A stretch of 64,000 nucleotides of DNA from Candidatus Poribacteria bacterium (GCA_018644665.1 JABGQA010000059.1:34839-98838), one strand, 5' to 3'. Shown: positions 1 through 64,000, counted from the first letter of the stretch. The notes: a model not told the origin generated them from the sequence alone. Program-made: numbers and translations.

Positions 1-1
1 C

Positions 2-217
2 GTCCTACTGGACAACATGAGCCTCGACGAAATGCGCGAGGCGGTGCGGCGAACCGACGGCCGCGCGCTGCTGGAGGCGTCGGGCGGCGTTCAGCTCGAC
101 ATGCTTCGCGGCATCGCCGAGACCGGCGTGGATATCATCTCCACGCGGCAGATTACCGTCGCGGCCCCGCCCATCGACATTGGGTTCGATCTCGTCGTCG
201 AGAGCGGTGTTGCGTGA
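2..217 (+). CDS. nadC: nicotinate-nucleotide diphosphorylase (quinolinate phosphoribosyltransferase), C-terminal fragment; the 5' end lies outside the window
   Basis: The frame is open from the window edge (VLLDNMSLDEM...LEASGGV...GVDIISTRQIT) and resembles the conserved NadC C-terminus. The TGA stop at 215-217 overlaps the next start (GTGA). Confidence 0.75.
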   Translation, partial: VLLDNMSLDEMREAVRRTDGRALLEASGGVQLDMLRGIAETGVDIISTRQITVAAPPIDIGFDLVVESGVA

Positions 218-1011
218 CCGAGTTCGACGCCGAGGCGTTCGACAGCCAGCTCACCACCGCGATCCTCGGCCGACGCTTCACCGCCCTCGATAGAGTGCCG
301 TCAACGCAGGATCTGGCGCGGGAAGTCGCGGGCGAATCCCTGCGCAATCCCGACGGCGAGGTCGTCCTGGCGGAGTTTCAGACGCAGGGACGCGGCCGCC
401 TTCGCCGGGCGTGGTCGTCTCCGCCCAACGTTAATCTCCTGTTTTCGCTGATTCTGTGCCCTCGGGCGCGCATCGCGCGTCCCACGCTCATTACGCTGCT
501 CATGGGCGGCTCCGTCCGCGAGGCGCTTACGACGGGGAGCGGCGTAGCGGCGACGTTGAAGTGGCCGAACGACGTTCTCATCGACGGGCGGAAGGTGGCG
601 GGCATCCTCACGGAGGAGGGACGTCGGCCCGACGGGCGACCGTTCTGGGTGGTCGGCGTGGGGATCAACGTCAACGGCGCGCGCGAGGATCTGACGGGCA
701 AGCTAGCGCACACCGCGACGACCGTCCGCGCGGAGTCCGGCCATGAGACGTCACGCGAAGAGCTGCTCGCTCGCCTGTTCGCGATCTTCGAGGAGCGCTA
801 CGGCGCCATGCAGCGGGGCGAACTCGACGACCTACTCGCGTGGCTCCGTCGCCGGTTGGGGGGCATGGGAGCGGCCGTGCGCGTCCGCGTGGGCGACGGG
901 GAGGTAACGGGCGCGGCCGCCGGCCTGGACGACGATGGGGCGCTCGTCGTGAGGACCTCGCACGGGGCGCTGTCCCGCGTGGAAGCGGGCGATGATGTCG
1001 AGTGGCTGTAG
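214..1011 (+). CDS. birA: biotin--[acetyl-CoA-carboxylase] ligase, class I (no N-terminal HTH evident)
   Basis: Carries the GRGRLRRAWSSPP and KWPNDVLIDGRKVAGIL motifs typical of BirA. The GTG start overlaps the nadC stop. Confidence 0.85.
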   Translation: MTEFDAEAFDSQLTTAILGRRFTALDRVPSTQDLAREVAGESLRNPDGEVVLAEFQTQGRGRLRRAWSSPPNVNLLFSLILCPRARIARPTLITLLMGGSVREALTTGSGVAATLKWPNDVLIDGRKVAGILTEEGRRPDGRPFWVVGVGINVNGAREDLTGKLAHTATTVRAESGHETSREELLARLFAIFEERYGAMQRGELDDLLAWLRRRLGGMGAAVRVRVGDGEVTGAAAGLDDDGALVVRTSHGALSRVEAGDDVEWL

Positions 1012-1035
1012 CCGGCTTGCGCTAGTGGTTGACCA

Positions 1036-2478
1036 TCAGTCCTGGGCGAGCACGCATCGGAACCCACAGAACCCCGACGGTAGCGACGCTGTCTGAGACG
1101 CCCGCGCGGAGACGCGAACATCCGCCGACAGGCTCTGCCAGGAGCCGCCTCGGATGACCCGGCGAATCGACGGGTCCGCTTCCGACCAGTCGCCGTCACG
1201 GAAGTTCAACGGCGCGCCTCGGAAGGGGTTTGGCTCGGTTGCGGCGTCGGAGGCGTAGAACTCCGCGTCGTATTCGTCGGCGCACCACTCCCACGCGTTG
1301 CCCGCCATGTCGTACAGGCCGAACGGGTTCGCGGGATGTTTGCGGACATCGGTCACGGAGCCGGCCGTGCCGCCGTAGTTTGCGAGGCGCGAGTGCAACG
1401 TGCCGTTGCGCGTTCCGTAGCCATGTGCCGCGCCGCCCTGTGCGGCGTACTCCCATTGCGCTTCCGTCGGCAGGGCGCAGCCTGCCCACTCGCAGAAGGC
1501 CGCCGCCGCCAACCATCCGATATGCGTCACCGGCGCGGATTCACGTCCTCTCGGAGGCGTGTCGCCCTGGAACTCCCGGAGGTAGTCCGCATGGCGACCG
1601 GGGCTCACGGCGCGCTTGCTCCATCTCGGCTGGGCGCGCAGGAAGGCGGTGAACTGCTTGCCTGTGACCAGCGTCGCGCTCATGCGGAACGCGTCGACGT
1701 GGACCTCGTGCACCGGCCGCTCCGGCGCGTCGCCGTGATCGCTGCCCATGCGGAACGACCCGCCTGGGATGCTGACGAACGGCATCGTCAACTGGCCGCC
1801 GGGCAACTCGACGGCGCTCGACGCCCGCGACGCCGTGGAGGTGGCGCGCGCTTGCGGTCGGGTCGGGCGAGACGTGGGAGCCGCGGGCCGCTCGGGGCTG
1901 CGCGTCTCGGCCTGTGGCGGGTCGGCGCGGGCATCCTCGTCGAGTTTCCCACGCAGGATGTCTCGCTGCTTCTCCGACACGCCCAGGGCCTGTTCGATGC
2001 GTTGTCTCTGCGCGTCCGAGTCCGTTAGCCGCGCGCGCGTGGCGCCGAGTTCCTTTTCGCGCGAGGCGACCTGCGCGGCTAACTCCTCGCACTGCATGCG
2101 AAGCGTGTGGTTCTCCTGCTTCGCCCGGAACAGTTCTTCCTCCAGGCGGCGCAGGTTCGCCACAGATGCGGAATACTCGCCGGCCTCGCTAACGCGCGCG
2201 CCGGTCGCGGGCGGGCGGCCTCCCATCGGCCGTCGTGTCGCGGAGGGGCCCGTCTGCAACGCCTCCTCGCGTTCGCGGTCGAAGGCGAGGCGCTGCTGCA
2301 CATCGCCCAGGACCGAATACGCCTCGTTCAGCGCCTGCGAGCGCTGTTCGGCCCACTCGCGACGATCCTGGTTCTTGTCCGGGTGCGTCCGCCGTGAAAG
2401 CGACCGGTAGGCGGCCTGGATCGTCTGCTGATCCGCCTCGGGATGAACCTGCAGCACGCGGTAATAGTCGGTCTTCAC
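1036..2478 (-). CDS. J-domain / coiled-coil / FGE-sulfatase (SUMF1-EgtB-PvdO family) fusion protein
   Basis: The N-terminus DYYRVLQVHPEADQQTIQAAYRSLSRRTHPDKN is a DnaJ J-domain with HPD. A central heptad-rich segment (LRRLEEELFRAKQENHTLRMQCEELAAQVASREKEL) follows. The C-terminus carries GSFRMGS...HEVHVDAFRMS...GLYDMAGNAWEWCADEY...RVIRGGSW, typical of the FGE-sulfatase fold. GTG start. Confidence 0.8.
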   Translation of the reverse strand: MKTDYYRVLQVHPEADQQTIQAAYRSLSRRTHPDKNQDRREWAEQRSQALNEAYSVLGDVQQRLAFDREREEALQTGPSATRRPMGGRPPATGARVSEAGEYSASVANLRRLEEELFRAKQENHTLRMQCEELAAQVASREKELGATRARLTDSDAQRQRIEQALGVSEKQRDILRGKLDEDARADPPQAETRSPERPAAPTSRPTRPQARATSTASRASSAVELPGGQLTMPFVSIPGGSFRMGSDHGDAPERPVHEVHVDAFRMSATLVTGKQFTAFLRAQPRWSKRAVSPGRHADYLREFQGDTPPRGRESAPVTHIGWLAAAAFCEWAGCALPTEAQWEYAAQGGAAHGYGTRNGTLHSRLANYGGTAGSVTDVRKHPANPFGLYDMAGNAWEWCADEYDAEFYASDAATEPNPFRGAPLNFRDGDWSEADPSIRRVIRGGSWQSLSADVRVSARASQTASLPSGFCGFRCVLAQD

Positions 2479-2576
2479 GGGTAACGGCGCTCGGGATTCG
2501 ATTGACGACGGTCCGGCGATCTCGATAGGGTTACTACTGTGTGGCAGGCGTCCCGATTAGTCAATGACCCACCCGC

Positions 2577-4169
2577 GTGGTCCCACCCATGACCGACAGT
2601 TCCGACGATGCCGAGCTAGACCCTTCCCCGGCGCGCGTCCCTCTGCTCACGCGGATTCGCAGTTCGAAGATACTCGGCCCGATCGAAAGCGAGTTCGAAG
2701 TCGAGTCCGTGCTGTTCATCAGCGTGGTGAAGTGGTTCGTGCTCGCTTCCGCTGCTGGCGCGATGGTGGGCGTCGGCGCGACGCTCTTCATGAACGCGGT
2801 CGTATGGGCCGAGACGCTGCGCGGTTTCCACCGGCTCTCTTACCTCATGCTGCCGGTTGGGTTCGTCGTCAGCTCGGCGATCGTGAAGTACCTGGCTCCG
2901 GGCGCGGAAGGCCACGGCACCGAGAAGATCATCGAGGGGATTCATCGCCGCGGAGGGCAGTTCAGCCTGCGGGTGATGCCTGCGCGACTCGCTGCGACGT
3001 TCGTGACGCTCGCCGTTGGCGGATCGGTCGGTCGGCAGGGACCGGCGGCGCAATTCGGCACGGCGTCGTGCTCGGCTCTCGCGCGGCTTCTGCGCCTGGA
3101 AGGGCGGGATCGCCGCAAGCTGGTCGTCTGCGGCATCAGCGCGGGGTTTGCGGCCGTGTTCGGCACGCCGGTGGCCGGCGCGATCTTCGGGATCGAGGTG
3201 CTGTTCTGCGGCCGCGTTCTGTACGAGGTCCTGTTTCCGGCGTTCGTGGCGGGTATGACCGCCTATCACGTGTCCTCGGCGCTCGGTATCGCGTACTTCC
3301 ACCACCCGATCGAGTTCGTGCCCGACTTCAGCGAGCTGTTCTTCATCAAGGTCGCCGCGGCTGGCCTGTTCTTCGGGCTCTGCTCACTCGCCGCGATCGA
3401 GTGCCTCGCCATCGCGCGCAAGGCGTCGCGAACCCGCCGGGTCGGTTGGGCGGGCAAGGCGTTTATCGGCGGGTCGATCCTCGCTTTTCTGGCCGCGGTC
3501 ACGTCCACGCAGTACCTCGGGACTGGCTACGCGACGATCAACGCCGCGTTCGACGCGGGAGACATCCCGTGGTACGCGTTCCTGCTGAAGATCGCCTTCA
3601 CGAGCGTCACGCTGAACTTCGGAGGCAGTGGCGGCATTCTCACGCCGCTGTTCTTCGTCGGCGCGACGGCTGGGCGGTCGTTCGCGACGCTTGTGCACGC
3701 GCATCCCGCCACGTTCGCGGCGATCGGCATGGTTGCGCTACTCGCGGGGGCCACGAACACGCCCATCGCCTCGACCATCATGGCCGTCGAGCTGTTCGGG
3801 TCGGAGGTGGCGGCGTATGCCGCGGGAGCGTGCGCGATCAGTTTCCTCATCACGGGACATCGCAGTGTGTTTCCGGCGCAGGTTCTTTCGTTCCGCAAGT
3901 CCGCGTCGATATCGGCGGAGGTTGGCCGGGAGTTGGAGGACGTCCATACTCACGTGCACCCGAGGGACCACACGGTGCTCAGTGCGGCGTTGCGCGCGTC
4001 GGGGTCCGTGGGGCGCGCATACCATCGTCTCGACGACAGGATGCACGCTCGGACGCCGCAGCCCAGTGACACGGCGGCATCGGGCGCCGAGACGACATCG
4101 GCGACAGGGGAGGGCAACGACCCCGACAAGGCGCCGCGGAGCGACCCACCGGCAGGGAGCGAACAATGA
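2577..4169 (+). CDS. voltage-gated chloride channel (ClC) family protein without CBS domains
   Basis: Shows the ClC selectivity-filter-like motifs GSVGRQGPAAQFG, GTPVAGAIFGIEVL and GGILTPLFFVGATAG, plus multiple TM segments. The start is GTG at 2577 or ATG at 2589. The stop overlaps the next start (ATGA). Confidence 0.85.
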   Translation: MVPPMTDSSDDAELDPSPARVPLLTRIRSSKILGPIESEFEVESVLFISVVKWFVLASAAGAMVGVGATLFMNAVVWAETLRGFHRLSYLMLPVGFVVSSAIVKYLAPGAEGHGTEKIIEGIHRRGGQFSLRVMPARLAATFVTLAVGGSVGRQGPAAQFGTASCSALARLLRLEGRDRRKLVVCGISAGFAAVFGTPVAGAIFGIEVLFCGRVLYEVLFPAFVAGMTAYHVSSALGIAYFHHPIEFVPDFSELFFIKVAAAGLFFGLCSLAAIECLAIARKASRTRRVGWAGKAFIGGSILAFLAAVTSTQYLGTGYATINAAFDAGDIPWYAFLLKIAFTSVTLNFGGSGGILTPLFFVGATAGRSFATLVHAHPATFAAIGMVALLAGATNTPIASTIMAVELFGSEVAAYAAGACAISFLITGHRSVFPAQVLSFRKSASISAEVGRELEDVHTHVHPRDHTVLSAALRASGSVGRAYHRLDDRMHARTPQPSDTAASGAETTSATGEGNDPDKAPRSDPPAGSEQ

Positions 4170-5140
4170 CGGGAATGACACCGGGGCCGAGCATCTACGG
4201 AGTGTGCAAGACGCCCTCGCGCATCGCGCTTGGTATGTCCGGCTGTGGCTCCGACCGGCAGGACGAATGGCATCGCCTGCTCGATGTCTTCACCGAGGCG
4301 GGTGGCACGCTCATAGACACGGCGAGGGGCTATGGCACGAGCGAGGACACGCTCGGCTCATGGCTCGCGACCCGAGGCTGCCGCGACGACGTCATCATCC
4401 AGACCAAGTGCGGACTGTCCCCGGAGTGCATCCTGCCGGACGACAACTTCCCCGAGATGGTGCGCGAGGAGTTGGCGGCCAGCCTCCGCGTGCTCGGCAC
4501 GGACTACATCGACGTGTACATGCTGCACCGCGACAATCAGGAGAAGCCCGTCGGGGAGATTCTCGAGCCGCTGAACGAGGCGCTGGACACCGGAGCCATA
4601 CACGCCATCGCCGCGTCGAACTGGGAATACCGACGGCTCGACGAGGCGAACGAATACGCGGACACGCACGGACTGCGCAGCTTCAGCGTGGTCAGCAACA
4701 ACATCAGCCTGGCGCGGCCGGCCGCGGCGTTCTACCAGGGCCTGGTCTCGACGGATCGCAACGCGGGTGAAGAGTGGCATCGGTCGACCGGCGTGCCGCT
4801 CATCCCGTGGTCGTCGCAGGGGCGGGGGTTCTTCGTCGGGCGATACACCCGCGACATGTGGCACAGCCCGCCGCCCGATCTCGACGGATTCGGCCGCCAG
4901 ATGTTGCGCCTGTACGGGTCGGACGACAACTACTCGCGGCTCCAACGCGCAGAGACCCTCGGTCGAGAGAGGGGCGGATACACCGCGATGGAGGTCGGGC
5001 TTGCGTGGCTACTGCATCGCGATCTGCCGATCATCCCGATCGTCGGCCCGAAGGCGCCGGACGAGATGGCTTCGTGCATCAACGCCCTGTCGCTGGAACT
5101 CACCGACGAGGACGTGCTGAGCCTGGACCTACGGGACTGA
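4166..5140 (+). CDS. aldo/keto reductase family oxidoreductase
   Basis: Has AKR-like segments (DTARGYGTSEDTLGSWL, YIDVYMLHRDN, the IPWSSQGRGFF context). Its start is coupled to the ClC gene by a 4-bp ATGA overlap. Confidence 0.8.
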   Translation: MTGMTPGPSIYGVCKTPSRIALGMSGCGSDRQDEWHRLLDVFTEAGGTLIDTARGYGTSEDTLGSWLATRGCRDDVIIQTKCGLSPECILPDDNFPEMVREELAASLRVLGTDYIDVYMLHRDNQEKPVGEILEPLNEALDTGAIHAIAASNWEYRRLDEANEYADTHGLRSFSVVSNNISLARPAAAFYQGLVSTDRNAGEEWHRSTGVPLIPWSSQGRGFFVGRYTRDMWHSPPPDLDGFGRQMLRLYGSDDNYSRLQRAETLGRERGGYTAMEVGLAWLLHRDLPIIPIVGPKAPDEMASCINALSLELTDEDVLSLDLRD

Positions 5141-5407
5141 CACACCGTTTCGCACGCGCCGGGCGTCTACTCGCATGAGACCCGTGGACGTCTCCCCTGG
5201 CAGGGGAAGATTGAGATGGGGTCCACGGCTCCGCGGCCGATCTCCGCGTTCGCCACTACGGGCCGGACTAACGAAGCGCCACACTGGGGCTTCGGCGGCG
5301 GCCGCCGCTCCGATGCGCGGATGCTGCGCCATCGTAGAGCCGATCTATGCCCACAATTCAGTTCATGCCGTGGTGGATGCTCGACGCGACGCGCTCCGCC
5401 GGGGCCT

Positions 5408-5662
5408 CTATCGCTTTGGCGGCCGTCGCAACGACCCGAGGAACACGCCGACCATGGCGCCAGTCGGCGCGCCGAAGAACACCGCGGTCAGCACTCCTCC
5501 CAGAATCCCGCCCGGCAACGCGTGTAGCAAGGAACCGCCGTCCCGCAACACGGCCACGACGCCCGCTACGAGGACCGATGTAAAGACACCCCCACCCCCG
5601 ACCGCGGCGCCGATGAGCAGGAGCTTTGTCGAGACCGGTGTGGCCGCTGACCTCCGTAGCAT
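5408..5662 (-). CDS. hypothetical glycine-rich small membrane protein
   Basis: MLRRSAATPVSTKLLLIGAAVGGGGVFTSVLVAGVVAV...GGILGGVLTAVFFGAPTGAMVGVFLG reads as two glycine-zipper-like hydrophobic helices. The ORF is open to 5752. I recognise no family. Confidence 0.3.
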   Translation of the reverse strand: MLRRSAATPVSTKLLLIGAAVGGGGVFTSVLVAGVVAVLRDGGSLLHALPGGILGGVLTAVFFGAPTGAMVGVFLGSLRRPPKR

Positions 5663-6503
5663 CTGAGGCCGACCGGCGACGACGCTGTGGGGCGGACGCG
5701 TCACCGACACTCCGGTGGGATGATGGGCCGGATCTGGAAGGTCTGAGGTCATTTCGGTTCTCCCCGGCGTGCCACGCCACTCGGCAGGGCGTCCTCATGC
5801 GCTTGGCGACGGCTCGTGTGTGCGGTAGGTACATCGTAGCCGACGCGCGAGGCCACGATAAGCCGGGAGGCCCGGAGTCTGGGAGTCACTCATAGAGCGA
5901 TGTGGGGGAAGGCCAAGACCGTGGCGGGCCTGGCGCGTGACGCGATCGGCGCGCTAGCCGATGTGACTACGGATTCTTCTCGCCGCTACGTCGCCCTTAG
6001 GCGGGAGGAATGGGACCCGAGATGAGATCGACAGCCGGTTGCGCGCGAGCGAACGGGATCGTCCTCCTCGTTCTGGCCCTGCTGTGTACATGGTCTGTTG
6101 CGCGCGCCCAATGAGTGCGGGGGACTGACCTGCCGAGACCCGGCCCTCCCGCTAAGCACTCTGGATTGGGTTCTCCCTCACGTCTCGTGACTCCGCGCGA
6201 GCCAGGGGTCGCGGGCGCCGGACGAGGTAATCCATACCTCCCGGCAGGCCGCGAATCCGGCGCGGCGCCGCGTTGCGTCGTCAGCGGAACGTCTGGTCGC
6301 GCCCGCTGCAGCAGACCGAATCCCACCACTCGCTGGAACGCCCCGGGGTTGGCGGCTATCAATGCCATAATAGCAACGCGCAAATCGCGACAGGAGCGCC
6401 GTCTTCATCTAGTGGTGGAAGGGAACCACCACGCGGCCGACTCTCCGCATCCCGCGGGCCGCCGCGACTTGCACACGGAACGTGACTCCTCCGGGGAAGA
6501 GCC

Positions 6504-8609
6504 ATGCGCGGACGACGGACTTTCCTGCGACTCATTCTTGTCATGGTCGCCGTGGAGGTCGTGGTAGGTACCCTGGCGCTCACGCTCCTCTACCGCGCTT
6601 CCTTCGATCAACAGCGGGAACGGCTTACGGAAGTCGTGCGTAGCCGCGCGCGCCTGATGGAGGCCATAGCCCGGTTTGACATCGAGTACTCCGCCGATGT
6701 TCCCGGGGGGTCGTTCGACGCGACTCTCTACCAGATACGCCAGGCGCACATGCGCTTCGAAGGCTTCGGTCAGACGGGCGAATTCACGCTGGCGAAGCGG
6801 GAAGCAGACCAAATCGCCTTCCTTCTGGACCATCGTCACGGTGGCCTGGCAAGCCCTGCTCCGGTCGGCTTCTCGTCGTCCCTTGCGGAACCCATGCGAC
6901 GAGCTCTGCTGGGGCAGTCCGGGACGGTCGTAGGTCCTGACTACCGCGGTGAAACGGTGCTCGCCGCCTACGAGCCCGTGGGCGCGCTGGACCTGGGCGT
7001 CGTTGCGAAGATCGACCTCGCCGAGGTGCGGTCGCCATTCGTCCGCGCTGGCGTGTGGTCCGCCGCGGTAGGCCTTCTCCTGACCCTGTTCGGAGCCGCC
7101 GCGTTCCAGCGAATCGGGCAGCCGCTCATGCAAGCGATTGAGGAGAACGAGCGGCGATACCGCGGCCTCTTCGAATCCGCCCCAGACGCCTTGTTGTTGG
7201 TGGATCACGCCGGCACGATCCTCGACGCGAATCCTGCCGCCGGGTCCGTGTTCGGTCGACGTGTGGAGGACCTGTCGGGACAGGTCGCCTTCGGCTTTGT
7301 GCATCCCGATCACGCAGATGTGATCAAGAACGCTGCCCGAGGGCTAAACTCCGACGCCCCATTTCGGTCGGAGACGGTCTGCCTGGGGGCAGGCGACGTT
7401 GAGTTCCACGCGGACATAAGTCTGGCGCCAACGGCCCACGAGGATGGCGTTGCGACCCGCATGACGATTCGTGACATCACCGAGAGAAAGCGCGCGGAGG
7501 ACGCCCTGTCGGCGGCGCATGAACTGTTGAACACGGTCCTCAGCAGCACGCCCGACGCGATCTTCGCGAAGGACCAGCGAGGCGTCTATCTACTGGCTAA
7601 CGACGCGGTTGCCGAGGTCGTCGGCGCGCCGGCTGGCGAGATCATCGGCAAGGACGACCACGCCATCCGGCCGCGCGAAGAGGCCGACGAGATCAGGAAG
7701 ACCGATGAGACCGTGATGCTCAACGGGCAACTGGACACCGAGGAACACGTCGTCGGTCCCGACGGGGACACGCGCACATACCACGCAGTCAAGACCCCGA
7801 TCCACAACGCTCAGGGCGACGTCAACGGACTTGTCGGCGTTGCTCGGGACATCACGGATCGCAAGCGCGCGGAGGAGGAGATACGCCAGCTCAACGCTGA
7901 TCTGGAAGAGCGCGTGCGACAACGCACGTCCGAGCTGGAGGAATCGAACAGCGAACTGGAGGCGTTCGGGTATTACGTTTCGCACGACTTGCGGGCTCCC
8001 TTGCGTGGGATCAACGGATTCTCCGACATGCTTATGGAGAAGCCCGATATGCAGCTGGACGCCGAGGCGAATCACTATCTGTCCCTGGTAAAGGAACATG
8101 CGGAACAGATGGGTCGTCTGATCGACGATCTGTTGCAGTTCTCGCGCCTGAGCCGCCAGCCCGTCGACAGACAGAGCGTCGATCCGGCCGAACTGGCGCG
8201 CGAGGCGTGGCGTGGTCTGCATTGGCAGATAGACGGGCGGGACATCGACCTCACGATCAGCGACTTGCCCAGTTGCAGCGCGGACCAAGCCATGCTGCGC
8301 CAGGTGTTCCAAAACCTGCTCGAGAACGCCGTGAAGTTCACCCGAGAACGGGACGACGCGCGCATCGAAGTCGGCGCCTACGTGGAGGACGAGGAGACCG
8401 TCTACTTCGTAAAGGACAACGGCGTAGGATTCGACATCACGTATGCGGACATTGTGTTCGAGGTGTTCCAGCACCTCCAGCGCGCGGAGGACTACGAAGG
8501 GACGAGCGTAGGGTTGGCCCTCACGCAGCGCATCGTCCATCGGCACGGGGGACAGATCTGGGCAGTCTCCGAGGTAGACCACGGAGCGACGTTCTTCTTC
8601 ACCGTCTGA
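6504..8609 (+). CDS. sensor histidine kinase (TM, Cache-like periplasmic domain, 2-3 PAS, HisKA, HATPase_c)
   Basis: Carries the H-box SHDLRAPLRGINGFSDML. PAS linkers DITERKRAEDAL and DITDRKRAEEEI are present. The N/G boxes are LLENAVKF, DNGVGFD and GTSVGLAL. An N-terminal TM precedes an extracytoplasmic segment that ends in a second TM. Confidence 0.9.
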   Translation: MRGRRTFLRLILVMVAVEVVVGTLALTLLYRASFDQQRERLTEVVRSRARLMEAIARFDIEYSADVPGGSFDATLYQIRQAHMRFEGFGQTGEFTLAKREADQIAFLLDHRHGGLASPAPVGFSSSLAEPMRRALLGQSGTVVGPDYRGETVLAAYEPVGALDLGVVAKIDLAEVRSPFVRAGVWSAAVGLLLTLFGAAAFQRIGQPLMQAIEENERRYRGLFESAPDALLLVDHAGTILDANPAAGSVFGRRVEDLSGQVAFGFVHPDHADVIKNAARGLNSDAPFRSETVCLGAGDVEFHADISLAPTAHEDGVATRMTIRDITERKRAEDALSAAHELLNTVLSSTPDAIFAKDQRGVYLLANDAVAEVVGAPAGEIIGKDDHAIRPREEADEIRKTDETVMLNGQLDTEEHVVGPDGDTRTYHAVKTPIHNAQGDVNGLVGVARDITDRKRAEEEIRQLNADLEERVRQRTSELEESNSELEAFGYYVSHDLRAPLRGINGFSDMLMEKPDMQLDAEANHYLSLVKEHAEQMGRLIDDLLQFSRLSRQPVDRQSVDPAELAREAWRGLHWQIDGRDIDLTISDLPSCSADQAMLRQVFQNLLENAVKFTRERDDARIEVGAYVEDEETVYFVKDNGVGFDITYADIVFEVFQHLQRAEDYEGTSVGLALTQRIVHRHGGQIWAVSEVDHGATFFFTV

Positions 8610-9078
8610 CGGAGGTCAGCGACAGGCCGGGAAGGTGGACCCGCATCGAAGGGAGAGCCATGGACCCTCCTGCGGACCCATCGACCTTTGCCGGCCGTCG
8701 CCGTCGCGGACTCGGACGGGCCTCTCGCACAAGCCGCAAGAGCGCGTGACGCCCGCCACGGCCAACCCTCGCTGCACATCGCGCTAGGCCAACGCGCCGT
8801 CTGCCTCGTTGCCGATGTCGGTAGGATTGTCTGCCTCTGCGTAGTCGGCGATGTGAGCGCTATTCGCGGACGGCCCCGCGCTACGCAGTCGTGGCCGATA
8901 CTGTAAGCAAGAGGAGCGTGCGGGCCGGGCGTGCGCGCCCGAGAACGCGACGCTACGATAGGCTGGCGCCGCCGGTTGGCAAATGGCAGCCTGCTGTGTG
9001 CCGCGCGTCGTGAACGAACGCCAGGCCGATCGGAGGCAAGTTCCGCCATGTAGGCGGACGCGTTCAGGGGACCTGCAG

Positions 9079-9828
9079 ATGGCGCTTACAATCGGGGCCG
9101 CCCAATCCGAACCGAGCCGGGGGAACGTCGCCGAGAATCTCGTGAGACACCTTCGGTTGGTCCGGCTCGCCGCGAAACACGAGGCGCAGGCCCTGGTGTT
9201 TCCAGAGCTTTCGCTGACCGGCTACGAGCTGGACCTCGCCGCGCGCCTGGCGTTCTCAGAGGATGATGTCAGGTTGCAGCCGCTCGCGGAGGCCGCGGCC
9301 GACCACGATATGGTTCTCGTCGTCGGGGCGCCGGCGCGACTCGCGTCCGGGCTCCACATCGGGGCGTTCATCGTCTACCCGGACGGTGGCATCGAACTCT
9401 ACACAAAGCACCATGTGGGCGGCGACGAAGGCCGGGTGTTCCAGCCCGGCGACCGGAACCCATCGGTCAGACTGCGAAACGCGACGGGAGCGGTCGCGAT
9501 CTGCGCAGATACCAACCAGGCTTCGCATCCGGGCGCCGCGGCTGCGCGCGGCGCCACGGTGTACCTGGCGGGCGTCGTCTTCTCTCCGTCCGAATTCGGA
9601 CCCTCCACGGCCAAGCTGCAGGGCTACGCGGCGGAACACTCCATGGTCGTCGCGTTGGCCAACTCCGGCGGGCACGCCTCGACGCTTGAATCGGCGGGTG
9701 GTAGCTCCGTGTGGTCGGAAACTGGAGAACTGGTGGCGCGGTACGAGGGGCTAGGCGCCGGCGTAGTGATAGCGAGGAAGACTGGATCACGCTGGGTCGG
9801 CAGCGCCGTGGCGGATGACGACCGCTGA
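9079..9828 (+). CDS. carbon-nitrogen hydrolase (nitrilase superfamily) protein
   Basis: The candidate E-K-C triad contexts are LVFPELSLTGYE, YTKHHV and VAICADTN. The ATG at 9079 (MALTIGAAQ) is preferred over the ORF opening at 8983. Confidence 0.75.
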   Translation: MALTIGAAQSEPSRGNVAENLVRHLRLVRLAAKHEAQALVFPELSLTGYELDLAARLAFSEDDVRLQPLAEAAADHDMVLVVGAPARLASGLHIGAFIVYPDGGIELYTKHHVGGDEGRVFQPGDRNPSVRLRNATGAVAICADTNQASHPGAAAARGATVYLAGVVFSPSEFGPSTAKLQGYAAEHSMVVALANSGGHASTLESAGGSSVWSETGELVARYEGLGAGVVIARKTGSRWVGSAVADDDR

Positions 9829-9944
9829 GGTGGCTGCGACTCGCGTCTCCGCCGTCGCTGTTCCCTGCCGTTCGCGTCCATGGGACGATGGGTGTGAAGC
9901 ACGCCGGATGATCTCGCGTGTGTGGATAAGGGGTATTCGGAAAC

Positions 9945-11231
9945 ATGCCAACGATCGTTGCGCGCCTTCTGCTCTGTATGGGCTTCTTCGCCCACTCCCT
10001 TGCCGTCGCGCGCGCCGACGAGGCCGCACTGCATCAGCACATGGACCTGTTCGGGAACTACGAGCTATCGCCGGGACAGGTGCTCACGGGAGGCCCGTGG
10101 GAGGACGGTCAGGTTCTGTTCATGGAAGCGACGAACATCGCTGACGGCGGCGTCTTCACGCGCGCCGACGCGGACTCGTTCGAGTCGGTGTTTCCGCCTG
10201 GGAAGTCGTTCCGCGTCGTGCGAGACGCCGCGGGAGACGTGACCGCGCTCGATTGGCAGGCGGGAGCGGGCAGTACTGTGCGAGCGCAACGGGTGCACCC
10301 ACAGGCGCGTGAGGATGTGTCGATCGAGAGCGGAGACGTCACGCTGTCGGGCAGCCTGTTCCTGCCGGTCGGTCCCGGCCCGCATCCCTGCATCGTGCTG
10401 GTGCACGGGTCTGGGGATTCGGATCGCTACATGGGACCGTGGGTGACGTTCTTCCTTCAGTCCGGGGTCGGCGTGTTCACGTACGACAAACGGGGCGTGG
10501 GGTTGTCCACGGGGGACTGGAGGGACGGCAGTTACGCGGCCCTCGCCGACGACGCCGTCGCGGCGGTGGAGTACCTCGCGTCGCGGGACGATGTCGACGC
10601 CGGGCGGATCGGGATACACGGCTCCAGCGAGGGCGGATGGGTCGCGCCGCTAGCGGCGACGCGCTCCTCGCACGTGTCCTTCCTCATCGTGAGGGTGGGC
10701 CCCGGTCAGCCCGTTGCTGAGACCGTGTTGTATGAGATGCGATGGGATCTTCGAGAGAAGAACCTGACGGGCGAAGAACTCGAACAGGTGATCGGGCTGT
10801 CCCGCAGCATCTTCGACGCGGCGAGTCGTGGTGACGCCTGGGAATCACTGCACGCGATCGTCGATCCGGTCCGCGACACCGCGTGGTATCGCAAGGCGTA
10901 CGGTTCAGGCGGCCCTCGCGGCGGCGGCGAGCGCATGTGGAACTGGCACGTCGCGAACGTGCATGTCGATCCTGCGGCAAGCGTGCGCCAATTGGACATC
11001 CCCGTGCTGTGGTTCCTGGCCGAGCAGGACGAGAACGTCGACACCGCGGCAAGCGAACCCCTGCTAAGGGCGGCGTTCGAAGCCGCTCCCACGACAGATC
11101 ACGAGCTACGCGTGCTACCGGGCGCCAACCACGCTTTCTTTGTTATGCGCGACGGACAACCTTCGTACACGCTGGGCTACTGGGACGCGATGGCTGAGTG
11201 GCTCGCCTCGCGGGGTTGGGCTTCCGAGTGA
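9945..11231 (+). CDS. secreted alpha/beta hydrolase (S9/dienelactone-hydrolase-like)
   Basis: Signal peptide MPTIVARLLLCMGFFAHSLAVARA. The nucleophile elbow is GIHGSSEGGW (GxSxG). The oxyanion region is IVLVHGSGDSDR. Confidence 0.75.
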   Translation: MPTIVARLLLCMGFFAHSLAVARADEAALHQHMDLFGNYELSPGQVLTGGPWEDGQVLFMEATNIADGGVFTRADADSFESVFPPGKSFRVVRDAAGDVTALDWQAGAGSTVRAQRVHPQAREDVSIESGDVTLSGSLFLPVGPGPHPCIVLVHGSGDSDRYMGPWVTFFLQSGVGVFTYDKRGVGLSTGDWRDGSYAALADDAVAAVEYLASRDDVDAGRIGIHGSSEGGWVAPLAATRSSHVSFLIVRVGPGQPVAETVLYEMRWDLREKNLTGEELEQVIGLSRSIFDAASRGDAWESLHAIVDPVRDTAWYRKAYGSGGPRGGGERMWNWHVANVHVDPAASVRQLDIPVLWFLAEQDENVDTAASEPLLRAAFEAAPTTDHELRVLPGANHAFFVMRDGQPSYTLGYWDAMAEWLASRGWASE

Positions 11232-11264
11232 CGAGCCGCAGCCGATCGCCCGCCGACCGAGCGA

Positions 11265-13336
<2,072 letters not shown>

Positions 13337-13340
<4 letters not shown>

Positions 13341-14503
13341 TCGCGGTTCGCCTGGAGTGCGTCGTAGGCGGCGTACTCGGCGGCGGCTTCGTCCGCGCGG
13401 CCTGCCTGCTCGTAGGCCTTCGCGAGGTTCAGCCGGAGGCGCGCGTCGGTGGGAGCCAGCCGGACGGCTGCCTGGAACTGCTCGACGGCCCGCGCGGCGT
13501 CTCCGAGCATCAGGAACGCGCCCGCCAGGCTGTTGCGATACGCGGCGATCTTCGGCTCGCGCTCCACGATGGCCGCGTACGCGTCCGCTGCGTCGGCGTA
13601 GCGGGCCAGGCGGAAATACGCGAACCCCAGGCGTTCGCGCGCCTTCGTGTCGGCGGCGTCGAGCGCGACGTGGCGCTTCAGCGTGCTCACGGCGTCGTCC
13701 CACTGCTCGCGCCGCAGGTGGATTCGGCTGAGTTCCGCCCACGCAGCCGCGTTGACGGGATCGCGCCGCGTCGCGCGTTCGAGGTGGGCGATCTGCTCGG
13801 CCTCCACATTCAGTCGACGGAACGTGTCGAGCGCCTTGCGGCCCTCCTCCACCTCGCCCAGACGCATGAGGCAGTTCCCCAGCGCGAGGTGCGACTTCGC
13901 GTGGAGCCTGTCGCGGTCGATGGCCTCACCGAACCGCGCGCGCGCCGCAGCGAGATCCCCAAGACGCATGTGCGCCAGGCCGAGCCCGTAGGATGCCTCC
14001 GCGTCCTCCGGGTCGAGGCAGTTCGCGTTGGCAAGCGCCTGGACGGCCGCGGTCGGGTCGTTGAGCTGAAGATGCGCGAAGCCGACAAGACGATGCGCGC
14101 GCGCGTATTCAGGATCGACCTCGACCGCCCGAAGCAGGTGCTCCAGCGCCGCGGGCGCCTCCGCAAACACCTCCATACGTATCTCGCCAAGTTGGCAGTA
14201 CGCCTCCGCCGGAGCCGACGGCGATGCGACGGCATGCTCGAAGGCCTCGAGAGCGTCGCGCCAACGGTCACGTCTGCGATAGAGCAGCCCGAGCGAGTAG
14301 TAGGCGTCGGCGCGGGTGGGGTCGAGTCCTATCGCGCGTTCGAACTGCGTGATCGCGAGGTCGTCGTCCTTCGCGTCGAGTGCGGCGCGGCCCGCCTCAT
14401 GCGCGAGATCACTTGGAGTCGCAGCGGCCGCCTGAAGCGCGATCGCGACCGAAATAGCCGCAACAGCGAGGGTGAGATGGCGCGCGGCGCTGTTCCCGCA
14501 CAT
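13337..14503 (-). CDS. secreted tetratricopeptide (TPR) repeat protein
   Basis: The signal peptide is MCGNSAARHLTLAVAAISVAIALQAAAA. Serial TPR-like units follow (AITQFERAIGLDPTRADAYYSLGLLY..., YCQLGEI..., ARAHRLVGFAHLQL...). The stop overlaps the next start (ATGA). The start was trimmed from the 522-aa ORF, which overlaps the upstream gene. Confidence 0.8.
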
Positions 14504-14523
14504 AGTGGCGCGCCCCGCATTTG

Positions 14524-14925
14524 CTATGACGTGAACAGCGCGTCGATCCGTCGCCGCAACTCGTCGCGCACTTTGCGGAACGCCGCCAATCGCTCCTTGT
14601 CCGAGCCGTCGGCTCCCGCCGGGTCGGGGAGACCCCAGTCCTGACGAGGCACGGAGCGCGGGAACGTCGGGCAGACCTCCTCGGCGCAGAGGGTGACGAC
14701 CGCGTCGATCAGGTCGAGCGGCACGTCGTCCACGCCCTTGGAGTGGTGTCCTGACGCGTCGAGTCCTATCTCGGCGAGGGCGCGTACCGCGTACGGGTTC
14801 ACCCGGTCGGGTTGGCTTCCCGCGCTGTAGACGGCCACGCCGTCGGGGGCGAGGCTCCGCGCGATGGCCTCCGCCATCTGGCTGCGGGCGGAATTGGCGA
14901 CGCAAAGGAACAGCAGATGCTTCAT
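14524..14925 (-). CDS. arsC: arsenate reductase / low-molecular-weight phosphatase family protein (thioredoxin-coupled ArsC type)
   Basis: Has the CX5R(S) P-loop LFLCVANSARSQMAEAI and the downstream Cys pair TLCAEEVCP, typical of LMW-PTP-fold ArsC. Confidence 0.7.
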   Translation of the reverse strand: MKHLLFLCVANSARSQMAEAIARSLAPDGVAVYSAGSQPDRVNPYAVRALAEIGLDASGHHSKGVDDVPLDLIDAVVTLCAEEVCPTFPRSVPRQDWGLPDPAGADGSDKERLAAFRKVRDELRRRIDALFTS

Positions 14926-14944
14926 GGCTTGTGGAGCCGCACGG

Positions 14945-15766
14945 TTACGCGAGGTCCGTCGGCCGGCCGCCCGTGAGGTCGGGTTCGGAGCCGGCGAAGT
15001 ACTCCGCGAATCGCTGTTGCAGGATGCCGAGAGCCTCTGTGGGATCGTCGGCGAACTCGAACAGACCGAGATCCTCGCGCGAGATGGACCCCCACTCTAC
15101 GAGAGCGTCGAAGTTGACGACGTCGTTCCAATACTCGCGTCCATACAGCAGGACGGCGACGCGCCGGCGTATCTTGCGCGTCTGCATGAGCGTGAGCAAC
15201 TCGAACAGCTCGTCGAACGTGCCGAACCCGCCGGGGAAGATCACCAGCGCCAGGGCGGGCGTCACGAACCACCACTTGCGCATGAAGAAGTAGTGGAACT
15301 CGAACGCCAACTCCCGAGGCACGTAGCGGTTCACGCCCTGCTCGAAGGGCAGGCTGATGCCCAGTCCAACGGACTTCCCACCGGCGTCCGCGGCGCCACG
15401 GTTCGCGGCCTCCATGATCCCCGGGCCACCACCACTGCACACCACGAACTGTTCGTGGGACGGCAACGTCACGGACCATTCGGTGAGGCGGCGGGCCAGT
15501 TCGCGGGCGTCCTGGTAGTAGGCGTGGAGCCGGTGGAGACCCTTCGCGGTCGGGTCGCCCTCGGGCTGCTCGGGCAAATCCTCGGTCGCGGGGATGCGCG
15601 CGGATCCGAAGAACACCACCGTGTTGCGCACTCCCTGCAGGCGGAGCTGGCGTCGCGGTTCGAGATACTCGGAGAGGATGCGGATGACGCGCGCGTCGGC
15701 GCTGTGGAGGAAGTCGAGATCCTCGTACGCCTTCGGCGGCATGAAGCCGTCGGGGTCTTCGGGCAT
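14945..15766 (-). CDS. LOG family protein (TIGR00730; cytokinin riboside 5'-monophosphate phosphoribohydrolase-like)
   Basis: Carries the GGGPGIMEAANRGA and PGGFGTFDELFELLT signature motifs. The ATG at 15766 (MPEDPDG) was chosen because the longer ORF nearly abuts the upstream gene. Confidence 0.85.
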   Translation of the reverse strand: MPEDPDGFMPPKAYEDLDFLHSADARVIRILSEYLEPRRQLRLQGVRNTVVFFGSARIPATEDLPEQPEGDPTAKGLHRLHAYYQDARELARRLTEWSVTLPSHEQFVVCSGGGPGIMEAANRGAADAGGKSVGLGISLPFEQGVNRYVPRELAFEFHYFFMRKWWFVTPALALVIFPGGFGTFDELFELLTLMQTRKIRRRVAVLLYGREYWNDVVNFDALVEWGSISREDLGLFEFADDPTEALGILQQRFAEYFAGSEPDLTGGRPTDLA

Positions 15767-15789
15767 GCGGGGCTCGTCTCGGTGTGGAG

Positions 15790-16023
15790 TTACAGGACGT
15801 CTTCCCGGCCGTGGGCGCGCATGATGGCCTCCCACTCGTCCTGTGGCAACTCCTCGGAGTGGTCGTCGTCGGCGAGCATTATCGGGATGTCGTCCTCGAT
15901 CCTATAGCGGCGGCGCGTCTTCCTGTCCGTCGAGGTGAGTGTGTCCGCCTCGGCGTCGTAAACGAGTTCCGCCTTGGACAGCGGGCAGACCAGGATCTCC
16001 CGCAGATCGTCCTGAATGGGCAT
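15790..16023 (-). CDS. Trm112/UPF0434 family small zinc-ribbon-like protein
   Basis: MPIQDDLREILVCPLSKAELVYD...YRIEDDIPIMLADD matches the Trm112p-like pattern. The start was trimmed to the ATG at 16023. Confidence 0.7.
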   Translation of the reverse strand: MPIQDDLREILVCPLSKAELVYDAEADTLTSTDRKTRRRYRIEDDIPIMLADDDHSEELPQDEWEAIMRAHGREDVL

Positions 16024-16254
16024 TCCGAGCCTCCGCGTGTGGGCGCCGACCGAATACGAGTGTAGATGCTGAGAATCCCAGCGGCAAGGCGTTCCACCCC
16101 GAGCGTTGAGCCCTGCTCGGACCCGGCGTAACATCGGTCGCGCACGCGCTCAGGATTCTGGATTCTGTTCCCGCACGCCCTGTCGCAGTACAATCCATGC
16201 CGGACGTCGAATGGAACTCGCCTAGGCGAAACACCGCCACGAGGGAGGCCCCTG

Positions 16255-18024
16255 ATGATCCGCCTCCGAACACACATCGGCTGCCTGATCGCCCTGACAG
16301 TCTTCCTGACCGCGTGCGGTGGCGACGAGGATTCGCCATCGATTTCTGTGGACGATGCCGATGCGCTCGCCTTCGTCTATGCGCACAAGCCGCGCACACC
16401 CGCGCTCGTCGTCTACAAGTCCGGTGAGGCCCTGACGGTATTAAGCGAAGATGGGGGCGCCACCGCGTCTGGAGCTGTGTTCGCCGCGCCGGGCATCGCG
16501 CCTCTGTTCGTGGAAGGAGGCCGCGACGGGCTCCCTACGCGCGCGTATGTAGACGGCTATACTTTCGTCTTCGCCGACTGGCTGCCAACCACGCTCGACA
16601 TGACGGTTGTGAATCCGTCAGGCGTCGCGGAGGTGTTTGCCGGCATCGACCGGCCCGTAGCGGTCAGGGCCGCGCCGATGTCGCTACAGGGGTCTAGCTC
16701 CGCAGAATCGGTCATCAGGACGGGTCAGGGTCTCATCGCCGTCGGGGCATGCGCGATTGGCGAGATCGTCCCCGTCTTGAGGGGCAGCGCGGTACTCCCG
16801 ATTGCGGCGATTGCGTGTAGGAAGTCCACGGTGAACGCCAGCGTGATGCTGCTTGAGGAAACCGCGCCGGACTCTCCGTGGGCAAGGGGCCTGGCGATCG
16901 CGGACAGCGCGCTTGCGGCAGCCGGATGCGCCGACCAGAAGAACTCCTCCACGGCAGCTTGCGTCGACGTGGCGCTGTCGATCGCTCAGGCTGTGGTCGA
17001 TGAGGCCGGTGATGCAGCGCCGTTGGCCGTGGAGGCGCTTCGCGGGCTGAACGACCCTCTCCGGTATGGCGCTGCGGAGCGTTGGGGGTCTCCAGAGCTG
17101 CTTGCGGACATGCCAGGAGGAGGGGGGACCGCGGCCTTCGTGGTCTTCTCACCCGACGGAGACACCCTCGCGATCGGCGCTGGCGCGGGCGTGAGGCTGA
17201 AAGCCGCTGATGGGCAGGTGAGCGGAGTGCCAGTCTCCCCAGGCCTCCGCGGGTCCGTGGTCTTCTCACCCGACGGAGACACGCTTGCAGTAGGCGGCGC
17301 CTCCTCCGTGACGCTCTGGGACGTCAACACGCGAGAGAAGGTCGGAACACTGCGGGGACACGAACGGTCCGTCTTGTCCGTCGCGTTCTCTCCAGATGGA
17401 AGAACGCTCGCTAGCGGCAGCGTCGACAGGACCGTGAGACTCTGGGATGTCAACGCCAGACAGGAAATCGCGACACTGCGAGGACACGCGTCCTGGGTCA
17501 ACTCCGTCGCCTTCTCACCCGACGGGAACACCCTCGCAAGCGGTGGTCATCCGCCCGAGCCTCTGAAGCTCTGGGATGTCGACCTCGGAAAGGCAATCGC
17601 GACCCTACAGGGACACACCGACGCCGTCCACTGCGTAGCGTTCTCACCCGACGGGCAGAGACTCGCAAGTGCGAGCGACGACGAGACGGTGAAGTTCTGG
17701 GCCGTTCAAGCTCGGCGGGAGGTCGCCACATTGGACTCGCGCACGCCGGGAGGGCGCGACGGAGGCGTCCTGTGTGTCGCGTTTTCGCCGGATGGACAGA
17801 CGGTCGCAACCGGCCTCCGCGACCACACGGTGAAGCTCTGGGCCACAAACGCGCGGCGGGAAATCGTGACCTTAGTCGGGCACGGGGCCGCCGTTCATTC
17901 GGTCGCCTTCTCACCCGACGGGGAAACACTCGCCAGCGGCAGCGGCAACCAATCCGTGAAGCTCTGGAGCAAGACGGCGAGGGTAACTCACGGCGGTCAC
18001 ACTCACGCCCGCTCCCCGTTCTGA
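16255..18024 (+). CDS. WD40-repeat lipoprotein
   Basis: A lipobox is present (LIALTVFLTAC-GGDE). An unassigned N-terminal region of about 270 aa follows. Then come about seven WD40 units of the form VAFSPDGxTLASGSxDxTVxLWDV. Confidence 0.85.
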   Translation: MIRLRTHIGCLIALTVFLTACGGDEDSPSISVDDADALAFVYAHKPRTPALVVYKSGEALTVLSEDGGATASGAVFAAPGIAPLFVEGGRDGLPTRAYVDGYTFVFADWLPTTLDMTVVNPSGVAEVFAGIDRPVAVRAAPMSLQGSSSAESVIRTGQGLIAVGACAIGEIVPVLRGSAVLPIAAIACRKSTVNASVMLLEETAPDSPWARGLAIADSALAAAGCADQKNSSTAACVDVALSIAQAVVDEAGDAAPLAVEALRGLNDPLRYGAAERWGSPELLADMPGGGGTAAFVVFSPDGDTLAIGAGAGVRLKAADGQVSGVPVSPGLRGSVVFSPDGDTLAVGGASSVTLWDVNTREKVGTLRGHERSVLSVAFSPDGRTLASGSVDRTVRLWDVNARQEIATLRGHASWVNSVAFSPDGNTLASGGHPPEPLKLWDVDLGKAIATLQGHTDAVHCVAFSPDGQRLASASDDETVKFWAVQARREVATLDSRTPGGRDGGVLCVAFSPDGQTVATGLRDHTVKLWATNARREIVTLVGHGAAVHSVAFSPDGETLASGSGNQSVKLWSKTARVTHGGHTHARSPF

Positions 18025-18181
18025 TAGTGCGCAGGCGTGGCTCAACGCGTGGCGCTCGATAGCCTGGGCCATGCGGCTGCGTATCCACGGCTCCCGCGTG
18101 CGCAGGCCCTCCACATGCCGGGTATCCCCGGCGTTGATGTGCACGCCGTGTGGGACGCCGGGGAATCGGACGGAGGGACAT

Positions 18182-19303
18182 ATGCGCGCGGACGTAGTCA
18201 TCATCGGCGGCGGGATCATCGGGCTGACGTGCGCCTACGAACTGGCGCGGCGCGATGTCGATGTGATTGTCGCCGAGCGGAACGCGCGCCTCGGGCGCGA
18301 GGGGTCGTGGGCGTCGCTCGGGCTGCTCCGCCAGCGCGTCACCAGCGACGATCCCTACGGCCGCATCGCCCGATACAGCGCGGACGCGTATCCAGACCTT
18401 GCCGCGTCTGTGCACGAAGACTCCGGCATAGACCCCGAATACAGAAGGCGAGGAGGACTCGAGGTCGCCGTAACCGAGGAGAAGCTAGCGTCGCTCGGGC
18501 GTTTCATGACGTTCCACGCATCGCGCGGACTCGCCGTCGAGTGGCTGGAGCCGCAGGACATCCAGGCGTGTGAGCCAGTCCTGTCCGACGCATGCCTCGG
18601 CGCGATCCTCTACGCCGACGACGCCTACGTCCGTCCACCGCGGATGCTGCAGGCCCTGGAGGCGGCGTTCGTCGCGCGGGGCGGGCGCGTCGTGACGAAG
18701 TTCGCGGCGTCACGGATCGGCCGCGGGATAGGTGTCACCGTGGAATCCGGGCGGGACACGCTCCACGCGGGGACGGTCGTGATCGCGGCGGGGGCGTGGT
18801 CGGGGCTTCTCGAGCGCGACGTCGGTCTCTTCCTACCCGTGCGGCCCGTCCGCGGCCAGGCGCTGATGTACGACGCGCCTCCCGAGATCTTGCGGCGCGC
18901 GTGCGGCGTCGAGAAGACATACGTGGCGCAGCGCGACGATGGCGTCCTGCTCGTGGGATCAACCCGAGAGGATGTTGGGTTCGACTCCTCCACGAGCGCC
19001 GAGGGTATCGCCGACCTGAAGCGGCGAGCGGCGGTCGCGTGTCCCGCTCTTGGTGAAATGGACCCCGCTCGCGCGTGGGCAGGCTTGAGACCGGCTCCCG
19101 CGCGGAGATTCCCGTACATCGGCGAAGTCGAGTCGAACGTGTGGGTGGCTACGGGTCATCACCGCTACGGCTACATGCTCGCGCCCGGGACGGCGCGCGT
19201 CGTCGCGGACGGCATCACGGCGGTTGACACGCCCATTCCACTCGATGACTTCCATCCCGAGCGGGATCGCGCGCGTGTCGAGGCGGATCAGTCGGGGTCG
19301 TAG
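18182..19303 (+). CDS. thiO: FAD-dependent oxidoreductase, glycine oxidase (ThiO)-like
   Basis: The dinucleotide fold is DVVIIGGGIIGLTCAYELARRDVDVIVAE. The C-terminal ATGHHRYGYMLAPGTA resembles the ThiO/DAO motif. A Shine-Dalgarno (SD) sequence, GGAGGG, lies upstream of the ATG at 18182. Confidence 0.65.
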   Translation: MRADVVIIGGGIIGLTCAYELARRDVDVIVAERNARLGREGSWASLGLLRQRVTSDDPYGRIARYSADAYPDLAASVHEDSGIDPEYRRRGGLEVAVTEEKLASLGRFMTFHASRGLAVEWLEPQDIQACEPVLSDACLGAILYADDAYVRPPRMLQALEAAFVARGGRVVTKFAASRIGRGIGVTVESGRDTLHAGTVVIAAGAWSGLLERDVGLFLPVRPVRGQALMYDAPPEILRRACGVEKTYVAQRDDGVLLVGSTREDVGFDSSTSAEGIADLKRRAAVACPALGEMDPARAWAGLRPAPARRFPYIGEVESNVWVATGHHRYGYMLAPGTARVVADGITAVDTPIPLDDFHPERDRARVEADQSGS

Positions 19304-19758
19304 CGACGGACGGCGTCGCGCATGTCGCGGGCGGCGTCGCGCGACTTGATGGCGTCGCGCTTGTCGTACTGCGTCTTGCCGCGTCCGAGCGAGATCTGCA
19401 CCTTCACGAAGCCGCGCCTGAAGTACATCCGCGTCGGGACGAGCGTCATGCTCTTCTGGTCGACGCTGCGCGCTAGCTTGCGGATCTCCGCCTTGTGAAG
19501 CAGCAGGCGTCGGGGTCGCTCCGGGTACGGGGCCGAAAGCGTGTCGAAGTCGTAGGGCGTGATGTGCAGCTTGTGGATGAACACCTCGCCGTTCTGGACG
19601 CGGGCGTAGCTGTCGGTGATGTTCACCTTGCCGGCGCGCAACGACTTCACCTCGTGACCGAGCAGGGAGATGCCGGCCTCCACCGGGTCGGAGAGGTGGT
19701 ATTCGTACCGCGCCTTGCGGTTCACGACGATGTGGTTCGAGCGCTCTTCTTTGGCCAT
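19288..19758 (-). CDS. smpB: SsrA-binding protein
   Basis: The full-length SmpB pattern is present (NRKARYEYHL, GHEVKSLR, ITPY, LLLHKAEI, FVKVQISLGRGK.YDKR). Its 3' end overlaps the convergent thiO-like gene by 16 bp. Confidence 0.95.
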   Translation of the reverse strand: MAKEERSNHIVVNRKARYEYHLSDPVEAGISLLGHEVKSLRAGKVNITDSYARVQNGEVFIHKLHITPYDFDTLSAPYPERPRRLLLHKAEIRKLARSVDQKSMTLVPTRMYFRRGFVKVQISLGRGKTQYDKRDAIKSRDAARDMRDAVRRYDPD

Positions 19759-20164
19759 CTCTTCTTGTCCTATGCGCCTGTGAACTATACGGCCTGGAGC
19801 GCGAACGGGGAAGGCCCGAGCTGGGGGGGACCGGCGTTCGGTGGGTGGCGGTCTCTTGCGGGTCTTCTGCTGTATGTTCGTCGTCCGAGGATGGGCACTT
19901 CGGCGTAGACCCGCATGCTCACACTGGGGAGGGGCTGCCTACGCCACCGCCTACGACGCGGGCGCGAATCTCGGTCGCGCCGCCGAAGGCGAAGTACCGT
20001 CCTGCCATTCCCGTACGACCCATGAACAGTGGAGACCGTTCGTCGCCTGCGGCTCTCCAGGGTGACAGGCGAGGGCGTGACTCCCCGCGAGTTGGGCCCA
20101 CGCGCAGGACGTTGGGCTTGATCGTCTTCATGGCTGTCGGGGGCGACGCCGGACGGAACGCGAT

Positions 20165-20446
20165 TTACTTCATCAGCGTCATACGCCGTATGGCGCGATA
20201 CTCGCCCGCCCGTATCTCATAGAGATACACGCCGCTGGCGACCGGTTCACCCAACTCGTTGCGACCATCCCAATACGCGGCGTCGGCCCCGCCTGTGTAG
20301 TAGCCCTCAGGCCGACGGCCCAGGTTCAGCGAGCGTACGACGGCGCCGTCCTTCCCATAGATGCGAACGGTGACATCCGCCTCCTCCGTGAGCTCGAACG
20401 GTATCCACGTCTCGGGGTTGAACGGATTCGGGTAGTTCGGCATGAG
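20165..20446 (-). other. T9SS-type/FlgD-Ig-like C-terminal domain (93 aa)
   Basis: NYPNPFNPETWIPF...VRIYGKDGAVVRSL...AYWDGRNELGEPVASGVYLYEIRAG. A paralogous 93-aa tail is found at 42789-43070. Confidence 0.75.
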
Positions 20447-23400
20447 CCGCGTTGCCGTCGGAGCGGTCCAGGTCAGCCCTATCTTGAGTTCGTGCGTGCC
20501 GCCGCCGAGGTGGGCCGACTGTCGTTCCACCATGTCGATGACGGCGTCGCCGGCCTCCATGGTAAGTCGCCAGTGCGCCGGCACGTTTGGTCGCTCCCAC
20601 TCGAGAACGCCCGACGCGCCGTCAACGCGCGCGCTCATCACCCATTCCGTGCCGTCCCGTTCCATCGCCTGCACGCTACGCGTCAGACGTTGGACGGCGT
20701 CCTCCACGGTCAGGTAGAGGTGGGAGTAGTCACGGGTCGGCGGTTGCGGGGGCATCGCGATGTCGAGTCGGTCGTACCCCTCTCGCCCGTAGGAGCTAAG
20801 CCCGAGCTGAACGGGGCGACGGCCGCCGTCCTCGAGCTCGAGGCTAAGTGGCAGGGACCAGTCGAGGCTCGACAGCGATGGAGCGGAAGGGGTCTGTGCC
20901 GGGTGGAACAGCGAAGACCCGTCCGCGTCGAGGTGACGAGGCTGCGTCAACTGCGCTTCTACGGGTGCGCCGGTGTCGTTGTAGACCCAGTATCCGTTAC
21001 CGGAAACGAGTTCGCTGGTCAACGAGTAGCCACCGCTCCCTACGTCATACCCGAACACCGCGGCTTGGTTGCCGAACAGCTTGGATATGTTGCTCGCGGG
21101 AAAGTTCGAGTCGGATCCTACGCTCGCCGGCGCGCCTATCAGGTTCCAGCCAGGGTCTAAATGTACGGTGATGTCGCGCACGAAGGCGCTGTCCACGTCC
21201 ACGTCTAGGTCGTACGTTCCGCCGTTCGAGTTGATAAAGACACCGCCTGCGACGGCAGGAATCTCGTCTTGTGTCAGGAAGCCGACGCCCTTGTAGCCGT
21301 TGTTCCACACGAAGGCCGAGTTCGTGAACGCGTCCAGCGGGCTCAGGTCACCCATGCCTGGAACCGACACCAGGTTCCACCCAGGCGATAGGGAGCCGCT
21401 CACCGGCGTCGTGCCTCCCGCAGGTGATACGGTGATGTCGAAGTTGTATGACGTGTTGTCCGCGATCTGAATGCTCGACAGACCTTCGCCGGACATATCC
21501 CACGTTTCGCCGGTGGAGGCGTCGGTGATGGCCGCTGAGTGGGGGACGTCGGTGCGCCCCTCGAACTGCCCTAGTAGCACTACGACATCTGGCGCGTGCC
21601 ACTCGATGGTCGATCCCGAGCCCGCGCTGCCGGTACGAGTGTGAATCGACCACGTGTACGGGGACGCCGTCGAACTTATCGGCTCGATGACGCGGACGTA
21701 TGCGCCGTCGCTGTTGATCCAGGCGCGCGCCGGGGTACCCGGCGCCTCGGGAGGCGCGGGCTCCGCTGTCAGATCACGGATCGTCCCCGTGGATGTCGGA
21801 GAGATGTCGATTACGCCCTCCGGCCCTGCGCCGAACCGAAGGTCCCTGGAGAAGCTCCCATCGCCCGCATGGATGCTCAGGGCCACCTCGGCCACCGGAT
21901 GAATGTCGACTAGCGTCGTGGCGGTAACGGGCGCGCTCCCCAGTTCGCTGTTGTCCGCCACGGTGAGCGTGACGACATCGGTAAGTCCGTCGCCGAAGGC
22001 GACGTCCGTGTAGGCGGGCGCCGTGTATCGCAATGTGGCCCCCGCTACGGACACGGACGCTCCCAGCGCCGAGACCGCGCTGCTGAATACGAGCCCGTCT
22101 CCGTCGCTATCGTAGATGCTGGGATCCGGGGAGCCGTCGGAATCCGTATCCGCTAGATCGACGAGGGGGATGTTCACGATGCTGCCCGACGCAGCGAAGG
22201 CGGAACCCTCGCGGTCCACAACGACCGGCTGGTTCACATCGACGATGTTCAGATCCACGACCATGGACCCAGACGATACCGTGGGATCCCCATCGTCCGT
22301 GACGTCTATGATGAACGCGTCGGACGCTTCGAAGCCCGCGGAGCTCTGCGGCGCGCCCGAGTACTGCACCTCCACCGACCCGCTCGTGACAGTCAACGTG
22401 TCGCCCGCGAGCAGATCGTCGCCCGTCGACGGGTCGATAAGTGTCCCTAGGGATGGAACGCTCACGATCTCCAGCGTGTGCGTCGGCCCGACGCCGCCCG
22501 TAACGTCGACAACGATGACCGAGGGTGGGTCGCTGTATTCGTTGACCACGTACGGCGCCGCCGTCGACTCCGCGACGCCATCCGCGTCGGCATCCGCCTG
22601 AACGACGACCTCGAGTGGGTCGGGCTCCGGGATCGGCGTCGTGTTCTCGTAGTAGTAGACGCTGCCGAACCTATTCCCGATGATGGCGTCCGCGTCGCCA
22701 TCGCCGTCGACATCCACGAGGCTGGGAGCGGGCGCTAGGTCGTACGGCAGGATGTCCAAGGGATTGTCGGCTGCTTCCAGCCGGACGAACGCCGGGGCTG
22801 AGGGTGTGCCGGTGTTCCTGTAGTGAATCACCGCTTGGTAGGTGTCGGCGTTTTGCTCAATCTCGACGTAGGGGGAGACGCCGACGAACACGTCAAGATC
22901 CCCGTCGCTGTCGATGTCCACGAAGCTTGGCGCGGGAGCTCCATAGTCGGAGTACGCGCTCGTCAAGGGGTTCGCGGCTCCTACCCGCTCAACGAAACTT
23001 GGGTTCGTTGCTATGCCCGTGTTCTCGAAGAAGAGCACGTCGCCAATGGTGCTGTAGATACCGACGAACGCGTCGAGGTCACCGTCCGCGTCGATGTCCA
23101 CGAACGTCGGGAGCGTACCGTACTCGCTGCCGGTGTTTACGAAGCCCAGTGGGTTTCCAGGCCCAGACAGCACGCTGCGCCTCGTGAATGTCGGGCTCGA
23201 CGGCGTGCCGGTGTTCTCGTAATACAGGGTCGAGCCGTGGGCATCGTCCCCGACATCGTGGTGCGCCGCGCCGACAAAAGCGTCGAAATCGCCGTCGTTG
23301 TCTATGTCCACGAAGCTGGGACTCACCGCTCCGTACAAAGCGAGGACGTCCGAACCGACGAGGTCGCCGAGGGGATTCGCGGCGCCGGCCTGTGCCTGGA

Positions 23401-23701
23401 AGCTTGGACTGGTGGCCGAACCGACGTTCTCGTAGTAGTGAATGCTTCCGGGCGTTGGTGCAGAACCGTACTCTCCGACGAAAAGATCGAAATCTCCGTC
23501 GTCGTCAATGTCCACAAGCACGGGGTAAGAGTTGCCCGTCACGGCGACGGCGTCCAAGGGGTTGGCGGCGCCGAGCCGTTCCTCGAACGTGGTGACGCCG
23601 TGCGCGGCCCCTACGGCCACCGACATCGAGAGAACACCACCTGCCAGAGACCATCCAAGACGAGACGCAAGGCGTTGCAGGCGGCGCGTGAGCCGCGCCA
23701 T
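20165..23701 (-). CDS. giant secreted FG-GAP/VCBS-repeat and cadherin/Ig-like surface protein with a T9SS-type (Por/FlgD-Ig-like) C-terminal domain
   Basis: About seven FVDIDxDGDxDxFVG FG-GAP units are present. The central acidic Ig-like stretches include DGDGLVFSS and VTDDGDP. The C-terminal 93 aa read LMPNYPNPFNPETWIPFEL...GVYLYEIRAGE. The ATG at 23701 gives MARLTRRLQRLASRLGWSLAGGVLSMSVAVGAAHG, but the ORF stays open to 24088. Confidence 0.85.
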   Translation of the reverse strand: MARLTRRLQRLASRLGWSLAGGVLSMSVAVGAAHGVTTFEERLGAANPLDAVAVTGNSYPVLVDIDDDGDFDLFVGEYGSAPTPGSIHYYENVGSATSPSFQAQAGAANPLGDLVGSDVLALYGAVSPSFVDIDNDGDFDAFVGAAHHDVGDDAHGSTLYYENTGTPSSPTFTRRSVLSGPGNPLGFVNTGSEYGTLPTFVDIDADGDLDAFVGIYSTIGDVLFFENTGIATNPSFVERVGAANPLTSAYSDYGAPAPSFVDIDSDGDLDVFVGVSPYVEIEQNADTYQAVIHYRNTGTPSAPAFVRLEAADNPLDILPYDLAPAPSLVDVDGDGDADAIIGNRFGSVYYYENTTPIPEPDPLEVVVQADADADGVAESTAAPYVVNEYSDPPSVIVVDVTGGVGPTHTLEIVSVPSLGTLIDPSTGDDLLAGDTLTVTSGSVEVQYSGAPQSSAGFEASDAFIIDVTDDGDPTVSSGSMVVDLNIVDVNQPVVVDREGSAFAASGSIVNIPLVDLADTDSDGSPDPSIYDSDGDGLVFSSAVSALGASVSVAGATLRYTAPAYTDVAFGDGLTDVVTLTVADNSELGSAPVTATTLVDIHPVAEVALSIHAGDGSFSRDLRFGAGPEGVIDISPTSTGTIRDLTAEPAPPEAPGTPARAWINSDGAYVRVIEPISSTASPYTWSIHTRTGSAGSGSTIEWHAPDVVVLLGQFEGRTDVPHSAAITDASTGETWDMSGEGLSSIQIADNTSYNFDITVSPAGGTTPVSGSLSPGWNLVSVPGMGDLSPLDAFTNSAFVWNNGYKGVGFLTQDEIPAVAGGVFINSNGGTYDLDVDVDSAFVRDITVHLDPGWNLIGAPASVGSDSNFPASNISKLFGNQAAVFGYDVGSGGYSLTSELVSGNGYWVYNDTGAPVEAQLTQPRHLDADGSSLFHPAQTPSAPSLSSLDWSLPLSLELEDGGRRPVQLGLSSYGREGYDRLDIAMPPQPPTRDYSHLYLTVEDAVQRLTRSVQAMERDGTEWVMSARVDGASGVLEWERPNVPAHWRLTMEAGDAVIDMVERQSAHLGGGTHELKIGLTWTAPTATRLMPNYPNPFNPETWIPFELTEEADVTVRIYGKDGAVVRSLNLGRRPEGYYTGGADAAYWDGRNELGEPVASGVYLYEIRAGEYRAIRRMTLMK

Positions 23702-24500
23702 CCGGTGAGTCAGCCGTCGGCGTTTCTGTCTAGGCAGGCTCCAGAGCGTCCCGGCCCGCAAACGGCGCACGAAACGTGAGAAGTACTTGCGTAGCCTTCT
23801 CTGCGTGTACAGGAACTCACGCTCGTGGATGCTGCTGACCTTGAGGCGTGCAGGGATGTCACCAACACGCGCCCACGTCGCCACCGAGTCGAGGTCAATG
23901 CACAAGCGCGCCCCGCTGCGACGGGGTCGGGGGAGTTGTCCCGCAACTCCTGGGCGGGCCGGGAGCCGGGGAGTCTGCTCGCCTCTGTCGCCACTGTTCC
24001 CGGGGGCGCGGATCATCCGGTTCGATTCTCCACATCCGTGGGTATCACCAAGCACACTGCCCAAAAAGAAGAACAGAGGCCTGTACACCCGCGATCCGAT
24101 CTGGACACCGGTTGCTCGGGCCTATGCTGAGGTTGAGGCACGAAGGTACGCCCACGGGACAGCAATGGACTACTGATAGCCGCTGATGTCGGCCTTTGTA
24201 AGGCGGACCCCTGCAACATGGGCGGTGGGACGCGGGTGGACCCCGCAGGGAACCTGGGCACGCGCGAGATGTCGGGAGTTCCCTCGAATGTGGTGAGGCC
24301 GTATTCTGAGCCTACGGAGGACCGGCGATGACGCCTTGCCGATCGCGCGCGCGGATCCGAGCCGCCTTGGAGACTGTAGTTCTTCGCACGCGATCCAACG
24401 GGGGCACGCGCAGCGCGCGACCCCTACGTCGCGAGGAGTACGTCACGCCTGCTGACAGTGGCTGTAGCGTCGGGCTAGACCGCTTAACAGGGCGCAGTAC

Positions 24501-25592
24501 ATGAACAACCCGCCGCCGCCATTCAATTGTACGTACTCACCGAACCTGCCGGAGTTGCTCTGGCAACTCGGGTGCACGCTGGTCATCAGCACTTACCAGG
24601 CCGGGAAAGTCATCTTCATCAGCGCCCAGGACGCTGAGCGCCTGGTACAACTGCCACGCAACTTCCAAACGCCGATGGGCCTCGCGGTGGATGGACACCG
24701 CCTGGCGGTCGCCACGAGGAACGAGGTCGTCGTACTCGCGAACGCGCCGGACCTGGCGGAGAGTTACCCACGACAGCCGGACACGTACGACGCGCTGTAC
24801 ATGCCCAGGGCGGTCTACTTCACCGGCACGGTGAACACCCATGACCTCGCGTGGGGAGTCGATGGACTGTGGGCAGTCAACACGCTCTTCTCGTGCCTGG
24901 CGCTCGTCGACGATACATACAGCTTCCGGCCACAGTGGCAGCCCCGGTTCATCAGCGAGCTGGCATCCGAGGATCGCTGCCACCTGAACGGTATGGCAAT
25001 GCTGGACGGCCGCCCGCGGTACGTCTCCGCGTTGGGAGCGACCGACACGCCACGAGGCTGGAGCCCCGGAAAGGTGAGCGGCGGAATACTGATGGATGTG
25101 GAGAGCGGCGAGGTCATGCTCGACGGGCTGCCGATGCCGCACACGCCGAGGGTGTACGACGACCGGCTGTACCTCCTGCTGTCGGCCACTGGCGAACTAG
25201 TGTGCGTCGATCGGGACGCAGGCTCGTATGAAGTCGTCGCTAAGATGCCCGGCTTCGTCCGGGGTATGGCGCGCGTCGGCGACCACCTATTCATAGGGCT
25301 GTCGCGCCTACGCACATCCAGCCGGACCTTCGGCGACCTGCCCATCGCTAAGGAGTCCGTCTTCTCGGGCGTCTACGTGGTGTATCTCCCCGGTGGCCAC
25401 ATCGTCGGCCATCTCAAGTACATGACCAGTTGCGAGGAGATCTACGATCTCGCGGCGCTCCCCGGGATGCGGCGGCCGGGCATGATGGGACTCGAACACG
25501 AGCACCGACGCGGCCTGTCTATACCCACGACCGGATTCTGGGCGCGAGAGACCGAGGCGCAGGACGCATCCGATGGGGAAGACGCGCCATAG
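24501..25592 (+). CDS. TIGR03032/DUF4915-like conserved hypothetical protein
   Basis: Motifs recalled for this family are STYQAGKVIFIS, EDRCHLNGMA, GLPMPHTPRVY, PGFVRGMA and GLSRLR. This is recognition from memory only. Confidence 0.6.
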   Translation: MNNPPPPFNCTYSPNLPELLWQLGCTLVISTYQAGKVIFISAQDAERLVQLPRNFQTPMGLAVDGHRLAVATRNEVVVLANAPDLAESYPRQPDTYDALYMPRAVYFTGTVNTHDLAWGVDGLWAVNTLFSCLALVDDTYSFRPQWQPRFISELASEDRCHLNGMAMLDGRPRYVSALGATDTPRGWSPGKVSGGILMDVESGEVMLDGLPMPHTPRVYDDRLYLLLSATGELVCVDRDAGSYEVVAKMPGFVRGMARVGDHLFIGLSRLRTSSRTFGDLPIAKESVFSGVYVVYLPGGHIVGHLKYMTSCEEIYDLAALPGMRRPGMMGLEHEHRRGLSIPTTGFWARETEAQDASDGEDAP

Positions 25593-26055
25593 GCGTGGAT
25601 GACCACGCCGGTGGCCATCCGCTCGCCGTCACGCTCGACGGATTGTCGCCGTACCGCGCATGGTCTGCGGCTCCACGCTTCGCTCCAGGTGGGATCATGC
25701 GGGCGTCGGGCTCCGCGGGTGCCAGCCCGCGAAACGCCGAGGCTCCCAACTACAGGCACACCGTCGCACCCGGCCGTAACCGCGCGAGCCGAGATCCCTG
25801 GGGTGCATCTAACGGTGGACGCCTGCTTCTGGGCCGGCAGGCAAAGGCGTTGATCTGCGCTTCTTCGGCCTGCGGAAGTTTCGCGCGGTGGCGCGGTGTT
25901 CCCCCGGCGCGCGTTGGAGGGTTGCGTCGTCGCCTGCGTGTGGAAGTCGGTCGGGTCGGCATACTGTGTGCCCACGTACCCTCTGTGTCCGTGGCGTGCG
26001 GTACGTGCCGGCCTATGCGACCATCCGGCGCAGCAACCGAGGGAGAACAGTGGAG

Positions 26056-27075
26056 ATGCAGGCCGAGTCGTTTGTCGATTTTCTGGATGCCTACGGGCGC
26101 GAACATCCGCCGTCCCTTCCGCTCTCCGCGGACGTAGATGTCGCCGAGTGGCAGGGGCGCTTCCGTGACGCCGTCGAGTCACTACGCGGACCACTCCCGA
26201 CGCGCGTCGCGCCATCCGTCGCCATCGTCGAGTCCGTCGAGGAGGCGGACCACACGCGGCACCTCGTCCGCATCGCGGTGAGCCGCGTGTCCACGCTGAT
26301 CGCGTACTTGCTGGTACCGAACGACATCGGCCCGGGCGAACGAAGGCCTGGACTGATCGTCTCGCACGGACACGCGCCGTACGGCATCGACTCCGTGTGC
26401 GGCGTCCGGGGCATGGACGAAGGGGACGCCGCGCGACGCGCGTACGCGCTGTTCGCGGTTCAGAGCGGCTACGTCACCCTGGCGCCCGCGTGGTGGGGAT
26501 GGGCGGGCCGCGACGGACATCTCGACCGCGTCGGCTCCCGTGATCGCTGCAACGTCATCCAGATGGCAGCGGGGATGTACGGCCTCAACGTCGTCGACCT
26601 GCACATCCAGGACGGTCAAGCCGCTCTCGACGCGCTTTCTGCCCGTCCCGAAGTGGACCCGGCGCGCATCGGCTGTATCGGCAACTCGTACGGCGGCCGG
26701 ACGACCATGTGGCTGACGATCTTCGACGAGCGCATCCGCGCGTGCGTGTCGGCGGGCGCCATGAACACGTTCCGCGAGCGCTCGCTGAAGCTGTCCTCCT
26801 GCGGCATCCAGTATCTGCCGGGCATCCTGCGCTACGGCGACACGCCGGAACTGTTCAGCCTGATCGCGCCGCGTCCGATGCAACTGCAAGCCGGCGCGGG
26901 CGATGGTCTCATCACCGACGAGGATCGGGACCACATCGAGGCGACCGTGCGGCGCGCCTACGCGGCCCTGGGCGCTTCCGCAAGCTACGATTACCAGGCG
27001 CACCCGAGCGGTCACCTGCTCGACTGGGAGCGGGCCGCTCCATTCCTGGCGGAACACTTGAATCACGGGAGATAG
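26056..27075 (+). CDS. alpha/beta hydrolase (dienelactone hydrolase / acetyl-esterase-like)
   Basis: The nucleophile elbow is IGCIGNSYGGRTT (GxSxG). An SD sequence, GGGAGA, lies upstream of the ATG at 26056. The upstream part of the ORF is Arg/Cys-rich and unlikely to be coding. Confidence 0.7.
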   Translation: MQAESFVDFLDAYGREHPPSLPLSADVDVAEWQGRFRDAVESLRGPLPTRVAPSVAIVESVEEADHTRHLVRIAVSRVSTLIAYLLVPNDIGPGERRPGLIVSHGHAPYGIDSVCGVRGMDEGDAARRAYALFAVQSGYVTLAPAWWGWAGRDGHLDRVGSRDRCNVIQMAAGMYGLNVVDLHIQDGQAALDALSARPEVDPARIGCIGNSYGGRTTMWLTIFDERIRACVSAGAMNTFRERSLKLSSCGIQYLPGILRYGDTPELFSLIAPRPMQLQAGAGDGLITDEDRDHIEATVRRAYAALGASASYDYQAHPSGHLLDWERAAPFLAEHLNHGR

Positions 27076-27078
27076 ATC

Positions 27079-28257
27079 TTGGCCGTAGAGGTACGTGGCT
27101 TGACCGACGACGAGGCGGGTCTTTATCGCGACATGGTGAACGCCCGCGGCCACACCCCTATCGAGTATTACCTGAGTCACTACGACGGCCTCGGCGGCGG
27201 CTGGGACAACAGCCGTGTCGCCCTTGTGGATGGACGCATCGCCGCGCACGCGCGCCTTTACAACCGCTCCGTCCGATGGGGCGGCGGAACCATCCAATGC
27301 GGTGGCATGGCGGACGTCTACACGCGCCCGGAGGACCGTCGGAAGGGGTACGGCCGCGACCTGCTGCGGGACTCCCTGGGTCGCTACCACGAGTGGGGAT
27401 GCGGATTCAGCCTCATCATCTCCGGCGTCGTCGAGTTCTACGCCGCGGAACACTGGGAGCGGTGGCCGACGTATCGCTTCGATCTGGCGGTGCAGCCCGA
27501 GAGGGTTCCCGAGGGCTCCGACTACCGCGTGCGGCGCTTCGACCGCAGCGCCGACCTCGATGCCGTCGCCGCAGTCTACGACGACTACAACCGTGATAGC
27601 CCCATGACGCTCGTTCGGGATGCCGCGTATTGGAGCAAGCACTTCTCCTGGTGCCGCAAGGAGCGGGAGGAGGCGTTCTACGTCGCGGAACTGGACGGCG
27701 CGATCGTCGGGTACATGCGCGCCGACACAAACACCATTTGGGAGACGGGCTACGTCGCGGGCCACGAAATGGCGGCGCTGTCGCTGCTGGGCGCCGAGAT
27801 GCGCCTCATGCGCAGTCGCGGGACGAAGCGATGCGGCGTCTATCTGCCCTGCCATGAGCCGCTCCTGTACATCCTGCGCACGCTGCGCTGCACGACCACT
27901 CTTGTCGAGACGAACCTCCTGCGCATCGTCGACCTGGAGCAGATGCTGCAAGCCCTCGCGCCTGGCTTCGCGAAGCAGTTCGCGGCGTGTGACCATCCCA
28001 CGCCACCGTCAGGCGCGGTGTCGCTCACTTCGTGCGGGCAGACCGTCTGCATCACGGCAGGCGCCGACGGCGTGACCGTGTCACACGAGATCCCCGAGGG
28101 AGCCGTGGACGTCTCGTTGCCGCAGCGCGACCTGTTCAACCTGATGACCGGCTCCGACGCCCACGTGCATATCGCCGCGCCGAAGGCCACGCGCGACCTG
28201 TTGGAAGTGCTGTTCCCGAAGCGCAACCCAATGTGGTGGCCCATAGATACCGTGTAG
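27079..28257 (+). CDS. GNAT family N-acetyltransferase, Eis-like multi-domain architecture
   Basis: The acetyl-CoA motif is RRKGYGRDLL. A second GNAT-like half and a C-terminal SCP-like tail are suggested by the length (392 aa). The TTG start lies 4 bp after the preceding stop. Confidence 0.65.
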   Translation: MAVEVRGLTDDEAGLYRDMVNARGHTPIEYYLSHYDGLGGGWDNSRVALVDGRIAAHARLYNRSVRWGGGTIQCGGMADVYTRPEDRRKGYGRDLLRDSLGRYHEWGCGFSLIISGVVEFYAAEHWERWPTYRFDLAVQPERVPEGSDYRVRRFDRSADLDAVAAVYDDYNRDSPMTLVRDAAYWSKHFSWCRKEREEAFYVAELDGAIVGYMRADTNTIWETGYVAGHEMAALSLLGAEMRLMRSRGTKRCGVYLPCHEPLLYILRTLRCTTTLVETNLLRIVDLEQMLQALAPGFAKQFAACDHPTPPSGAVSLTSCGQTVCITAGADGVTVSHEIPEGAVDVSLPQRDLFNLMTGSDAHVHIAAPKATRDLLEVLFPKRNPMWWPIDTV

Positions 28258-28295
28258 ACAACCCGAACCGTCCGCCGGCTGCCGGGAGGTAAGAC

Positions 28296-29294
28296 ATGTC
28301 GGAACGCGTAAGCAGGTCGTTAGTGTTGGTGTCGCGGCCCGTAGGCGTGCCGAAGGAGAGCGACTTCCGCATCAAGGAAGCCGCGATCCCCGACCTCGCC
28401 GAGGGTCAGTTCCTCGTACGCAACATCTACATCTCGGTCGACCCGTACATGCGCGGGATGATGCGCGGGGTGGAAATCGGCTCCACGCCGAGCGGCGGCG
28501 CGGTCGGGCAGGTGGTCGAGTCGCGAAACGCCGACTTCGCCGAGGGATCGCTCGTAGTCAGCAACCAGAGTTGGCGCGAACACGCCCTGTGCGACTCCGC
28601 CGAGCGCATTGATCCGCAGATCTCGCCGCTATCGGCGTATCTGGGAGTCGTGGGCATGCCGGGCTTCACGGGGTGGTACGGCCTGACGCGGATCGGCCAG
28701 CCGCAGCCGGGCGAGACGGTCGTCGTCTCTGCTGCCGCCGGGGCCGTGGGCTCACTCGCCGGGCAGATAGCGAAGATCAAGGGATGCCGCGTCGTCGGGA
28801 CCGCTGGCGGGCCGGAGAAGTGCGCCCACTTGACCGACGACCTCGGCTTCGACGCCGCCATCGACTACCGCGCGGCGGACGACCTCCCAGGCGCCCTCCG
28901 CGAGGCTTGCCCCGATGGCATCGACGTGTACTACGAGAACGTCGGCGGGCCGATGCTGGAGGCCGTCCTCGGCCTCGTGAACCAGAACGCGCGCATCCCC
29001 GTGTGCGGCATGATCTCCGTCTACAACAACGAGGAGCCGGAGCCCGGCCCGCGCAACATGTTCGCGCTCATATATGGACGCGTCCTGATGCAGGGGTTCA
29101 TCATCTCCGACCACGTCGAACTGGCCGACGAGTTCCGCGCCGAGGTGACTGGCTGGATCAAGGACGGGCGCGTCACCTATCGCGAGACGGTGGTCGAGGG
29201 ACTGGAAGCCGCGCCGGGAGCTTTCATCGACCTGTTCAGCGGGCGCAACCTGGGCAAGATGGTCGTGCGCCTGGCGGACGATCCCTCCGTCTAG
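28296..29294 (+). CDS. NADP-dependent alkenal/one oxidoreductase (MDR family, CurA/YncB/PTGR-like)
   Basis: LVRNIYISVDPYMRGMM and the Rossmann motif AAAGAVGSLAGQIAKIKGCRVVG are present. The SD sequence is GGGAGG. Confidence 0.85.
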   Translation: MSERVSRSLVLVSRPVGVPKESDFRIKEAAIPDLAEGQFLVRNIYISVDPYMRGMMRGVEIGSTPSGGAVGQVVESRNADFAEGSLVVSNQSWREHALCDSAERIDPQISPLSAYLGVVGMPGFTGWYGLTRIGQPQPGETVVVSAAAGAVGSLAGQIAKIKGCRVVGTAGGPEKCAHLTDDLGFDAAIDYRAADDLPGALREACPDGIDVYYENVGGPMLEAVLGLVNQNARIPVCGMISVYNNEEPEPGPRNMFALIYGRVLMQGFIISDHVELADEFRAEVTGWIKDGRVTYRETVVEGLEAAPGAFIDLFSGRNLGKMVVRLADDPSV

Positions 29295-29464
29295 CGCCTC
29301 TAACGAGCGACGAGAGCGTCCTTGCCGGTCCGGACTTGATGCAACCCTCGGTGTGCCAAAGCCCGCGCGGGTACCTTCGTGCGCCTACCGGCTGGACATA
29401 ATCCCACATCAACCGTTGTAGCCCGCCTGCGGGCGCGCTAGAAGTAGGCAGAAGGAGACAGGCA

Positions 29465-30250
29465 ATGACCCATCTAAGATACCTGGTCGGCGGGATTGCG
29501 TTGACCGGCTTGGCGTTCCTAGCGACCGGCGCGAGCGCCCTCAGTCTGGACGGACTCGAACTCTACCTCCCGTTCGACGAGAACGGAGGCAAAACCGCCG
29601 AGGATATGTCCGGGAACGGCAACGACGGCTCGCTCGAGGGTGACGTGGCGTGGGTGGAAGGCGTGAACGGCTCCGCCGTCGAAGTCAGTGACGGCGCCGC
29701 GGACAACTTCGTCTCCGTCCCCAACGATGACTCCCTCAACCCCACGGAGACCATGTCGATCGTGGCGTGGTGCCTCATGTCCACCATGCCCGACGACAAC
29801 AACTCGATCATCACGAAGGCCGACACGTGGATGCTGCACACCAGCAACTGGCGTGGCGGTGGTGACCCCGTCGAATGGGAGCCGCTCTTCTGGACCCCCG
29901 CGTTCGTTGCGTGGCAGACGACGGCAAGCGCCACGGTGGCGCTGAACGAATGGCATCACATCGCGGGCGTGTATGACGGCTCCACAGTCCTCACATACCT
30001 CGACGGCGAAGAGGTCGGCTCATTCGACCAGTCGGGTTCACTCGCGACATCGAACGTCGACGTCATCATCGGCCGCGACAGTCGCGGCTGTTGCGTCGAG
30101 CGTAAGGCGCAGCAGGCGATCGACGACGCAATGATCTGGTCCCGCGCCCTCTCCGAGGGAGAGGTGAACGAGATCATCGCCGGCGTCTTGCTCGACGTAG
30201 ACGCGGCCGGAAAGACCGCGACGACGTGGGCCCGCCTGAAGCGGAAGTAG
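29465..30250 (+). CDS. secreted LamG (concanavalin-A-like lectin, Laminin_G_3) domain protein, paralog 1
   Basis: A signal peptide is followed by LELYLPFDENGGKTAEDMSGNGNDGSLEGDVAWVEG, WHHIAGVYDG and DDAMIWSRALSEGEV. The SD sequence is AAGGAGA. Confidence 0.8.
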   Translation: MTHLRYLVGGIALTGLAFLATGASALSLDGLELYLPFDENGGKTAEDMSGNGNDGSLEGDVAWVEGVNGSAVEVSDGAADNFVSVPNDDSLNPTETMSIVAWCLMSTMPDDNNSIITKADTWMLHTSNWRGGGDPVEWEPLFWTPAFVAWQTTASATVALNEWHHIAGVYDGSTVLTYLDGEEVGSFDQSGSLATSNVDVIIGRDSRGCCVERKAQQAIDDAMIWSRALSEGEVNEIIAGVLLDVDAAGKTATTWARLKRK

Positions 30251-30483
30251 GGCGATCGTGGCCTTCGCGGGCGTGTGTGGCGGCGAAAGGCGTGGCGCGA
30301 TAGCTAGCGCGCGCCCTTGCTCGCCGTCCCTACGTGTGTTACCTCTTGACCGCCACGGTTCTGTGGCTCGGTCGGGGAGGAACCGCGACGCCCGCGGCCC
30401 GGAGTTCGCCCGCAGGCGCGCCGCGCCTACGGGGAAGCGTTCGGCCTCCATCGACCACTTAGAAAACACGGAAGGAATGCCTT

Positions 30484-31266
30484 ATGTGGGCACGCCGATT
30501 GTCGGTACTGGTCGCTTTGGCTCTGTTCGCCCATGGGGCGGCGGCTTCGGTCTCCGTAGAAGTCACCGACGGCCTCGTACTGTACCTCAACTTCGACGAG
30601 GGAGCCGGCACGACGGCCCGTGACTCCTCGGGCGCCGGGAACGACGGAACGCTGGTCGGGAACGTGTCGTGGGTCCCCGGTCAGATAGGCGGGGCGATCT
30701 CCGTCGGCGACGATGCTTTCGAGAACAGCGTGGTGGTGGCGAACGACCCGTCGCTGAATCCTGACAGCGAGATCACCCTCGCCGCCTGGGCGCGTTCGGA
30801 GAGCTACCCCGACGACAACAATTCGCTGATAACCAAGGCCGACACGTGGATGATCCACGTCAGCAACTGGCGAGGCGAGGCCGGCTCGATCGACTGGGAA
30901 CCGCTTATCTGGTCGCCCGGATTCGTCGCCTGGCAGACTACGGCCAGCGCCCTTGTCGCCCTTGGTGAGTGGCATCACTTCGTCGGCACGTACGACGGGG
31001 CGACCACTGTGACCTACATCGACGGCGAGGAAGTGGGTCGGTTCGATCAGACGGGACCGATCGCCACGTCGGACGTGGATGTCGTCATCGGCCGCGATAG
31101 CCGCAGCTGCTGCGCGGAGCGCAAGGCTACGCAGATCATCGACGAAGCGATGATCTGGAACCGCGCGATCGGGCCGGGCGAGGTCGGCATCGTCATGAGC
31201 GGCGGCGTCGCCGTGGAAGCCCGTGGCAAGCTGGCCACGGCCTGGGGCGCGCTGAAGACTCGCTAA
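30484..31266 (+). CDS. secreted LamG domain protein, paralog 2
   Basis: LVLYLNFDEGAGTTARDSSGAGNDGTLVGNVSWVPG, WHHFVGTYDG and DEAMIWNRAIGPGEV are collinear with paralog 1. Confidence 0.8.
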   Translation: MWARRLSVLVALALFAHGAAASVSVEVTDGLVLYLNFDEGAGTTARDSSGAGNDGTLVGNVSWVPGQIGGAISVGDDAFENSVVVANDPSLNPDSEITLAAWARSESYPDDNNSLITKADTWMIHVSNWRGEAGSIDWEPLIWSPGFVAWQTTASALVALGEWHHFVGTYDGATTVTYIDGEEVGRFDQTGPIATSDVDVVIGRDSRSCCAERKATQIIDEAMIWNRAIGPGEVGIVMSGGVAVEARGKLATAWGALKTR

Positions 31267-31339
31267 GAGCGACCATTGAATGAGTAGCGGGCAGGGGGAA
31301 CGACGTTCCTCCTGCCCGTTCGCGCGTCAGGAGCCGACC

Positions 31340-32161
31340 ATGTTGCTCGAAGCGACCAACCCTGACCCGCTCTCGCTCCCGACTCTCGGCGTCTGGCAGA
31401 CCGAGGACGGGTCGATGACGCACGTCTCGGCGACCTTCCCGAACCTGCCAGACTTCACGTGCGACTCCTGGTGCTACGAGAGCGAGACGGACTTCTTCGA
31501 TGCCCGTGCGCTCGACGGCGGCCGTATCGAGCTACGCCACGCGGTACGCGGGCGCCCCGACGTCACCCTCGTCACGACGGTGACCCCCGAGCCGGAGTGT
31601 GTCGAGTTCGTGGCGCATCCCGTCACCGACGGCGCCCTGCCGGACGACCTGCTCACCCCGAACCTGTGCTGGCAGTTGCGACGGGCGCCGAGCTTCGCGA
31701 GTCGGCCCGACCCGTACCCGGAGTTTGTGAAGCGCTGTTTCATCTTCACCAAGGACGGCTTCACGCGTCTGCGCAACACCACGCGCAGAGGCATCCCGGT
31801 TCGCCCCGAGGATCACGAATACAACAACCCGCCGTGGGTGCAGATGTACCTACCCATGTGGGACGCGCCTCGTCGCGCCGGCGCCGATGCCTGGGCGGAC
31901 TACAGCGCCGACCACTACGCGCGCCCGGTCATCGGGGCGGTGTCACGCGACGAGGAACACCTAACAGCCATCGCGTGCGCTCACCCGGTGGCGCTGTGCC
32001 AGGCGTGGCACGACTGCATGCACAACAACCCGCGCTGGGAAGACGTCGACAACGACCGAGGGCGCGTGTGGCGCCTGCGCATCTACGCGATGGGGAACGA
32101 CCCGGCGGAGTTGCTGCGCCGACTGACGCGCGATTTCCCGGACGCCTCTGGTATCGGCTGA
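31340..32161 (+). CDS. hypothetical protein (no family recognised)
   Basis: An AGGAG SD sequence lies 7 nt upstream of the ATG at 31340. The sequence is protein-like and Trp/His/Cys-containing (WHDCMHNNPRWEDVDNDRGRVWRLRIY). Confidence 0.5.
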   Translation: MLLEATNPDPLSLPTLGVWQTEDGSMTHVSATFPNLPDFTCDSWCYESETDFFDARALDGGRIELRHAVRGRPDVTLVTTVTPEPECVEFVAHPVTDGALPDDLLTPNLCWQLRRAPSFASRPDPYPEFVKRCFIFTKDGFTRLRNTTRRGIPVRPEDHEYNNPPWVQMYLPMWDAPRRAGADAWADYSADHYARPVIGAVSRDEEHLTAIACAHPVALCQAWHDCMHNNPRWEDVDNDRGRVWRLRIYAMGNDPAELLRRLTRDFPDASGIG

Positions 32162-32189
32162 CGCGCCCCGAACTTCGCAAGGAAACTCC

Positions 32190-33143
32190 ATGCTCTACAA
32201 GTCACTCGGGAGTCTCTCGGTATCCGTGTTGGCGCTCGGAGGCCACGAGTATCTGGCGGACGGGAAATCGCGTGGATTCAACGAGGACCACGGTGACGCG
32301 ACAAAGGCCGGGTACGTTGGCGAAGGGTACGGCGAACGGCAGCGACGGGAAACGCTGCAGGAGGCGTATCGCCTCGGCCTCAACTTCCTCGACGTGACGA
32401 TCGACCCCGAGCAGGAGGCGCTAGGCCGCAATCTGCAGGACGACCCCCCGGCGCACGCGGTCTACGTGCACACGCGGCCGCAGGGAATGGGATACGGCTA
32501 CGGCCCCTACAACGCGCGCATGGCCCAATACGATGAGTTGCGCGCGGAGGTCGAGCGGATCTTGCGGTTGCTACAGCGGGACACGATCGACGTGCTCAAC
32601 GTCCCGTTCCTGCAGCCTGCTCTCGATCACGACCCGGACTACCTGGATAAGATCGGCGAGAACGTCGCGCGCTTGAAGGAGCGAGGGCTGATCCGGTGCG
32701 CCGGATGCGACACGTTTTCGAGCGAAGCCACGTATCTGCGGCAGATCGAGTCGGGCCATTTCGATTCGATCGCGATCAACCTCAACTTCGCCGACGAGGG
32801 CGCCGTCGATTACGTCCTGCCGGCCGCCGCGGAACGCGGGATGGGCGTCGTGACACGGGAAGCCTTCCTGAAAGGCGGGCTGTTCCGCATGGGAGACGAG
32901 GCGGGGATCGTCGATTGGGACGCGCTCGCCCGCGCGGCGCTGAAGTGGAATCTGTCTCATCTACCGGTGACGTCCGTGCTCGTCGGCGCTAAGGACGTAG
33001 CTCAGCTTCGGAACGCCGCCTCAGTCCTCGACGACCCGGCGCTGTCCGACGAGGACGAACGCTTGCTCGACCAACTGCGTGAGACGGACACCTATCGATC
33101 GACCAAGGCGAGCAAGGACGAGCGCTTCGTCTCGTCGCGATAG
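32190..33143 (+). CDS. aldo/keto reductase family protein
   Basis: The AKR-like layout includes LALGGHEY, LNFLDVTIDPEQE and TREAFLKGGLF. The SD sequence is AAGGAA. Confidence 0.7.
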   Translation: MLYKSLGSLSVSVLALGGHEYLADGKSRGFNEDHGDATKAGYVGEGYGERQRRETLQEAYRLGLNFLDVTIDPEQEALGRNLQDDPPAHAVYVHTRPQGMGYGYGPYNARMAQYDELRAEVERILRLLQRDTIDVLNVPFLQPALDHDPDYLDKIGENVARLKERGLIRCAGCDTFSSEATYLRQIESGHFDSIAINLNFADEGAVDYVLPAAAERGMGVVTREAFLKGGLFRMGDEAGIVDWDALARAALKWNLSHLPVTSVLVGAKDVAQLRNAASVLDDPALSDEDERLLDQLRETDTYRSTKASKDERFVSSR

Positions 33144-33272
33144 CCCGCCATGGCGCGGCTTACCGGGGATTGTCGACCCTAGGGCCCGCCCGCCATGCGG
33201 CAGCCCCGCGCTACGTAATAGCATGGCCGGACATCGTGAGCGTCGAGGAGAGCGACCCAAGGGAGCCTGTCG

Positions 33273-34325
33273 ATGAGCATCGGACTCGCCGTGATCGGCG
33301 CCAACCCCACGAACATGGGGTCCACGATGACGTTGCTTCGCGATGTCCCCGATCTCCGCTACGACCTGCGCGGCGTCTGTGCGAACAACCCCGAGGCGCT
33401 GGAGAGCTACGCGAAGCAGATCGGCGCGCCGTTCTGGACCACGGACTACCGCGAACTGGTGAGCCGTGACGACATCGACGTGGTGGCGGTGTACTCGCCG
33501 GACCATCTGCACGCGGAGCATTGCCTGTCCGCGATCGACGCGGGGAAGCACGTCGTCTGCACGAAGCCGATGGTCGCCGACCTGGACGACGCGAGACGCC
33601 TCGTCGGGCGGGTGCGGGAATCCGGCGTGAAGTTCCTCGTCGGGCAGACGATGCGTTTCGACACGCAATTCCTCACCATGCGTCGCTTTGTCGAAGACGG
33701 CGACCTAGGCGAGATCATGGTCGCGGAAGCCTACTACACGCACGACCTTCGGGCGATCTACGAGATGACGCCGTGGCGCCTAAACGCGCCGCAGGACTTC
33801 ATGTACGGTGGCGTCGTCCATCCGGTCGACATCCTCCGCTGCTTCATGGGCGATATTGAGGAAGTACACGCCTACGCGAGCAAGGGACTGCTCACGCCGG
33901 AGTACCCGAAGCAGAACAACTTCCTCCTGAACCTCAAGTTCGCAAACGGGGGCATCGGCCGCGCGATGGGCCTCTACGATGTCGTTCATCCGCCGATGCC
34001 GATGATGCAGGTCACGCTCTACGGCACGAAGGGCACGATGGTCGGCGAGTTCACCGACAACGAGGGTGGGTCCGTCAAGTTGGTTCTGGACAAGACCGCC
34101 GCCAAGGAGCCGTTGGTGATGGCGTGTCCACCGGAAACGGACACCAGCGTGTACGGTCACGGCCAGTCCGTCATCCGCTACATGCGGCACTTCCAGGCGT
34201 GCCTGGACGCCGACACAGAACCCGAACCGGGCGTTGTAGACGGCGCCAAGTCGATCGCCGTCGGCGCGGCCGCTTGGGAGTCTGTGCGTTCCGGCGGGGC
34301 GGTCGGCGTCTACAACGACTTCTGA
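33273..34325 (+). CDS. Gfo/Idh/MocA family oxidoreductase
   Basis: The N-terminal Rossmann is IGLAVIGA. DIDVVAVYSPDHLHAEHCLSAIDAGKHVVCTKPM contains the family EKP-like motif. Confidence 0.85.
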   Translation: MSIGLAVIGANPTNMGSTMTLLRDVPDLRYDLRGVCANNPEALESYAKQIGAPFWTTDYRELVSRDDIDVVAVYSPDHLHAEHCLSAIDAGKHVVCTKPMVADLDDARRLVGRVRESGVKFLVGQTMRFDTQFLTMRRFVEDGDLGEIMVAEAYYTHDLRAIYEMTPWRLNAPQDFMYGGVVHPVDILRCFMGDIEEVHAYASKGLLTPEYPKQNNFLLNLKFANGGIGRAMGLYDVVHPPMPMMQVTLYGTKGTMVGEFTDNEGGSVKLVLDKTAAKEPLVMACPPETDTSVYGHGQSVIRYMRHFQACLDADTEPEPGVVDGAKSIAVGAAAWESVRSGGAVGVYNDF

Positions 34326-34538
34326 ACCTCGCCTCGCTGCACACGCCACAGCATTCGGTTCGCGGCAACTCTCTACCGCGCGAAGCCGTACTTCGCCACA
34401 GGCGGAATTCGAGGGCGATTCTCGGATTGACGACGTCCTCCCGGCGTCCTACATTCCTGCTGAGCGTGTGTTGTGAAATCCTTCACAAGCCCTGGGATAA
34501 CCCTCGTGATCCCGGGCCGCTGACGGAGAGGCAGGCAC

Positions 34539-34826
34539 ATGGCGCGATGGATTCTGACGGTGGCGATGTGCACATTCGGTCTGGCCCTGGCAGCGCACGC
34601 CGTGGGTAGCGCGCACGAGGACGGAGCGGCCGCGAGAGAGAGGCTGGCAGATTGGGTTCCACCGGGGACCGACGACTACGCCAACAGCTACGCCCGTGGC
34701 CTTGAGATCGTCCTGAATTATCCCGGTCACGAGGTGTTGGGCGAGCGAGCAGGCGATCGCGGAGCCCATCCGCTTCGTCACCCGTGCTATGGGACCAACT
34801 GGCGCACGGGTGTCGACGCATACTGA
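34539..34826 (+). CDS. hypothetical secreted small protein
   Basis: Has the signal peptide MARWILTVAMCTFGLALAAHAVGSA. It ends at a TGA that is in frame with the next ORF. Confidence 0.4.
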   Translation: MARWILTVAMCTFGLALAAHAVGSAHEDGAAARERLADWVPPGTDDYANSYARGLEIVLNYPGHEVLGERAGDRGAHPLRHPCYGTNWRTGVDAY

Positions 34827-34832
34827 GCATGG

Positions 34833-35156
34833 ATGACCGCTCTACGCGACACGGAGCGTCTGGGGGAAGCGCGATGGCACAACAACGCCGTTTTCCAGCT
34901 TCGGCTGAACCGAGCGGCCGCAATCCGCTACCTCAACGCGATGCGCGAGCGACATCCACAGACGGCGGAGTATCTCGACGGCGCCATTGGCCTGTACGAG
35001 GCGGTGATGGCGGCGTTGGAAGGCGCGGACACCGGCGGGAATGCGCTGTCGTCCGCAGAGGGACGTGGCGCGCTGATCGCCGTGATTGAGGAGATTGTCG
35101 ACCTCGAGGGCCGGGCGGCGGACGCGCTGGAGAAGGCGGCGGACATACTCGACTGA
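34833..35156 (+). CDS. hypothetical helical protein
   Basis: A 107-aa Ala/Glu/Leu-rich ORF in the same reading frame as 34539-34826, beginning 7 nt after that TGA. Confidence 0.4.
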   Translation: MTALRDTERLGEARWHNNAVFQLRLNRAAAIRYLNAMRERHPQTAEYLDGAIGLYEAVMAALEGADTGGNALSSAEGRGALIAVIEEIVDLEGRAADALEKAADILD

Positions 35157-35212
35157 CTTCCCAAAACTCCGCCCGAGGACTCATGGACACCCGCACGAGG
35201 GAAGGGACGACA

Positions 35213-35593
35213 ATGGCGACGAAGACGGTCGAGGGTGGCTGCGTCTGCGGAGACGTTCGGTACCGCCTGAACGACGATGAGATCGTAGGTGGCGGCATGT
35301 GCTACTGCGCAAACTGCCGCGTGGCGCATGGCGCGCCGGGTTCTGCCTGGATATCGGTTCCGGCGAACGGCGTGACGTTCACGAGTGGTGAGCCCGCGGT
35401 ATATGCGTACACGCGTGAGGACGGCAGGGCCGCCCAACGCGGCTTCTGTGGGAAGTGCGGCTCTCAGCTTACCTACTACGCCGCCGGCGAGCCGCGAACG
35501 GACATCACGACCTGCACCCTCGACGACCCGGAGGCGTTCCCGCCCAAAGGCAGCACCTGGGAGGAGGAGAAGCTCTCCTGGGTGGACGCCTAG
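35213..35593 (+). CDS. GFA (glutathione-dependent formaldehyde-activating / CENP-V) family protein
   Basis: The Zn-binding Cys pattern is GGCVCGDVRY...CYCANCR...FCGKCGSQL. The SD sequence GGGAAGGGA lies upstream of the ATG at 35213. Confidence 0.8.
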   Translation: MATKTVEGGCVCGDVRYRLNDDEIVGGGMCYCANCRVAHGAPGSAWISVPANGVTFTSGEPAVYAYTREDGRAAQRGFCGKCGSQLTYYAAGEPRTDITTCTLDDPEAFPPKGSTWEEEKLSWVDA

Positions 35594-35699
35594 CCGAAGC
35601 CGCGGGCGTCCAGCGTCTCGCGGGCTCCGGCAGACGTTCCGGCGCGGAACCATAGCGGCGCCCGTGGCGCCGCTGAGTCACGGCATGCAGTCGGTCGGA

Positions 35700-37124
35700 T
35701 CAGGCCACAAGCTCTTCGCGGATCATTCCCGCCGCGTCGGGGCAGAAGCCGGCGGGGAACAGCGTGCGTTCGTCATACTTCGCCCGCCTGGCGCGGACCT
35801 CCTGCATTCGAGCGTCGGTCATGTCGGCGCCGCGTAGATCGGCGGAGGCGAGGTCCGCTCTCGTCATGTCCGCGCCACTGAGGGTCGCGTGACACAGGTT
35901 CGCTCCGTGCAGGACGGCTCCCGTGAGGATCGTCTGGCGAAGGCTCGCGCCGCTCAGCCGGGCCGACTTGAGGTTCGCGCCACGGAGATTCGCCATGTCG
36001 ACACCGGCGCCTTCCATGTTGGAACCGTTGAGGCCGGCGCCCATAAGATCCGCGTTCCGCAGGTCGGCGCCGCGCATGTCGACATCGGGCATTCGCGTCC
36101 GTTGGAGACCGGCGCCCTTCAGTTTCGTGGCGCCGGCGATCCTGTGCATCCCCCTGGCCGGAGCGCGAAAGCCTCGCGGGAACGCCGTGGCATCGTCGTA
36201 CAGCGCGCCCCGTAGGACGGCTCTGGAGAGCCGGCACATGGACAGGTTCGCTCCGCGCAGATCCGTTCCGCGCATGTCGGCTGCCCTCAGATCGGCCCCG
36301 TGTACGTCCACGCCACGGAGGTCCATGCCGCTCAGGTTCACGCGGCGTAGTGAGGCGTTTGGTCCCACGCGCTTCATGGCCTCTGCGGTGGCGTCGAGGC
36401 CCTCTGGCAGCTTGGTGTCAGCGTCGTAGAGGGCCCCGCGCAGGTCCGCTCCGAAAAGCTCAGACACTCTGAGGTCCGCGCCGCGCACGTCGGCGCCGGT
36501 CATACAGACGCCCGACATGGACGCGTTACGGAAATCGGTCCGATACGCGCGCGCATCCGATAGGTCCGCGTTGGCGAGGGTTGCGCCCGCGAGCGTCGCG
36601 CCGTCGAGTCGCGCCCCACCCATGCTCGCCCCACGAAGGAGGGCGCCGGTGAGGTTCGCTTTGTGGGCATGGCTCTCGCGCATGTCGCACGCGGTCATCT
36701 TGGACTCTCGCAGGTCCGCCCATTCCAGGTTGGCTCCGCGTAGGCTCGCTTCCCGGAGATTCGCCCCACGCAGGACAGCGCCTTGGAGGACGGCGCTATC
36801 GAGTGTGGCCGAGGACAGGTCCGCCTCTCGCATGTTCGCGGCGAGCATGTGGGCCCCGGTGCAATCGACGCCGCGCATGTGCGCCCGTGCCAGGTTGCCG
36901 TAGGCGGCGTTCGCGCCCTTCATATTTGCGCCGACAAGCGTCGCTCCAGCGAGGTCGGTCTCCCGCAGGTCGGCGTCACTGAGATCGGCTGCGCGGAGAC
37001 CCTCGGCCTCTGCGCTCGCGTCGCCGATGGCGTCGGCCTGAAAGCCCTGAAGCAGCATGTCATCACCCAACGGGACGATGAGGGCGGGGGAGGAGGTCTT
37101 GATCCCGCGTAGCAGTCCGATCAT
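35700..37124 (-). CDS. pentapeptide-repeat protein, three tandem modules
   Basis: Nearly the whole protein is A(D/N)Lxx repeats (ADLSDADLRETDLAGATLVGANMKGAN...). Three module-terminal motifs are present: ALYDADTKLPEGL, ALYDDATAFPRGF and AKYDERTLFPAGF. The ATG at 37124 has a strong SD sequence (AGGAGA, 6 nt upstream). The ORF is also open to the GTG at 37205. Confidence 0.9.
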   Translation of the reverse strand: MIGLLRGIKTSSPALIVPLGDDMLLQGFQADAIGDASAEAEGLRAADLSDADLRETDLAGATLVGANMKGANAAYGNLARAHMRGVDCTGAHMLAANMREADLSSATLDSAVLQGAVLRGANLREASLRGANLEWADLRESKMTACDMRESHAHKANLTGALLRGASMGGARLDGATLAGATLANADLSDARAYRTDFRNASMSGVCMTGADVRGADLRVSELFGADLRGALYDADTKLPEGLDATAEAMKRVGPNASLRRVNLSGMDLRGVDVHGADLRAADMRGTDLRGANLSMCRLSRAVLRGALYDDATAFPRGFRAPARGMHRIAGATKLKGAGLQRTRMPDVDMRGADLRNADLMGAGLNGSNMEGAGVDMANLRGANLKSARLSGASLRQTILTGAVLHGANLCHATLSGADMTRADLASADLRGADMTDARMQEVRARRAKYDERTLFPAGFCPDAAGMIREELVA

Positions 37125-37205
37125 TTCGTTTCTCCTGTGCGCATCCGGAAGTCTGGGGCGTTCGCGATCTAACCCGACCTGGCGGAGTCGAGCCGTCTGG
37201 GCCAC

Positions 37206-37340
37206 CTATCGAGGAGCGTGGCCGTCGGCGTCTGTTGGCAGGTGCTTCATGTGGTCCTCGCGCGAGCTGGCAACCAGGGCGCTCATGAACACGGCGACGA
37301 CGATCATGGCAGCGACAAATGGAGCTAACGTCAATATCAT
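37206..37340 (-). CDS. 44-aa single-pass membrane peptide (below the ORF-track cutoff when started at its ATG)
   Basis: MILTLAPFVAAMIVVAVFMSALVASSREDHMKHLPTDADGHAPR. A GGAG SD sequence lies upstream of the ATG at 37340. It sits immediately downstream of the operator-flanked promoter and directly upstream of the pentapeptide gene. Confidence 0.45.
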   Translation of the reverse strand: MILTLAPFVAAMIVVAVFMSALVASSREDHMKHLPTDADGHAPR

Positions 37341-37407
37341 CCTGATCTCCTTCGCCGGTGTGGACGGCATGCGCCTCGAACAACCGGGGTTTCGACGGGC
37401 AACGCTT

Positions 37408-37419
37408 CTACAAATGTAG
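37408..37419. promoter_or_regulatory. candidate BlaI/MecI-type operator, copy 1 (CTACAAATGTAG), downstream of the -10 box
   Basis: A perfect 12-bp palindrome containing the TACA/TGTA dyad known for BlaI/MecI operators. It is identical to copy 2 and differs by 1 nt from copy 3. Confidence 0.6.
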
Positions 37420-37431
37420 GAGCTACTGGAG

Positions 37432-37460
37432 AGGATAGTGCACGGCAGAGGCGATGTCAA
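37432..37460 (-). promoter_or_regulatory. sigma-70-type promoter TTGACA-17-TATCCT for the small-peptide/pentapeptide operon
   Basis: The minus strand reads CTACATTTGTAG-TTGACA-tcgcctctgccgtgcac-TATCCT. The -35 box abuts operator copy 2. Confidence 0.55.
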
Positions 37461-37472
37461 CTACAAATGTAG
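37461..37472. promoter_or_regulatory. candidate BlaI/MecI-type operator, copy 2 (CTACAAATGTAG), abutting the -35 box
   Basis: A perfect palindrome 53 bp from copy 1, lying in the 160-bp gap between the BlaR1-like stop and the small ORF. Confidence 0.6.
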
Positions 37473-37500
37473 AATAAGTTGGATTCGACGCGGATGCCGA

Positions 37501-40062
37501 TTAGAAGCGGCTCGAAGGCGGGTCGGATGGGCCGCTAGGAAGCGCTGAGACCTTCGGAGCATCGAACTCCACGATGAAGCCCAATTGGTGTTCCCATGGG
37601 TCCTGTGGGTGCCAGCCGTAATGCTCCTGCGTTCCAGCGCGCTCCGGTTCCTGAGCGTACAGGTCTCGCGTTGTCACCGCTCGAGCGTTCCACTCGTTCG
37701 AGGTCCGCGGCTCTCCACGTATCCAGGCGGCGTACTCCCAACGCTCGCCGTGGTCCCACTGCCAACTGAACGACGCGCCGGCGCCACCAGTCGGGTCACC
37801 ATACCCGCCCATCCAGCACCCGTGCCGTGCGAGGGGGAGTTCCAGAAGGAGGAAGCGGTTCTCGTCTTCGGATGTGACCGACGCAAGATAGCCGGCCCGT
37901 CCCTCATGCCGCATCGCCCCCGCTGCCGCCTTCGCCTGCGGCCATGTCAGTCGTCTGGCGGCGATCACGGCGTAATAGATGTGGCCCGTGACAGGGTGAC
38001 GGACGGGGCCCATTGCCAGCGGAGCCCTAACTAGCGCGCCGCCCTCTCGACCGTGGTCCGCAACGGGGCCAACGCTGGCCATGACGGCCTCCTCGAAGCC
38101 CGGCGACAGACGTGTCATCGAGCCCGTATCCAGTGCGAGTTGGTACGTTTGGTACCGTGTATCGCCCTTCCTGCGGTCCACTACGAGCAAGGCGTTCTCA
38201 TCGGGGAACCAGTCGAGTCGACGGCGGCCCGGTCCCTGGATGGGCGACAACTCCCCAAGCGTAGTAGAGGTCATGCCGTCTAGGTGTAGAAGACGCAGTT
38301 CCCGTGGGTCTTCGTCCGTGGCGCCTTTGCTCATGTAGGCCAGGCGGCGCCCGTCAGGAGACCATGCCGGGCGCGTAGCAAGGACCCCGAGCGCGTCGCT
38401 GCCTGGGGCGACCCTCGCGCGCGTGCCGTCCGACTCCATGATGGCGAGTTCCAGGCCCACGTGCCCGATGCGGCGTCGGATCAACGCGATGCGCGATGTA
38501 TCCGGCGACCATACTGCGACGCGGCTTTCCATCGTGTCGTCCGTAAGACGTCGGATGATGGGCCCGTCAGCGTCCAGCAGGTAGATGTTGCCGACTGTGT
38601 CCGTGGGCGCCTGACCGGAACAGAGCAGGCGCGTCCCGTCTGGTGACCACTCGGGATCGCGAAGAGACCACTCGGCATCTCCAAGGGCGTGCATCACGCC
38701 GCCGGAGGCATCGTGCATGTAGACGCGCCAACCGGGCGCGCCGGGACGCATCGTAACGGCGGCGATACGCGAGCCGTCGGGCGACCACGCCGACTCCATG
38801 TAAAACGAAGTATCGTCAGTCAGGCGCTGCGGCCGAGAGCCATCGGAACGCATGATGTAGAGGTTGCGGAAGTAGTCGCCCGGGTAGCGTGTCGCGTACA
38901 GGATTTCCCGTACCGGCGGGGCCTCGCCCTTCGCCATCGCGTACGCCTTCGTGGCGAGCGCCGAACGGCCGTTGAACGCGCCGGGAAGCGTGAGCGCGCC
39001 GAGAGCAACCACTCCCACAACGGCCCAGCGGGATACGGACGTGGCGAAGGACCCAGTCTGTTGCACCAACCGCCGAATCCGCTCCGCAGTCGGTATCACG
39101 CCTGGCACCAGGCCCTCGAACGCGTGGCGCGTGGCCCGCTCCAGCACCCGCATCAGGCACGACGAATACATCAACGCCGCTGACGCCGTTCCCTCTCGTT
39201 GGGCGAGCGATACGACGGCCTCGTCGCACACGTTCTCGGCCTGAGCCATCGCCTGCTTCCCGGCGTACCACACCGCCGGATGGAACCACAGGAACGTCTC
39301 CATGGCTCGTCGTAGCCAGAGGAACCAGTGATCGCCCGCGCGTGCGTGCGTGCCCTCGTGTAGAAGGATGTACTCGAGGTTTGGTGGTGTGTTGTCGTCG
39401 AGGCACCAGGTGGGCAGTAAGATCACCGGACGGAAGAAGCCGTAGATGCACGGCTCCGCGATGCGCGTTGTGAGCCGCACGTGGACGCGCCGGAGCAGCT
39501 TTTCGAGGGCATCGTGGTACTGCTCTACCGAGGCCAGCAGGTCTTCTGCGTCAATCGGAACGGCCTGCATCTTCGTGCGCGTCAGCCAGACTGCGCCGAT
39601 GACGGCGTATCCGAACATCCCGATGCACCCGGCCAACCAGAGCGCGCCGAGCACGGCGAAGCCCGTGACGCCGCCCTGACCTGCGCGGTTGAGCAGCGGG
39701 GGCGCGGTTTCTACCGGTTCGACGACGGGTGCCGGAGGCAAGGCCGCCTGGGTTAGGACGTCCGCGGGGAGAATCGCCTCATCGAGCGACGGGACGTTGG
39801 CTACGCGATCCGCGGCGCGTTCCGCAATGGGGGCGACGGGCGCGTCCCTGCCCATGCCCAGGGGTATCGGCCACCCGATCAGCAGGGACACGAGCGGCTT
39901 CACCACCACCAACGTCCACAGCCACCGCTTGACGCGCGAGGACTTGATGCCGCCACGCCGGGTCACGATGTAGACGATGCCCGTAAGAACGAGGACCTCC
40001 AGCGATATCCACCCGAGATCGTGCACGAGCCACGTGCCCACGCTGTGTAGCGTCTGTGCCAT
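37501..40062 (-). CDS. BlaR1/MecR1-type M56 transmembrane metalloprotease fused to a PD40 (TolB-like) beta-propeller and a C-type lectin domain
   Basis: N-terminal TM helices and the zinc motif LLHEGTHARAGDHW (HEGTH at 39346-39360) are present. The PD40 units are SAWSPDGSRIAAV, PEWSPDGTRLLCSG, AVWSPDTSRIALI and PAWSPDGRRLAYMS. The C-terminal C-type lectin pattern is LTWPQAKAAA...GYLASVTSEDENRFL...CWMGGYG...WQWDHGERWEYAAWIRGEP. Confidence 0.85.
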   Translation of the reverse strand: MAQTLHSVGTWLVHDLGWISLEVLVLTGIVYIVTRRGGIKSSRVKRWLWTLVVVKPLVSLLIGWPIPLGMGRDAPVAPIAERAADRVANVPSLDEAILPADVLTQAALPPAPVVEPVETAPPLLNRAGQGGVTGFAVLGALWLAGCIGMFGYAVIGAVWLTRTKMQAVPIDAEDLLASVEQYHDALEKLLRRVHVRLTTRIAEPCIYGFFRPVILLPTWCLDDNTPPNLEYILLHEGTHARAGDHWFLWLRRAMETFLWFHPAVWYAGKQAMAQAENVCDEAVVSLAQREGTASAALMYSSCLMRVLERATRHAFEGLVPGVIPTAERIRRLVQQTGSFATSVSRWAVVGVVALGALTLPGAFNGRSALATKAYAMAKGEAPPVREILYATRYPGDYFRNLYIMRSDGSRPQRLTDDTSFYMESAWSPDGSRIAAVTMRPGAPGWRVYMHDASGGVMHALGDAEWSLRDPEWSPDGTRLLCSGQAPTDTVGNIYLLDADGPIIRRLTDDTMESRVAVWSPDTSRIALIRRRIGHVGLELAIMESDGTRARVAPGSDALGVLATRPAWSPDGRRLAYMSKGATDEDPRELRLLHLDGMTSTTLGELSPIQGPGRRRLDWFPDENALLVVDRRKGDTRYQTYQLALDTGSMTRLSPGFEEAVMASVGPVADHGREGGALVRAPLAMGPVRHPVTGHIYYAVIAARRLTWPQAKAAAGAMRHEGRAGYLASVTSEDENRFLLLELPLARHGCWMGGYGDPTGGAGASFSWQWDHGERWEYAAWIRGEPRTSNEWNARAVTTRDLYAQEPERAGTQEHYGWHPQDPWEHQLGFIVEFDAPKVSALPSGPSDPPSSRF

Positions 40063-40136
40063 GGTCCTCTGTCACCTACATAACGGGCCAAGATGCCCGG
40101 TGGGAGTATCGCCGAGTCCGCGTAATCCGGGCGCGG

Positions 40137-40535
40137 CTATTCTTCACGCTCGGCCTTTGCCGTAGCCTCGTCTATCAGGTCCCGCGCCTTCCGCAGGTCG
40201 GACAGCGAATGCGCGCCGCCTTCCGCCATGTGGGCGACCAGGGACGTCCAGGAACCATCGAACCAGTCGTCGACGACCTTGTCGATACTAAGCTCCGTGG
40301 CTTCCTGGCGGGTGACGCGGGCGGAGAACCGATACGTCTTGCCCTCCCGCTTCGAGGTGACTACGGCGTCGGCCTTGAGCCGCGTCAATACGGTAGAAAC
40401 CGTCGTGTAGGCTAGCTTTCTCTCGTATTGGAGCGCGTCGTGTACCTCACGGACGGTGGCGGCTCCGCGCTCCCACAGGACTTCCATAACGGCTAGCTGT
40501 AGGTCTGTTAGTGTCGGTGACTTCTTGCGCGGCAT
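40137..40535 (-). CDS. BlaI/MecI/CopY family transcriptional repressor
   Basis: The winged-helix N-terminus is LTDLQLAVMEVLWERGAATVREVHDAL...LAYTTVSTVLTRLKADAVV.SKREGKTYRF. The start was trimmed to the ATG at 40535 (MPRKKSPT). It lies 74 nt upstream of the BlaR1-like gene. Confidence 0.85.
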   Translation of the reverse strand: MPRKKSPTLTDLQLAVMEVLWERGAATVREVHDALQYERKLAYTTVSTVLTRLKADAVVTSKREGKTYRFSARVTRQEATELSIDKVVDDWFDGSWTSLVAHMAEGGAHSLSDLRKARDLIDEATAKAEREE

Positions 40536-40560
40536 AGGGCTCCCACTTGTGCTTTCCCCG

Positions 40561-40589
40561 AGTATATACTGCGGGCAGGTCGAATGCAA
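40561..40589 (-). promoter_or_regulatory. sigma-70-type promoter TTGCAT-17-TATACT for the blaI/blaR1-like operon
   Basis: The minus strand reads CTACACTTGTAG-TTGCAT-tcgacctgcccgcagta-TATACT. This is the same operator/-35 arrangement as at 37432-37472. Confidence 0.5.
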
Positions 40590-40601
40590 CTACAAGTGTA
40601 G
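40590..40601. promoter_or_regulatory. candidate BlaI/MecI-type operator, copy 3 (CTACAAGTGTAG)
   Basis: A near-palindrome 55 bp upstream of the repressor ATG, consistent with autoregulation. Confidence 0.6.
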
Positions 40602-40634
40602 TAAAGTGGCGCCTCCGAGAATCCGCGCGTTCCG

Positions 40635-41561
40635 TCAGCCGATAGCGTCGAGGCGTCGTCGCAGACGGGTCGCGCATTCCTCGACGCGACGCTCCCTGTC
40701 CGGCAGCGCGTCGCCGCACCACCCGATGCGCTCCAGCCAGTCGCGGCAGCGGGCTCGTGTCCAGCGCTCATCGGTAGCCATCAGGCCGCCCACTCTCAGG
40801 GCGAACTCCGCCCACAGGGAATGGAACGCTTCGCGGTGTAGGCCGGCTCCGATCATCCACTCGATCTCCCGTCGCACGTGGCTGAGCACCCCCGAGTCGC
40901 CGGGGTCTCCGAAGAAGGGCAGCAGCGCGGCCACGTCGTCCGCGCTCATCGAAGCTGAGTTCTCGATCGCCACGATGCGGTCGCGCTCCAGTGGAAGCGC
41001 TTGACCGAGTTTCTGTAGGCCGCGCACCCAACTGGGTGACCAGCCTTGGCTCACCAGCAGGGCGTCGGACAGGTTCCACAGCGCGAAGGCGCCCTGACGG
41101 ACGATCTCCACGTGGTCGTCCGCCTCAATGGCCACGGCGATCTTCGCGCGGTTCACGTCGACCTTGTCGACCAGCGTCGAGAGGCGCGCTCTGAGCCATT
41201 GCGGCTCGGCGAACTCAGCGGCCACCCGGCCTTGTACCTCTGTGAAGCGCCCGTCGCGATCGTAGAGGATCACGGCCTCGCGCACGGCGCCAGCGAGGTA
41301 AGGGTCGGCCAGAAGGGCCTCGGCGTCGCCGACGGTGGGCGGGTGGACACGTTCGACATCGAGAAAGTGGCCTTCGCGGAGGGTGTGCCTCGCTCCGGTG
41401 TCCGCTTCCGTAGCCACGATGAGTCGGATGTCGATGTCCGAGAATTCGACACCGTCACCACGAGCCGCGGATCCGATGACGAACACGGCGATGATGTGTG
41501 GATCGGCGTCTATCTGCTCGCATGAAAAGGCGCGGGCTATCTCGAGTCTGCCACCAGACAT
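40635..41561 (-). CDS. nucleotidyltransferase-domain protein (Pol-beta-like NTase with a helical C-terminal domain)
   Basis: Has the GS...D.D motif VFVIGSAARGDGVEFSDIDIRLIV and a helical tail of about 200 aa. The substrate is unknown. Confidence 0.7.
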   Translation of the reverse strand: MSGGRLEIARAFSCEQIDADPHIIAVFVIGSAARGDGVEFSDIDIRLIVATEADTGARHTLREGHFLDVERVHPPTVGDAEALLADPYLAGAVREAVILYDRDGRFTEVQGRVAAEFAEPQWLRARLSTLVDKVDVNRAKIAVAIEADDHVEIVRQGAFALWNLSDALLVSQGWSPSWVRGLQKLGQALPLERDRIVAIENSASMSADDVAALLPFFGDPGDSGVLSHVRREIEWMIGAGLHREAFHSLWAEFALRVGGLMATDERWTRARCRDWLERIGWCGDALPDRERRVEECATRLRRRLDAIG

Positions 41562-41695
41562 CTGAGAGATGTCCCCGCCTTGCGTGGTGTTTCATCGGTC
41601 GCAGAAGGAGCGCCCAGTACGTACACACGTAGGGATGCACCCCGCGAGAGAGCCGCATGAGCGCACGGGCCGCCTCAGCTCGGGGCTGCTGTGGG

Positions 41696-42748
41696 TCAGT
41701 GCTCGGAGATCCAATCCCCCAGGAACTGCAACCCGTTCTCGATGAGGGGTTCGACGAGCACTCCCCGGGGCCCGTTCCGGGTATCGATACACACCTCCAG
41801 GTACACGCCGCTTCCGTGCTGCAAGTAGCATGCCGCCGGGTCGCCGTTGTCGTCTCTGTCGGACAGGATCACCCACGAGGCGTCGAGGCCCGAGAAGCTA
41901 TCGTCGAGAACTGCGACATCCAGATCGTACGTGTTGGGCTGACTGAATAGCCCGGAAGCCGTTCCTGCTGCGGTGACGGTAGAGTCGGAGTTGCCCTCGT
42001 TCAGGACGGTGATGGGATGCGTCGCGATGGGCATCCACGCCCCTACCTGATCCCCGTTGCCGTCCGTGAAGTTGTCGTCGAATGCGGAAATCCAGATTGC
42101 GCCGCCCGCTTGGACCCACGCGTCCACCGTCGCTTCCGTGCCGGCCATGAAGTAGTCGCCATCATGCCCCGGCCCGTTCCACGGGAACCACACGATGTCC
42201 GCGCTCCGCATGTCCCCGTCGAAGCCGGAGGGGTCGATGTTCACCGATTCATATGTGAACGTGTTGTCCCCAACAGACGCCACTGTGGTCAGGTAGCTTG
42301 ACTCGCTCTCTCTGGTATCTCCGATCAAGATGAGCACCTTGTACGACGCCTGCTTCGTGATCGTGATGCCCATCGAGATGGTCGCAAACGTGTCGGAGTT
42401 CACCCCAGCTACCAGAAGCGTGTACGGTTTCCCCGCCGGGGTCGCGTTGAGCGTCACGTTGTTGGAGAAGCTCGCCCCAGTGAAGATCCCTTCCTCTACG
42501 ATCGTCCCTGTGTCGTCGTCCTGTACGCCCCATGCTTGGTTGACAATCGCCGGTGTGCTGGACGACGTGCCAGCGAAGGAGATCGTGTACGTGTCACTAC
42601 CCGACGTGAACGAGGAACCCGTCGGCGAAGTGATGGCGAATACAGGAGCGGCGGCGGACGCGCTACGCGGCATCGTACCCACGGTGGCTACAATCAGCAT
42701 GAACCCTACCGCAGCGACTAGCCGTCCGAACGTCGGAACTGGAATCAC
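41696..42748 (-). CDS. hypothetical secreted protein (Ig-like N-terminal part plus a possible class-I glutamine-amidotransferase-like C-terminal fold)
   Basis: A signal-like segment is FGRLVAAVGFMLIVATVGTMPRSASAAAP. The start is uncertain (GTG 42748 or ATG 42700). The longer ORF overlaps the upstream gene. No catalytic motif was recognised. Confidence 0.5.
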   Translation of the reverse strand: MIPVPTFGRLVAAVGFMLIVATVGTMPRSASAAAPVFAITSPTGSSFTSGSDTYTISFAGTSSSTPAIVNQAWGVQDDDTGTIVEEGIFTGASFSNNVTLNATPAGKPYTLLVAGVNSDTFATISMGITITKQASYKVLILIGDTRESESSYLTTVASVGDNTFTYESVNIDPSGFDGDMRSADIVWFPWNGPGHDGDYFMAGTEATVDAWVQAGGAIWISAFDDNFTDGNGDQVGAWMPIATHPITVLNEGNSDSTVTAAGTASGLFSQPNTYDLDVAVLDDSFSGLDASWVILSDRDDNGDPAACYLQHGSGVYLEVCIDTRNGPRGVLVEPLIENGLQFLGDWISEH

Positions 42749-42788
42749 CCGCAGCACAGCGGCGGCCCTCCGCAACGCCCTGTCAGGG

Positions 42789-43070
42789 CTACTTCTGGAC
42801 AAGCAGCCGTTGGGTCTGTCTCGTCGCGCCGGCGCGGAACTCAGCGTAGTACGTTCCACTGCTGACGCGTTCTCCTTGCGCGTTGCGGCCATCCCAATGC
42901 GCCGCCTCCTGGCGCTCGCGGTAGGTCCCCGCAGCTCGCACGCCTAGCTCGATCAGTCTGACCGTCTTACCATGCGCATCGTAGATCACAACGGAAACGG
43001 ACGCGGCGTCGGCTAGTTGGAAGGGGAGCCATGTTTCTGGGTTGAAGGGGTTTGGGTAGTTCGGCAGCAG
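42789..43070 (-). other. T9SS-type/FlgD-Ig-like C-terminal domain (93 aa), second copy in the window
   Basis: NYPNPFNPETWLPFQL...VVIYDAHGKTVRLI...AHWDGRNAQGERVSSGTYYAEFRAG. Confidence 0.75.
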
Positions 43071-44603
43071 CGTAGTGCGGCGTGGCGTGGCTAGGGCAAG
43101 GAGCCCCTCCAACGCGGATATGCCTCGCCGGAATAGGTCCGACCCGTTGTCGCGCGCGCGCGCCTGGCGCAGCCACTCGGAGATGTCCGCCGAATGCGTC
43201 CCGTCAGGATGCTGGGGCGATGCGGTCACGACGCCAGCCGTCTTGCCGAAGTGTGACGCGACGGTGACCAAGTCGATGATGTTCACGAGGCCGTCGCTGT
43301 TGGCGTCCGTAGGGAGACCCTGGCCAGACGAGCCGAACGCCTGAGCGATCATCACGAGGTCGATGATATCAACTCGGCCGTCGCCATTGACGTCGCCCGT
43401 GATGGGGTCGCCCGTGCCGGGGTCGGGCGTGTGGGCCACGGCGATCGTGTATATGTCCCAGTCGCCATCACGGTTCGACGCGAATGCAAGCGCCGCCCCA
43501 TCTGGGGACCACGAGGGCGCGCCATCACTCGTCGGGTGGTTGCTCACGTTCGTGAGACCGCCGCCAGCGACGTCAGCGGCGTAGACCTCCGTGTTGCCGT
43601 CGCGCATCGACTCGAACGCCACCGTTGTACCGTCGGGCGACCATACTGGCGAGTCGTCTTGCGCGGGGTGCCGGCTCAGATTGCGCATATCTCCTGTGGC
43701 GACGACCACGACATACACTTCCGCGTTGCCGTCCCGGCGAGAGACAACAGCGAGTCGGGATCCGTCGGCAGCCCAGGTCAGTGACCCCTGCGCTGCAGCT
43801 CCTCGCGTGATCTCGCGCCGACTGCCGCCATCGACGTCTGCGATATGGATTTCTGACTTCCCGGGGCCGCCTGAGAGGAAAGCGATCCTGTCGCCTCCAG
43901 GCGACCATGCGGGAGCATGTTGGTTACCAGCGAAACGGCCGAGTGATCGCCTGTTCGTTCCGTCCGTGTCGCTGATGTAGATGTCGGGGTTCCCAGATGA
44001 GGCAGTAGATGTGAAAGCGACTCGGCTGCTGTCCGGCGACCAAGCTGGATCCCAATCCATTGATCCCGTGGGAGTCAGGTTACGGAGAGCGCTCCCGTCC
44101 GCGTCGACTACATGCAGTACGGTCCTGCCGTCTCGGATAGAGAGGAATGCCAACGTGTCACCATCGGGCGACCACTCAGGCGCCCGACTCTCCGGGACAG
44201 TTGGAGCCAATGGGACGGCTGCGCCTCCATTGGTGTCCACGACATAGACGCTGCCGTGGCCGTCCACATCAGAGACGAACGCGAGCCGGGCGTGCACGGC
44301 GCCCCATGCTGGCCCCCAGTCGGACGCGTTGTTCTCGGTCACTGCTTTCGGGACTTCTGCCGCCTGCGCGACCACTCCGGTAGTGACGAGCAGGACGGCG
44401 AGCGCGCACGCCCAGCCTGCCTCGCCACGGCGAGAACTCAAGGCAAGGGCGACGGGGTGGAGCAGATGGGAGTTTGACGTCTGGCCGGCAATGACGGATA
44501 CGGGCCAGGCCCAAGCGCAGTCGCGTGTCATGTCTGCCCAAAACCGGTGTGGGCCGAGCGACGTAGCCCGGTGGAGTGCGCTGTGGCCAGTATGCACCAG
44601 CAT
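42789..44603 (-). CDS. secreted PD40 (TolB-like) beta-propeller protein with a dockerin-type repeat pair and a T9SS-type C-terminal domain
   Basis: Multiple PxWSPDG units are present (PEWSPDGDTLAF, PAWSPDSSRVAF, PAWSPGGDRIAF, PVWSPDGTTVAF, PSWSPDGAALAF). The dockerin is GDVNGDGRVDIIDLVMIAQAF...DANSDGLVNIIDLVTVASHFG. The tail is LLPNYPNPFNPETWLPFQL. The start is uncertain (44603, ATG 44531, or TTG 44441, which gives MSSRRGEAGWACALAVLLVTTGVVAQA). Confidence 0.8.
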   Translation of the reverse strand: MLVHTGHSALHRATSLGPHRFWADMTRDCAWAWPVSVIAGQTSNSHLLHPVALALSSRRGEAGWACALAVLLVTTGVVAQAAEVPKAVTENNASDWGPAWGAVHARLAFVSDVDGHGSVYVVDTNGGAAVPLAPTVPESRAPEWSPDGDTLAFLSIRDGRTVLHVVDADGSALRNLTPTGSMDWDPAWSPDSSRVAFTSTASSGNPDIYISDTDGTNRRSLGRFAGNQHAPAWSPGGDRIAFLSGGPGKSEIHIADVDGGSRREITRGAAAQGSLTWAADGSRLAVVSRRDGNAEVYVVVVATGDMRNLSRHPAQDDSPVWSPDGTTVAFESMRDGNTEVYAADVAGGGLTNVSNHPTSDGAPSWSPDGAALAFASNRDGDWDIYTIAVAHTPDPGTGDPITGDVNGDGRVDIIDLVMIAQAFGSSGQGLPTDANSDGLVNIIDLVTVASHFGKTAGVVTASPQHPDGTHSADISEWLRQARARDNGSDLFRRGISALEGLLALATPRRTTLLPNYPNPFNPETWLPFQLADAASVSVVIYDAHGKTVRLIELGVRAAGTYRERQEAAHWDGRNAQGERVSSGTYYAEFRAGATRQTQRLLVQK

Positions 44604-45089
44604 GTTGGCGTCTGTCCAATGCTGTGGGGGGCGGGGAACGCCTGGTTTTCGCGCCAGGCTATAAGGGATACCCCAGGGGGCGTGGGCTGTGTCTGATTCG
44701 GGAGACGTCTAGCCACAAATACAGTCTGATCACGCGGATAAGCTCCCCACACCCGACCACGGTGAAGAGCCCCAAAGCGTGCGAAAACGTCGCCGCCGCG
44801 ATGTAGAAGCCGCAGTAGGTCGCCGAGAGTCAGTTTCTTACTCTGACCGCTCCCAAGCTACTCGCATAGGTGTCTGACGCAGTCAGGTACGCCGACGGTG
44901 TCAGGCACCGCCAAATAGGGAGTCGAGACGATGCCACCGGATGGATTTACGCACCCATTGACCGCGGCCCGGTAGGCGCGAGGCTGACGCTTCTGGCTAG
45001 CCGTGCGGTTGTATGCGCATTTCTCCCTGGAGTATTCTCCGACGCGTCTGCAAAGACCTGCGACGGGAAACCCCGCGAGGATGTAAGCC

Positions 45090-46016
45090 GTGCGCCTCAT
45101 CTCCGTTGCGCTGCTCGCTCTCACGCTCTCCGGCTGCGCTGCCATCCAGTCCGCGAACCTCCTCACCACCGAAGACGAACTCAGCCTCGGTAAGCAGTTC
45201 GACGCCGAGATATCGAAAGAGGCCGAGTTCCTCGAAGACCCGGAGATCGTCGGATACGTCGATGATCTGACGCAGCGGCTTGCCAAGGTCTGCAAACGCG
45301 CGGACATCGAGTACCACGTGCGCGTTGTCGTGTCCGACGAGATCAACGCGTTCGCCGTCCCGGGCGGGTTTCTGTACGTGAACCTCGGACTCATGCGCGC
45401 GGCGAAGTCAGAGGCGGAACTCGCGGGAGTCATGGGTCACGAAATCGGCCACGTGGTTGGGCGTCACGGCGCGAAGCACATGACCCAGCAGATGGGGCTC
45501 GCCGCTATTGTGGGCGTCATCGCCGGTGACGACCCTGGTCTCACCAAAGAGATCGTCGGTGGGCTCGTCGCCGTCGGCGGGCAAGGGCTCCTCCTCAAAT
45601 ACGGTCGCGAGGACGAACTCGAGGCGGACTCCTACGGCATCCAGAACCTGTACGATGCTGGCATCGATCCGTCGGGTCTCGTCACCTTCTTCGATGCGTT
45701 GCTGACTCAGGAAGGCGGCGGGGACAACGGCATCGGCCGGATGCTCTCCACGCATCCACCGACCAAGCAGCGGATAGCGCAGGGCAAGGCACAGGTCGAC
45801 GCGCTACCCGCCCGTTCTGGATTGCAGAAGACGAGCGCGCGCTTCCGCCGCATCCAGAAGATGCTGCCGGCCCCCAAGGAGCCCGTTGAGAAGGAGGCCG
45901 CCACGCGTGGCGAGGGTCGCGATGAACCGCGCGTAGGCGTTCGGGTTATAGTACATGGCGGGCAAAAGCCGGACGACGTGGACCCAGCAGGGGGCGATGC
46001 TGCGAATGGCAGCTAA
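45090..46016 (+). CDS. M48 family zinc metalloprotease lipoprotein
   Basis: The lipobox is LLALTLSGC-A. The HEXXH motif is GVMGHEIGHVVGRH, with a downstream ELEADSYG. An SD sequence, GAGGA, lies upstream of the GTG start. Confidence 0.85.
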   Translation: MRLISVALLALTLSGCAAIQSANLLTTEDELSLGKQFDAEISKEAEFLEDPEIVGYVDDLTQRLAKVCKRADIEYHVRVVVSDEINAFAVPGGFLYVNLGLMRAAKSEAELAGVMGHEIGHVVGRHGAKHMTQQMGLAAIVGVIAGDDPGLTKEIVGGLVAVGGQGLLLKYGREDELEADSYGIQNLYDAGIDPSGLVTFFDALLTQEGGGDNGIGRMLSTHPPTKQRIAQGKAQVDALPARSGLQKTSARFRRIQKMLPAPKEPVEKEAATRGEGRDEPRVGVRVIVHGGQKPDDVDPAGGDAANGS

Positions 46017-47586
46017 GAAGATCCCGACGCAAGAGGAACTGCAGGAAGACCTCGCGGAGTTCCTCCGTCAGAAGTACGGCGACCATGTGCAACTCGGCGT
46101 ACAGGTCCAGGGCCACGGGGAACGCGAGACCGAGGTCGAGCCTCCAGAGTCGGAGGACAACGAGGAACTCAAGCAGAGAATCCTCGAGTTCGACATGACC
46201 CCCAAGGAGGTGAAGGCGTACCTCGACCGGTTTGTCATCGGTCAGGAGGACTCCAAGCGCGCCCTCGCCATCGCCATCTGCGACCACTACAACCACATTC
46301 GCGAGTGCGAGCACGATCCCGAGTTGAGGGAAGCCGACTACTCCAAGCAGAACGTGCTCATGGTCGGCCCAACGGGCGTCGGCAAGACGTACCTCATCCG
46401 CACGTTGGCGAAGCTCGTCGGGGTGCCGTTCGTGAAGGCGGACGCGACAAAGTTCAGCGAGACGGGATATGTCGGCGGTAACGTCGAGGATCTCGTGCGC
46501 GACCTCGTGACGCAGGCTGATGGTGACTTGGAACTCGCGCAGTACGGCATCGTCTACCTCGATGAGGTGGACAAGGTCGCCACGCCCCCGAACATCATCG
46601 GGCGCGACGTGAGCGGCCGCGGCGTGCAGATGAACCTGCTCAAGCTGATGGAGGAGACGGACGTCGATCTCCGCTCGCCCTTCGACCCGGCGAGTCAGAT
46701 GCAGGCGGCGATGGAGTTCCAGAAGAAGGGCAAGGTCGAGAAGCCGACCATCAACACGCGGTACATCCTCTTCATCGTCAGCGGGGCGTTCACGAACCTC
46801 GTCGACCTGGTGAAGAAGCGCGCGCACAAGACGACGTTGGGTTTCGGCGGCAACGTCGAGCGCGACGACGACGCGGAGTACCTCGCGCAGGCCATCTCGG
46901 AAGACTTCGTCAAGTTCGGCTTCGAGCCGGAGTTCGTCGGCCGGTTGCCGGTGCACGTGTTCTGCCACCAACTCTCGGTGGAGCATCTGTTCGAGATACT
47001 CCAACACTCCGAGGGATCGATCATCCGTCAGTACGAGCGCGCCTTCCGCGCCTACGGGATCGAGGTGATCTTCGAGCAGGAAGGCCTCAAGGCGATCGCC
47101 GAGTTGGCGCACGAGGAAAAGACGGGCGCGCGCGGGCTGATGACCGTTTGCGAGCGGCTCTTCCGCAACTTCAAGTACGAACTCCCAGCCACCGACGTGA
47201 CCATGTTCGTTGTTAACCGCGAACTGGCCGACCACCCGGCCGATGTCCTGGAACGGCTCCTGGCCGACCCGGGCTTCCGGCAGCGGTCGGTCGGTCGCTA
47301 CATCCTCTCGCGGTACGCCGCGCAGTTCCTGGAACAGACCGAAATCGAGTTGGAGTTCGCCGAGGACGCGATCGACGCCCTCTGCGACAAGGCCGTCGGC
47401 ACGGGCGACGAACTGTTCGGCGTGGCTCTGACGATGTTCCACGACTATGAACACGGCCTGAGCCTCGTGCGGCGCAACACGGGCAAGGCATCGTTCGTGA
47501 TAACGCGCGATGTGGTCGATAACCCGGACGGCGTGCTAAGCGACTGGATTCGCGAGTCGTACACCGAGCAGGAGCCGACGGCGTAA
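45997..47586 (+). CDS. ClpX-family AAA+ unfoldase paralog lacking the N-terminal C4 zinc-binding domain
   Basis: YLDRFVIGQEDSKRALAIAICDHYNHI; Walker A GPTGVGKT; pore loop ETGYVGGNV; Walker B IVYLDEVDKV; LGFGG in the position of the ClpP-docking IGF loop; PEFVGRLPV. There are no Cys residues in the acidic N-terminal region. The start is ambiguous (45955, 45997 or 46006). The stop lies 3 nt before fliR. Confidence 0.8.
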   Translation: MLRMAAKKIPTQEELQEDLAEFLRQKYGDHVQLGVQVQGHGERETEVEPPESEDNEELKQRILEFDMTPKEVKAYLDRFVIGQEDSKRALAIAICDHYNHIRECEHDPELREADYSKQNVLMVGPTGVGKTYLIRTLAKLVGVPFVKADATKFSETGYVGGNVEDLVRDLVTQADGDLELAQYGIVYLDEVDKVATPPNIIGRDVSGRGVQMNLLKLMEETDVDLRSPFDPASQMQAAMEFQKKGKVEKPTINTRYILFIVSGAFTNLVDLVKKRAHKTTLGFGGNVERDDDAEYLAQAISEDFVKFGFEPEFVGRLPVHVFCHQLSVEHLFEILQHSEGSIIRQYERAFRAYGIEVIFEQEGLKAIAELAHEEKTGARGLMTVCERLFRNFKYELPATDVTMFVVNRELADHPADVLERLLADPGFRQRSVGRYILSRYAAQFLEQTEIELEFAEDAIDALCDKAVGTGDELFGVALTMFHDYEHGLSLVRRNTGKASFVITRDVVDNPDGVLSDWIRESYTEQEPTA

Positions 47587-47589
47587 CGC

Positions 47590-48366
47590 ATGGAATTCCT
47601 GCAGACGCCAACGCTGGCGGCGTTCCTGCTGGTGCTGGTCCGCACCAGCGGGCTCATGCTCATCGCGCCGCTGTTCGGCGACCGCCCTGTTCCGACGACG
47701 GTGAAAATCTCCCTGGCGTTGCTGCTGGCGCTGGTTCTGTTCCCGGTCTTGCCGGTTCAGCAGTTCCACGAGGTGTTGACCACGACCGGCTACGCAATCA
47801 TCATCTTCAAGGAGTTGTTGATCGGCATCGTCATCGGTTACGCGGCGCAGACGGTCTTCGCCGGCGCCATGATGGCGGGTCAACTCATCAGCTTCCAGAT
47901 GGGTCTCGCCCTGGCAAGGGCGTTAGATCCCGTGGCGGGCGTGCAGAGCACGCTCGTATCGGTGCTGTACAGGTGGCTGGCGCTGATGACCTTCATCGCA
48001 GTGGGCGGTCATCTCCACCTTCTGGTGGCGCTGGGTGACAGCTATAAGATGATCGGCTTCGGGCAGACCGTGTTCGACGGTAAGGCGCTGGTGCTGATCC
48101 TCAACCTGCTGAACGACCTGTTCAAGATAGCGATCCGCATCGCGGCGCCGTCGACGGTCGTTCTGTTCTTCACGAACTCGGTGCTGGCGATCATGGGTCG
48201 CGCGATGCCGCAGATGCACATCTTCCTCGTGGGTCTGCCGCTGACGATGCTGCTGGGGTATACCATCCTGGCGCTATCGGTTGCGGGTGTGGTGGCTCTA
48301 TTCCCGGACTTGTATCTGCAGCTGCGTATCGCCACGGGGTATCTACTGGAAGCGATGAGCCCCTGA
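47590..48366 (+). CDS. fliR: flagellar biosynthetic (export gate) protein FliR
   Basis: LLVLVRTSGLMLIAPLFG, six or more TM segments and a typical FliR length (258 aa). It is followed by flhB. Confidence 0.9.
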   Translation: MEFLQTPTLAAFLLVLVRTSGLMLIAPLFGDRPVPTTVKISLALLLALVLFPVLPVQQFHEVLTTTGYAIIIFKELLIGIVIGYAAQTVFAGAMMAGQLISFQMGLALARALDPVAGVQSTLVSVLYRWLALMTFIAVGGHLHLLVALGDSYKMIGFGQTVFDGKALVLILNLLNDLFKIAIRIAAPSTVVLFFTNSVLAIMGRAMPQMHIFLVGLPLTMLLGYTILALSVAGVVALFPDLYLQLRIATGYLLEAMSP

Positions 48367-48384
48367 CGACCGGCGGAAGAGGTC

Positions 48385-49557
48385 ATGGCAGACGAACAGG
48401 AAAAAACTGAAGACCCATCGCCTAGGAAAATCGAAGAGGCGCGCGAAGAAGGCACTGTAGCGCGCTCTCCCGAGGTTCCTATCGCGTTGGGCTTGCTGGC
48501 GGCGATTCTCGCGCTACGCGTGAGCGCCCAGAGCATCGTCACGAATCTCGAGCACGTGATGAAGTTCTACTTCTCCGCGGTCGGTCAGTACGTCGGCGAG
48601 GACGTCACGATCATGCGGATTCAGGAGTTGTCCCTTCACAGCGTGCGTTTCCTCGTCGCTATCATGGGGCCGCTGTTTCTGACGTTGTTCTGCATGGGCC
48701 TGTTCTCGAACCTGATCCAGGTCGGGCCGATGTTCTCCGTCAAGGCGTTGATGCCCAAGCTCAGCCGAGTGTCTCTGGGCAAGGGTCTCGGGTCGATGTT
48801 CTCACAGAAGAGCATCGTCGAGGCGGTCAAGGGCCTGCTGAAGGTGATCCTGCTGCTCTCGCTCGCCTATCGCATGATCATAAACCAGGTGCCAATGATT
48901 CTCGCGCTACCCCTGGCCGGGCACGAGCCGGTGATCAAGGTCATGACCTGGCTCGTCTATCGGCTGGCTCTCGTCATGGTGATCGTGTTCACGATCCTCG
49001 CCGCCATCGACTACGTGTACCAGCGCTGGCGCCATTTCCAGAACCTGCGCATGAGCCGCGAAGAGGTCAAGGAAGAGACGAAGCAGTACGAAGGTGACCC
49101 TCAGACCAAGGGACGTATCCGTTCCATCCAACGAGATCTCGCGCGACAGCGGATGATGGGGGACGTCCCCGAGGCGTCGGTCGTCATCACGAACCCGACG
49201 GAAATAGCGGTCGCGCTGAAGTACGAGCAGGATTCGATGGAGGCGCCGCGGGTCGTGGCTAAGGGGCAACGCCTCATCGCGCAGCGCATCAAGGCGCTCG
49301 CGAAGGAAAACCGCGTGCCGATCATGGAAGACAAGCCCCTGGCCCGTGCGATCTACGCGGAAGTGCCGTTGGGTGGAGAAATCGGCAGCCAATACTATCG
49401 CGCCGTGGCGGAAATCCTGGCGTACGTCTACCGTCTGCGCCGTCCGATGGCGCGTCACCTCGCGCAGAATCCGCCTTCGAACGCTCCCACACCGTCGCCC
49501 AGCGCATCTCCACCCCCGGCGACCTCGCCCGGCGTCGCTCCCGCCCCGGGATCGTGA
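48385..49557 (+). CDS. flhB: flagellar export switch protein FlhB, with a Pro-rich C-terminal extension
   Basis: KTEDPSPRKIEEAREEGTVARSPEV; four TM segments; EVKEETKQYEGDPQTKGRIR; the autocleavage region VVITNPTEIAVALKY; VVAKGQRLIAQRIKALAKENRVPIMEDKPLARAIY. Confidence 0.95.
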   Translation: MADEQEKTEDPSPRKIEEAREEGTVARSPEVPIALGLLAAILALRVSAQSIVTNLEHVMKFYFSAVGQYVGEDVTIMRIQELSLHSVRFLVAIMGPLFLTLFCMGLFSNLIQVGPMFSVKALMPKLSRVSLGKGLGSMFSQKSIVEAVKGLLKVILLLSLAYRMIINQVPMILALPLAGHEPVIKVMTWLVYRLALVMVIVFTILAAIDYVYQRWRHFQNLRMSREEVKEETKQYEGDPQTKGRIRSIQRDLARQRMMGDVPEASVVITNPTEIAVALKYEQDSMEAPRVVAKGQRLIAQRIKALAKENRVPIMEDKPLARAIYAEVPLGGEIGSQYYRAVAEILAYVYRLRRPMARHLAQNPPSNAPTPSPSASPPPATSPGVAPAPGS

Positions 49558-49582
49558 AGGATCGTCATAGGATGAGCGCAGG

Positions 49583-50863
49583 ATGATCGTAAGACGTTAC
49601 GAAGCGGCAACGGAGGAGGAGGCGCTTCGAAAGGTCGACGCGGACCTGGGTCCGCGCGCCGTCATCCTCCTGACCAAGCACGAGCCGGGCGAGAGTTGCG
49701 AAGTCGTCGCCGCCATCAACCCAATGGACATCGCCCCGGACGGCGCCGAGCCGCGCCGCGCTGACGAGGGTCAGGCGACTGATGACTTGGCGAGTGTGTC
49801 TCCGACGCGGGAGGCGCAAACCCCACCACTTCCAAACCGGACGCCGCCTAGCGGGCCGGCGCCCGCCCCGCGTGGGGAGCCGCCGCAACCCGAGGCGCCT
49901 CAGGGGCGTGACTCGGTAGGAGGGCCGGACTTCGGCTCGCCCCGAGTCGGGACCCGGCGAGAGGCCGCGCCCGTGGACGACTCGTCGTGGCTTACGAAGA
50001 TACGTCGTGGACTCGCGCACAGCGCCTACACGGGCGGTCAAGCATCGGCGTCGGACCCTCCCGTCACGCCGCCTACGCCGGCCGTCTCGATCGACGCCGC
50101 CTTGCGGCGGCGCCTCGACCAACACGATGTCGGCGAGGATCTGCTGGAGTCGATCCTGGCGACAGCGCAGACGCACACGGGCATGGACGATCTTCGGGCA
50201 GTGCTCGTCGAGGCCATGCGTCCGCACGTGAAGTTCGCCGATGGCATCGAGACGGTCGAGCGTCCGTCGGTAGTCGCTCTGCTCGGGCCTACGGGAGTGG
50301 GGAAGACGACGACGGCGGCCAAACTCGCGGCGCGCTACGCGCTTCAGGACATGAAGCGGGTTGGCCTCATCACGACAGACACGACGCGAGTGGGCGGGTC
50401 CGAGCAGCTTCAGGCGTACGCGAACATCATCGATGTGCCGTGTGTCGTGGCGCAGTCGCCGGATGAGGTTTCCACGGCCCTACTGGACTACTCGGCATAC
50501 GATCTCGTCCTGGTCGACACGCCCGGAAGAACCGCGGCCGATCGCGCGGGTATCGCCGACCTGCGAGCGTTGCTGGACGCGGCACAGCCACACGAAACAC
50601 ATCTTCTAGTGAGCGCGACCACACGCCGTGCTGACCTGTGGGAGACGGCGCGCGGCTTCCATGAGCTGTCTCCGGGTCGCATCGCTTTCACCAAGCTGGA
50701 CGAGACGACCGTCTTCGGGGACATCGTCAATTTCGCGCATCACACGCGCATGCCACTGTCGTACTTCAGCACGGGGCAGACGATTCCCGACGCGATCGAG
50801 GTCGCGACTCCCGACAGACTCGCGCGGTTACTTGTTTCCGAGCGGCGTCCGTTCTATTGTTAG
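49583..50863 (+). CDS. flhF: flagellar biosynthesis SRP-type GTPase FlhF
   Basis: The G1 motif is LLGPTGVGKTTTAAKLAA. DTPGR and TKLDET are also present. An N-terminal B-domain with a Pro-rich linker is seen. Confidence 0.9.
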   Translation: MIVRRYEAATEEEALRKVDADLGPRAVILLTKHEPGESCEVVAAINPMDIAPDGAEPRRADEGQATDDLASVSPTREAQTPPLPNRTPPSGPAPAPRGEPPQPEAPQGRDSVGGPDFGSPRVGTRREAAPVDDSSWLTKIRRGLAHSAYTGGQASASDPPVTPPTPAVSIDAALRRRLDQHDVGEDLLESILATAQTHTGMDDLRAVLVEAMRPHVKFADGIETVERPSVVALLGPTGVGKTTTAAKLAARYALQDMKRVGLITTDTTRVGGSEQLQAYANIIDVPCVVAQSPDEVSTALLDYSAYDLVLVDTPGRTAADRAGIADLRALLDAAQPHETHLLVSATTRRADLWETARGFHELSPGRIAFTKLDETTVFGDIVNFAHHTRMPLSYFSTGQTIPDAIEVATPDRLARLLVSERRPFYC

Positions 50864-50925
50864 GACGCTGGATTCGGCCTGATCGCTCCGAGCGGCTCCA
50901 AGCCTCCTATTCTACGAGTGCCTAG

Positions 50926-52047
50926 ATGAGTATCTTCCCGTGCGTCCGTGGGGTGTGCATCGCGCTGTGCTTGCTGCTATACCCGCTGTACGGGTCGGCG
51001 GCTGGCGTGAATCTCACCCACGTCCAATCCGATCCCGACGCCGATGCACCCTCTCTTCGACTGGAATTCTCAGCCGAACCCAAGTGGGGGCAGACCGTTA
51101 CGTTGCTCGGCGCCGAGCAGGAGTTGCGCCTCGAGTTTACCGACACCGCGAATGTGGCCACGCAGGACGGCTACCGGCGTGAGTTCTCCGACGCCGCTGG
51201 CTTCGTCCATGCGTTGGAGATCGGCGAGGAAACCGAGGAAGACACGACGCGCGTTGTCGTGCGTCTCACATTCCCGCTGACCTCAGGAGCCACGGTGGCT
51301 GCGGGAGCAACACCGAACGTCCTCATTGTAAAGATGACCCCGGGGTCGTCTGGAGCCGCCGTTCCGCTATCGGCGCGCGCCGGGCCTTCCGAGGCGACCC
51401 GCGCCGACGTTCGCACGCTGTACATTGTGGGGGGTCTGATCCTCCTGATCGGCACCGGAGTAGTGGTGGGGTATCTCCTGCTGAGTGGCTCCGGGCGCAA
51501 GCGGGCCCGGACGGCCGCGGTTGGCGTTCCGGCCGAGGAAGCGAAGTCGCTCATGCGCGAGGACGTGGACGCCTATCGGGAGACGTCCGACGCAGCCCTG
51601 GATGCCTCGCACGAGCGGCATCAGAGATTGGTGCGCATCGTCAGACAGGACATGTCCGAGATGCGGCTGGAGATGAAATCCCTGGGCGCCGAATTCGAAC
51701 GGGCGACGCAGAGCGTGCTGCTCTTCGGCGAACCGTTTGTCGCCCGGCCGGACGACTCGCCGACGGAACTCGACGGGATCGTGTCGCCGCAGGCCGTTGC
51801 GGGCGGAGTAACGCTAGGCGCCGACACGGAGGCGTCGTCCGAGAGCGTCGCGACAGAAGACGCTGAGGGCTCCCAAGTGGCTCGCGACGACTCGCCCTAC
51901 GCTCGGGCCCGGCGTCTCGTTCAGGAAGGCGCGGATCTCGCGGAGGTCGGACGGATCACAGGACTCAGTTCCGCGGAACTCGACCTCCTGGCGCGTCTAG
52001 GGCGCATGCAGTCCAGTCGAGCGACGCAGGGCAGCCACGCGGAATAA
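50926..52047 (+). CDS. hypothetical bitopic membrane protein: AMIN-like periplasmic domain, TM, coiled coil, DUF2802-like C-terminal helix-turn-helix-like motif
   Basis: A signal-like N-terminus is followed by SLRLEFS...ELRLEFTD...TTRVVVRLTFPL (AMIN-like). The TM is LYIVGGLILLIGTGVVVGYLLL. The C-terminus is YARARRLVQEGADLAEVGRITGLSSAELDLLARL. Domain calls are by resemblance only. Confidence 0.55.
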   Translation: MSIFPCVRGVCIALCLLLYPLYGSAAGVNLTHVQSDPDADAPSLRLEFSAEPKWGQTVTLLGAEQELRLEFTDTANVATQDGYRREFSDAAGFVHALEIGEETEEDTTRVVVRLTFPLTSGATVAAGATPNVLIVKMTPGSSGAAVPLSARAGPSEATRADVRTLYIVGGLILLIGTGVVVGYLLLSGSGRKRARTAAVGVPAEEAKSLMREDVDAYRETSDAALDASHERHQRLVRIVRQDMSEMRLEMKSLGAEFERATQSVLLFGEPFVARPDDSPTELDGIVSPQAVAGGVTLGADTEASSESVATEDAEGSQVARDDSPYARARRLVQEGADLAEVGRITGLSSAELDLLARLGRMQSSRATQGSHAE

Positions 52048-52054
52048 ACCCTAG

Positions 52055-52069
52055 TGGTTGCAGGAATGC
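52055..52069 (+). promoter_or_regulatory. weak candidate sigma-54 (-24/-12) promoter TGGTTG-N5-AATGC
   Basis: The GG and GC dinucleotides have the canonical spacing (TGGttgcaggaaTGC). It lies in the gap upstream of the giant vWA gene, and a sigma-54 activator is encoded nearby. Only the core positions match. Confidence 0.25.
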
Positions 52070-52223
52070 GGGGAACTGCGTATTATTACGTTCTGCCCGG
52101 ACCGAGCGGGACAGACTTTTGGGTGTGACATGTCGCCGGCCGTTGGGTAGGCGCTACGTGCCTGCGCGTGGTCCCGACCCGGCACGGTGTCCCGCTATTG
52201 GCAACAGATACGGGGACTACGCG

Positions 52224-55200
52224 GTGTTTACCAGGCCTCAGACGCGGCGCCGATCGACCGGCACGTCACTGATTGCGACTCTGGTTCTCGGCTTTGTCGC
52301 ACATGTGTCGCTTTATGCCCAAAGCGCGCCCACCGCTTCGGGACCGTTACCAAGCGCCTCGGGGGCTCCCGTGCCGCTGGTATCGGTGACCCGCCGCCAC
52401 ATTGTCTTCGCGCTCGACCAATCCATCTCGATGGATCATCTGGATCCTGAGCGACTTCGGATTGAGGGCCTGCGCAAACTGCTCTATGGTCTCAGTCCTA
52501 CCGACCAGGTGGGTCTCGTTCTTTTCGGGGACGCTGCGCGGATCGCCGTCCCCCTGGCGCCAGCAAGCAGCGCGAACATGGGCGCTCTGTTGCGTGAGGC
52601 CAACGCCCCCAGCGCCGTCACGGGCTCTCCTGACCTAAACCGCGCGATGCAGACCTCTTTGGGTATGCTGCCCAAGGGCGTGGACGGGGTTATCTCCTCG
52701 GTCATCCTGATATCCAGCGCTCGTATGCCTGAAGGTATGGATGAGGAGGCTGTCAAGGCGGCAACGATCGCGTTGCGACGCTCCACCTACACGTTCATCC
52801 GGGCGAACGCCGACCTGTATGCCATCGCGCTTGGGCCGTTCTCCGACAAGGCTCTGGCTCTGACATCCGTCATGAGGAGCCGGACGAATCAGTATGAAGT
52901 AGAGACCGGGAACGGGCTCCCGCAGGTCTTCGGGAAGATACTCGTCCAGGTGCAGGGGTATGGCCAGCGTCCTGTCTTGGCGCGCCTCGATCCCGAGGCC
53001 GCGTCCGTGGACAAGCAGGAGTTGGTCCAGGCGGTTCGGGTTGCGCCGTACACGGAACTGCTCCAGATCGACATCGTCTCGGAATCGGACCAGTCCGGGG
53101 TGATCGGCTTCGCCGTTGCCCTCAAGAACCCCGAAGGTGACATAGTCCCCCCGACGTTCCAGAGCAGCGGGAACGCGTTCTACCGCATTCCCGGACCCAT
53201 GGCTGGGGAATGGCAATACGGGGTGAAACCAGAGCGCAAGGCTCGGATCACGCACCAGGTCATCACGGACACTGGTCTGAAGATCGTGCACTACTACCCG
53301 TCGGTGGTCGAAGTCGGTAAGGCCATTGACCTGTACTCCTCTGTCCTGACTCGGCAGGGGCCGGTGGAGGTAGACAGCTTCAAGGTCGGCACCGTCGACT
53401 ATCAGTTCGCGCAGGCCGACGTGACGTTCGTGGGCCCTGACGGTACCTCGGAGACTATCCGGGCGCAGCTCGAAGGACGCCGATCTGTGTACGCGGGTGA
53501 GTACAAGGTCACCAACTGGCGAGGGGACGTACCCGGCGCGTACGATGTCGACATCGCGATATACCTGCGCAAAGAGAAAGAGCTGCACGGCGATCTGTTC
53601 GAGATGCACAACATCCAGCCGATAACGATCCATGTGGTCGACGACCGCAGCCAACTGCCCCTGGTATCCCTGGCATCCGTAGATCCGGTATCGACCGATG
53701 GACGTCCTATCCCACTCTTCGACGCTCAGGGCAGGGCCCCGCAACTGAGCTTCTATGCAGAGGTGCTCGAGCGGGGCGTCGGCGGCGTGTCGCCGTACAT
53801 GCTCGGGCGCACGATCATCGCGCGGGTGAAGCGGGGCGACGGCTACGAACTGACCGGGGATGTCGGCCAGGCGACCCTGACCGGGTACAAGCGTCCGGTG
53901 GGCCCTCCCTCTCTGCTTCTGGAGCCGGACACCACCGTGGCGCGTCGGGTGCAGTACGCCTTTCCCACGCTCAACACCTCCGCGCGCGACAAAGTGTATT
54001 TCGAGCAGGCCGGGTACTATCGCGTACAACTTATAGAGGGTCCGACCTATCGCGTCGACGCGGCACGCGCATCGGTCGTCCGGCAGGTAGGGGACGAGCC
54101 GCTCAGCAGCACCGCCATCGTCATGCTTGCCCTTGGCGGGCTGGTGGCCGTGTTCGGCGGGGCGCTGTATCTGCTCATCGAGTGGGGCAAGATTGATCTG
54201 GCTCCGCGCGGCGCTGGCGATCAGCTTGACGACGTTCTCATCGAGGACGAACCCACGTTCACGACCTTCACGGATGTCTTCGACGAGAACCTGTTCGACA
54301 TGCCGCAGAACATCCCGTTGGAGATCGCCGTTTTCGAGCATGGAATGCTCACGAACCATACGACGTTCGACACGGAGCGATCCGAGAATTACGTCGTTAA
54401 GGTGCTTCGGGGTAGCGCCTACATCAACGGCTCTCCGGTGACCGATGAGTTCGACTTACACATGCGCCCCGAGGATGAGTTCCAGGTCGGCGACTTCAAA
54501 GCCGGAATCTCGGGGGTCGAGGACCTCGTGATTCAGTTCATGGTGGAAGATGTCGGGGAGAGCACGGTCATCAACGTGATAACGGACACGGGAGTCCAGC
54601 GATGGACCATCACCTCCGCACCGGAGCTCCGTGTGCCTCCGCGGCCAGGGGAGACGCGCACGCTGGACTTCTCCGAGCAAGATGAACTCCTCATCGCGCG
54701 GGATGAAGGACTGGACGCCGATCACCCGATGGACATCGCTCTATACCACGAGTCGGTGGGCGCCCCCCACGCCAAATTCACCAAGCAGACGTACCTCAAC
54801 GGCTCGGTCGGCTATGGCGTCGAGGCAATCCGGGGCAGCCTGTACGTCAACGATCGTCGGCTCGAACCCGAAGAGGTCGTCGAGGAGTTCAGCCCGGGGA
54901 CCACGATCAAGATCGGGCGCTTCACATTCAAGTACAATTGGGATCAGGGCCCCGACGCGCAACACCCCGTGCTGGAGTTCTTGGAGGCGCCGGAAGCGAC
55001 TCCATTACCTATTACCGATATCCACAACGATCCTCCGGCGGATGTCGCCGAGGAAACGGACGCAGCGACCGTTGACGAGGAGGCCCTCGACGCGCTGTTC
55101 GACGACGGAGACGGCCCATCAGAGGACGAGGACGACGACTCGACCGCTGATGGCGAGAGTGCTGTGGACGCCGTAGCCGATATCGTCGACGATGACGCGG

Positions 55201-55925
55201 CTCCGGCCGAGGAGGGCGCGCTCGACGAGATGTTCGCGGCTCCGGCCGAAGGTGAGGTTCCCGTCGCCGATCCTGTCCCGGACGCCGACGAAGCAGCCCT
55301 GGATCTCGATGCCCTGCTGGCCGACGACGAAACCGAGGGCGATGAGCCGGGCGAAGACGTGGATGCTGGAGCGCCGGGTGAAGCGCCCACGCTGGACGCG
55401 CTGGTCGGTGATGAGCCGGGACCGGAAGGGGATGTTGCGGAAGAGGCTCCCCAGGCGGAGACGGCCGACGAAACCGCCGACGCGTTGACCGGTCTGCCGA
55501 CCTCCGAGGGTTTCGCTGATCGGCTGAACGAGGACTGGGCCGCCGCCGAAGCCGCTGACCTGCCGATGTCGATGGTCCTCGTGGACGTCACTCGGATAGC
55601 AAGTGACGGCGATGAGTCGGCTGCAACGGAAGTCGCGCGCGTACTGAGCAGCGAATTCGCGGCCGTTGGGACGCCGTCGCACGCGGGCGAGCATCTGTTA
55701 GCCCTGGTGCTCACGAACGTCCCGCTGGACGAGGCCATTGAGGTCGCCGGATTGGTCCAGACTGCTCTCGGTGGCGCGTTCCCTGACTCGTCGGAAGGCA
55801 TCTCCATGGGCGTGTCGGAACGACGCGGAAGCAGAGCGGAAGACGCCGCCGGATATCTACGGTCACTTCGTGAAGCAATGGACGAAGGCGTTGCGGCGGG
55901 CCAGAACTTCGTCGTATACGGTTAG
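52224..55925 (+). CDS. giant bitopic protein: periplasmic vWA domain, TM, two FHA-like modules, acidic (E/D)xALDxL repeat region, degenerate GGDEF-like C-terminal domain
   Basis: The GTG at 52224 gives a signal peptide VFTRPQTRRRSTGTSLIATLVLGFVAHVSLYAQS (the ORF is open from the TTG at 52119). The vWA MIDAS is IVFALDQSISMD...VGLVLFGD. The TM is TAIVMLALGGLVAVFGGALYLLIEW. The FHA-like segments are VLRGSAYINGSPV...FQVGDF and AIRGSLYVNDRRL...IKIGRFTFKY. The GGDEF fold is TGLPTSEGFADRL...MVLVDV...AGEHLLAL, with the GGDEF signature replaced. Confidence 0.75.
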   Translation: MFTRPQTRRRSTGTSLIATLVLGFVAHVSLYAQSAPTASGPLPSASGAPVPLVSVTRRHIVFALDQSISMDHLDPERLRIEGLRKLLYGLSPTDQVGLVLFGDAARIAVPLAPASSANMGALLREANAPSAVTGSPDLNRAMQTSLGMLPKGVDGVISSVILISSARMPEGMDEEAVKAATIALRRSTYTFIRANADLYAIALGPFSDKALALTSVMRSRTNQYEVETGNGLPQVFGKILVQVQGYGQRPVLARLDPEAASVDKQELVQAVRVAPYTELLQIDIVSESDQSGVIGFAVALKNPEGDIVPPTFQSSGNAFYRIPGPMAGEWQYGVKPERKARITHQVITDTGLKIVHYYPSVVEVGKAIDLYSSVLTRQGPVEVDSFKVGTVDYQFAQADVTFVGPDGTSETIRAQLEGRRSVYAGEYKVTNWRGDVPGAYDVDIAIYLRKEKELHGDLFEMHNIQPITIHVVDDRSQLPLVSLASVDPVSTDGRPIPLFDAQGRAPQLSFYAEVLERGVGGVSPYMLGRTIIARVKRGDGYELTGDVGQATLTGYKRPVGPPSLLLEPDTTVARRVQYAFPTLNTSARDKVYFEQAGYYRVQLIEGPTYRVDAARASVVRQVGDEPLSSTAIVMLALGGLVAVFGGALYLLIEWGKIDLAPRGAGDQLDDVLIEDEPTFTTFTDVFDENLFDMPQNIPLEIAVFEHGMLTNHTTFDTERSENYVVKVLRGSAYINGSPVTDEFDLHMRPEDEFQVGDFKAGISGVEDLVIQFMVEDVGESTVINVITDTGVQRWTITSAPELRVPPRPGETRTLDFSEQDELLIARDEGLDADHPMDIALYHESVGAPHAKFTKQTYLNGSVGYGVEAIRGSLYVNDRRLEPEEVVEEFSPGTTIKIGRFTFKYNWDQGPDAQHPVLEFLEAPEATPLPITDIHNDPPADVAEETDAATVDEEALDALFDDGDGPSEDEDDDSTADGESAVDAVADIVDDDAAPAEEGALDEMFAAPAEGEVPVADPVPDADEAALDLDALLADDETEGDEPGEDVDAGAPGEAPTLDALVGDEPGPEGDVAEEAPQAETADETADALTGLPTSEGFADRLNEDWAAAEAADLPMSMVLVDVTRIASDGDESAATEVARVLSSEFAAVGTPSHAGEHLLALVLTNVPLDEAIEVAGLVQTALGGAFPDSSEGISMGVSERRGSRAEDAAGYLRSLREAMDEGVAAGQNFVVYG

Positions 55926-55954
55926 ACTTCGGAAGAGCCTGTGAGGGGAACTGA

Positions 55955-56902
55955 ATGCGATCTCTTGACTCGACCGCGGATTCGACGGCAGGCGCGGTAA
56001 TCCTTGCGGTGGATGATGACCACCACAACCTGTTTATGCTCCAGCGGCGACTCGAGGGCCATAACTACCGCGTATTCACGGCATCCTCGGGCAAGAGCGC
56101 AATGGACTTGGCCGCCGAGCACAGCCCTGACCTCATCCTCCTCGACATCACCATGCCTGAGATGGATGGCTTTGCCGTCAAGGAGGCCCTGAACCAAGAC
56201 GACCGGCTCGGGTCAATCCCAGTCATATTCCTATCCGACCGGGTGCAAATCGAGTTCAAAGTCCGCGCGTACGGGCTGGGCGGCACGGACTTCCTCTCGA
56301 AGCCGTTCCACCCAGAGGAACTGCTGGCGCGCATGCAGGTTGGGCTACGTCACCACATGCGGGCGCGGATGTACGAGAACGAGATATCGAATCTCGAAGA
56401 AGCCATGCGAACCGGTGGCGTCCAGGGCGCCGACGAGGAAGAGGCGCTCGAGCGTCTGACCCGTGCGATGCAGATGGCCGAGAGCCGGAGCGACCCGGTC
56501 TCCGTGCTGGATCTCAGGATCGTGGGCCTGGCGGAGATGAACAACGCTCCGCTCGCGCGCGTTATCCTGATGGAGACCAGCGAAGTTCTGCACGAGATGG
56601 TCAACGCTGCGACGGATACCGTATTGGCATACCGCGAGCAGGGCGAATACCTCCTCCTCGCTGTTGGCACCACCAGTAAGCGGGCGCAGATCCTCGCCGA
56701 AGGACTCAAGAGCAGCATCATGGTGCGCGCGTTCGCCGACCCGAACGCCGAAGACCAGCTCGAGGTGAGTATCGGCATTGCCGCGTGGGAGCCGGGCCAG
56801 GACTACACCGCCGAGGACATCCTCGCCGGCGCCAGCGAGGCCATGGAGTCCGCGGCGGGAGCCGGCGGCAGCCGTACGGTCGTCAAGCGCTTCGAGGAAT
56901 AA
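55955..56902 (+). CDS. response regulator: REC domain plus a degenerate GGDEF-like output domain
   Basis: The REC motifs are ILAVDDD, DLILLDITMPEMDG and SKPF. The C-terminal fold has REQGEYLLL in place of GG(D/E)EF, and no RxxD I-site is visible. Confidence 0.85.
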   Translation: MRSLDSTADSTAGAVILAVDDDHHNLFMLQRRLEGHNYRVFTASSGKSAMDLAAEHSPDLILLDITMPEMDGFAVKEALNQDDRLGSIPVIFLSDRVQIEFKVRAYGLGGTDFLSKPFHPEELLARMQVGLRHHMRARMYENEISNLEEAMRTGGVQGADEEEALERLTRAMQMAESRSDPVSVLDLRIVGLAEMNNAPLARVILMETSEVLHEMVNAATDTVLAYREQGEYLLLAVGTTSKRAQILAEGLKSSIMVRAFADPNAEDQLEVSIGIAAWEPGQDYTAEDILAGASEAMESAAGAGGSRTVVKRFEE

Positions 56903-56937
56903 TCCGATGAGCGGCGGCGCATATGGCGAGGTGAATC

Positions 56938-58269
56938 GTGGCGAAGATACTTCTTGTCGACGATGACCCCGACTTCTGCGCCGCGCTCGTCGCCCGATTG
57001 GCTCAGAAGGGCTTGGATGTCGACGCCGCTGAGAGCGGGGCCGTAGCCCTAGCACGCCTACGCGACCACGCGTACGCTCTCGTCATCTCCGACGTGCGCA
57101 TGCCCGAGATGGACGGCATTGAGCTTCTGCGCCGAGTGAAGGAGGACCGGCCACAGACGCCCGTTCTCATGCTCACCGCGTTCCGCGACGTGGATGGCGC
57201 CGTGGAGGCGATGAAGCTCGGCGCCAACGACTACCTGATCAAGCCCGTCGAGGGCGACATCCTCTACGCGAAGATCACTCACATTCTGCCTGAATTCGGC
57301 GAAAGGCCCGCCGGATTCGAGAGCATTGTCACGTGCGATCCGAGCATGGTGAAGCACCTGGAAATGCTCGATATGGTCGCCCAGTCGAACGCTTCCGTGC
57401 TGCTGTCCGGCGAAAGCGGGACGGGTAAGGAGGTGTTTGCCCGCGCCATCCATGAGCGCAGCCCCAGATCGAGCTTTCCATTCGTCGCGGTGAATTGCGC
57501 CGGCCTGCCGGAGGGGTTGCTGCAGAGCGAGTTGTTCGGACACGAGAAGGGCTCTTTTACCGGCGCATCGACACAGCACAAGGGCAAGTTCGAGCAGGCG
57601 GACGGAGGGACCCTCCTTCTGGACGAGATCTCGGAAATGCCCCCCGAACTCCAGGCGAAGCTGCTGCGCGCGCTTCAGGAGCGCGAGGTCGACCGGCTCG
57701 GAGGCAAGCGCCCGATCAAGGTAGACGTGCGCGTCATCGCGACAACGAACCGCGACATGCAGCAGCACGTGCGCGACGGCGGCTTCCGCGAGGATCTGTT
57801 CTATCGGCTCTGCGTGGTGCCGATCACGCTCCCGCCGTTGCGCGAGCGGAGGATGGACATCCTCCTCCTCGCAAGGCATTTCCTCAAGGAGTTCTGTGAG
57901 CAGAACCAGAAGAGCATCTCGGACTTCACCGACGCCGCCGCGGGATGGATGGAGAGCCAACAGTGGCACGGCAATGTGCGCGAACTGCGCAACGTTGTGG
58001 AACGGGCGGTTGTGCTGTGCCAGGGGAATCGCGTCGAGTCGTACGAATTGAACCCGGAGCTGTGGGTAACGCCCGAAAGCGACGCGGCGGCGGCTGACGA
58101 CCCGGGCAGGCTCGATGTGCGCGTTGGCATGACGGCGCACGAGGTGGAGAAACGCCTGATCCTGAAGACGCTGGAGGAATCCGGCGGCAACAAGAGCCGC
58201 GCGGCCGAGATCCTAGGCATCACGCCTAGAACCATCAGGAACAAGCTGCGGGAATACGGACTCATGTAG
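56938..58269 (+). CDS. sigma-54-dependent Fis-family response regulator (NtrC/FleR/FlrC class)
   Basis: REC (ILLVDDD, LVISDVRMPEMDG). The AAA+ domain has GESGTGKEVFARAIH, ELFGHEKGSFTGA (GAFTGA-type loop) and LLLDEI. The C-terminal Fis HTH is NKSRAAEILGITPRTIRNKLREYG. GTG start. Confidence 0.9.
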   Translation: MAKILLVDDDPDFCAALVARLAQKGLDVDAAESGAVALARLRDHAYALVISDVRMPEMDGIELLRRVKEDRPQTPVLMLTAFRDVDGAVEAMKLGANDYLIKPVEGDILYAKITHILPEFGERPAGFESIVTCDPSMVKHLEMLDMVAQSNASVLLSGESGTGKEVFARAIHERSPRSSFPFVAVNCAGLPEGLLQSELFGHEKGSFTGASTQHKGKFEQADGGTLLLDEISEMPPELQAKLLRALQEREVDRLGGKRPIKVDVRVIATTNRDMQQHVRDGGFREDLFYRLCVVPITLPPLRERRMDILLLARHFLKEFCEQNQKSISDFTDAAAGWMESQQWHGNVRELRNVVERAVVLCQGNRVESYELNPELWVTPESDAAAADDPGRLDVRVGMTAHEVEKRLILKTLEESGGNKSRAAEILGITPRTIRNKLREYGLM

Positions 58270-58276
58270 GTCCACG

Positions 58277-58954
58277 GTGATGTCCCAGCCTTTGTCGCGT
58301 CTTCGCCTCCAGCCCTGCCCGAGCGCGCGTGGCGGCTGCGCCGTGCCGGTGTTCGCCGCGATCATCCTGGTGTTGGTCTCTTCGGGGTGCGACCGCACGC
58401 CGGTCGTACACGATGTCCGCCCGCGAGAGATCCCCGAAACTGGCGCCACGGTCGTGACTGTCCGGGGCGACCGCTTCCGTGGTGGGACGCGCGTCACTCT
58501 GAACGGCTCGGTACTGTCGGACACGACCGTCGTCGACAAGACCACGTTGCGCGCCACGCTCCCTCCCTCGAATCCCGGGCCGGCCAGGATCGGCGCGGTG
58601 ACGTTGCCGGACGCGCCCTCACCCACGACGGTCGAAGTCCTCTACGTCGACGTTACGCCTCCTCGAGTCATAGGCTGGGAGCCGGCCGGGGCCCTGCCGC
58701 CCGACGCAACCACGAACCGCATCCGTGTCACCTTCTCCGAGCCGATCGAGACAGGGTCTCTTGACCTACGAGACGACGCCGGCTCCGAAGTGCTCGGCTC
58801 CGTATCGCGACTGGGGGCAGTGTTGGTCTTCGCGCCGTCAGAAAGTCTGCTCGCGGGTCGCGGCTACGTGGCCTCGGTGTACGGCGTCACGGACGCACGT
58901 GACAACGCGGCCGCGTCCGAGCGACTGCGCTTCTCGATCGCCTCGCCCGAGTAG
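58277..58954 (+). CDS. lipoprotein with an IPT/TIG domain and an SbsA-type Ig-like domain
   Basis: The lipobox is ILVLVSSGC-D. The TIG-like segment is TGATVVTVRGDRFRGGTRVTLNG. PPRVIGWEPAG...IRVTFSEPIETGS is typical of Big_5/SbsA_Ig. Confidence 0.65.
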   Translation: MMSQPLSRLRLQPCPSARGGCAVPVFAAIILVLVSSGCDRTPVVHDVRPREIPETGATVVTVRGDRFRGGTRVTLNGSVLSDTTVVDKTTLRATLPPSNPGPARIGAVTLPDAPSPTTVEVLYVDVTPPRVIGWEPAGALPPDATTNRIRVTFSEPIETGSLDLRDDAGSEVLGSVSRLGAVLVFAPSESLLAGRGYVASVYGVTDARDNAAASERLRFSIASPE

Positions 58955-59446
58955 CGCGTTGCATGCCCGCTGCCACCACGGCCGTCAAGGCCCCCAGCGC
59001 GCCTCTCACGGCGCTCGGCGCCTCCACAACCCCCGTTTCCTTGCCGAGGCGTACGAATGCCCCAGCAGGCGCACAGGAGTCCGTGCTCTGTGCATGCGGA
59101 CGCCGCCTTCCGATCGGCGCTGCGCTCGGACCGCGCCACCAGGATCAGTTGCTCTCCGTGGCACATCAGGTCCCGCTTCGACTCTCCGCACCACCGGCGA
59201 GTGTCGTGGACGCGGTTGCACACCGGCTCGCTGGGTGCGGCGCCGACCATGACGACAGTCGCCGCCGGCGCGTAGGCCTGTGAATCGCACGATCGTTCCC
59301 GCTACGGCAGGACCTTTCTCGCGGTGCGGTGCGGCGTACCGGTGACCCAGCCGACGATTCGACCGACTTCCTGGGACGTACAATCCAGTGGTAGAGCGGA
59401 TCGATGGCGACTGCGCGATTTTCTTCGACTTTTTCTGCATTTAGGC

Positions 59447-59474
59447 TAAAGTCCCGCGGCAGAGGCGCCGATAG
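59447..59474 (+). promoter_or_regulatory. sigma-28 (FliA)-type promoter TAAA-N16-GCCGATAG upstream of flagellin 1
   Basis: cTAAAGtcccgcggcagaggcGCCGATAG compared with the consensus TAAA-N15-GCCGATAA. It lies about 350 nt upstream of the ATG at 59824. Confidence 0.65.
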
Positions 59475-59823
59475 ACAAATCAGACATGGTAGAACATACG
59501 TCCCTTTTCTAAGTCTCACCTACGAACGCTACGCTGTGGCGATATGCGTGCTGGCTCGGCTGTATGGCCGTAGTCGGGTCGTATATCATCCTCCCCTATA
59601 TATCCGCGCAGTCTAAGACCGATCACGTCCGTGCATTCGTGCGCCTTCTTGCGGCGCGCCTGAGGATGCTCCTAACGGGGTGTCTGTGGGCTCTCCGTCT
59701 AGGTGTTCGTGCGCAAAGGGAGTGATGCCTCTTAGGGTGTTTTCTGTCCGTCTGCGCGGCGATGCAGTCTTCTTCTACGGCAAACGTGTGCACGAGAACC
59801 AACATCTGTGGAGTTGAAATCGA

Positions 59824-60690
59824 ATGTTTAAGCTCAACACGAACATGAACGCGCTGACGGCCGCGAACCGGCTGCGTCAGACGGGCGCCGACGCCGCGAA
59901 GCGGCTCGAGCGGCTGTCGACCGGGCTGCGGATCAACAGCGCTGGCGACGACCCGGCTGGGCTCGGGGCGTCCGAGACGATGCGGTCGCAGTTGGCCGGC
60001 CAGACAGTGGCAGCCGAGAACGTCGGGCGAGCCATCTCCCTGCTACAGACGGCGGACTCGAGCCTCGAGCAGATCGGCAACCTTCTGGTTCGCCTGAAGG
60101 AGTTGGCGATCCAGAGCTCGGACTCAACCATCAGCGACGACAACCGCCTCGGCATCTCCGACGAAGCGGCCGGTCTCATCGCTGAGATCGACCGAATCGC
60201 CGACACGACGACGTTCAACGGCATCAGCCTGATCGCGTCGGCCGGGACCGGGGCGACGAACCTGACGTTCTACATCGGCGACGGCACGTCGTCGAGTGGC
60301 GCGACGGCGGCGCTGGCCCTGAAGGGTGTCCAGTACACCGCCGCTACGGGCCTCGGCACCATCAACGCCACGGCCGTCAACATCGGGCTGGCGTCGATCG
60401 GCGCCGCATCGTCTGCTCCAGAGGTGGCGCTTGCCATCGACACCGGCGTGACGGAACTGACGAAGCTCCGGAATTCTGTCGGCGCGCTCCAGAACCGCAT
60501 GGAGCGTACGCTCGACAGCCTGCTCGCCGGAGCAGAGAACACAGCGTCCGCGATCTCGACGATCCGCGACGCCGATTTCGCGCAGGAGGCGACCGCGCTC
60601 ACGCGGGCGCAGTTGCTCGTGCAGGCAGGCGTGTCGATGCTCTCGCAAGCTAACGTGCTGCCGCAGACCGCGCTCCTCCTGCTGATATAG
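59824..60690 (+). CDS. fliC: flagellin (288 aa), paralog 1
   Basis: MFKLNTNMNALTAANRLRQT...LERLSTGLRINSAGDDPAGL...GALQNRMERT...IRDADFAQEATALTRAQLLVQAGVSMLSQANVLPQTALLLL. Confidence 0.95.
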   Translation: MFKLNTNMNALTAANRLRQTGADAAKRLERLSTGLRINSAGDDPAGLGASETMRSQLAGQTVAAENVGRAISLLQTADSSLEQIGNLLVRLKELAIQSSDSTISDDNRLGISDEAAGLIAEIDRIADTTTFNGISLIASAGTGATNLTFYIGDGTSSSGATAALALKGVQYTAATGLGTINATAVNIGLASIGAASSAPEVALAIDTGVTELTKLRNSVGALQNRMERTLDSLLAGAENTASAISTIRDADFAQEATALTRAQLLVQAGVSMLSQANVLPQTALLLLI

Positions 60691-60747
60691 CCGCCCGGCT
60701 ATGTCTCCGTTCCGCAAGTGGTAACCCTGCGGAAACCCTTCTGACAT

Positions 60748-60778
60748 GGGCGGCGCCATCCGATGGCGCCGCCCTTTT
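60748..60778 (+). terminator. rho-independent terminator after flagellin 1
   Basis: GGGCGGCGCCATC-c-GATGGCGCCGCCC followed by TTTT. Confidence 0.8.
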
Positions 60779-60800
60779 CCCGCTCAAGTGCACTTCGCGC

Positions 60801-60827
60801 TCAAGTCCTTGGCCAAACGGCCGATAT
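60801..60827 (+). promoter_or_regulatory. sigma-28-type promoter TCAA-N15-GCCGATAT upstream of flagellin 2
   Basis: cTCAAGtccttggccaaacgGCCGATAT, about 360 nt upstream of the ATG at 61190. Confidence 0.55.
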
Positions 60828-61189
60828 ATGTAGCGAAGGGTTACCACGAGCGGAAGTTGTCCCACCGACGATTTCCCTTGTCCCACACAAAGCAAAAGCC
60901 TCCCCTAGGCCCCCTAAGACTCTTCGCGCAGCCATATCCCCGGATTGCGTCGACTCGTTGGAGTCGGCTCGGTTCAATGGTCTGCTTCGCCTCAACGTCC
61001 CCTACATGTCTACGCGTGCAATCCTGAGTCAGAAGGTTGTCCTCTAGCCTCCGGCTGTGGGCCACGTAGGTTCACGTACAGGGCTCGACGCATGCGCGGC
61101 GGCGGGCGAACGTCCACCACCACTATAAAGCATGCGGTATACAACCCTGTCCAAGCACGGAGTGTGGAGATACAAGGAGCTCGGTGACG

Positions 61190-62059
61190 ATGTTCAGAAT
61201 CAACACGAACGTTCTCGCGATCACTGGTCAGAGGAATCTGTTCCAGACGACCAAGGATCTCAACACTCGGATGGAACGGCTCTCGTCGGGGCTTCGCATC
61301 AACAGCGCCGCGGATGACGCGGCGGGGTTGACCGCCTCGGTCGCCATGCGCGCACAGCTGGCGGGCCTCAGCACCGCGAACGACAACATGTCCCGCGCGG
61401 TTACGCTGCTTCAGACCGCTGATAGCGGCCTCGAGCAGATCGGGAACATGCTCATCCGGCTCAAGGAGTTGGCCGAGCAGTCCGCGGACGGGACCCAGAA
61501 CGCCGATAACCGCAGCGGTCTCTCGACGGAAGCCGCCGCGTTGATCGCCGAGATCGACCGCATCGCTTCCTCGACCACGTTCAACGGCATCAGCCTGATC
61601 GACTCCGCCGGCGCGGCCACATCGGTCACGAACCTGACATTCTACGTGGGTGACGGCACGTCGGCCACGAACCAGGTGCTCTCGCTCGCCCTCAAGGGCG
61701 TGGCGTTCGACGCCAACGGCATCGGGACCATCGGCGGCACGGGGTTCAACTTCACGCTGGACGACTTCCTTGGGCAGGCGTCCGCGCAGGCGATGGTCTC
61801 GGACATCGATACCGCCGTCACGACGCTGGCGTCGATCCGCACGGATGTCGGGGCATTCCAGAACCGCATCGAGCGGTCCCAGGCGAACGTGCAGACGCAG
61901 ATCGAGAACACGGCGAGGTCCGAATCGACGATCCGCGATGCGGATTTCGCGGTTGAGGCCTCGGCGATGACCCGCGCGCAGATCCTCGCGCAAACGGGCG
62001 CGTCGATACTGCAACAGGCGAACCTGCTCCCACAAATCGCGCTCACCCTGGTCAGCTAA
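61190..62059 (+). CDS. fliC: flagellin (289 aa), paralog 2
   Basis: MFRINTNVLAITGQRNLFQTTKDLNTRMERLSSGLRINSAADDAAGL...GAFQNRIERS...IRDADFAVEASAMTRAQILAQTGASILQQANLLPQIALTLV. An AAGGAG SD sequence lies 10 nt upstream. The track ORF starts at a GTG two codons earlier. Confidence 0.95.
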   Translation: MFRINTNVLAITGQRNLFQTTKDLNTRMERLSSGLRINSAADDAAGLTASVAMRAQLAGLSTANDNMSRAVTLLQTADSGLEQIGNMLIRLKELAEQSADGTQNADNRSGLSTEAAALIAEIDRIASSTTFNGISLIDSAGAATSVTNLTFYVGDGTSATNQVLSLALKGVAFDANGIGTIGGTGFNFTLDDFLGQASAQAMVSDIDTAVTTLASIRTDVGAFQNRIERSQANVQTQIENTARSESTIRDADFAVEASAMTRAQILAQTGASILQQANLLPQIALTLVS

Positions 62060-62230
62060 TGTCGCACGCGACTCCACAGATTCCCCTTTCGGGGACGCAC
62101 GGGCACACGGAGGCGTCATTGTCGACGTCTCCCCGGGGCCATAGGGATCGGCCGTCTGACGGCCGTGAAACCCGCCGGTCACGGGTACTCGCGTCCCGTC
62201 GCGATGTTCCGAGTTCGGCGATCTTTGGGC

Positions 62231-62258
62231 TAAAGCGTCCGATGGTACGTGCCGATAC
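62231..62258 (+). promoter_or_regulatory. sigma-28-type promoter TAAA-N16-GCCGATAC upstream of flagellin 3
   Basis: gcTAAAGcgtccgatggtacgtGCCGATAC, about 420 nt upstream of the ATG at 62675. Confidence 0.65.
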
Positions 62259-62529
62259 TGGAAATAGCGGCGGGCTGCGGCGACGCAGTGGCGCCCACAT
62301 GATACTCCCCCAAGTCCGCTCGGATGCCGCCGGATCCCCCACGGCTCCGAAACCCAATGTTACTACTGTCAGCGTAGAGTCCCGGCCCAGGTCCTCGTGG
62401 ATGGCTTTGCCACCACCGGGCTTGTCTCGGATGCTCTCGACTGACCGGAGCGAGGTACGTCGATCGGCCGAGGTGTCGCCCGCATCAGCGACATCGTGGC
62501 GGCTGCGCTGCACGACCGTAGAAGACAAT

Positions 62530-62558
62530 TATCCCATCAACACTGTCATGATGGGATA
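62530..62558. repeat. perfect 10-bp inverted repeat TATCCCATCA-N9-TGATGGGATA in the flagellin-3 leader
   Basis: Read directly from the sequence. It lies about 115 nt upstream of the ATG at 62675 and downstream of the sigma-28 promoter. Confidence 0.6.
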
Positions 62559-62674
62559 CACGATACAACTGCATCACGCGGGATGTCCCCGGATTCCCAG
62601 ACGCCATACGTCTGCCCGGAGGTCGCCCTGCATGCCTGCCACCCATCGCGAATGGGTGAGGGAGCATTTCTGCC

Positions 62675-63541
62675 ATGTTTCGGATTAACACGAACGTGCT
62701 GGCCATCAATGGCCAACGGAACCTCTTCCAGACGTCAAAAGACCTCAACACCCGGATGGAGCGCCTTTCCTCCGGTCTGCGGATAAACCACGCTGCTGAC
62801 GACGCCGCCGGTATTACCGCGTCCGAGACGATGCGTGCGCAGATCGCCGGGCAGAAGACGGCGAACGACAACATGTCCCGCGCGATCACGCTCCTCCAGA
62901 CTGCCGACTCGGGGTTGGAGCAGATCGGGAACATGCTCATTCGGCTCAAGGAACTGGCCGAGCAGAGCGCCGACAGCACGCTTAACGCCGACAACCGAAG
63001 TGGCCTCTCGACGGAAGCTGCCGCGTTGGTCCTCGAGATCGACCGCATCGCTTCCTCGACGACCTTCAACGGCATCAGCCTGATTGACTCGGTTGGGGCG
63101 ACTAACCTGACCTTCTACGTCGGCGACGGCACCCCGGGGACCGCGGCCGCCAACCAAGTGGTCGCTCTGGCCCTCAAGGGTGTGGCGTTGGACGCTGCGG
63201 GACTCGGCTCGATCGGTGGCGCGCACATCGGGCTGACGGTCGCCGACTTCCTCATTCAGTCGTCGGCTGAGGCGTTGGTGCCGATCATCGACGCTGCGGT
63301 CACGACCCTGGCGACGGTTCGCACCGATGTCGGCGCGTTCCAGAACCGCCTCGAGCGGTCGCAGGCGAACATCCAGTCCGCGATCGAGAACACGACCCGG
63401 TCCGAGTCGACGATCCGCGACGCAGACTTCGCCCTGGAAGCCTCGGCGATGACGCGGGCGCAGATTCTGGCGCAGACGGGCGCGTCGATGTTGCAGCAGG
63501 CGAACATCCTGCCGCAGTTGGCTCTCTCGCTGATCCAGTAG
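62675..63541 (+). CDS. fliC: flagellin (288 aa), paralog 3
   Basis: MFRINTNVLAINGQRNLFQTSKDLNTRMERLSSGLRINHAADDAAGI...GAFQNRLERS...IRDADFALEASAMTRAQILAQTGASMLQQANILPQLALSLI. Confidence 0.95.
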   Translation: MFRINTNVLAINGQRNLFQTSKDLNTRMERLSSGLRINHAADDAAGITASETMRAQIAGQKTANDNMSRAITLLQTADSGLEQIGNMLIRLKELAEQSADSTLNADNRSGLSTEAAALVLEIDRIASSTTFNGISLIDSVGATNLTFYVGDGTPGTAAANQVVALALKGVALDAAGLGSIGGAHIGLTVADFLIQSSAEALVPIIDAAVTTLATVRTDVGAFQNRLERSQANIQSAIENTTRSESTIRDADFALEASAMTRAQILAQTGASMLQQANILPQLALSLIQ

Positions 63542-63577
63542 TCGCCCGGGATACGACAGATTGAGATGCGGCAAGAA

Positions 63578-63597
63578 GGGGCGTCGAAGGACGCCCC
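63578..63597 (+). terminator. GC-rich hairpin after flagellin 3 (possible terminator, no U-tract)
   Basis: GGGGCGTC-gaag-GACGCCCC, 37 nt after the stop codon. Confidence 0.35.
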
Positions 63598-64000
63598 TGC
63601 CGCCATCCTCCATGGGCCCCTCCTCCCACCTGCGCCCATTTCCGTACGGCTTTCCCTCAAGATTCCCAAAGACCTGCCGATAATACTCGTGAAGGTCGCC
63701 GGATACGGCACGAGATCACGGCCTTCCATCCCCTAGTCGAACGCGGCCGCATACGTGAGCCGCCGCGTCAGATCGTTACTTGACCGGTCATTACTGAAAT
63801 ATCCCTATGCTCGCTCGACGGCGTCTATGCGCCGACGTGTAGAGCGCCTTTCGACACTGCTGTTAGCCGCGCATGTGTGCGGCCCGGCCCAAATGCCGGC
63901 ATCAGTTGACGTCGTGAGGTATCGCATACGTTCTGTCAATCATGTATTGGCAGGATCTGTGTACCCATATGTCGCCAGGGTCCCCTAAGCTACTGGCCCG

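Follow-up and report, generated by a model that had tools for sequence, protein, structure and literature searches.

A ClpX-like AAA+ unfoldase with a duplicated lid domain heads a conserved fliR-flhB-flhF gene block in one lineage of Poribacteria

The window analysed here, a stretch of 64,000 nucleotides of DNA from a Candidatus Poribacteria bacterium, encodes a protein of an old ClpX-like subfamily that had no name and for which we coined ClpX-L, and the gene of this protein is the first of a four-gene block, clpX-L–fliR–flhB–flhF, that is conserved in one lineage of the Poribacteria (Table 1). The hallmarks of the subfamily, whose members have about 520 aa in total, are an N-terminal helix with the motif IPTxEEL, an insert that replaces the RKH loop of ClpX and a duplicated C-terminal lid domain; the window protein has all three, and they are kept from Poribacteria to Verrucomicrobiota and Acidobacteriota. 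No description of the subfamily was found in the literature searched. From its sequence and its genomic contexts, ClpX-L is probably a general-purpose paralogous unfoldase, likely coupled to ClpP, that is co-expressed with early flagellar genes in this lineage; it would be neither dedicated to the flagellum nor a replacement for FliI.

Table 1. Coordinates of the clpX-L block, its upstream neighbour and the parts of ClpX-L in the window
Feature	Position	Strand	Basis or remarks
M48 zinc-metalloprotease lipoprotein, BepA/LoiP-like	45090..46016	+	PF01435 at 2.8e-32; lipobox LTLSGC; HEIGH motif
ClpX-like AAA+ unfoldase gene (ClpX-L)	46006..47586	+	526 aa; start chosen from homologues
Acidic N-terminal helix IPTQEELQEDLAEFLRQKYGD	46021..46083	+	Found where ClpX has its C4 zinc-binding domain; alignment shows conservation across phyla
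ATPase core motifs of ClpX-L	46366..46629	+	Alignments and motif location
Walker A GPTGVGKT	46366-46389	+	200/202 members
Pore-1 loop GYVG	46465-46476	+	200/202 members
Walker B IVYLDEVD	46549-46572	+	Aligns to ClpX structures
Pore-2 loop GRDVSGRGVQ	46600-46629	+	GRDVSGxGVQ in 201/202 members
Insert DVDLRSPFDPASQMQAAMEFQKKGKVEKP, specific to the family, where ClpX has its RKH loop	46660..46746	+	Alignments to three ClpX
LGFGG, counterpart of the ClpP-docking (IGF) loop	46837..46851	+	Aligned to GIGFGA of E. coli ClpX
First small (lid) domain and arginine finger region	46939..47262	+	Alignments
Arginine finger GRLP	46939-46950	+	Aligned to ClpX structures
Sensor 2 TGARGL	47122-47139	+	202/202 members
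C-terminal extension, second lid-like domain without sensor 2	47263..47583	+	Profile, self-match, structure comparison
fliR, flagellar export-gate subunit	47590..48366	+	TIGR01400, 180.5 bits (cutoff 168.6)
flhB, export-gate switch protein	48385..49557	+	TIGR00328, 376.8 bits (cutoff 349.25)
flhF, SRP-type GTPase, last gene of the four-gene block	49583..50863	+	TIGR03499, 185.9 bits (cutoff 174.15)

The longest open reading frame of ClpX-L extends from 45955 to 47586 (+) and encodes 543 aa. Since the homologues begin at MAAKKIPT in the alignment, the corresponding ATG at 46006, with GGGGG just 5' of it (45990-45994), was taken as the start. Therefore, the gene overlaps the end of the M48 gene, stop codon included, by 11 nt and not by 62 nt; the overlap seen in the sequence-only reading exists but is smaller. 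ClpX-L was aligned to ClpX of E. coli, M. tuberculosis and Listeria and to ClpX structures, and the conservation of motifs was counted in 202 sequences of the family. Matches to the NCBIfam models of ClpX were confined to aa 73 to 427 and were slightly below the curated cutoffs (PRK05342, 343.6 against 359; TIGR00382, 313.1 against 370.75), and ClpX in the PDB entry 8yd0 matched aa 83 to 425 with 2.5e-73. The alignments and profile searches bear out the earlier view that the protein belongs to the ClpX family, has no zinc finger and has kept the catalytic, pore and ClpP-docking motifs. The acidic N terminus without a zinc-binding domain was also confirmed: the zinc finger PF06689 had no match in ClpX-L in the Pfam search, and none of the 202 members contained paired CxxC motifs within the first 70 aa. 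The N-terminal helix, which had no Pfam match, is predicted at residues 9 to 24 of the 526-aa protein in an AF2 model of the full length (mean pLDDT of 74.5). The RKH motif is missing in all 202 members; in its place ClpX-L has DLRSPFDPASQMQAAMEFQKKGKVEK, which is longer and conserved and for which a helix is predicted at 228 to 241 by AF2.

The C-terminal extension of about 110 aa had no Pfam match and was compared with the first lid domain. When the small-domain profile of the family was aligned with the profile of the extension by hhalign, a probability of 97.7 % (E = 2.2e-12) was obtained, and a BLASTP self-match had an E value of 2e-4. The extension was modelled by AF2 with a pLDDT of 88.5, and its best PDB matches in Foldseek were chains of ClpX and HslU (about 76 columns, 2.7 Å, probability of 0.99, E of about 0.14). 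These comparisons show the extension to be the product of a tandem duplication of the AAA+ lid (small) domain. The domain was found in 264 cluster representatives (50 % clustering), nearly all of which have it at or near the C terminus of the protein. An extra lid domain could alter the geometry of the ring. The RKH-replacing insert, the duplicated lid and the spread of the subfamily across phyla go beyond what the sequence-only reading had noted.

The adjacency of clpX-L and fliR was found to be kept in relatives, in 12 further loci. The block is present in the window and in L002/L003, L004, L005, L006, L084, L085, L086, L089, L095 and L096, with flhF after flhB in L002, L004, L005, L084, L085, L086 and L095, and the fliR-linked clade is monophyletic in a neighbour-joining tree. 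In the window, 3 nt separate the stop of ClpX-L from the start of fliR, as claimed before and as the ORF coordinates confirm, and the next two gaps, fliR/flhB and flhB/flhF, are 18 and 25 nt; across the clade, the ClpX-L stop and the fliR start are -14, 3, 15, 37, 135 or 149 nt apart. Terminator-like sites were not found in the junctions of the block. The two loci with gaps of 135 to 149 nt have room for an internal promoter. Six upstream contexts were observed, that of the window included (M48, ackA, leuA, mutY(-), a TPR-redoxin gene and an aldo/keto reductase), and in L085 genes on the opposite strand lie on both sides of the block. When six distant loci of the clade were compared with 43 genes of the window, the only close homologues were the four block genes, with identities of 68 to 70 % for ClpX-L, 53 % for FliR, 60 % for FlhB and 35 to 39 % for FlhF, and the three remaining matches were paralogs with 26 to 42 % identity. 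Of the four, ClpX-L has thus changed least. Since the block is intact while all of its surroundings have turned over, the four genes probably form one transcription unit, as spacing and synteny suggest. That the four genes stayed together through full turnover of the flanks speaks for selection on their linkage and keeps a real flagellar role conceivable. The M48 gene does not belong to the block throughout; it lies upstream of ClpX-L only in the window, L004, L005, L006 and L087, which are one sub-branch, and in L087, which belongs to the clade, M48 and ClpX-L are kept and fliR is missing. Of the proposed co-transcription of protease, unfoldase and export-gate genes, the part that joins clpX-L to fliR-flhB-flhF is thus probable, but M48 is no constant partner.

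In this genome the block opens a large flagellar region, with eight flagellins, flgF, flgG, flgA and flgH downstream on the same contig. As the sequence-only reading had stated, fliP, fliQ, flhA and flhG are absent near the block: none was present among the 50 window ORFs put through Pfam, which are all but two of the window ORFs that reach 70 aa and show a GC3 signal of the coding type. A gene of the size of fliQ (about 90 aa) might have slipped by, either in the two ORFs left out of the search (72 aa, 8688-8906; 97 aa, 41657-41950) or in an ORF without a coding signal. An operon order of the type fliPQR-flhBA-flhFG was not encountered; in the window and in the loci of the clade, ClpX-L–fliR–flhB–flhF is followed by unrelated genes. 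The split fliR-flhB-flhF set is this clade's way of arranging scattered flagellar genes.

Outside this clade, ClpX-L has no conserved flagellar or clpP neighbour. A relative is encoded in 130 genome loci, the best 80 of which belong to Poribacteria, Verrucomicrobiota, Acidobacteriota, Kiritimatiellia and Omnitrophota, and the neighbour-joining tree of the family follows the phyla. No match to fliR, flhB or flhF was found in 70 of the 83 family loci fetched first (flanks of up to 10 kb), and no clpP lay in the flanks, again of up to 10 kb, around about 95 loci of the family. The contexts vary by lineage and consist mostly of housekeeping genes (chloride channel, HU, hisS, LD-carboxypeptidase, radical SAM). 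A second, sister clade of Poribacteria supplies more than 100 ClpX-L proteins, and no close FlhB for it turned up among the FlhB relatives; these were at 57 % or more in the fliR-linked clade and did not exceed 46 % in other phyla, where the name Poribacteria did not occur. Moreover, an isolate of Cerasicoccus frondis carries ClpX-L, and the Cerasicoccaceae are without flagella (PMC10288369). The alignment revealed no sequence feature that sets the flagella-linked clade apart from the other members of the family. Since the subfamily is found mostly away from flagellar genes, including in the flagella-less Cerasicoccus, ClpX-L is probably not a dedicated flagellar factor.

A general-purpose ClpX-L would be a hexameric, ATP-driven unfoldase. 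Judging from its docking loop, it probably threads substrates into ClpP, since this loop is kept across phyla. In ClpX, one of the most thoroughly studied machines for protein unfolding, the choice of substrates is credited to three elements: zinc-binding domain, RKH loops and pore loops. ClpX-L probably selects substrates unlike those of canonical ClpX, since zinc-binding domain, RKH loops and C terminus, the accessory means of recognition, are all changed. In one lineage of Poribacteria it would be made together with export-gate subunits and the placement GTPase FlhF, and it may serve there to control a component of the flagellum or of polar assembly by proteolysis. A subfamily that spans phyla has swapped the zinc-binding domain and the RKH loops, gained a second lid and kept the pore and ClpP-docking loops; ClpX-L is a natural experiment in the re-targeting of AAA+ proteases, and its conserved, probably co-transcribed block with fliR-flhB-flhF is a concrete place to seek its substrates.

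If a housekeeping paralog had come to lie upstream of fliR by chance, perhaps on a shared transcript with no functional relation, the lineage-specific contexts with mostly housekeeping genes would be expected, a single rearrangement would suffice for a monophyletic linked clade, and L087 could lose the linkage and keep the gene, as it did. Such neutral hitch-hiking is conceivable but rather unlikely, since all other neighbours were replaced at the same divergence while the four-gene block stayed intact in six contexts, which is typical of selected operons and not of inertia. If the linkage amounts to co-expression only, the finding shrinks to a new family of ClpX paralogs.

We regard it as doubtful that ClpX-L works without ClpP, as a stand-alone chaperone or extractor whose second lid and N-terminal helix bind another partner. 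Canonical ClpX has established ClpP-independent activities as well, ClpX-L has two extra conserved modules that are not catalytic, and clpP is not near any of the family loci examined; but an [ILMV]GF loop is present in at least 177 of the 202 members, from several phyla, and in ClpX the IGF loop is not known to serve anything but docking to ClpP. Equally doubtful is an unfoldase directed at the export gate, which, made from one transcript with FliR, FlhB and FlhF, would pull out a part bound to the gate and, together with ClpP, break it down, for instance the autocleaved C-terminal domain of FlhB; the autocleavage motif of FlhB in the window is NPTE. Other targets in that case would be surplus FliR, FlhB or FlhF. 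Work on Salmonella (PMC13344023) recently showed that the secretion-specificity switch flips when this FlhB domain is removed and degraded, by a machine that it does not name. More generally, ClpX-L would then represent a novel kind of ClpP partner, in which the duplicated lid and the insert at the top of the pore replace the zinc finger and the RKH loops as the interface for substrates or adaptors. For an activity that clears gate-bound inhibitory pieces during flagellar assembly, it is a candidate only.

A dedicated quality-control or substrate-unfolding factor of flagellar type III export, working with M48 and the export-gate subunits, had been suggested from the sequence. The block is indeed tight and conserved in its six contexts, with gaps down to -14 nt, it heads a large flagellar region and ClpX-L is the best conserved of its four genes. 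However, the orthologs in non-flagellar contexts over several phyla (70 of 83 loci without fliR, flhB or flhF), the gene in Cerasicoccus and in L087, the lack of a distinguishing sequence in the flagella-linked clade and the nature of M48, a periplasmic lipoprotein that is inconstant and upstream in one sub-branch only, make this suggestion distinctly improbable, and we did not uphold it. It is highly improbable that ClpX-L took the place of canonical ClpX as a diverged ortholog and is now the genome's sole ClpX: some annotators call members of the family ClpX, but the protein reaches neither of the curated ClpX cutoffs, it has neither the zinc-binding domain nor the RKH loops with which canonical ClpX handles adaptor-delivered and ssrA-tagged substrates, the window encodes SmpB and trans-translation is therefore present, and the family is found in phyla in which canonical clpX is generally expected.

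Among known systems, the FliI/FliH/FliJ ATPase complex is linked to the unfolding and loading of export substrates at the FlhA/FlhB gate, but FliI is a rotary F1-type ATPase that is unrelated to AAA+ ClpX, and nothing suggests that ClpX-L stands in for it. HslU (ClpY), the sister AAA+ unfoldase of ClpX, has an I-domain inserted in its large domain and docks to HslV via its C terminus. Like HslU, ClpX-L has no zinc finger, and TIGR00390 matched its N-terminal ATPase part at 5e-60. However, this match fell into three separate stretches and reached 203.7 against a cutoff of 362.45, neither the alignment nor the AF2 model of ClpX-L contained an I-domain, and ClpX-L has an IGF-type loop and a far higher ClpX score; since the score is below the cutoff and the I-domain is missing, identity with HslU was rejected. 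A precedent for a ClpX-type unfoldase that acts on flagellar regulators is the turnover of FlhD4C2 by ClpXP in Salmonella and E. coli. The ClpX that degrades FlhDC is the canonical housekeeping enzyme encoded in tig-clpP-clpX, outside flagellar operons. FlhDC is degraded via YdiV and ClpXP, as cited in PMC13344023. Unlike in that system, no FlhDC was seen here.

Myxococcus xanthus ClpX3 (MXAN_2743) is a second-tier ClpX paralog in which both the RKH motif and the zinc domain of the N terminus are missing. Encoded apart from clpP, it is dispensable, and its deletion led to a heat-stress phenotype and to no motility phenotype (PMC11423568). Compared by description, ClpX3 resembles ClpX-L in having no zinc domain and no RKH motif and in lying away from clpP, but with 356 aa it is without the second C-terminal lid and the N-terminal helix and linker of ClpX-L. 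The large and small AAA+ domains of canonical ClpX (E. coli; PDB 3HWS, 6PO1 and 8YD0) align with aa 82 to 430 of ClpX-L with E values of 1e-71 to 3e-73, and both proteins have Walker A and B, GYVG, RDVSGxGVQ, an IGF-type loop, an arginine finger and a GARGL sensor 2. Unlike canonical ClpX, ClpX-L is without the C4 zinc-binding domain and its gene does not adjoin clpP; it has a longer, conserved insert instead of the RKH loop, an N-terminal acidic helix and an extra C-terminal lid-like domain.

The AAA+ protein encoded directly upstream of fliR, which together with its relatives is called ClpX-L here, aligned over residues 82 to 430 with solved ClpX structures (E about 1e-72). It has Walker A and Walker B motifs, the GYVG pore-1 loop, a pore-2 loop (RDVSGRGVQ), an arginine finger, a GARGL sensor 2 and an LGF tripeptide at the position of the canonical IGF loop. 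Indeed, the Walker motifs, GYVG and LGF at the ClpP-docking position had already been recognized in the sequence-only reading, and the structural alignment bears them out. The curated ClpX thresholds were narrowly missed (343.6 versus 359 and 313.1 versus 370.75). The zinc-binding domain is absent, the GGRKHP (RKH) loop of ClpX is swapped for the longer segment DLRSPFDPASQMQAAMEFQKKGKVEK, and about 110 extra residues follow the usual end of ClpX. Neither terminal extension was matched by a Pfam model, even at E values up to 1, and a search with the PADLOC defence-system models produced no more than negligible AAA matches. The C-terminal tail was modelled confidently by AlphaFold2 (pLDDT 88.5), and in the models its order of elements, helix-strand-helix-helix-strand, is that of the preceding lid domain. 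The lid domain and the tail matched each other in a direct BLASTP comparison (E 2e-4) and in a profile-profile comparison built on 48 family members (probability 97.7 %, E 2.2e-12), and in a Foldseek search of the tail against the PDB ClpX chains made up almost all of the best matches and HslU chains the few others, over about 76 columns at 2.7 Å and with a weak E of about 0.14. All three comparisons support an origin of the tail by tandem duplication of the lid domain, giving a second lid domain without the sensor-2 tripeptide.

ClpX-L is a large family. A protein search returned many proteins of about 520 aa with 55 to 97 % identity over 95 % of the length, among them a 65 % relative located on a 424-kb contig (P0012) and a protein from the thermophilic MAG KatS3mg115 (P0010), and a genome scan gave 130 loci, the best 80 of which belong to Poribacteria, Verrucomicrobiota, Acidobacteriota, Kiritimatiellia and Omnitrophota; the Verrucomicrobiota carriers include the isolate Cerasicoccus frondis NBRC 105381. 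All aligned members share an N-terminal IPTxEEL…KYG helix, the insert replacing RKH and the second lid domain. Sensor 2 was found in all 202 family sequences, GYVG in 200 and [ILMV]GF in at least 177, and neither RKH nor a paired CxxC was present in any of the 202. These comparisons show a common architecture with conserved motifs. The C-terminal domain alone, used as the query, retrieved 264 representatives at 50 % clustering and lay at or near the protein C terminus in nearly all of them. One protein of 1067 aa, twice the usual length, has the domain at residues 953 to 1063 (P0140); a fusion or an artefact of gene calling would explain it. A neighbor-joining tree of the family tracked the phyla, as expected of an old, vertically inherited paralog.

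The phyla that hold ClpX-L generally have a canonical clpX. For this reason, and because the window protein falls below the ClpX cutoffs, lacks the zinc-binding domain and RKH loops and shares the window with an SmpB gene found by Pfam scan, we infer that it is a paralog-type relative of ClpX and that a canonical clpX is probably encoded elsewhere. SmpB indicates that the genome runs trans-translation, which is an indirect argument for a canonical, RKH-bearing ClpX outside the window. Neither clpP nor a zinc-finger clpX was found in any ClpX-L locus examined.

Coordinates of the features discussed, in window numbering
Feature	Coordinates	Strand	Remarks
SmpB gene	19288-19758	-
Secreted-type protein	20165-24088	-	large; ends in a FlgD-Ig-like or T9SS-type sorting domain
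BlaR1/M56 sensor-protease	37501-40062	-	fused to PD40 beta-propeller repeats
BlaI-type repressor	40137-40589	-	adjoins the BlaR1/M56 gene
Secreted-type protein	42789-44603	-	large; ends in a FlgD-Ig-like or T9SS-type sorting domain
M48 metalloprotease gene	45090-46016	+	lipoprotein signal LTLSGC, HEIGH motif
ClpX-like ORF	45955-47586	+	longest ORF, 543 codons
fliR	47590-48366	+	passes NCBIfam equivalog cutoff
flhB	48385-49557	+	passes NCBIfam equivalog cutoff; motif VITNPTEIA
flhF	49583-50863	+	passes NCBIfam equivalog cutoff
Genes following flhF	50926-58954		co-directional, short gaps; DUF2802 protein (373 aa) to Ig-like protein
Flagellin genes	59824-63541		three in tandem at the window end

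The window has a G+C content of about 65 %, and the closest relatives of its genes carry the name Candidatus Poribacteria. Homologues of the ClpX-like ORF begin at MAAKKIPT, which corresponds to the ATG at 46006, and a run of G residues (45990-45994) lies just 5' of it; therefore, ClpX-L most likely starts there and has 526 aa. With this start, the gene shares 11 nt with the end of the M48 gene, and the gaps from ClpX-L through fliR and flhB to flhF are 3, 18 and 25 nt. The ORF map thus agrees with the initial description of a zinc-finger-less ClpX-like gene that overlaps the M48 gene and stops 3 nt before fliR. Likewise, the absence of fliP, fliQ, flhA and flhG around fliR-flhB-flhF was reproduced by Pfam scans of 50 ORFs in the 64 kb, that is, all ORFs with coding-type codon composition except two short ones. 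Elsewhere in the window, the PD40 repeats are an unusual sensor domain for the BlaR1/M56 family; one of the two secreted-type proteins pairs PD40 repeats with a dockerin domain, and both are typical Poribacteria surface proteins that are unrelated to the block despite the name "FlgD_ig".

The order ClpX-L–fliR–flhB–flhF (the block) recurs in one Poribacteria clade, whose members are 65 to 97 % identical to the window protein. The genes on either side differ. M48 precedes the block in the window and in L004, L005 and L006, and a DUF2802 protein follows flhF (L006 stops within fliR). The upstream gene is acetate kinase in L002/L003, with a nucleotidyltransferase downstream in L002; leuA in L084 and L095, with a hydrolase downstream; mutY in L085, with valS downstream, both on the opposite strand; a TPR-redoxin gene in L086; and an aldo/keto reductase at a gap of 264 nt in L096, where the contig ends past flhB. 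Across the clade, -14, 3, 15, 37, 135 or 149 nt separate the end of ClpX-L from the beginning of fliR. When 43 window genes were compared with the distant clade loci, close sharing was limited to the four block genes, and three further matches were paralogs with only 26 to 42 % identity. Synteny around the block has thus decayed completely and only the block genes were kept, a pattern characteristic of a transcription unit under selection. An exception is L087: the tree places it within the clade, its M48–ClpX-L pair is succeeded by a hydrolase gene, and fliR is missing. A metagenome scan with FlhB gave six loci, including two close relatives on short sequences, and contributed no further information on synteny. 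Since the other clade loci have other upstream genes, M48 is a partner of ClpX-L in one sub-branch only. Of the proposed co-transcription of protease, unfoldase and gate genes, the part joining ClpX-L to fliR-flhB-flhF is therefore probable from conservation and spacing, and the part including M48 does not hold beyond that sub-branch. The sigma-54 promoter consensus had 13 matches versus 19.5 expected, none of them 5' of the block, and the frequency of sigma-70-like and of terminator-like sites was that expected by chance.

Outside this clade, the flanking sequence retrieved around ClpX-L (at most 10 kb) contained no flagellar genes; the neighbors differ by lineage and are mostly housekeeping genes, and no partner gene conserved across phyla was found among the ClpX-L loci. 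In Acidobacteriota, the gene for another conserved protein, about 234 aa long (L024:8994-9698, with an equivalent in about 33 to 36 loci), nearly always lies on the same strand 5' of ClpX-L. It is helix-rich by eye, has a Lys/Arg-rich C-terminal tail and no Pfam match, and could be a ClpX-L adaptor or substrate. An S66 LD-carboxypeptidase gene lies two or three genes 5' in these loci.

A link to the flagellum is supported by the conservation of the block and by its position at the head of a long flagellar region on the 178-kb source contig (JGI sample 3300072015), where DUF2802 and VWA proteins, a GGDEF-containing response regulator, a sigma-54 activator, eight flagellins in a row, flgF, flgG, flgA and flgH follow. 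Contig JABHFE010000065.1 of MAG GCA_018676215.1 corresponds to the downstream end of the window, between the VWA gene and the flagellins. The 373-aa protein in the usual place of flhG has a C-terminal DUF2802, a hydrophobic N terminus (a possible signal sequence) and an internal hydrophobic stretch; next come a 1268-aa VWA-domain protein, the GGDEF response regulator, a second response regulator that is sigma-54 dependent, and an Ig-like protein. The further proposal of a dedicated quality-control or unfolding factor for the flagellar apparatus was not supported. The ClpX-L gene of the clade is an ortholog of the family gene in other lineages, and C. frondis, whose family, the Cerasicoccaceae, has no flagella (PMC10288369), carries a family member. 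Moreover, relatives of FlhB are at least 57 % identical within the clade, and the next ones belong to other phyla and reach 46 % at most, with no Poribacteria-named FlhB in that group among the matches listed; ClpX-L sequences from a sister Poribacteria clade nevertheless number more than 100, and many of them come from complete genomes. This suggests that the sister clade probably has no flagellum and kept ClpX-L. Thus, ClpX-L is not dedicated to the flagellum, and the block is lineage specific.

The autocleavage motif of the window FlhB is NPTE, and that of clade members farther away is NPHE, in place of NPTH. Among 120 FlhBs, NPTH occurred in 58, NPTR in 15, NPTE in 13, NPHE in 10 and NPTY in 9, besides others, and relatives with 83 to 85 % identity have NPTH. 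The variant is therefore probably unremarkable and was rejected as a marker of ClpX-L linkage or of a role at the gate. In Salmonella, the secretion-specificity switch was shown to flip when the autocleaved C-terminal domain of FlhB is removed and degraded, by a machine not yet named in the literature (PMC13344023); FlhB is therefore an attractive, if speculative, candidate for a ClpX-L target at the export gate.

In the mechanism that we propose, ClpX-L would assemble as a hexameric unfoldase and, as its conserved docking loop suggests, would hand substrates to ClpP; the N-terminal helix, the insert at the top of the pore and the second lid domain may alter the choice of substrates or adaptors, and the clade would co-transcribe clpX-L with fliR-flhB-flhF. 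The longer-lasting result is the subfamily itself, more than its flagellar linkage. A literature search found no paper on this architecture. The nearest described case is ClpX3 of M. xanthus, which likewise has neither the zinc domain nor RKH and whose deletion caused a heat-stress phenotype but no motility phenotype (PMC11423568). However, with 356 aa it does not have the second lid domain, and its length rules out the same architecture.

What the first reader, a model, noticed from the sequence alone, without database searches (positions are those of the whole stretch)
52119..55925. Giant vWA / TM / FHA-like / acidic-repeat / degenerate-GGDEF protein downstream of flhF: candidate polar landmark or scaffold
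The roughly 1,230-aa protein has a predicted periplasmic vWA domain with MIDAS DQSIS. It has a single TM (about 54109-54185) and two FHA-like modules. An extremely acidic region contains four copies of an (E/D)xALDxL(F/V/L) motif (about 55075-55420). The C-terminal GGDEF fold has its signature replaced by AGEHL.

The position is suggestive. It is the second gene after flhF (the slot directly after flhF, where flhG normally sits, holds the AMIN-like protein at 50926-52047). The bitopic architecture with a long acidic cytoplasmic part is reminiscent of polar organisers such as HubP/FimV. The degenerate cyclic-di-GMP domain recalls TipF-type receptors. No sequence homology to those proteins is claimed.
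Basis: partly seen in the sequence, partly recalled or inferred. Interest (0 to 1): 0.75.

Follow-up and report, generated by a model that had tools for sequence, protein, structure and literature searches.

The report
Poribacterial flagellar-cluster membrane hub protein
This is a real, uncharacterised 1,233-residue membrane protein found only in Poribacteria, always encoded next to two response regulators and usually next to the FlhF partner FipA; it looks like a docking hub at the flagellar assembly site, but no function has been tested.

Summary
The gene is real. Its true start is GTG 52224, giving 1,233 aa. Every domain call is supported:
- Sec signal peptide.
- Periplasmic vWA domain (Pfam, just above cut-off; 9 of 10 family members hit).
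- One TM helix.
- Two cytoplasmic FHA-fold modules (AlphaFold pLDDT 83; Foldseek returns FHA domains).
- A disordered linker with net charge -59 and four ExxxLDAL(F/L/V) motifs. Shuffling predicts 0.04. There are 47 copies in ten relatives and none outside the linkers.
- A C-terminal GGDEF-fold domain with a dead active site (AGEHL) and no RxxD I-site.

The family is small (about ten 50%-identity clusters), and every member that is credibly named comes from Candidatus Poribacteria.

Across six deep lineages, the gene is always followed by a REC–dead-GGDEF gene and an NtrC-type sigma-54 regulator gene. In four lineages a FipA-like DUF2802 gene precedes it. In three it sits beside flagellar export or flagellin genes. 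One lineage has no flagellar neighbour.

The most likely function is a flagellum-associated membrane hub that docks the co-encoded regulators, and possibly FlhF/FipA or FlhG/CheY-type proteins. It would be analogous to HubP/FimV but is not homologous. The c-di-GMP receptor idea is not supported. Localisation and binding partners are untested.

The parts
52057..52098 (+). Conserved non-coding block upstream of the gene (GTTGCrGGrAyGC...TGCGTATTATTACGyTCTGCCC). It may be a promoter, with TATTAT at 52081-52086.
   Evidence: Nearly invariant in the window, L001 and L003. It did not pass the sigma-70 consensus scan, and there is no sigma-54 consensus.
52224..55925 (+). Coding sequence of the 1,233-aa protein: GTG start, stop codon included.
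52224..52322 (+). Sec-type signal peptide (aa 1-33: RRR, hydrophobic core, YAQ/S).
   Evidence: Read from the sequence. Conserved in P0003, P0004 and the remote relatives.
52401..52928 (+). Periplasmic vWA domain (aa 60-235), with DQSIS at aa 65-69.
   Evidence: Pfam VWA_2 27.2/27 and VWA 26.5/23.8. Nine of 10 family members hit. About 400 generic vWA proteins match this part of the profile.
52941..54098 (+). Periplasmic beta-rich region (aa 240-625), probably Ig-like sandwiches.
   Evidence: Predicted to be all-beta. Only aa 269-339 were modelled with some confidence. One member gives a weak Filamin hit. Not resolved further.
54105..54185 (+). Single transmembrane helix (aa 628-654), followed by GKxDLAPR (positive-inside).
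   Evidence: Sequence. Helix in the model. Conserved.
54186..54302 (+). Conserved juxtamembrane segment VLIEDE..TFTDVFDENLFDMPQN (aa 655-693).
   Evidence: Invariant among the close relatives and recognisable in the remote ones.
54303..54620 (+). FHA-fold module 1 (aa ~694-799). Degenerate: it lacks the GR motif.
   Evidence: AlphaFold pLDDT 80-93. Foldseek returns FHA domains. The only PDB sequence hit is the FHA domain 1uht, E 0.56.
54648..54989 (+). FHA-fold module 2 (aa ~809-922). R826, S844 and H849 are conserved.
   Evidence: Pfam FHA 21.1 against a cut-off of 20.7 when scanned as a fragment. AlphaFold pLDDT about 90. Foldseek. Conservation.
54996..55472 (+). Disordered acidic linker (aa 925-1083) carrying four ExxxLDAL(F/L/V) motifs at nt 55086-55100, 55221-55235, 55305-55319 and 55392-55406.
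   Evidence: Net charge -59 (aa 925-1090). Four motifs against 0.04 expected. 47 motifs in 10 relatives, none outside the linkers. pLDDT below 35, with short helices exactly at motifs 1 and 4. No DNA tandem repeat.
55473..55922 (+). C-terminal catalytically dead GGDEF-fold domain (aa 1084-1233). AGEHL lies at nt 55683-55697.
   Evidence: AlphaFold pLDDT 75-86. Foldseek matches PleD, DgcB, GcbC and WspR with probability 1.0 and target-normalised TM-score about 0.7. Pfam GGDEF hits all 10 members.
49583..50863 (+). flhF.
   Evidence: NCBIfam TIGR03499 FlhF 185.9 bits against a cut-off of 174.
50926..52047 (+). FipA-like gene: signal peptide, periplasmic domain, TM helix, coiled coil and C-terminal DUF2802.
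   Evidence: Pfam DUF2802 34.8/33.5. The G-x15-E-x2-L residues of FipA are present (PMC11620751). The gene is conserved upstream of the giant gene in L010, L013, L015 and L016.
55955..56902 (+). REC plus degenerate GGDEF (QGEYL) response regulator. It always lies directly downstream.
56938..58269 (+). NtrC-family sigma-54-dependent response regulator. It always lies second downstream.
   Evidence: best matches AtoC, FlbD and ZraR, none at cut-off. Synteny.
58277..58954 (+). Small TIG/Big_5 protein, present downstream in several lineages.

Best explanation
**What it is.** The gene encodes a Poribacteria-specific bitopic inner-membrane protein. About 570 residues face the periplasm (vWA plus beta-sandwich region). 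One helix crosses the membrane. About 580 residues face the cytoplasm. The cytoplasmic part has:
- two FHA-fold modules next to the membrane;
- a disordered, very acidic tether carrying 4-6 copies of a short helical motif ExxxLDAL(F/L);
- a GGDEF-fold domain that cannot make c-di-GMP.

**Most likely function.** It is a flagellum-associated membrane hub. The periplasmic part would fix it in the envelope. The cytoplasmic tail would dock soluble partners multivalently.

**Likeliest clients.**
- The two response regulators encoded immediately downstream. Their REC domains could bind the LDAL helices, and the two dead GGDEF domains could pair.
- The FlhF/FipA pair encoded immediately upstream.

This would couple the site or state of flagellar assembly to sigma-54-dependent transcription.

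**Relation to known proteins.** It would work like HubP/FimV but is unrelated in sequence.

**Shown versus inferred.** Shown: the architecture, the conservation of the motifs, the loss of catalytic residues and the gene neighbourhood. Inferred: every binding partner, the localisation and the link to transcription.
For: **Architecture.**

**Motif array.**
- Four copies against 0.04 expected.
- 47 copies in ten relatives, all in linkers.
- The motifs persist in remote relatives whose linkers are much less acidic (D+E 37-44 in 167-181 residues in P0010, P0011 and P0014, against 59 in 166 here) and richer in Pro or Ser/Thr.
- AlphaFold places short helices exactly on motifs 1 and 4 within an otherwise disordered stretch.

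**Invariant downstream pair.** The REC–dead-GGDEF and NtrC-type regulator genes follow the giant gene in all six deep lineages. Searching from the REC–dead-GGDEF protein instead leads back to the giant gene directly upstream.

**FipA-like gene upstream.** Present in four of six lineages. FipA is an experimentally shown FlhF-binding pole determinant that acts alongside HubP (PMC11620751, PMC12826062).

**Flagellar neighbours.** Full fliR-flhB-flhF...flagellin synteny is kept at 36% identity in L010. A flagellin lies downstream in L014.

**Motif resemblance.** The motif core L-D-A-L-(L/F) resembles the FliM/FliY EIDAL motif. That motif binds CheY-P and FlhG (bioRxiv 10.1101/2022.04.21.489128; PMC12826062).
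Against: - No binding, localisation or phenotype data exist, and the organisms are uncultured.
- One lineage (L008, hot-spring Poribacteria) has no flagellar or FipA-like gene within 10 kb.
- No sigma-54 promoter consensus was found near the flagellin genes. The first flagellin has a sigma-28-like promoter instead. A flagellar role for the NtrC-type regulator therefore rests on context only.
- The regulator's best NCBIfam matches (AtoC, FlbD, ZraR) are all below cut-off.
- The resemblance of the motif to EIDAL covers five residues of an amphipathic helix and could be coincidental.
- All synteny comes from one phylum, so part of it may reflect shared ancestry rather than selection.
Confidence: 0.4

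Rival explanations
1. It is a transmembrane signalling receptor, or anti-activator, with no role in positioning. The periplasmic vWA/Ig region would sense an envelope or extracellular ligand. The cytoplasmic tail would then sequester or release the two co-encoded response regulators. In effect it occupies the slot where a FlrB/FleS-type histidine kinase normally sits next to a sigma-54 regulator.
For: The only invariant neighbours are the two response regulators. No histidine kinase is in the cluster. L008 keeps the three-gene module without any flagellar neighbour.
Against: There is no HisKA, HATPase or HPt domain. FipA-like or flagellar genes are adjacent in five of six lineages. This reading overlaps with the hub model and does not exclude it.
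Confidence: 0.25
2. The FHA-like modules are genuine phosphothreonine readers. The protein would then be a substrate or adaptor of a Ser/Thr kinase pathway, as for FHA proteins in type VI and type VII secretion.
For: FHA fold. Module 2 keeps an invariant Arg (R826), a nearly invariant Ser (S844) and an invariant His (H849) in FHA-like positions. Foldseek also matches the tandem-FHA chain of a type VIIb core unit (rank 24).
Against: No kinase or phosphatase gene is in any of the loci. Module 1 lacks the GR motif. Module 2 lacks the canonical Asn of the beta6-beta7 loop (sequence reading). Pfam support is marginal.
Confidence: 0.1
3. It is a periplasmic structural accessory of the flagellar motor, a functional analogue of FlgT, MotX/Y or PflA/B. 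The cytoplasmic tail would be secondary.
For: The periplasmic part is large and conserved. The gene lies between export-gate genes and flagellins.
Against: The cytoplasmic FHA region is the best-conserved part: 88% mean column identity against 71% for the whole protein. The motif array and dead GGDEF domain are kept family-wide. The invariant partners are cytoplasmic regulators.
Confidence: 0.1
4. It is a c-di-GMP or GTP receptor that uses the degenerate GGDEF domain (PopA/PelD/TipF-like logic).
For: GGDEF fold. A second degenerate GGDEF protein is encoded next door.
Against: There is no RxxD I-site upstream of the signature. The signature position varies across the family (AGEHL, AGDDL, AGENL, AGDNQ, LDSQRL, YDNERL and others). 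The DxDhFKxxNDxxGH nucleotide-binding segment is shortened (motif positions taken from general knowledge of GGDEF domains).
Confidence: 0.07
5. It is a generic envelope vWA protein unrelated to flagella, and the adjacency is inherited by chance within one phylum.
For: The family is confined to one phylum. L008 has no flagellar neighbour.
Against: Adjacency to FipA-like, flagellin or flhF genes persists at 32-36% identity even though the flanking genes are otherwise completely reshuffled.
Confidence: 0.08

Closest known systems
HubP (Vibrio, Shewanella) / FimV (Pseudomonas) polar hub proteins
   Same: Both have a periplasmic anchoring domain, a single TM helix, a long and extremely acidic repetitive cytoplasmic region, and a small globular C-terminal domain. 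Both are genetically or functionally tied to FlhF and FipA. HubP and FipA jointly recruit FlhF (PMC11620751, PMC12826062).
   Different: No sequence homology. There is no LysM domain and no FimV core or C-terminal motif (no Pfam or NCBIfam hit). The periplasmic domain is vWA plus beta-sandwiches. The tandem FHA modules and dead GGDEF domain have no counterpart. The repeats here are 5-9-residue helical motifs, not HubP's 46-residue repeats (repeat length from general knowledge of HubP).
FliM/FliY N-terminal EIDAL motif (docking peptide for CheY-P and FlhG)
   Same: The core [I/L]-D-A-L-[L/F] sits in an acidic context, forms a short helix in a disordered segment, and lies in a flagellar context (bioRxiv 10.1101/2022.04.21.489128).
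   Different: Here the motif is internal and occurs 4-6 times per protein, and the preceding LSQ of FliM is absent. Binding to any REC domain or MinD-type ATPase is untested.
Degenerate GGDEF proteins (PopA, PelD, the FimX GGDEF domain, CsrD)
   Same: A GGDEF fold with a lost GG(D/E)EF catalytic motif, used as a non-enzymatic module (one search includes the FimX GGDEF domain, 3hva).
   Different: PopA and PelD keep an RxxD I-site and bind c-di-GMP. This family has no I-site and no conserved signature.
Membrane-proximal cytoplasmic FHA domains of secretion machines (EssC/YukB tandem FHA of type VIIb; SctD/YscD/PrgH of injectisomes)
   Same: FHA-fold modules sit directly adjacent to a TM helix. 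These are probably phospho-independent interaction platforms. Foldseek aligns 270 columns to a T7b core-unit chain (9qks_H).
   Different: The topology is opposite to SctD: here the FHA modules follow the TM helix and the N-terminus is periplasmic. There is no ATPase or ring-building domain. Sequence identity is about 10%.
TipF (Caulobacter flagellar placement, c-di-GMP-binding degenerate EAL)
   Same: A membrane-anchored protein with a degenerate c-di-GMP-type domain, implicated in flagellar placement.
   Different: TipF uses an EAL domain, which is absent here. There is no evidence for nucleotide binding.

Membership tests
von Willebrand factor A (vWA) domain | Profile match at the Pfam gathering threshold. 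| tested here: met
   VWA_2 27.2 against 27 and VWA 26.5 against 23.8. Nine of 10 relatives hit, best 1.2e-9.
von Willebrand factor A (vWA) domain | Complete MIDAS site (DxSxS plus distal Thr and Asp). | tested here: inconclusive
   DQSIS is present, but the motif is DQSAA, DASPT, DRTPS or DTSAG in relatives. The distal residues could not be placed because the periplasmic model was poor.
FHA domain | 11-stranded beta-sandwich fold. | tested here: met
   AlphaFold pLDDT 83.4 and pTM 0.82. The 21 Foldseek matches at E <= 0.001 are all FHA domains.
FHA domain | Profile match at the Pfam threshold. | tested here: inconclusive
   No hit in the full-length scan. Module 2 scores 21.1 against 20.7 when the fragment is scanned alone, and 4 of 6 relatives hit. 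Module 1 is never detected by Pfam.
FHA domain | Phosphothreonine-binding residues (GR, SxxH, NG). | tested here: inconclusive
   Module 2 has R826 and H849 invariant and S844 nearly invariant, but the spacing is atypical and the loop Asn is absent. Module 1 has no GR. No structural superposition was possible.
GGDEF diguanylate cyclase | GGDEF fold. | tested here: met
   Foldseek probability 1.0 and target-normalised TM-score about 0.7 to PleD, DgcB, GcbC and WspR. Pfam hits all 10 relatives.
GGDEF diguanylate cyclase | GG(D/E)EF catalytic signature. | tested here: not met
   AGEHL here. The position is variable in relatives.
GGDEF diguanylate cyclase | RxxD inhibitory or receptor I-site five residues upstream of the signature. 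| tested here: not met
   The sequence is AVGTPSHAGEHL, with no RxxD in any relative.
HubP/FimV | Periplasmic LysM peptidoglycan-binding domain. | tested here: not met
   No LysM hit in Pfam at E <= 1.
HubP/FimV | FimV core or C-terminal motif (the NCBIfam FimV core and C-terminal domain models). | tested here: not met
   The NCBIfam scan returned only a weak SiaD hit.
HubP/FimV | Bitopic topology with a long acidic repetitive cytoplasmic region. | tested here: met
HubP/FimV | Polar localisation and recruitment of FlhF, FlhG or ParA-type clients. | not testable with these tools
   Needs microscopy and interaction assays.
TipF | Degenerate EAL domain that binds c-di-GMP. | tested here: not met
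   No EAL hit.
FipA (the neighbouring gene 50926-52047) | TM helix, cytoplasmic coiled region and DUF2802 with conserved G, E and L; encoded with flhF. | tested here: met
   DUF2802 34.8 against 33.5. G-x15-E-x2-L is present. The gene lies directly after flhF. Criteria are from PMC11620751. An extra periplasmic domain is not part of classical FipA. The FlhF interaction is untested.
Anti-phage defence systems with vWA | Match to a PADLOC model. | tested here: not met
   No PADLOC hit for the protein.

The most novel reading that the evidence does not exclude
The linker may be a multivalent mimic of the FliM/FliY EIDAL docking peptide. In that case a membrane-anchored array of 4-6 LDAL(L/F) helices would capture FlhG-type ATPases and/or CheY-like REC domains, including the two co-encoded regulators, next to FlhF and FipA. 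It would be a non-homologous replacement for HubP. It would link flagellar number or placement control to sigma-54 transcription in a phylum outside the Proteobacteria.
Probability: 0.2. Interest if true: 0.8.

Novelty: new variant of a known kind. Interest (0 to 1): 0.55.

Why it matters
How FlhF finds its site is known only in a few gamma-proteobacteria, where it depends on HubP/FimV plus FipA. The field's own 2025 review lists landmarks outside that group as an open question (PMC12826062).

This locus shows a FipA-like gene next to flhF in a distant, uncultured phylum. It is paired with an unrelated giant membrane protein that has HubP-like logic and an array of EIDAL-like motifs.

If the inferred interactions hold, three things would follow:
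- It would be an independent invention of a flagellar hub.
- It would extend FipA beyond the Proteobacteria.
- It would give concrete, peptide-sized interaction hypotheses that can be tested in vitro without culturing the organism.

If they do not hold, it remains a well-defined new protein family with a new domain combination, tied to a sigma-54 two-regulator module.

Tried and rejected
1. **Full-length AlphaFold.** The 6-sequence alignment gave a mean pLDDT of 37. Only the C-terminal domain was usable, and the periplasmic part remains unresolved.
2. **Homologue search with the cytoplasmic alignment A7.** The search for homologous proteins returned nothing, not even family members, so that search was wasted.
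3. **PDB profile searches of the cytoplasmic region.** They gave only non-significant hits: nectin at E about 1, and the FHA domain 1uht at E 0.56.
4. **Paralogy of the two dead GGDEF domains.** BLASTP between the protein's C-terminal domain and the neighbour's found nothing significant (E 0.26 or worse).
5. **Sigma-54 promoters.** None lie upstream of the gene or the flagellins. The 13 two-mismatch hits are fewer than the 19.5 expected by chance. The TGG of a candidate site at about 52055 is not conserved in L001 or L003.
6. **Sigma-70 consensus scan.** No sites were found in 49-60 kb.
7. **DNA tandem repeats in the acidic region.** None were found.
8. **Defence-system reading.** No PADLOC hit.
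9. **AMIN domain in the neighbouring gene.** No Pfam hit at E <= 0.01.
10. **Presence or absence of flhG, fliM and cheY in this genome.** This could not be determined. The contig ends about 0.7 kb after the window, and the longer 178-kb contig has no retrievable DNA.

Full report
**1. The gene**

The ORF listing gives one long ORF, 52119..55925 on the + strand.
- The TTG at 52119 is only the first possible start.
- A GTG at 52224, preceded by GGGGA, opens a typical Sec signal peptide (MFTRPQTRRRSTG..LVLGFVAHVSLYAQ/S).
- This start, the Shine-Dalgarno-like sequence and the signal peptide are conserved at DNA level in two relatives whose gene calls had been truncated (L001, L003).
- They are also conserved at protein level in P0004.
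- Other gene callers give the same 1,233-aa product.
- A 42-nt non-coding block (52057-52098) just after the stop codon of the previous gene is almost invariant in the three loci. It may be a promoter, although it failed the sigma-70 scan and has no conserved sigma-54 element.

**2. Domains**

*vWA.*
- Pfam finds vWA at aa 60-235, just above cut-off.
- Nine of ten family members hit, best E-value 1.2e-9.
- About 400 generic vWA proteins match this part of the family profile.

*TM helix.* A single helix spans aa 628-654, followed by basic residues. The N-terminal ~600 residues are therefore periplasmic and the C-terminal ~580 cytoplasmic.

*FHA-like modules.*
- The cytoplasmic region aa 655-930 had no Pfam hit in the full-length scan.
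- Scanned alone, module 2 reaches FHA at 21.1 bits against a cut-off of 20.7.
- With a 10-sequence alignment that includes remote relatives, AlphaFold gave a confident model (pLDDT 83.4, pTM 0.82) of two consecutive beta-sandwiches.
- The 21 Foldseek matches at E <= 0.001 are all FHA domains: KIF1A, TIFA, Mek1, Chk2 and others.
- At E 1.1e-3 there is also a 270-column match to a type VIIb secretion core chain.

*GGDEF-like domain.*
- The C-terminal 150 residues were the only confident part of the full-length model.
- They match GGDEF domains with a target-normalised TM-score of about 0.7.
- All ten relatives hit Pfam GGDEF, best 3.6e-10.
- The signature is AGEHL here. In relatives it is AGDDL, AGENL, AGDNQ, LDSQRL, YDNERL, MDVGRF or LDNARL.
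- There is no RxxD I-site, and the nucleotide-binding DxDhFKxxNDxxGH segment is shortened.
- The domain is therefore a pseudo-enzyme, and the usual way degenerate GGDEF domains bind c-di-GMP is absent.

**3. The linker**

- Residues 925-1090 have 59 Asp/Glu and no Lys/Arg.
- The motif L[DE]x[LM][FLIVM] occurs four times. Composition-preserving shuffles give 0.04.
- Across ten family members there are 47 copies, all in the linker, and none in the roughly 10,000 residues outside it.
- The extended consensus is E-A-x-(D/S)-L-D-A-L-(L/F)-(A/G)-(D/E).
- The motifs survive in remote relatives whose linkers are much less acidic (D+E 37-44 in 167-181 residues in P0010, P0011 and P0014, against 59 in 166 here) and richer in Pro or Ser/Thr.
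- There is no DNA-level tandem repeat, so the motif itself is under selection.
- AlphaFold leaves the linker disordered but places short helices exactly on motifs 1 and 4.
- This is the signature of a multivalent array of short linear motifs.

**4. Family and distribution**

- The word-indexed search found six clusters at 57-65% identity, plus the window's own protein. One is labelled Candidatus Poribacteria.
- The exhaustive profile search of 1.84 billion representatives found ten proteins below E 1e-30.
- These include four full-length remote members (P0010, P0011, P0013, P0014; 32-34% identity) with the same architecture from signal peptide to dead GGDEF.
- Where named, full-length members are Poribacteria (MBM3215312.1; the KatS3mg115 MAG) and annotated only as hypothetical or 'VWA domain-containing'.
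- A 3.3-kb contig binned as Dehalococcoidia carries a member at 78% identity. This is probably a binning error.
- Short periplasm-only forms (P0007 to P0009) include a cluster member labelled Verrucomicrobiales. See item 8 of section 9.
- The tandem FHA-like unit alone also occurs in two other architectures (P0023, P0026).

**5. Neighbourhood**

In the window the order is: M48 peptidase, ClpX-like AAA+, fliR, flhB, flhF, DUF2802 gene, the giant gene, REC–dead-GGDEF, NtrC-type sigma-54 regulator, TIG/Big_5, flagellins.

| Lineage | Loci | Identity to window protein | Upstream | Downstream |
|---|---|---|---|---|
| Marine clade | window, L001-L005, L007, L009 | 57-65% | Full cluster including flhF and the DUF2802 gene | Two regulators, TIG/Big_5; flagellins follow in the window and L003-L005 but not in L001/L002 |
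| L010 | L010 | 36% | Full cluster including flhF and the DUF2802 gene | Two regulators, flagellin |
| L013/L016 | L013, L016 | 32% | FipA-like gene; no flhF | Two regulators |
| L015 | L015 | 34% | FipA-like gene; no flhF | Two regulators |
| L014 | L014 | 33% | No FipA-like gene | Two regulators, TIG/Big_5, flagellin |
| L008 | L008 | 32% | Corrinoid-methyltransferase genes | Two regulators, then cytochrome oxidase genes |

- The two regulators are invariant neighbours (6 of 6 lineages).
- The FipA-like gene is upstream in 4 of 6.
- Flagellar structural or export genes are adjacent in 3 of 6.
- The REC–dead-GGDEF protein is itself a Poribacteria-only family: 17 clusters at 52-97% identity, then a sharp drop to REC-only matches.
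- Loci retrieved from that protein again have the giant gene directly upstream.

**6. The neighbour after flhF**

- It is not just 'AMIN-like'. It has a signal peptide, a periplasmic domain, a TM helix, a coiled segment and a C-terminal DUF2802 (34.8 bits against a cut-off of 33.5).
- It carries the G-x15-E-x2-L residues. In Vibrio and Pseudomonas FipA, the conserved Gly and Leu of this trio mediate binding to FlhF (PMC11620751).
- FipA together with HubP/FimV recruits FlhF to the pole in gamma-proteobacteria (PMC11620751, PMC12826062).
- Finding a FipA-like gene glued to the giant gene, even where flhF is elsewhere, is the strongest contextual argument for a flagellar-site function.

**7. Interpretation**

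The protein has the logic of a hub: an envelope anchor, interaction modules next to the membrane, a long flexible multivalent tether and a terminal pseudo-enzyme domain.
- The motif core (L-D-A-L-L/F) resembles the EIDAL motif of FliM and FliY. That motif binds CheY-P and the MinD-type ATPase FlhG (bioRxiv 10.1101/2022.04.21.489128; PMC12826062).
- REC-domain proteins are the invariant neighbours.
- I therefore favour a flagellum-associated docking hub for the two regulators, and possibly for FlhF/FipA or FlhG/CheY. I put the confidence at 0.4.
- A pure receptor or anti-activator for the two regulators is the main rival, at 0.25. The two readings overlap.
- The c-di-GMP receptor reading is disfavoured by the missing I-site.
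- The phosphothreonine-reader reading is disfavoured by degenerate binding residues and by the absence of kinase genes nearby.

**8. Limits**

- The periplasmic beta region is unresolved.
- The presence of flhG, fliM or hubP in these genomes could not be checked.
- The NtrC-type regulator has no flagellar-specific signature.
- The first flagellin has a sigma-28-like rather than a sigma-54 promoter.
- All evidence for function is contextual.

**9. Noticed in passing**

1. The FipA-like gene after flhF (50926-52047) extends FipA, described so far in gamma-proteobacteria, to Poribacteria. It has an added periplasmic domain.
2. The REC–dead-GGDEF regulator (55955-56902; QGEYL, canonical phospho-acceptor residues) belongs to a Poribacteria-only family that always follows the giant gene.
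3. An M48 peptidase and a ClpX-like AAA+ ATPase (343.6 bits, just below the ClpX cut-off of 359) head the flagellar cluster at 45090-47586. The same holds in relatives down to about 60-70% identity (L001-L005, L010). No ClpP gene is nearby.
4. At least three tandem flagellin genes fill the end of the window. A longer 178-kb contig of the same organism lists eight, then flgF/G, flgA and flgH. The L-ring gene implies a diderm envelope.
5. A sigma-28-like promoter (TAAA-N16-GCCGATA) lies about 350 nt upstream of the first flagellin, at 59447-59473.
6. The conserved AT-rich non-coding block at 52057-52098 stands out in a 63-65% GC genome.
7. A small conserved TIG/Big_5 protein (58277-58954) follows the sigma-54 regulator in the marine clade and in L014.
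8. Proteins of 647-663 aa (P0007 to P0009) match only the periplasmic part of the family profile (to about profile position 570), with some 40 residues beyond. One cluster member is labelled Verrucomicrobiales. They may be truncated gene calls or real short paralogues.
9. The rest of the window is rich in eukaryote-like repeat proteins typical of Poribacteria: WD40 (16255-18024), FG-GAP plus ankyrin (11265-13742), a 1,307-aa FG-GAP/FlgD_ig protein (20165-24088), pentapeptide repeats (35700-37205), and a PD40/dockerin/FlgD_ig protein (42789-44603).

Noticed in passing
window 50926-52047: The gene directly after flhF encodes a FipA-like protein: signal peptide, periplasmic domain, TM helix, coiled coil and a C-terminal DUF2802 carrying FipA's G-x15-E-x2-L residues. 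FipA has been described in gamma-proteobacteria; here it appears in Poribacteria with an added periplasmic domain.
   Followed up: partly
window 55955-56902: A response regulator with a canonical REC domain and a degenerate GGDEF domain (QGEYL). Its family is Poribacteria-only, and the gene always lies directly downstream of the giant gene.
   Followed up: partly
window 45090-47586: An M48 peptidase and a ClpX-like AAA+ ATPase (343.6 bits, just below the ClpX cut-off of 359) head the flagellar cluster. The same holds in relatives down to about 60-70% identity (L001-L005, L010). No ClpP gene is nearby.
   Followed up: no
window 59824-63541 and beyond: There are at least three tandem flagellin genes in the window. 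A longer 178-kb contig of the same organism lists eight in a row, then flgF/G, flgA and flgH (L-ring, implying a diderm envelope).
   Followed up: no
window 59447-59473: A sigma-28-like promoter (TAAA-N16-GCCGATA) lies about 350 nt upstream of the first flagellin. No sigma-54 consensus is near the flagellin genes, despite the adjacent sigma-54 activator.
   Followed up: no
window 52057-52098: A nearly invariant AT-rich non-coding block (..TGCGTATTATTACG..) lies between the FipA-like gene and the giant gene in three genomes. It stands out in a 63-65% GC genome.
   Followed up: partly
window 58277-58954: A small conserved TIG/Big_5 protein follows the sigma-54 regulator in the marine clade and in L014. 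Its function is unknown.
   Followed up: no
P0007, P0008, P0009 (no window coordinates): Proteins of 647-663 aa match only the periplasmic part of the family profile (to about profile position 570), with some 40 residues beyond. One member of the P0007 cluster is labelled Verrucomicrobiales. They may be truncated gene calls or real short paralogues.
   Followed up: no
window 11265-13742, 16255-18024, 20165-24088, 35700-37205, 42789-44603: The rest of the window is rich in eukaryote-like or repeat proteins typical of Poribacteria: FG-GAP plus ankyrin, WD40, a 1,307-aa FG-GAP/FlgD_ig protein, pentapeptide repeats, and a PD40/dockerin/FlgD_ig protein.
   Followed up: no
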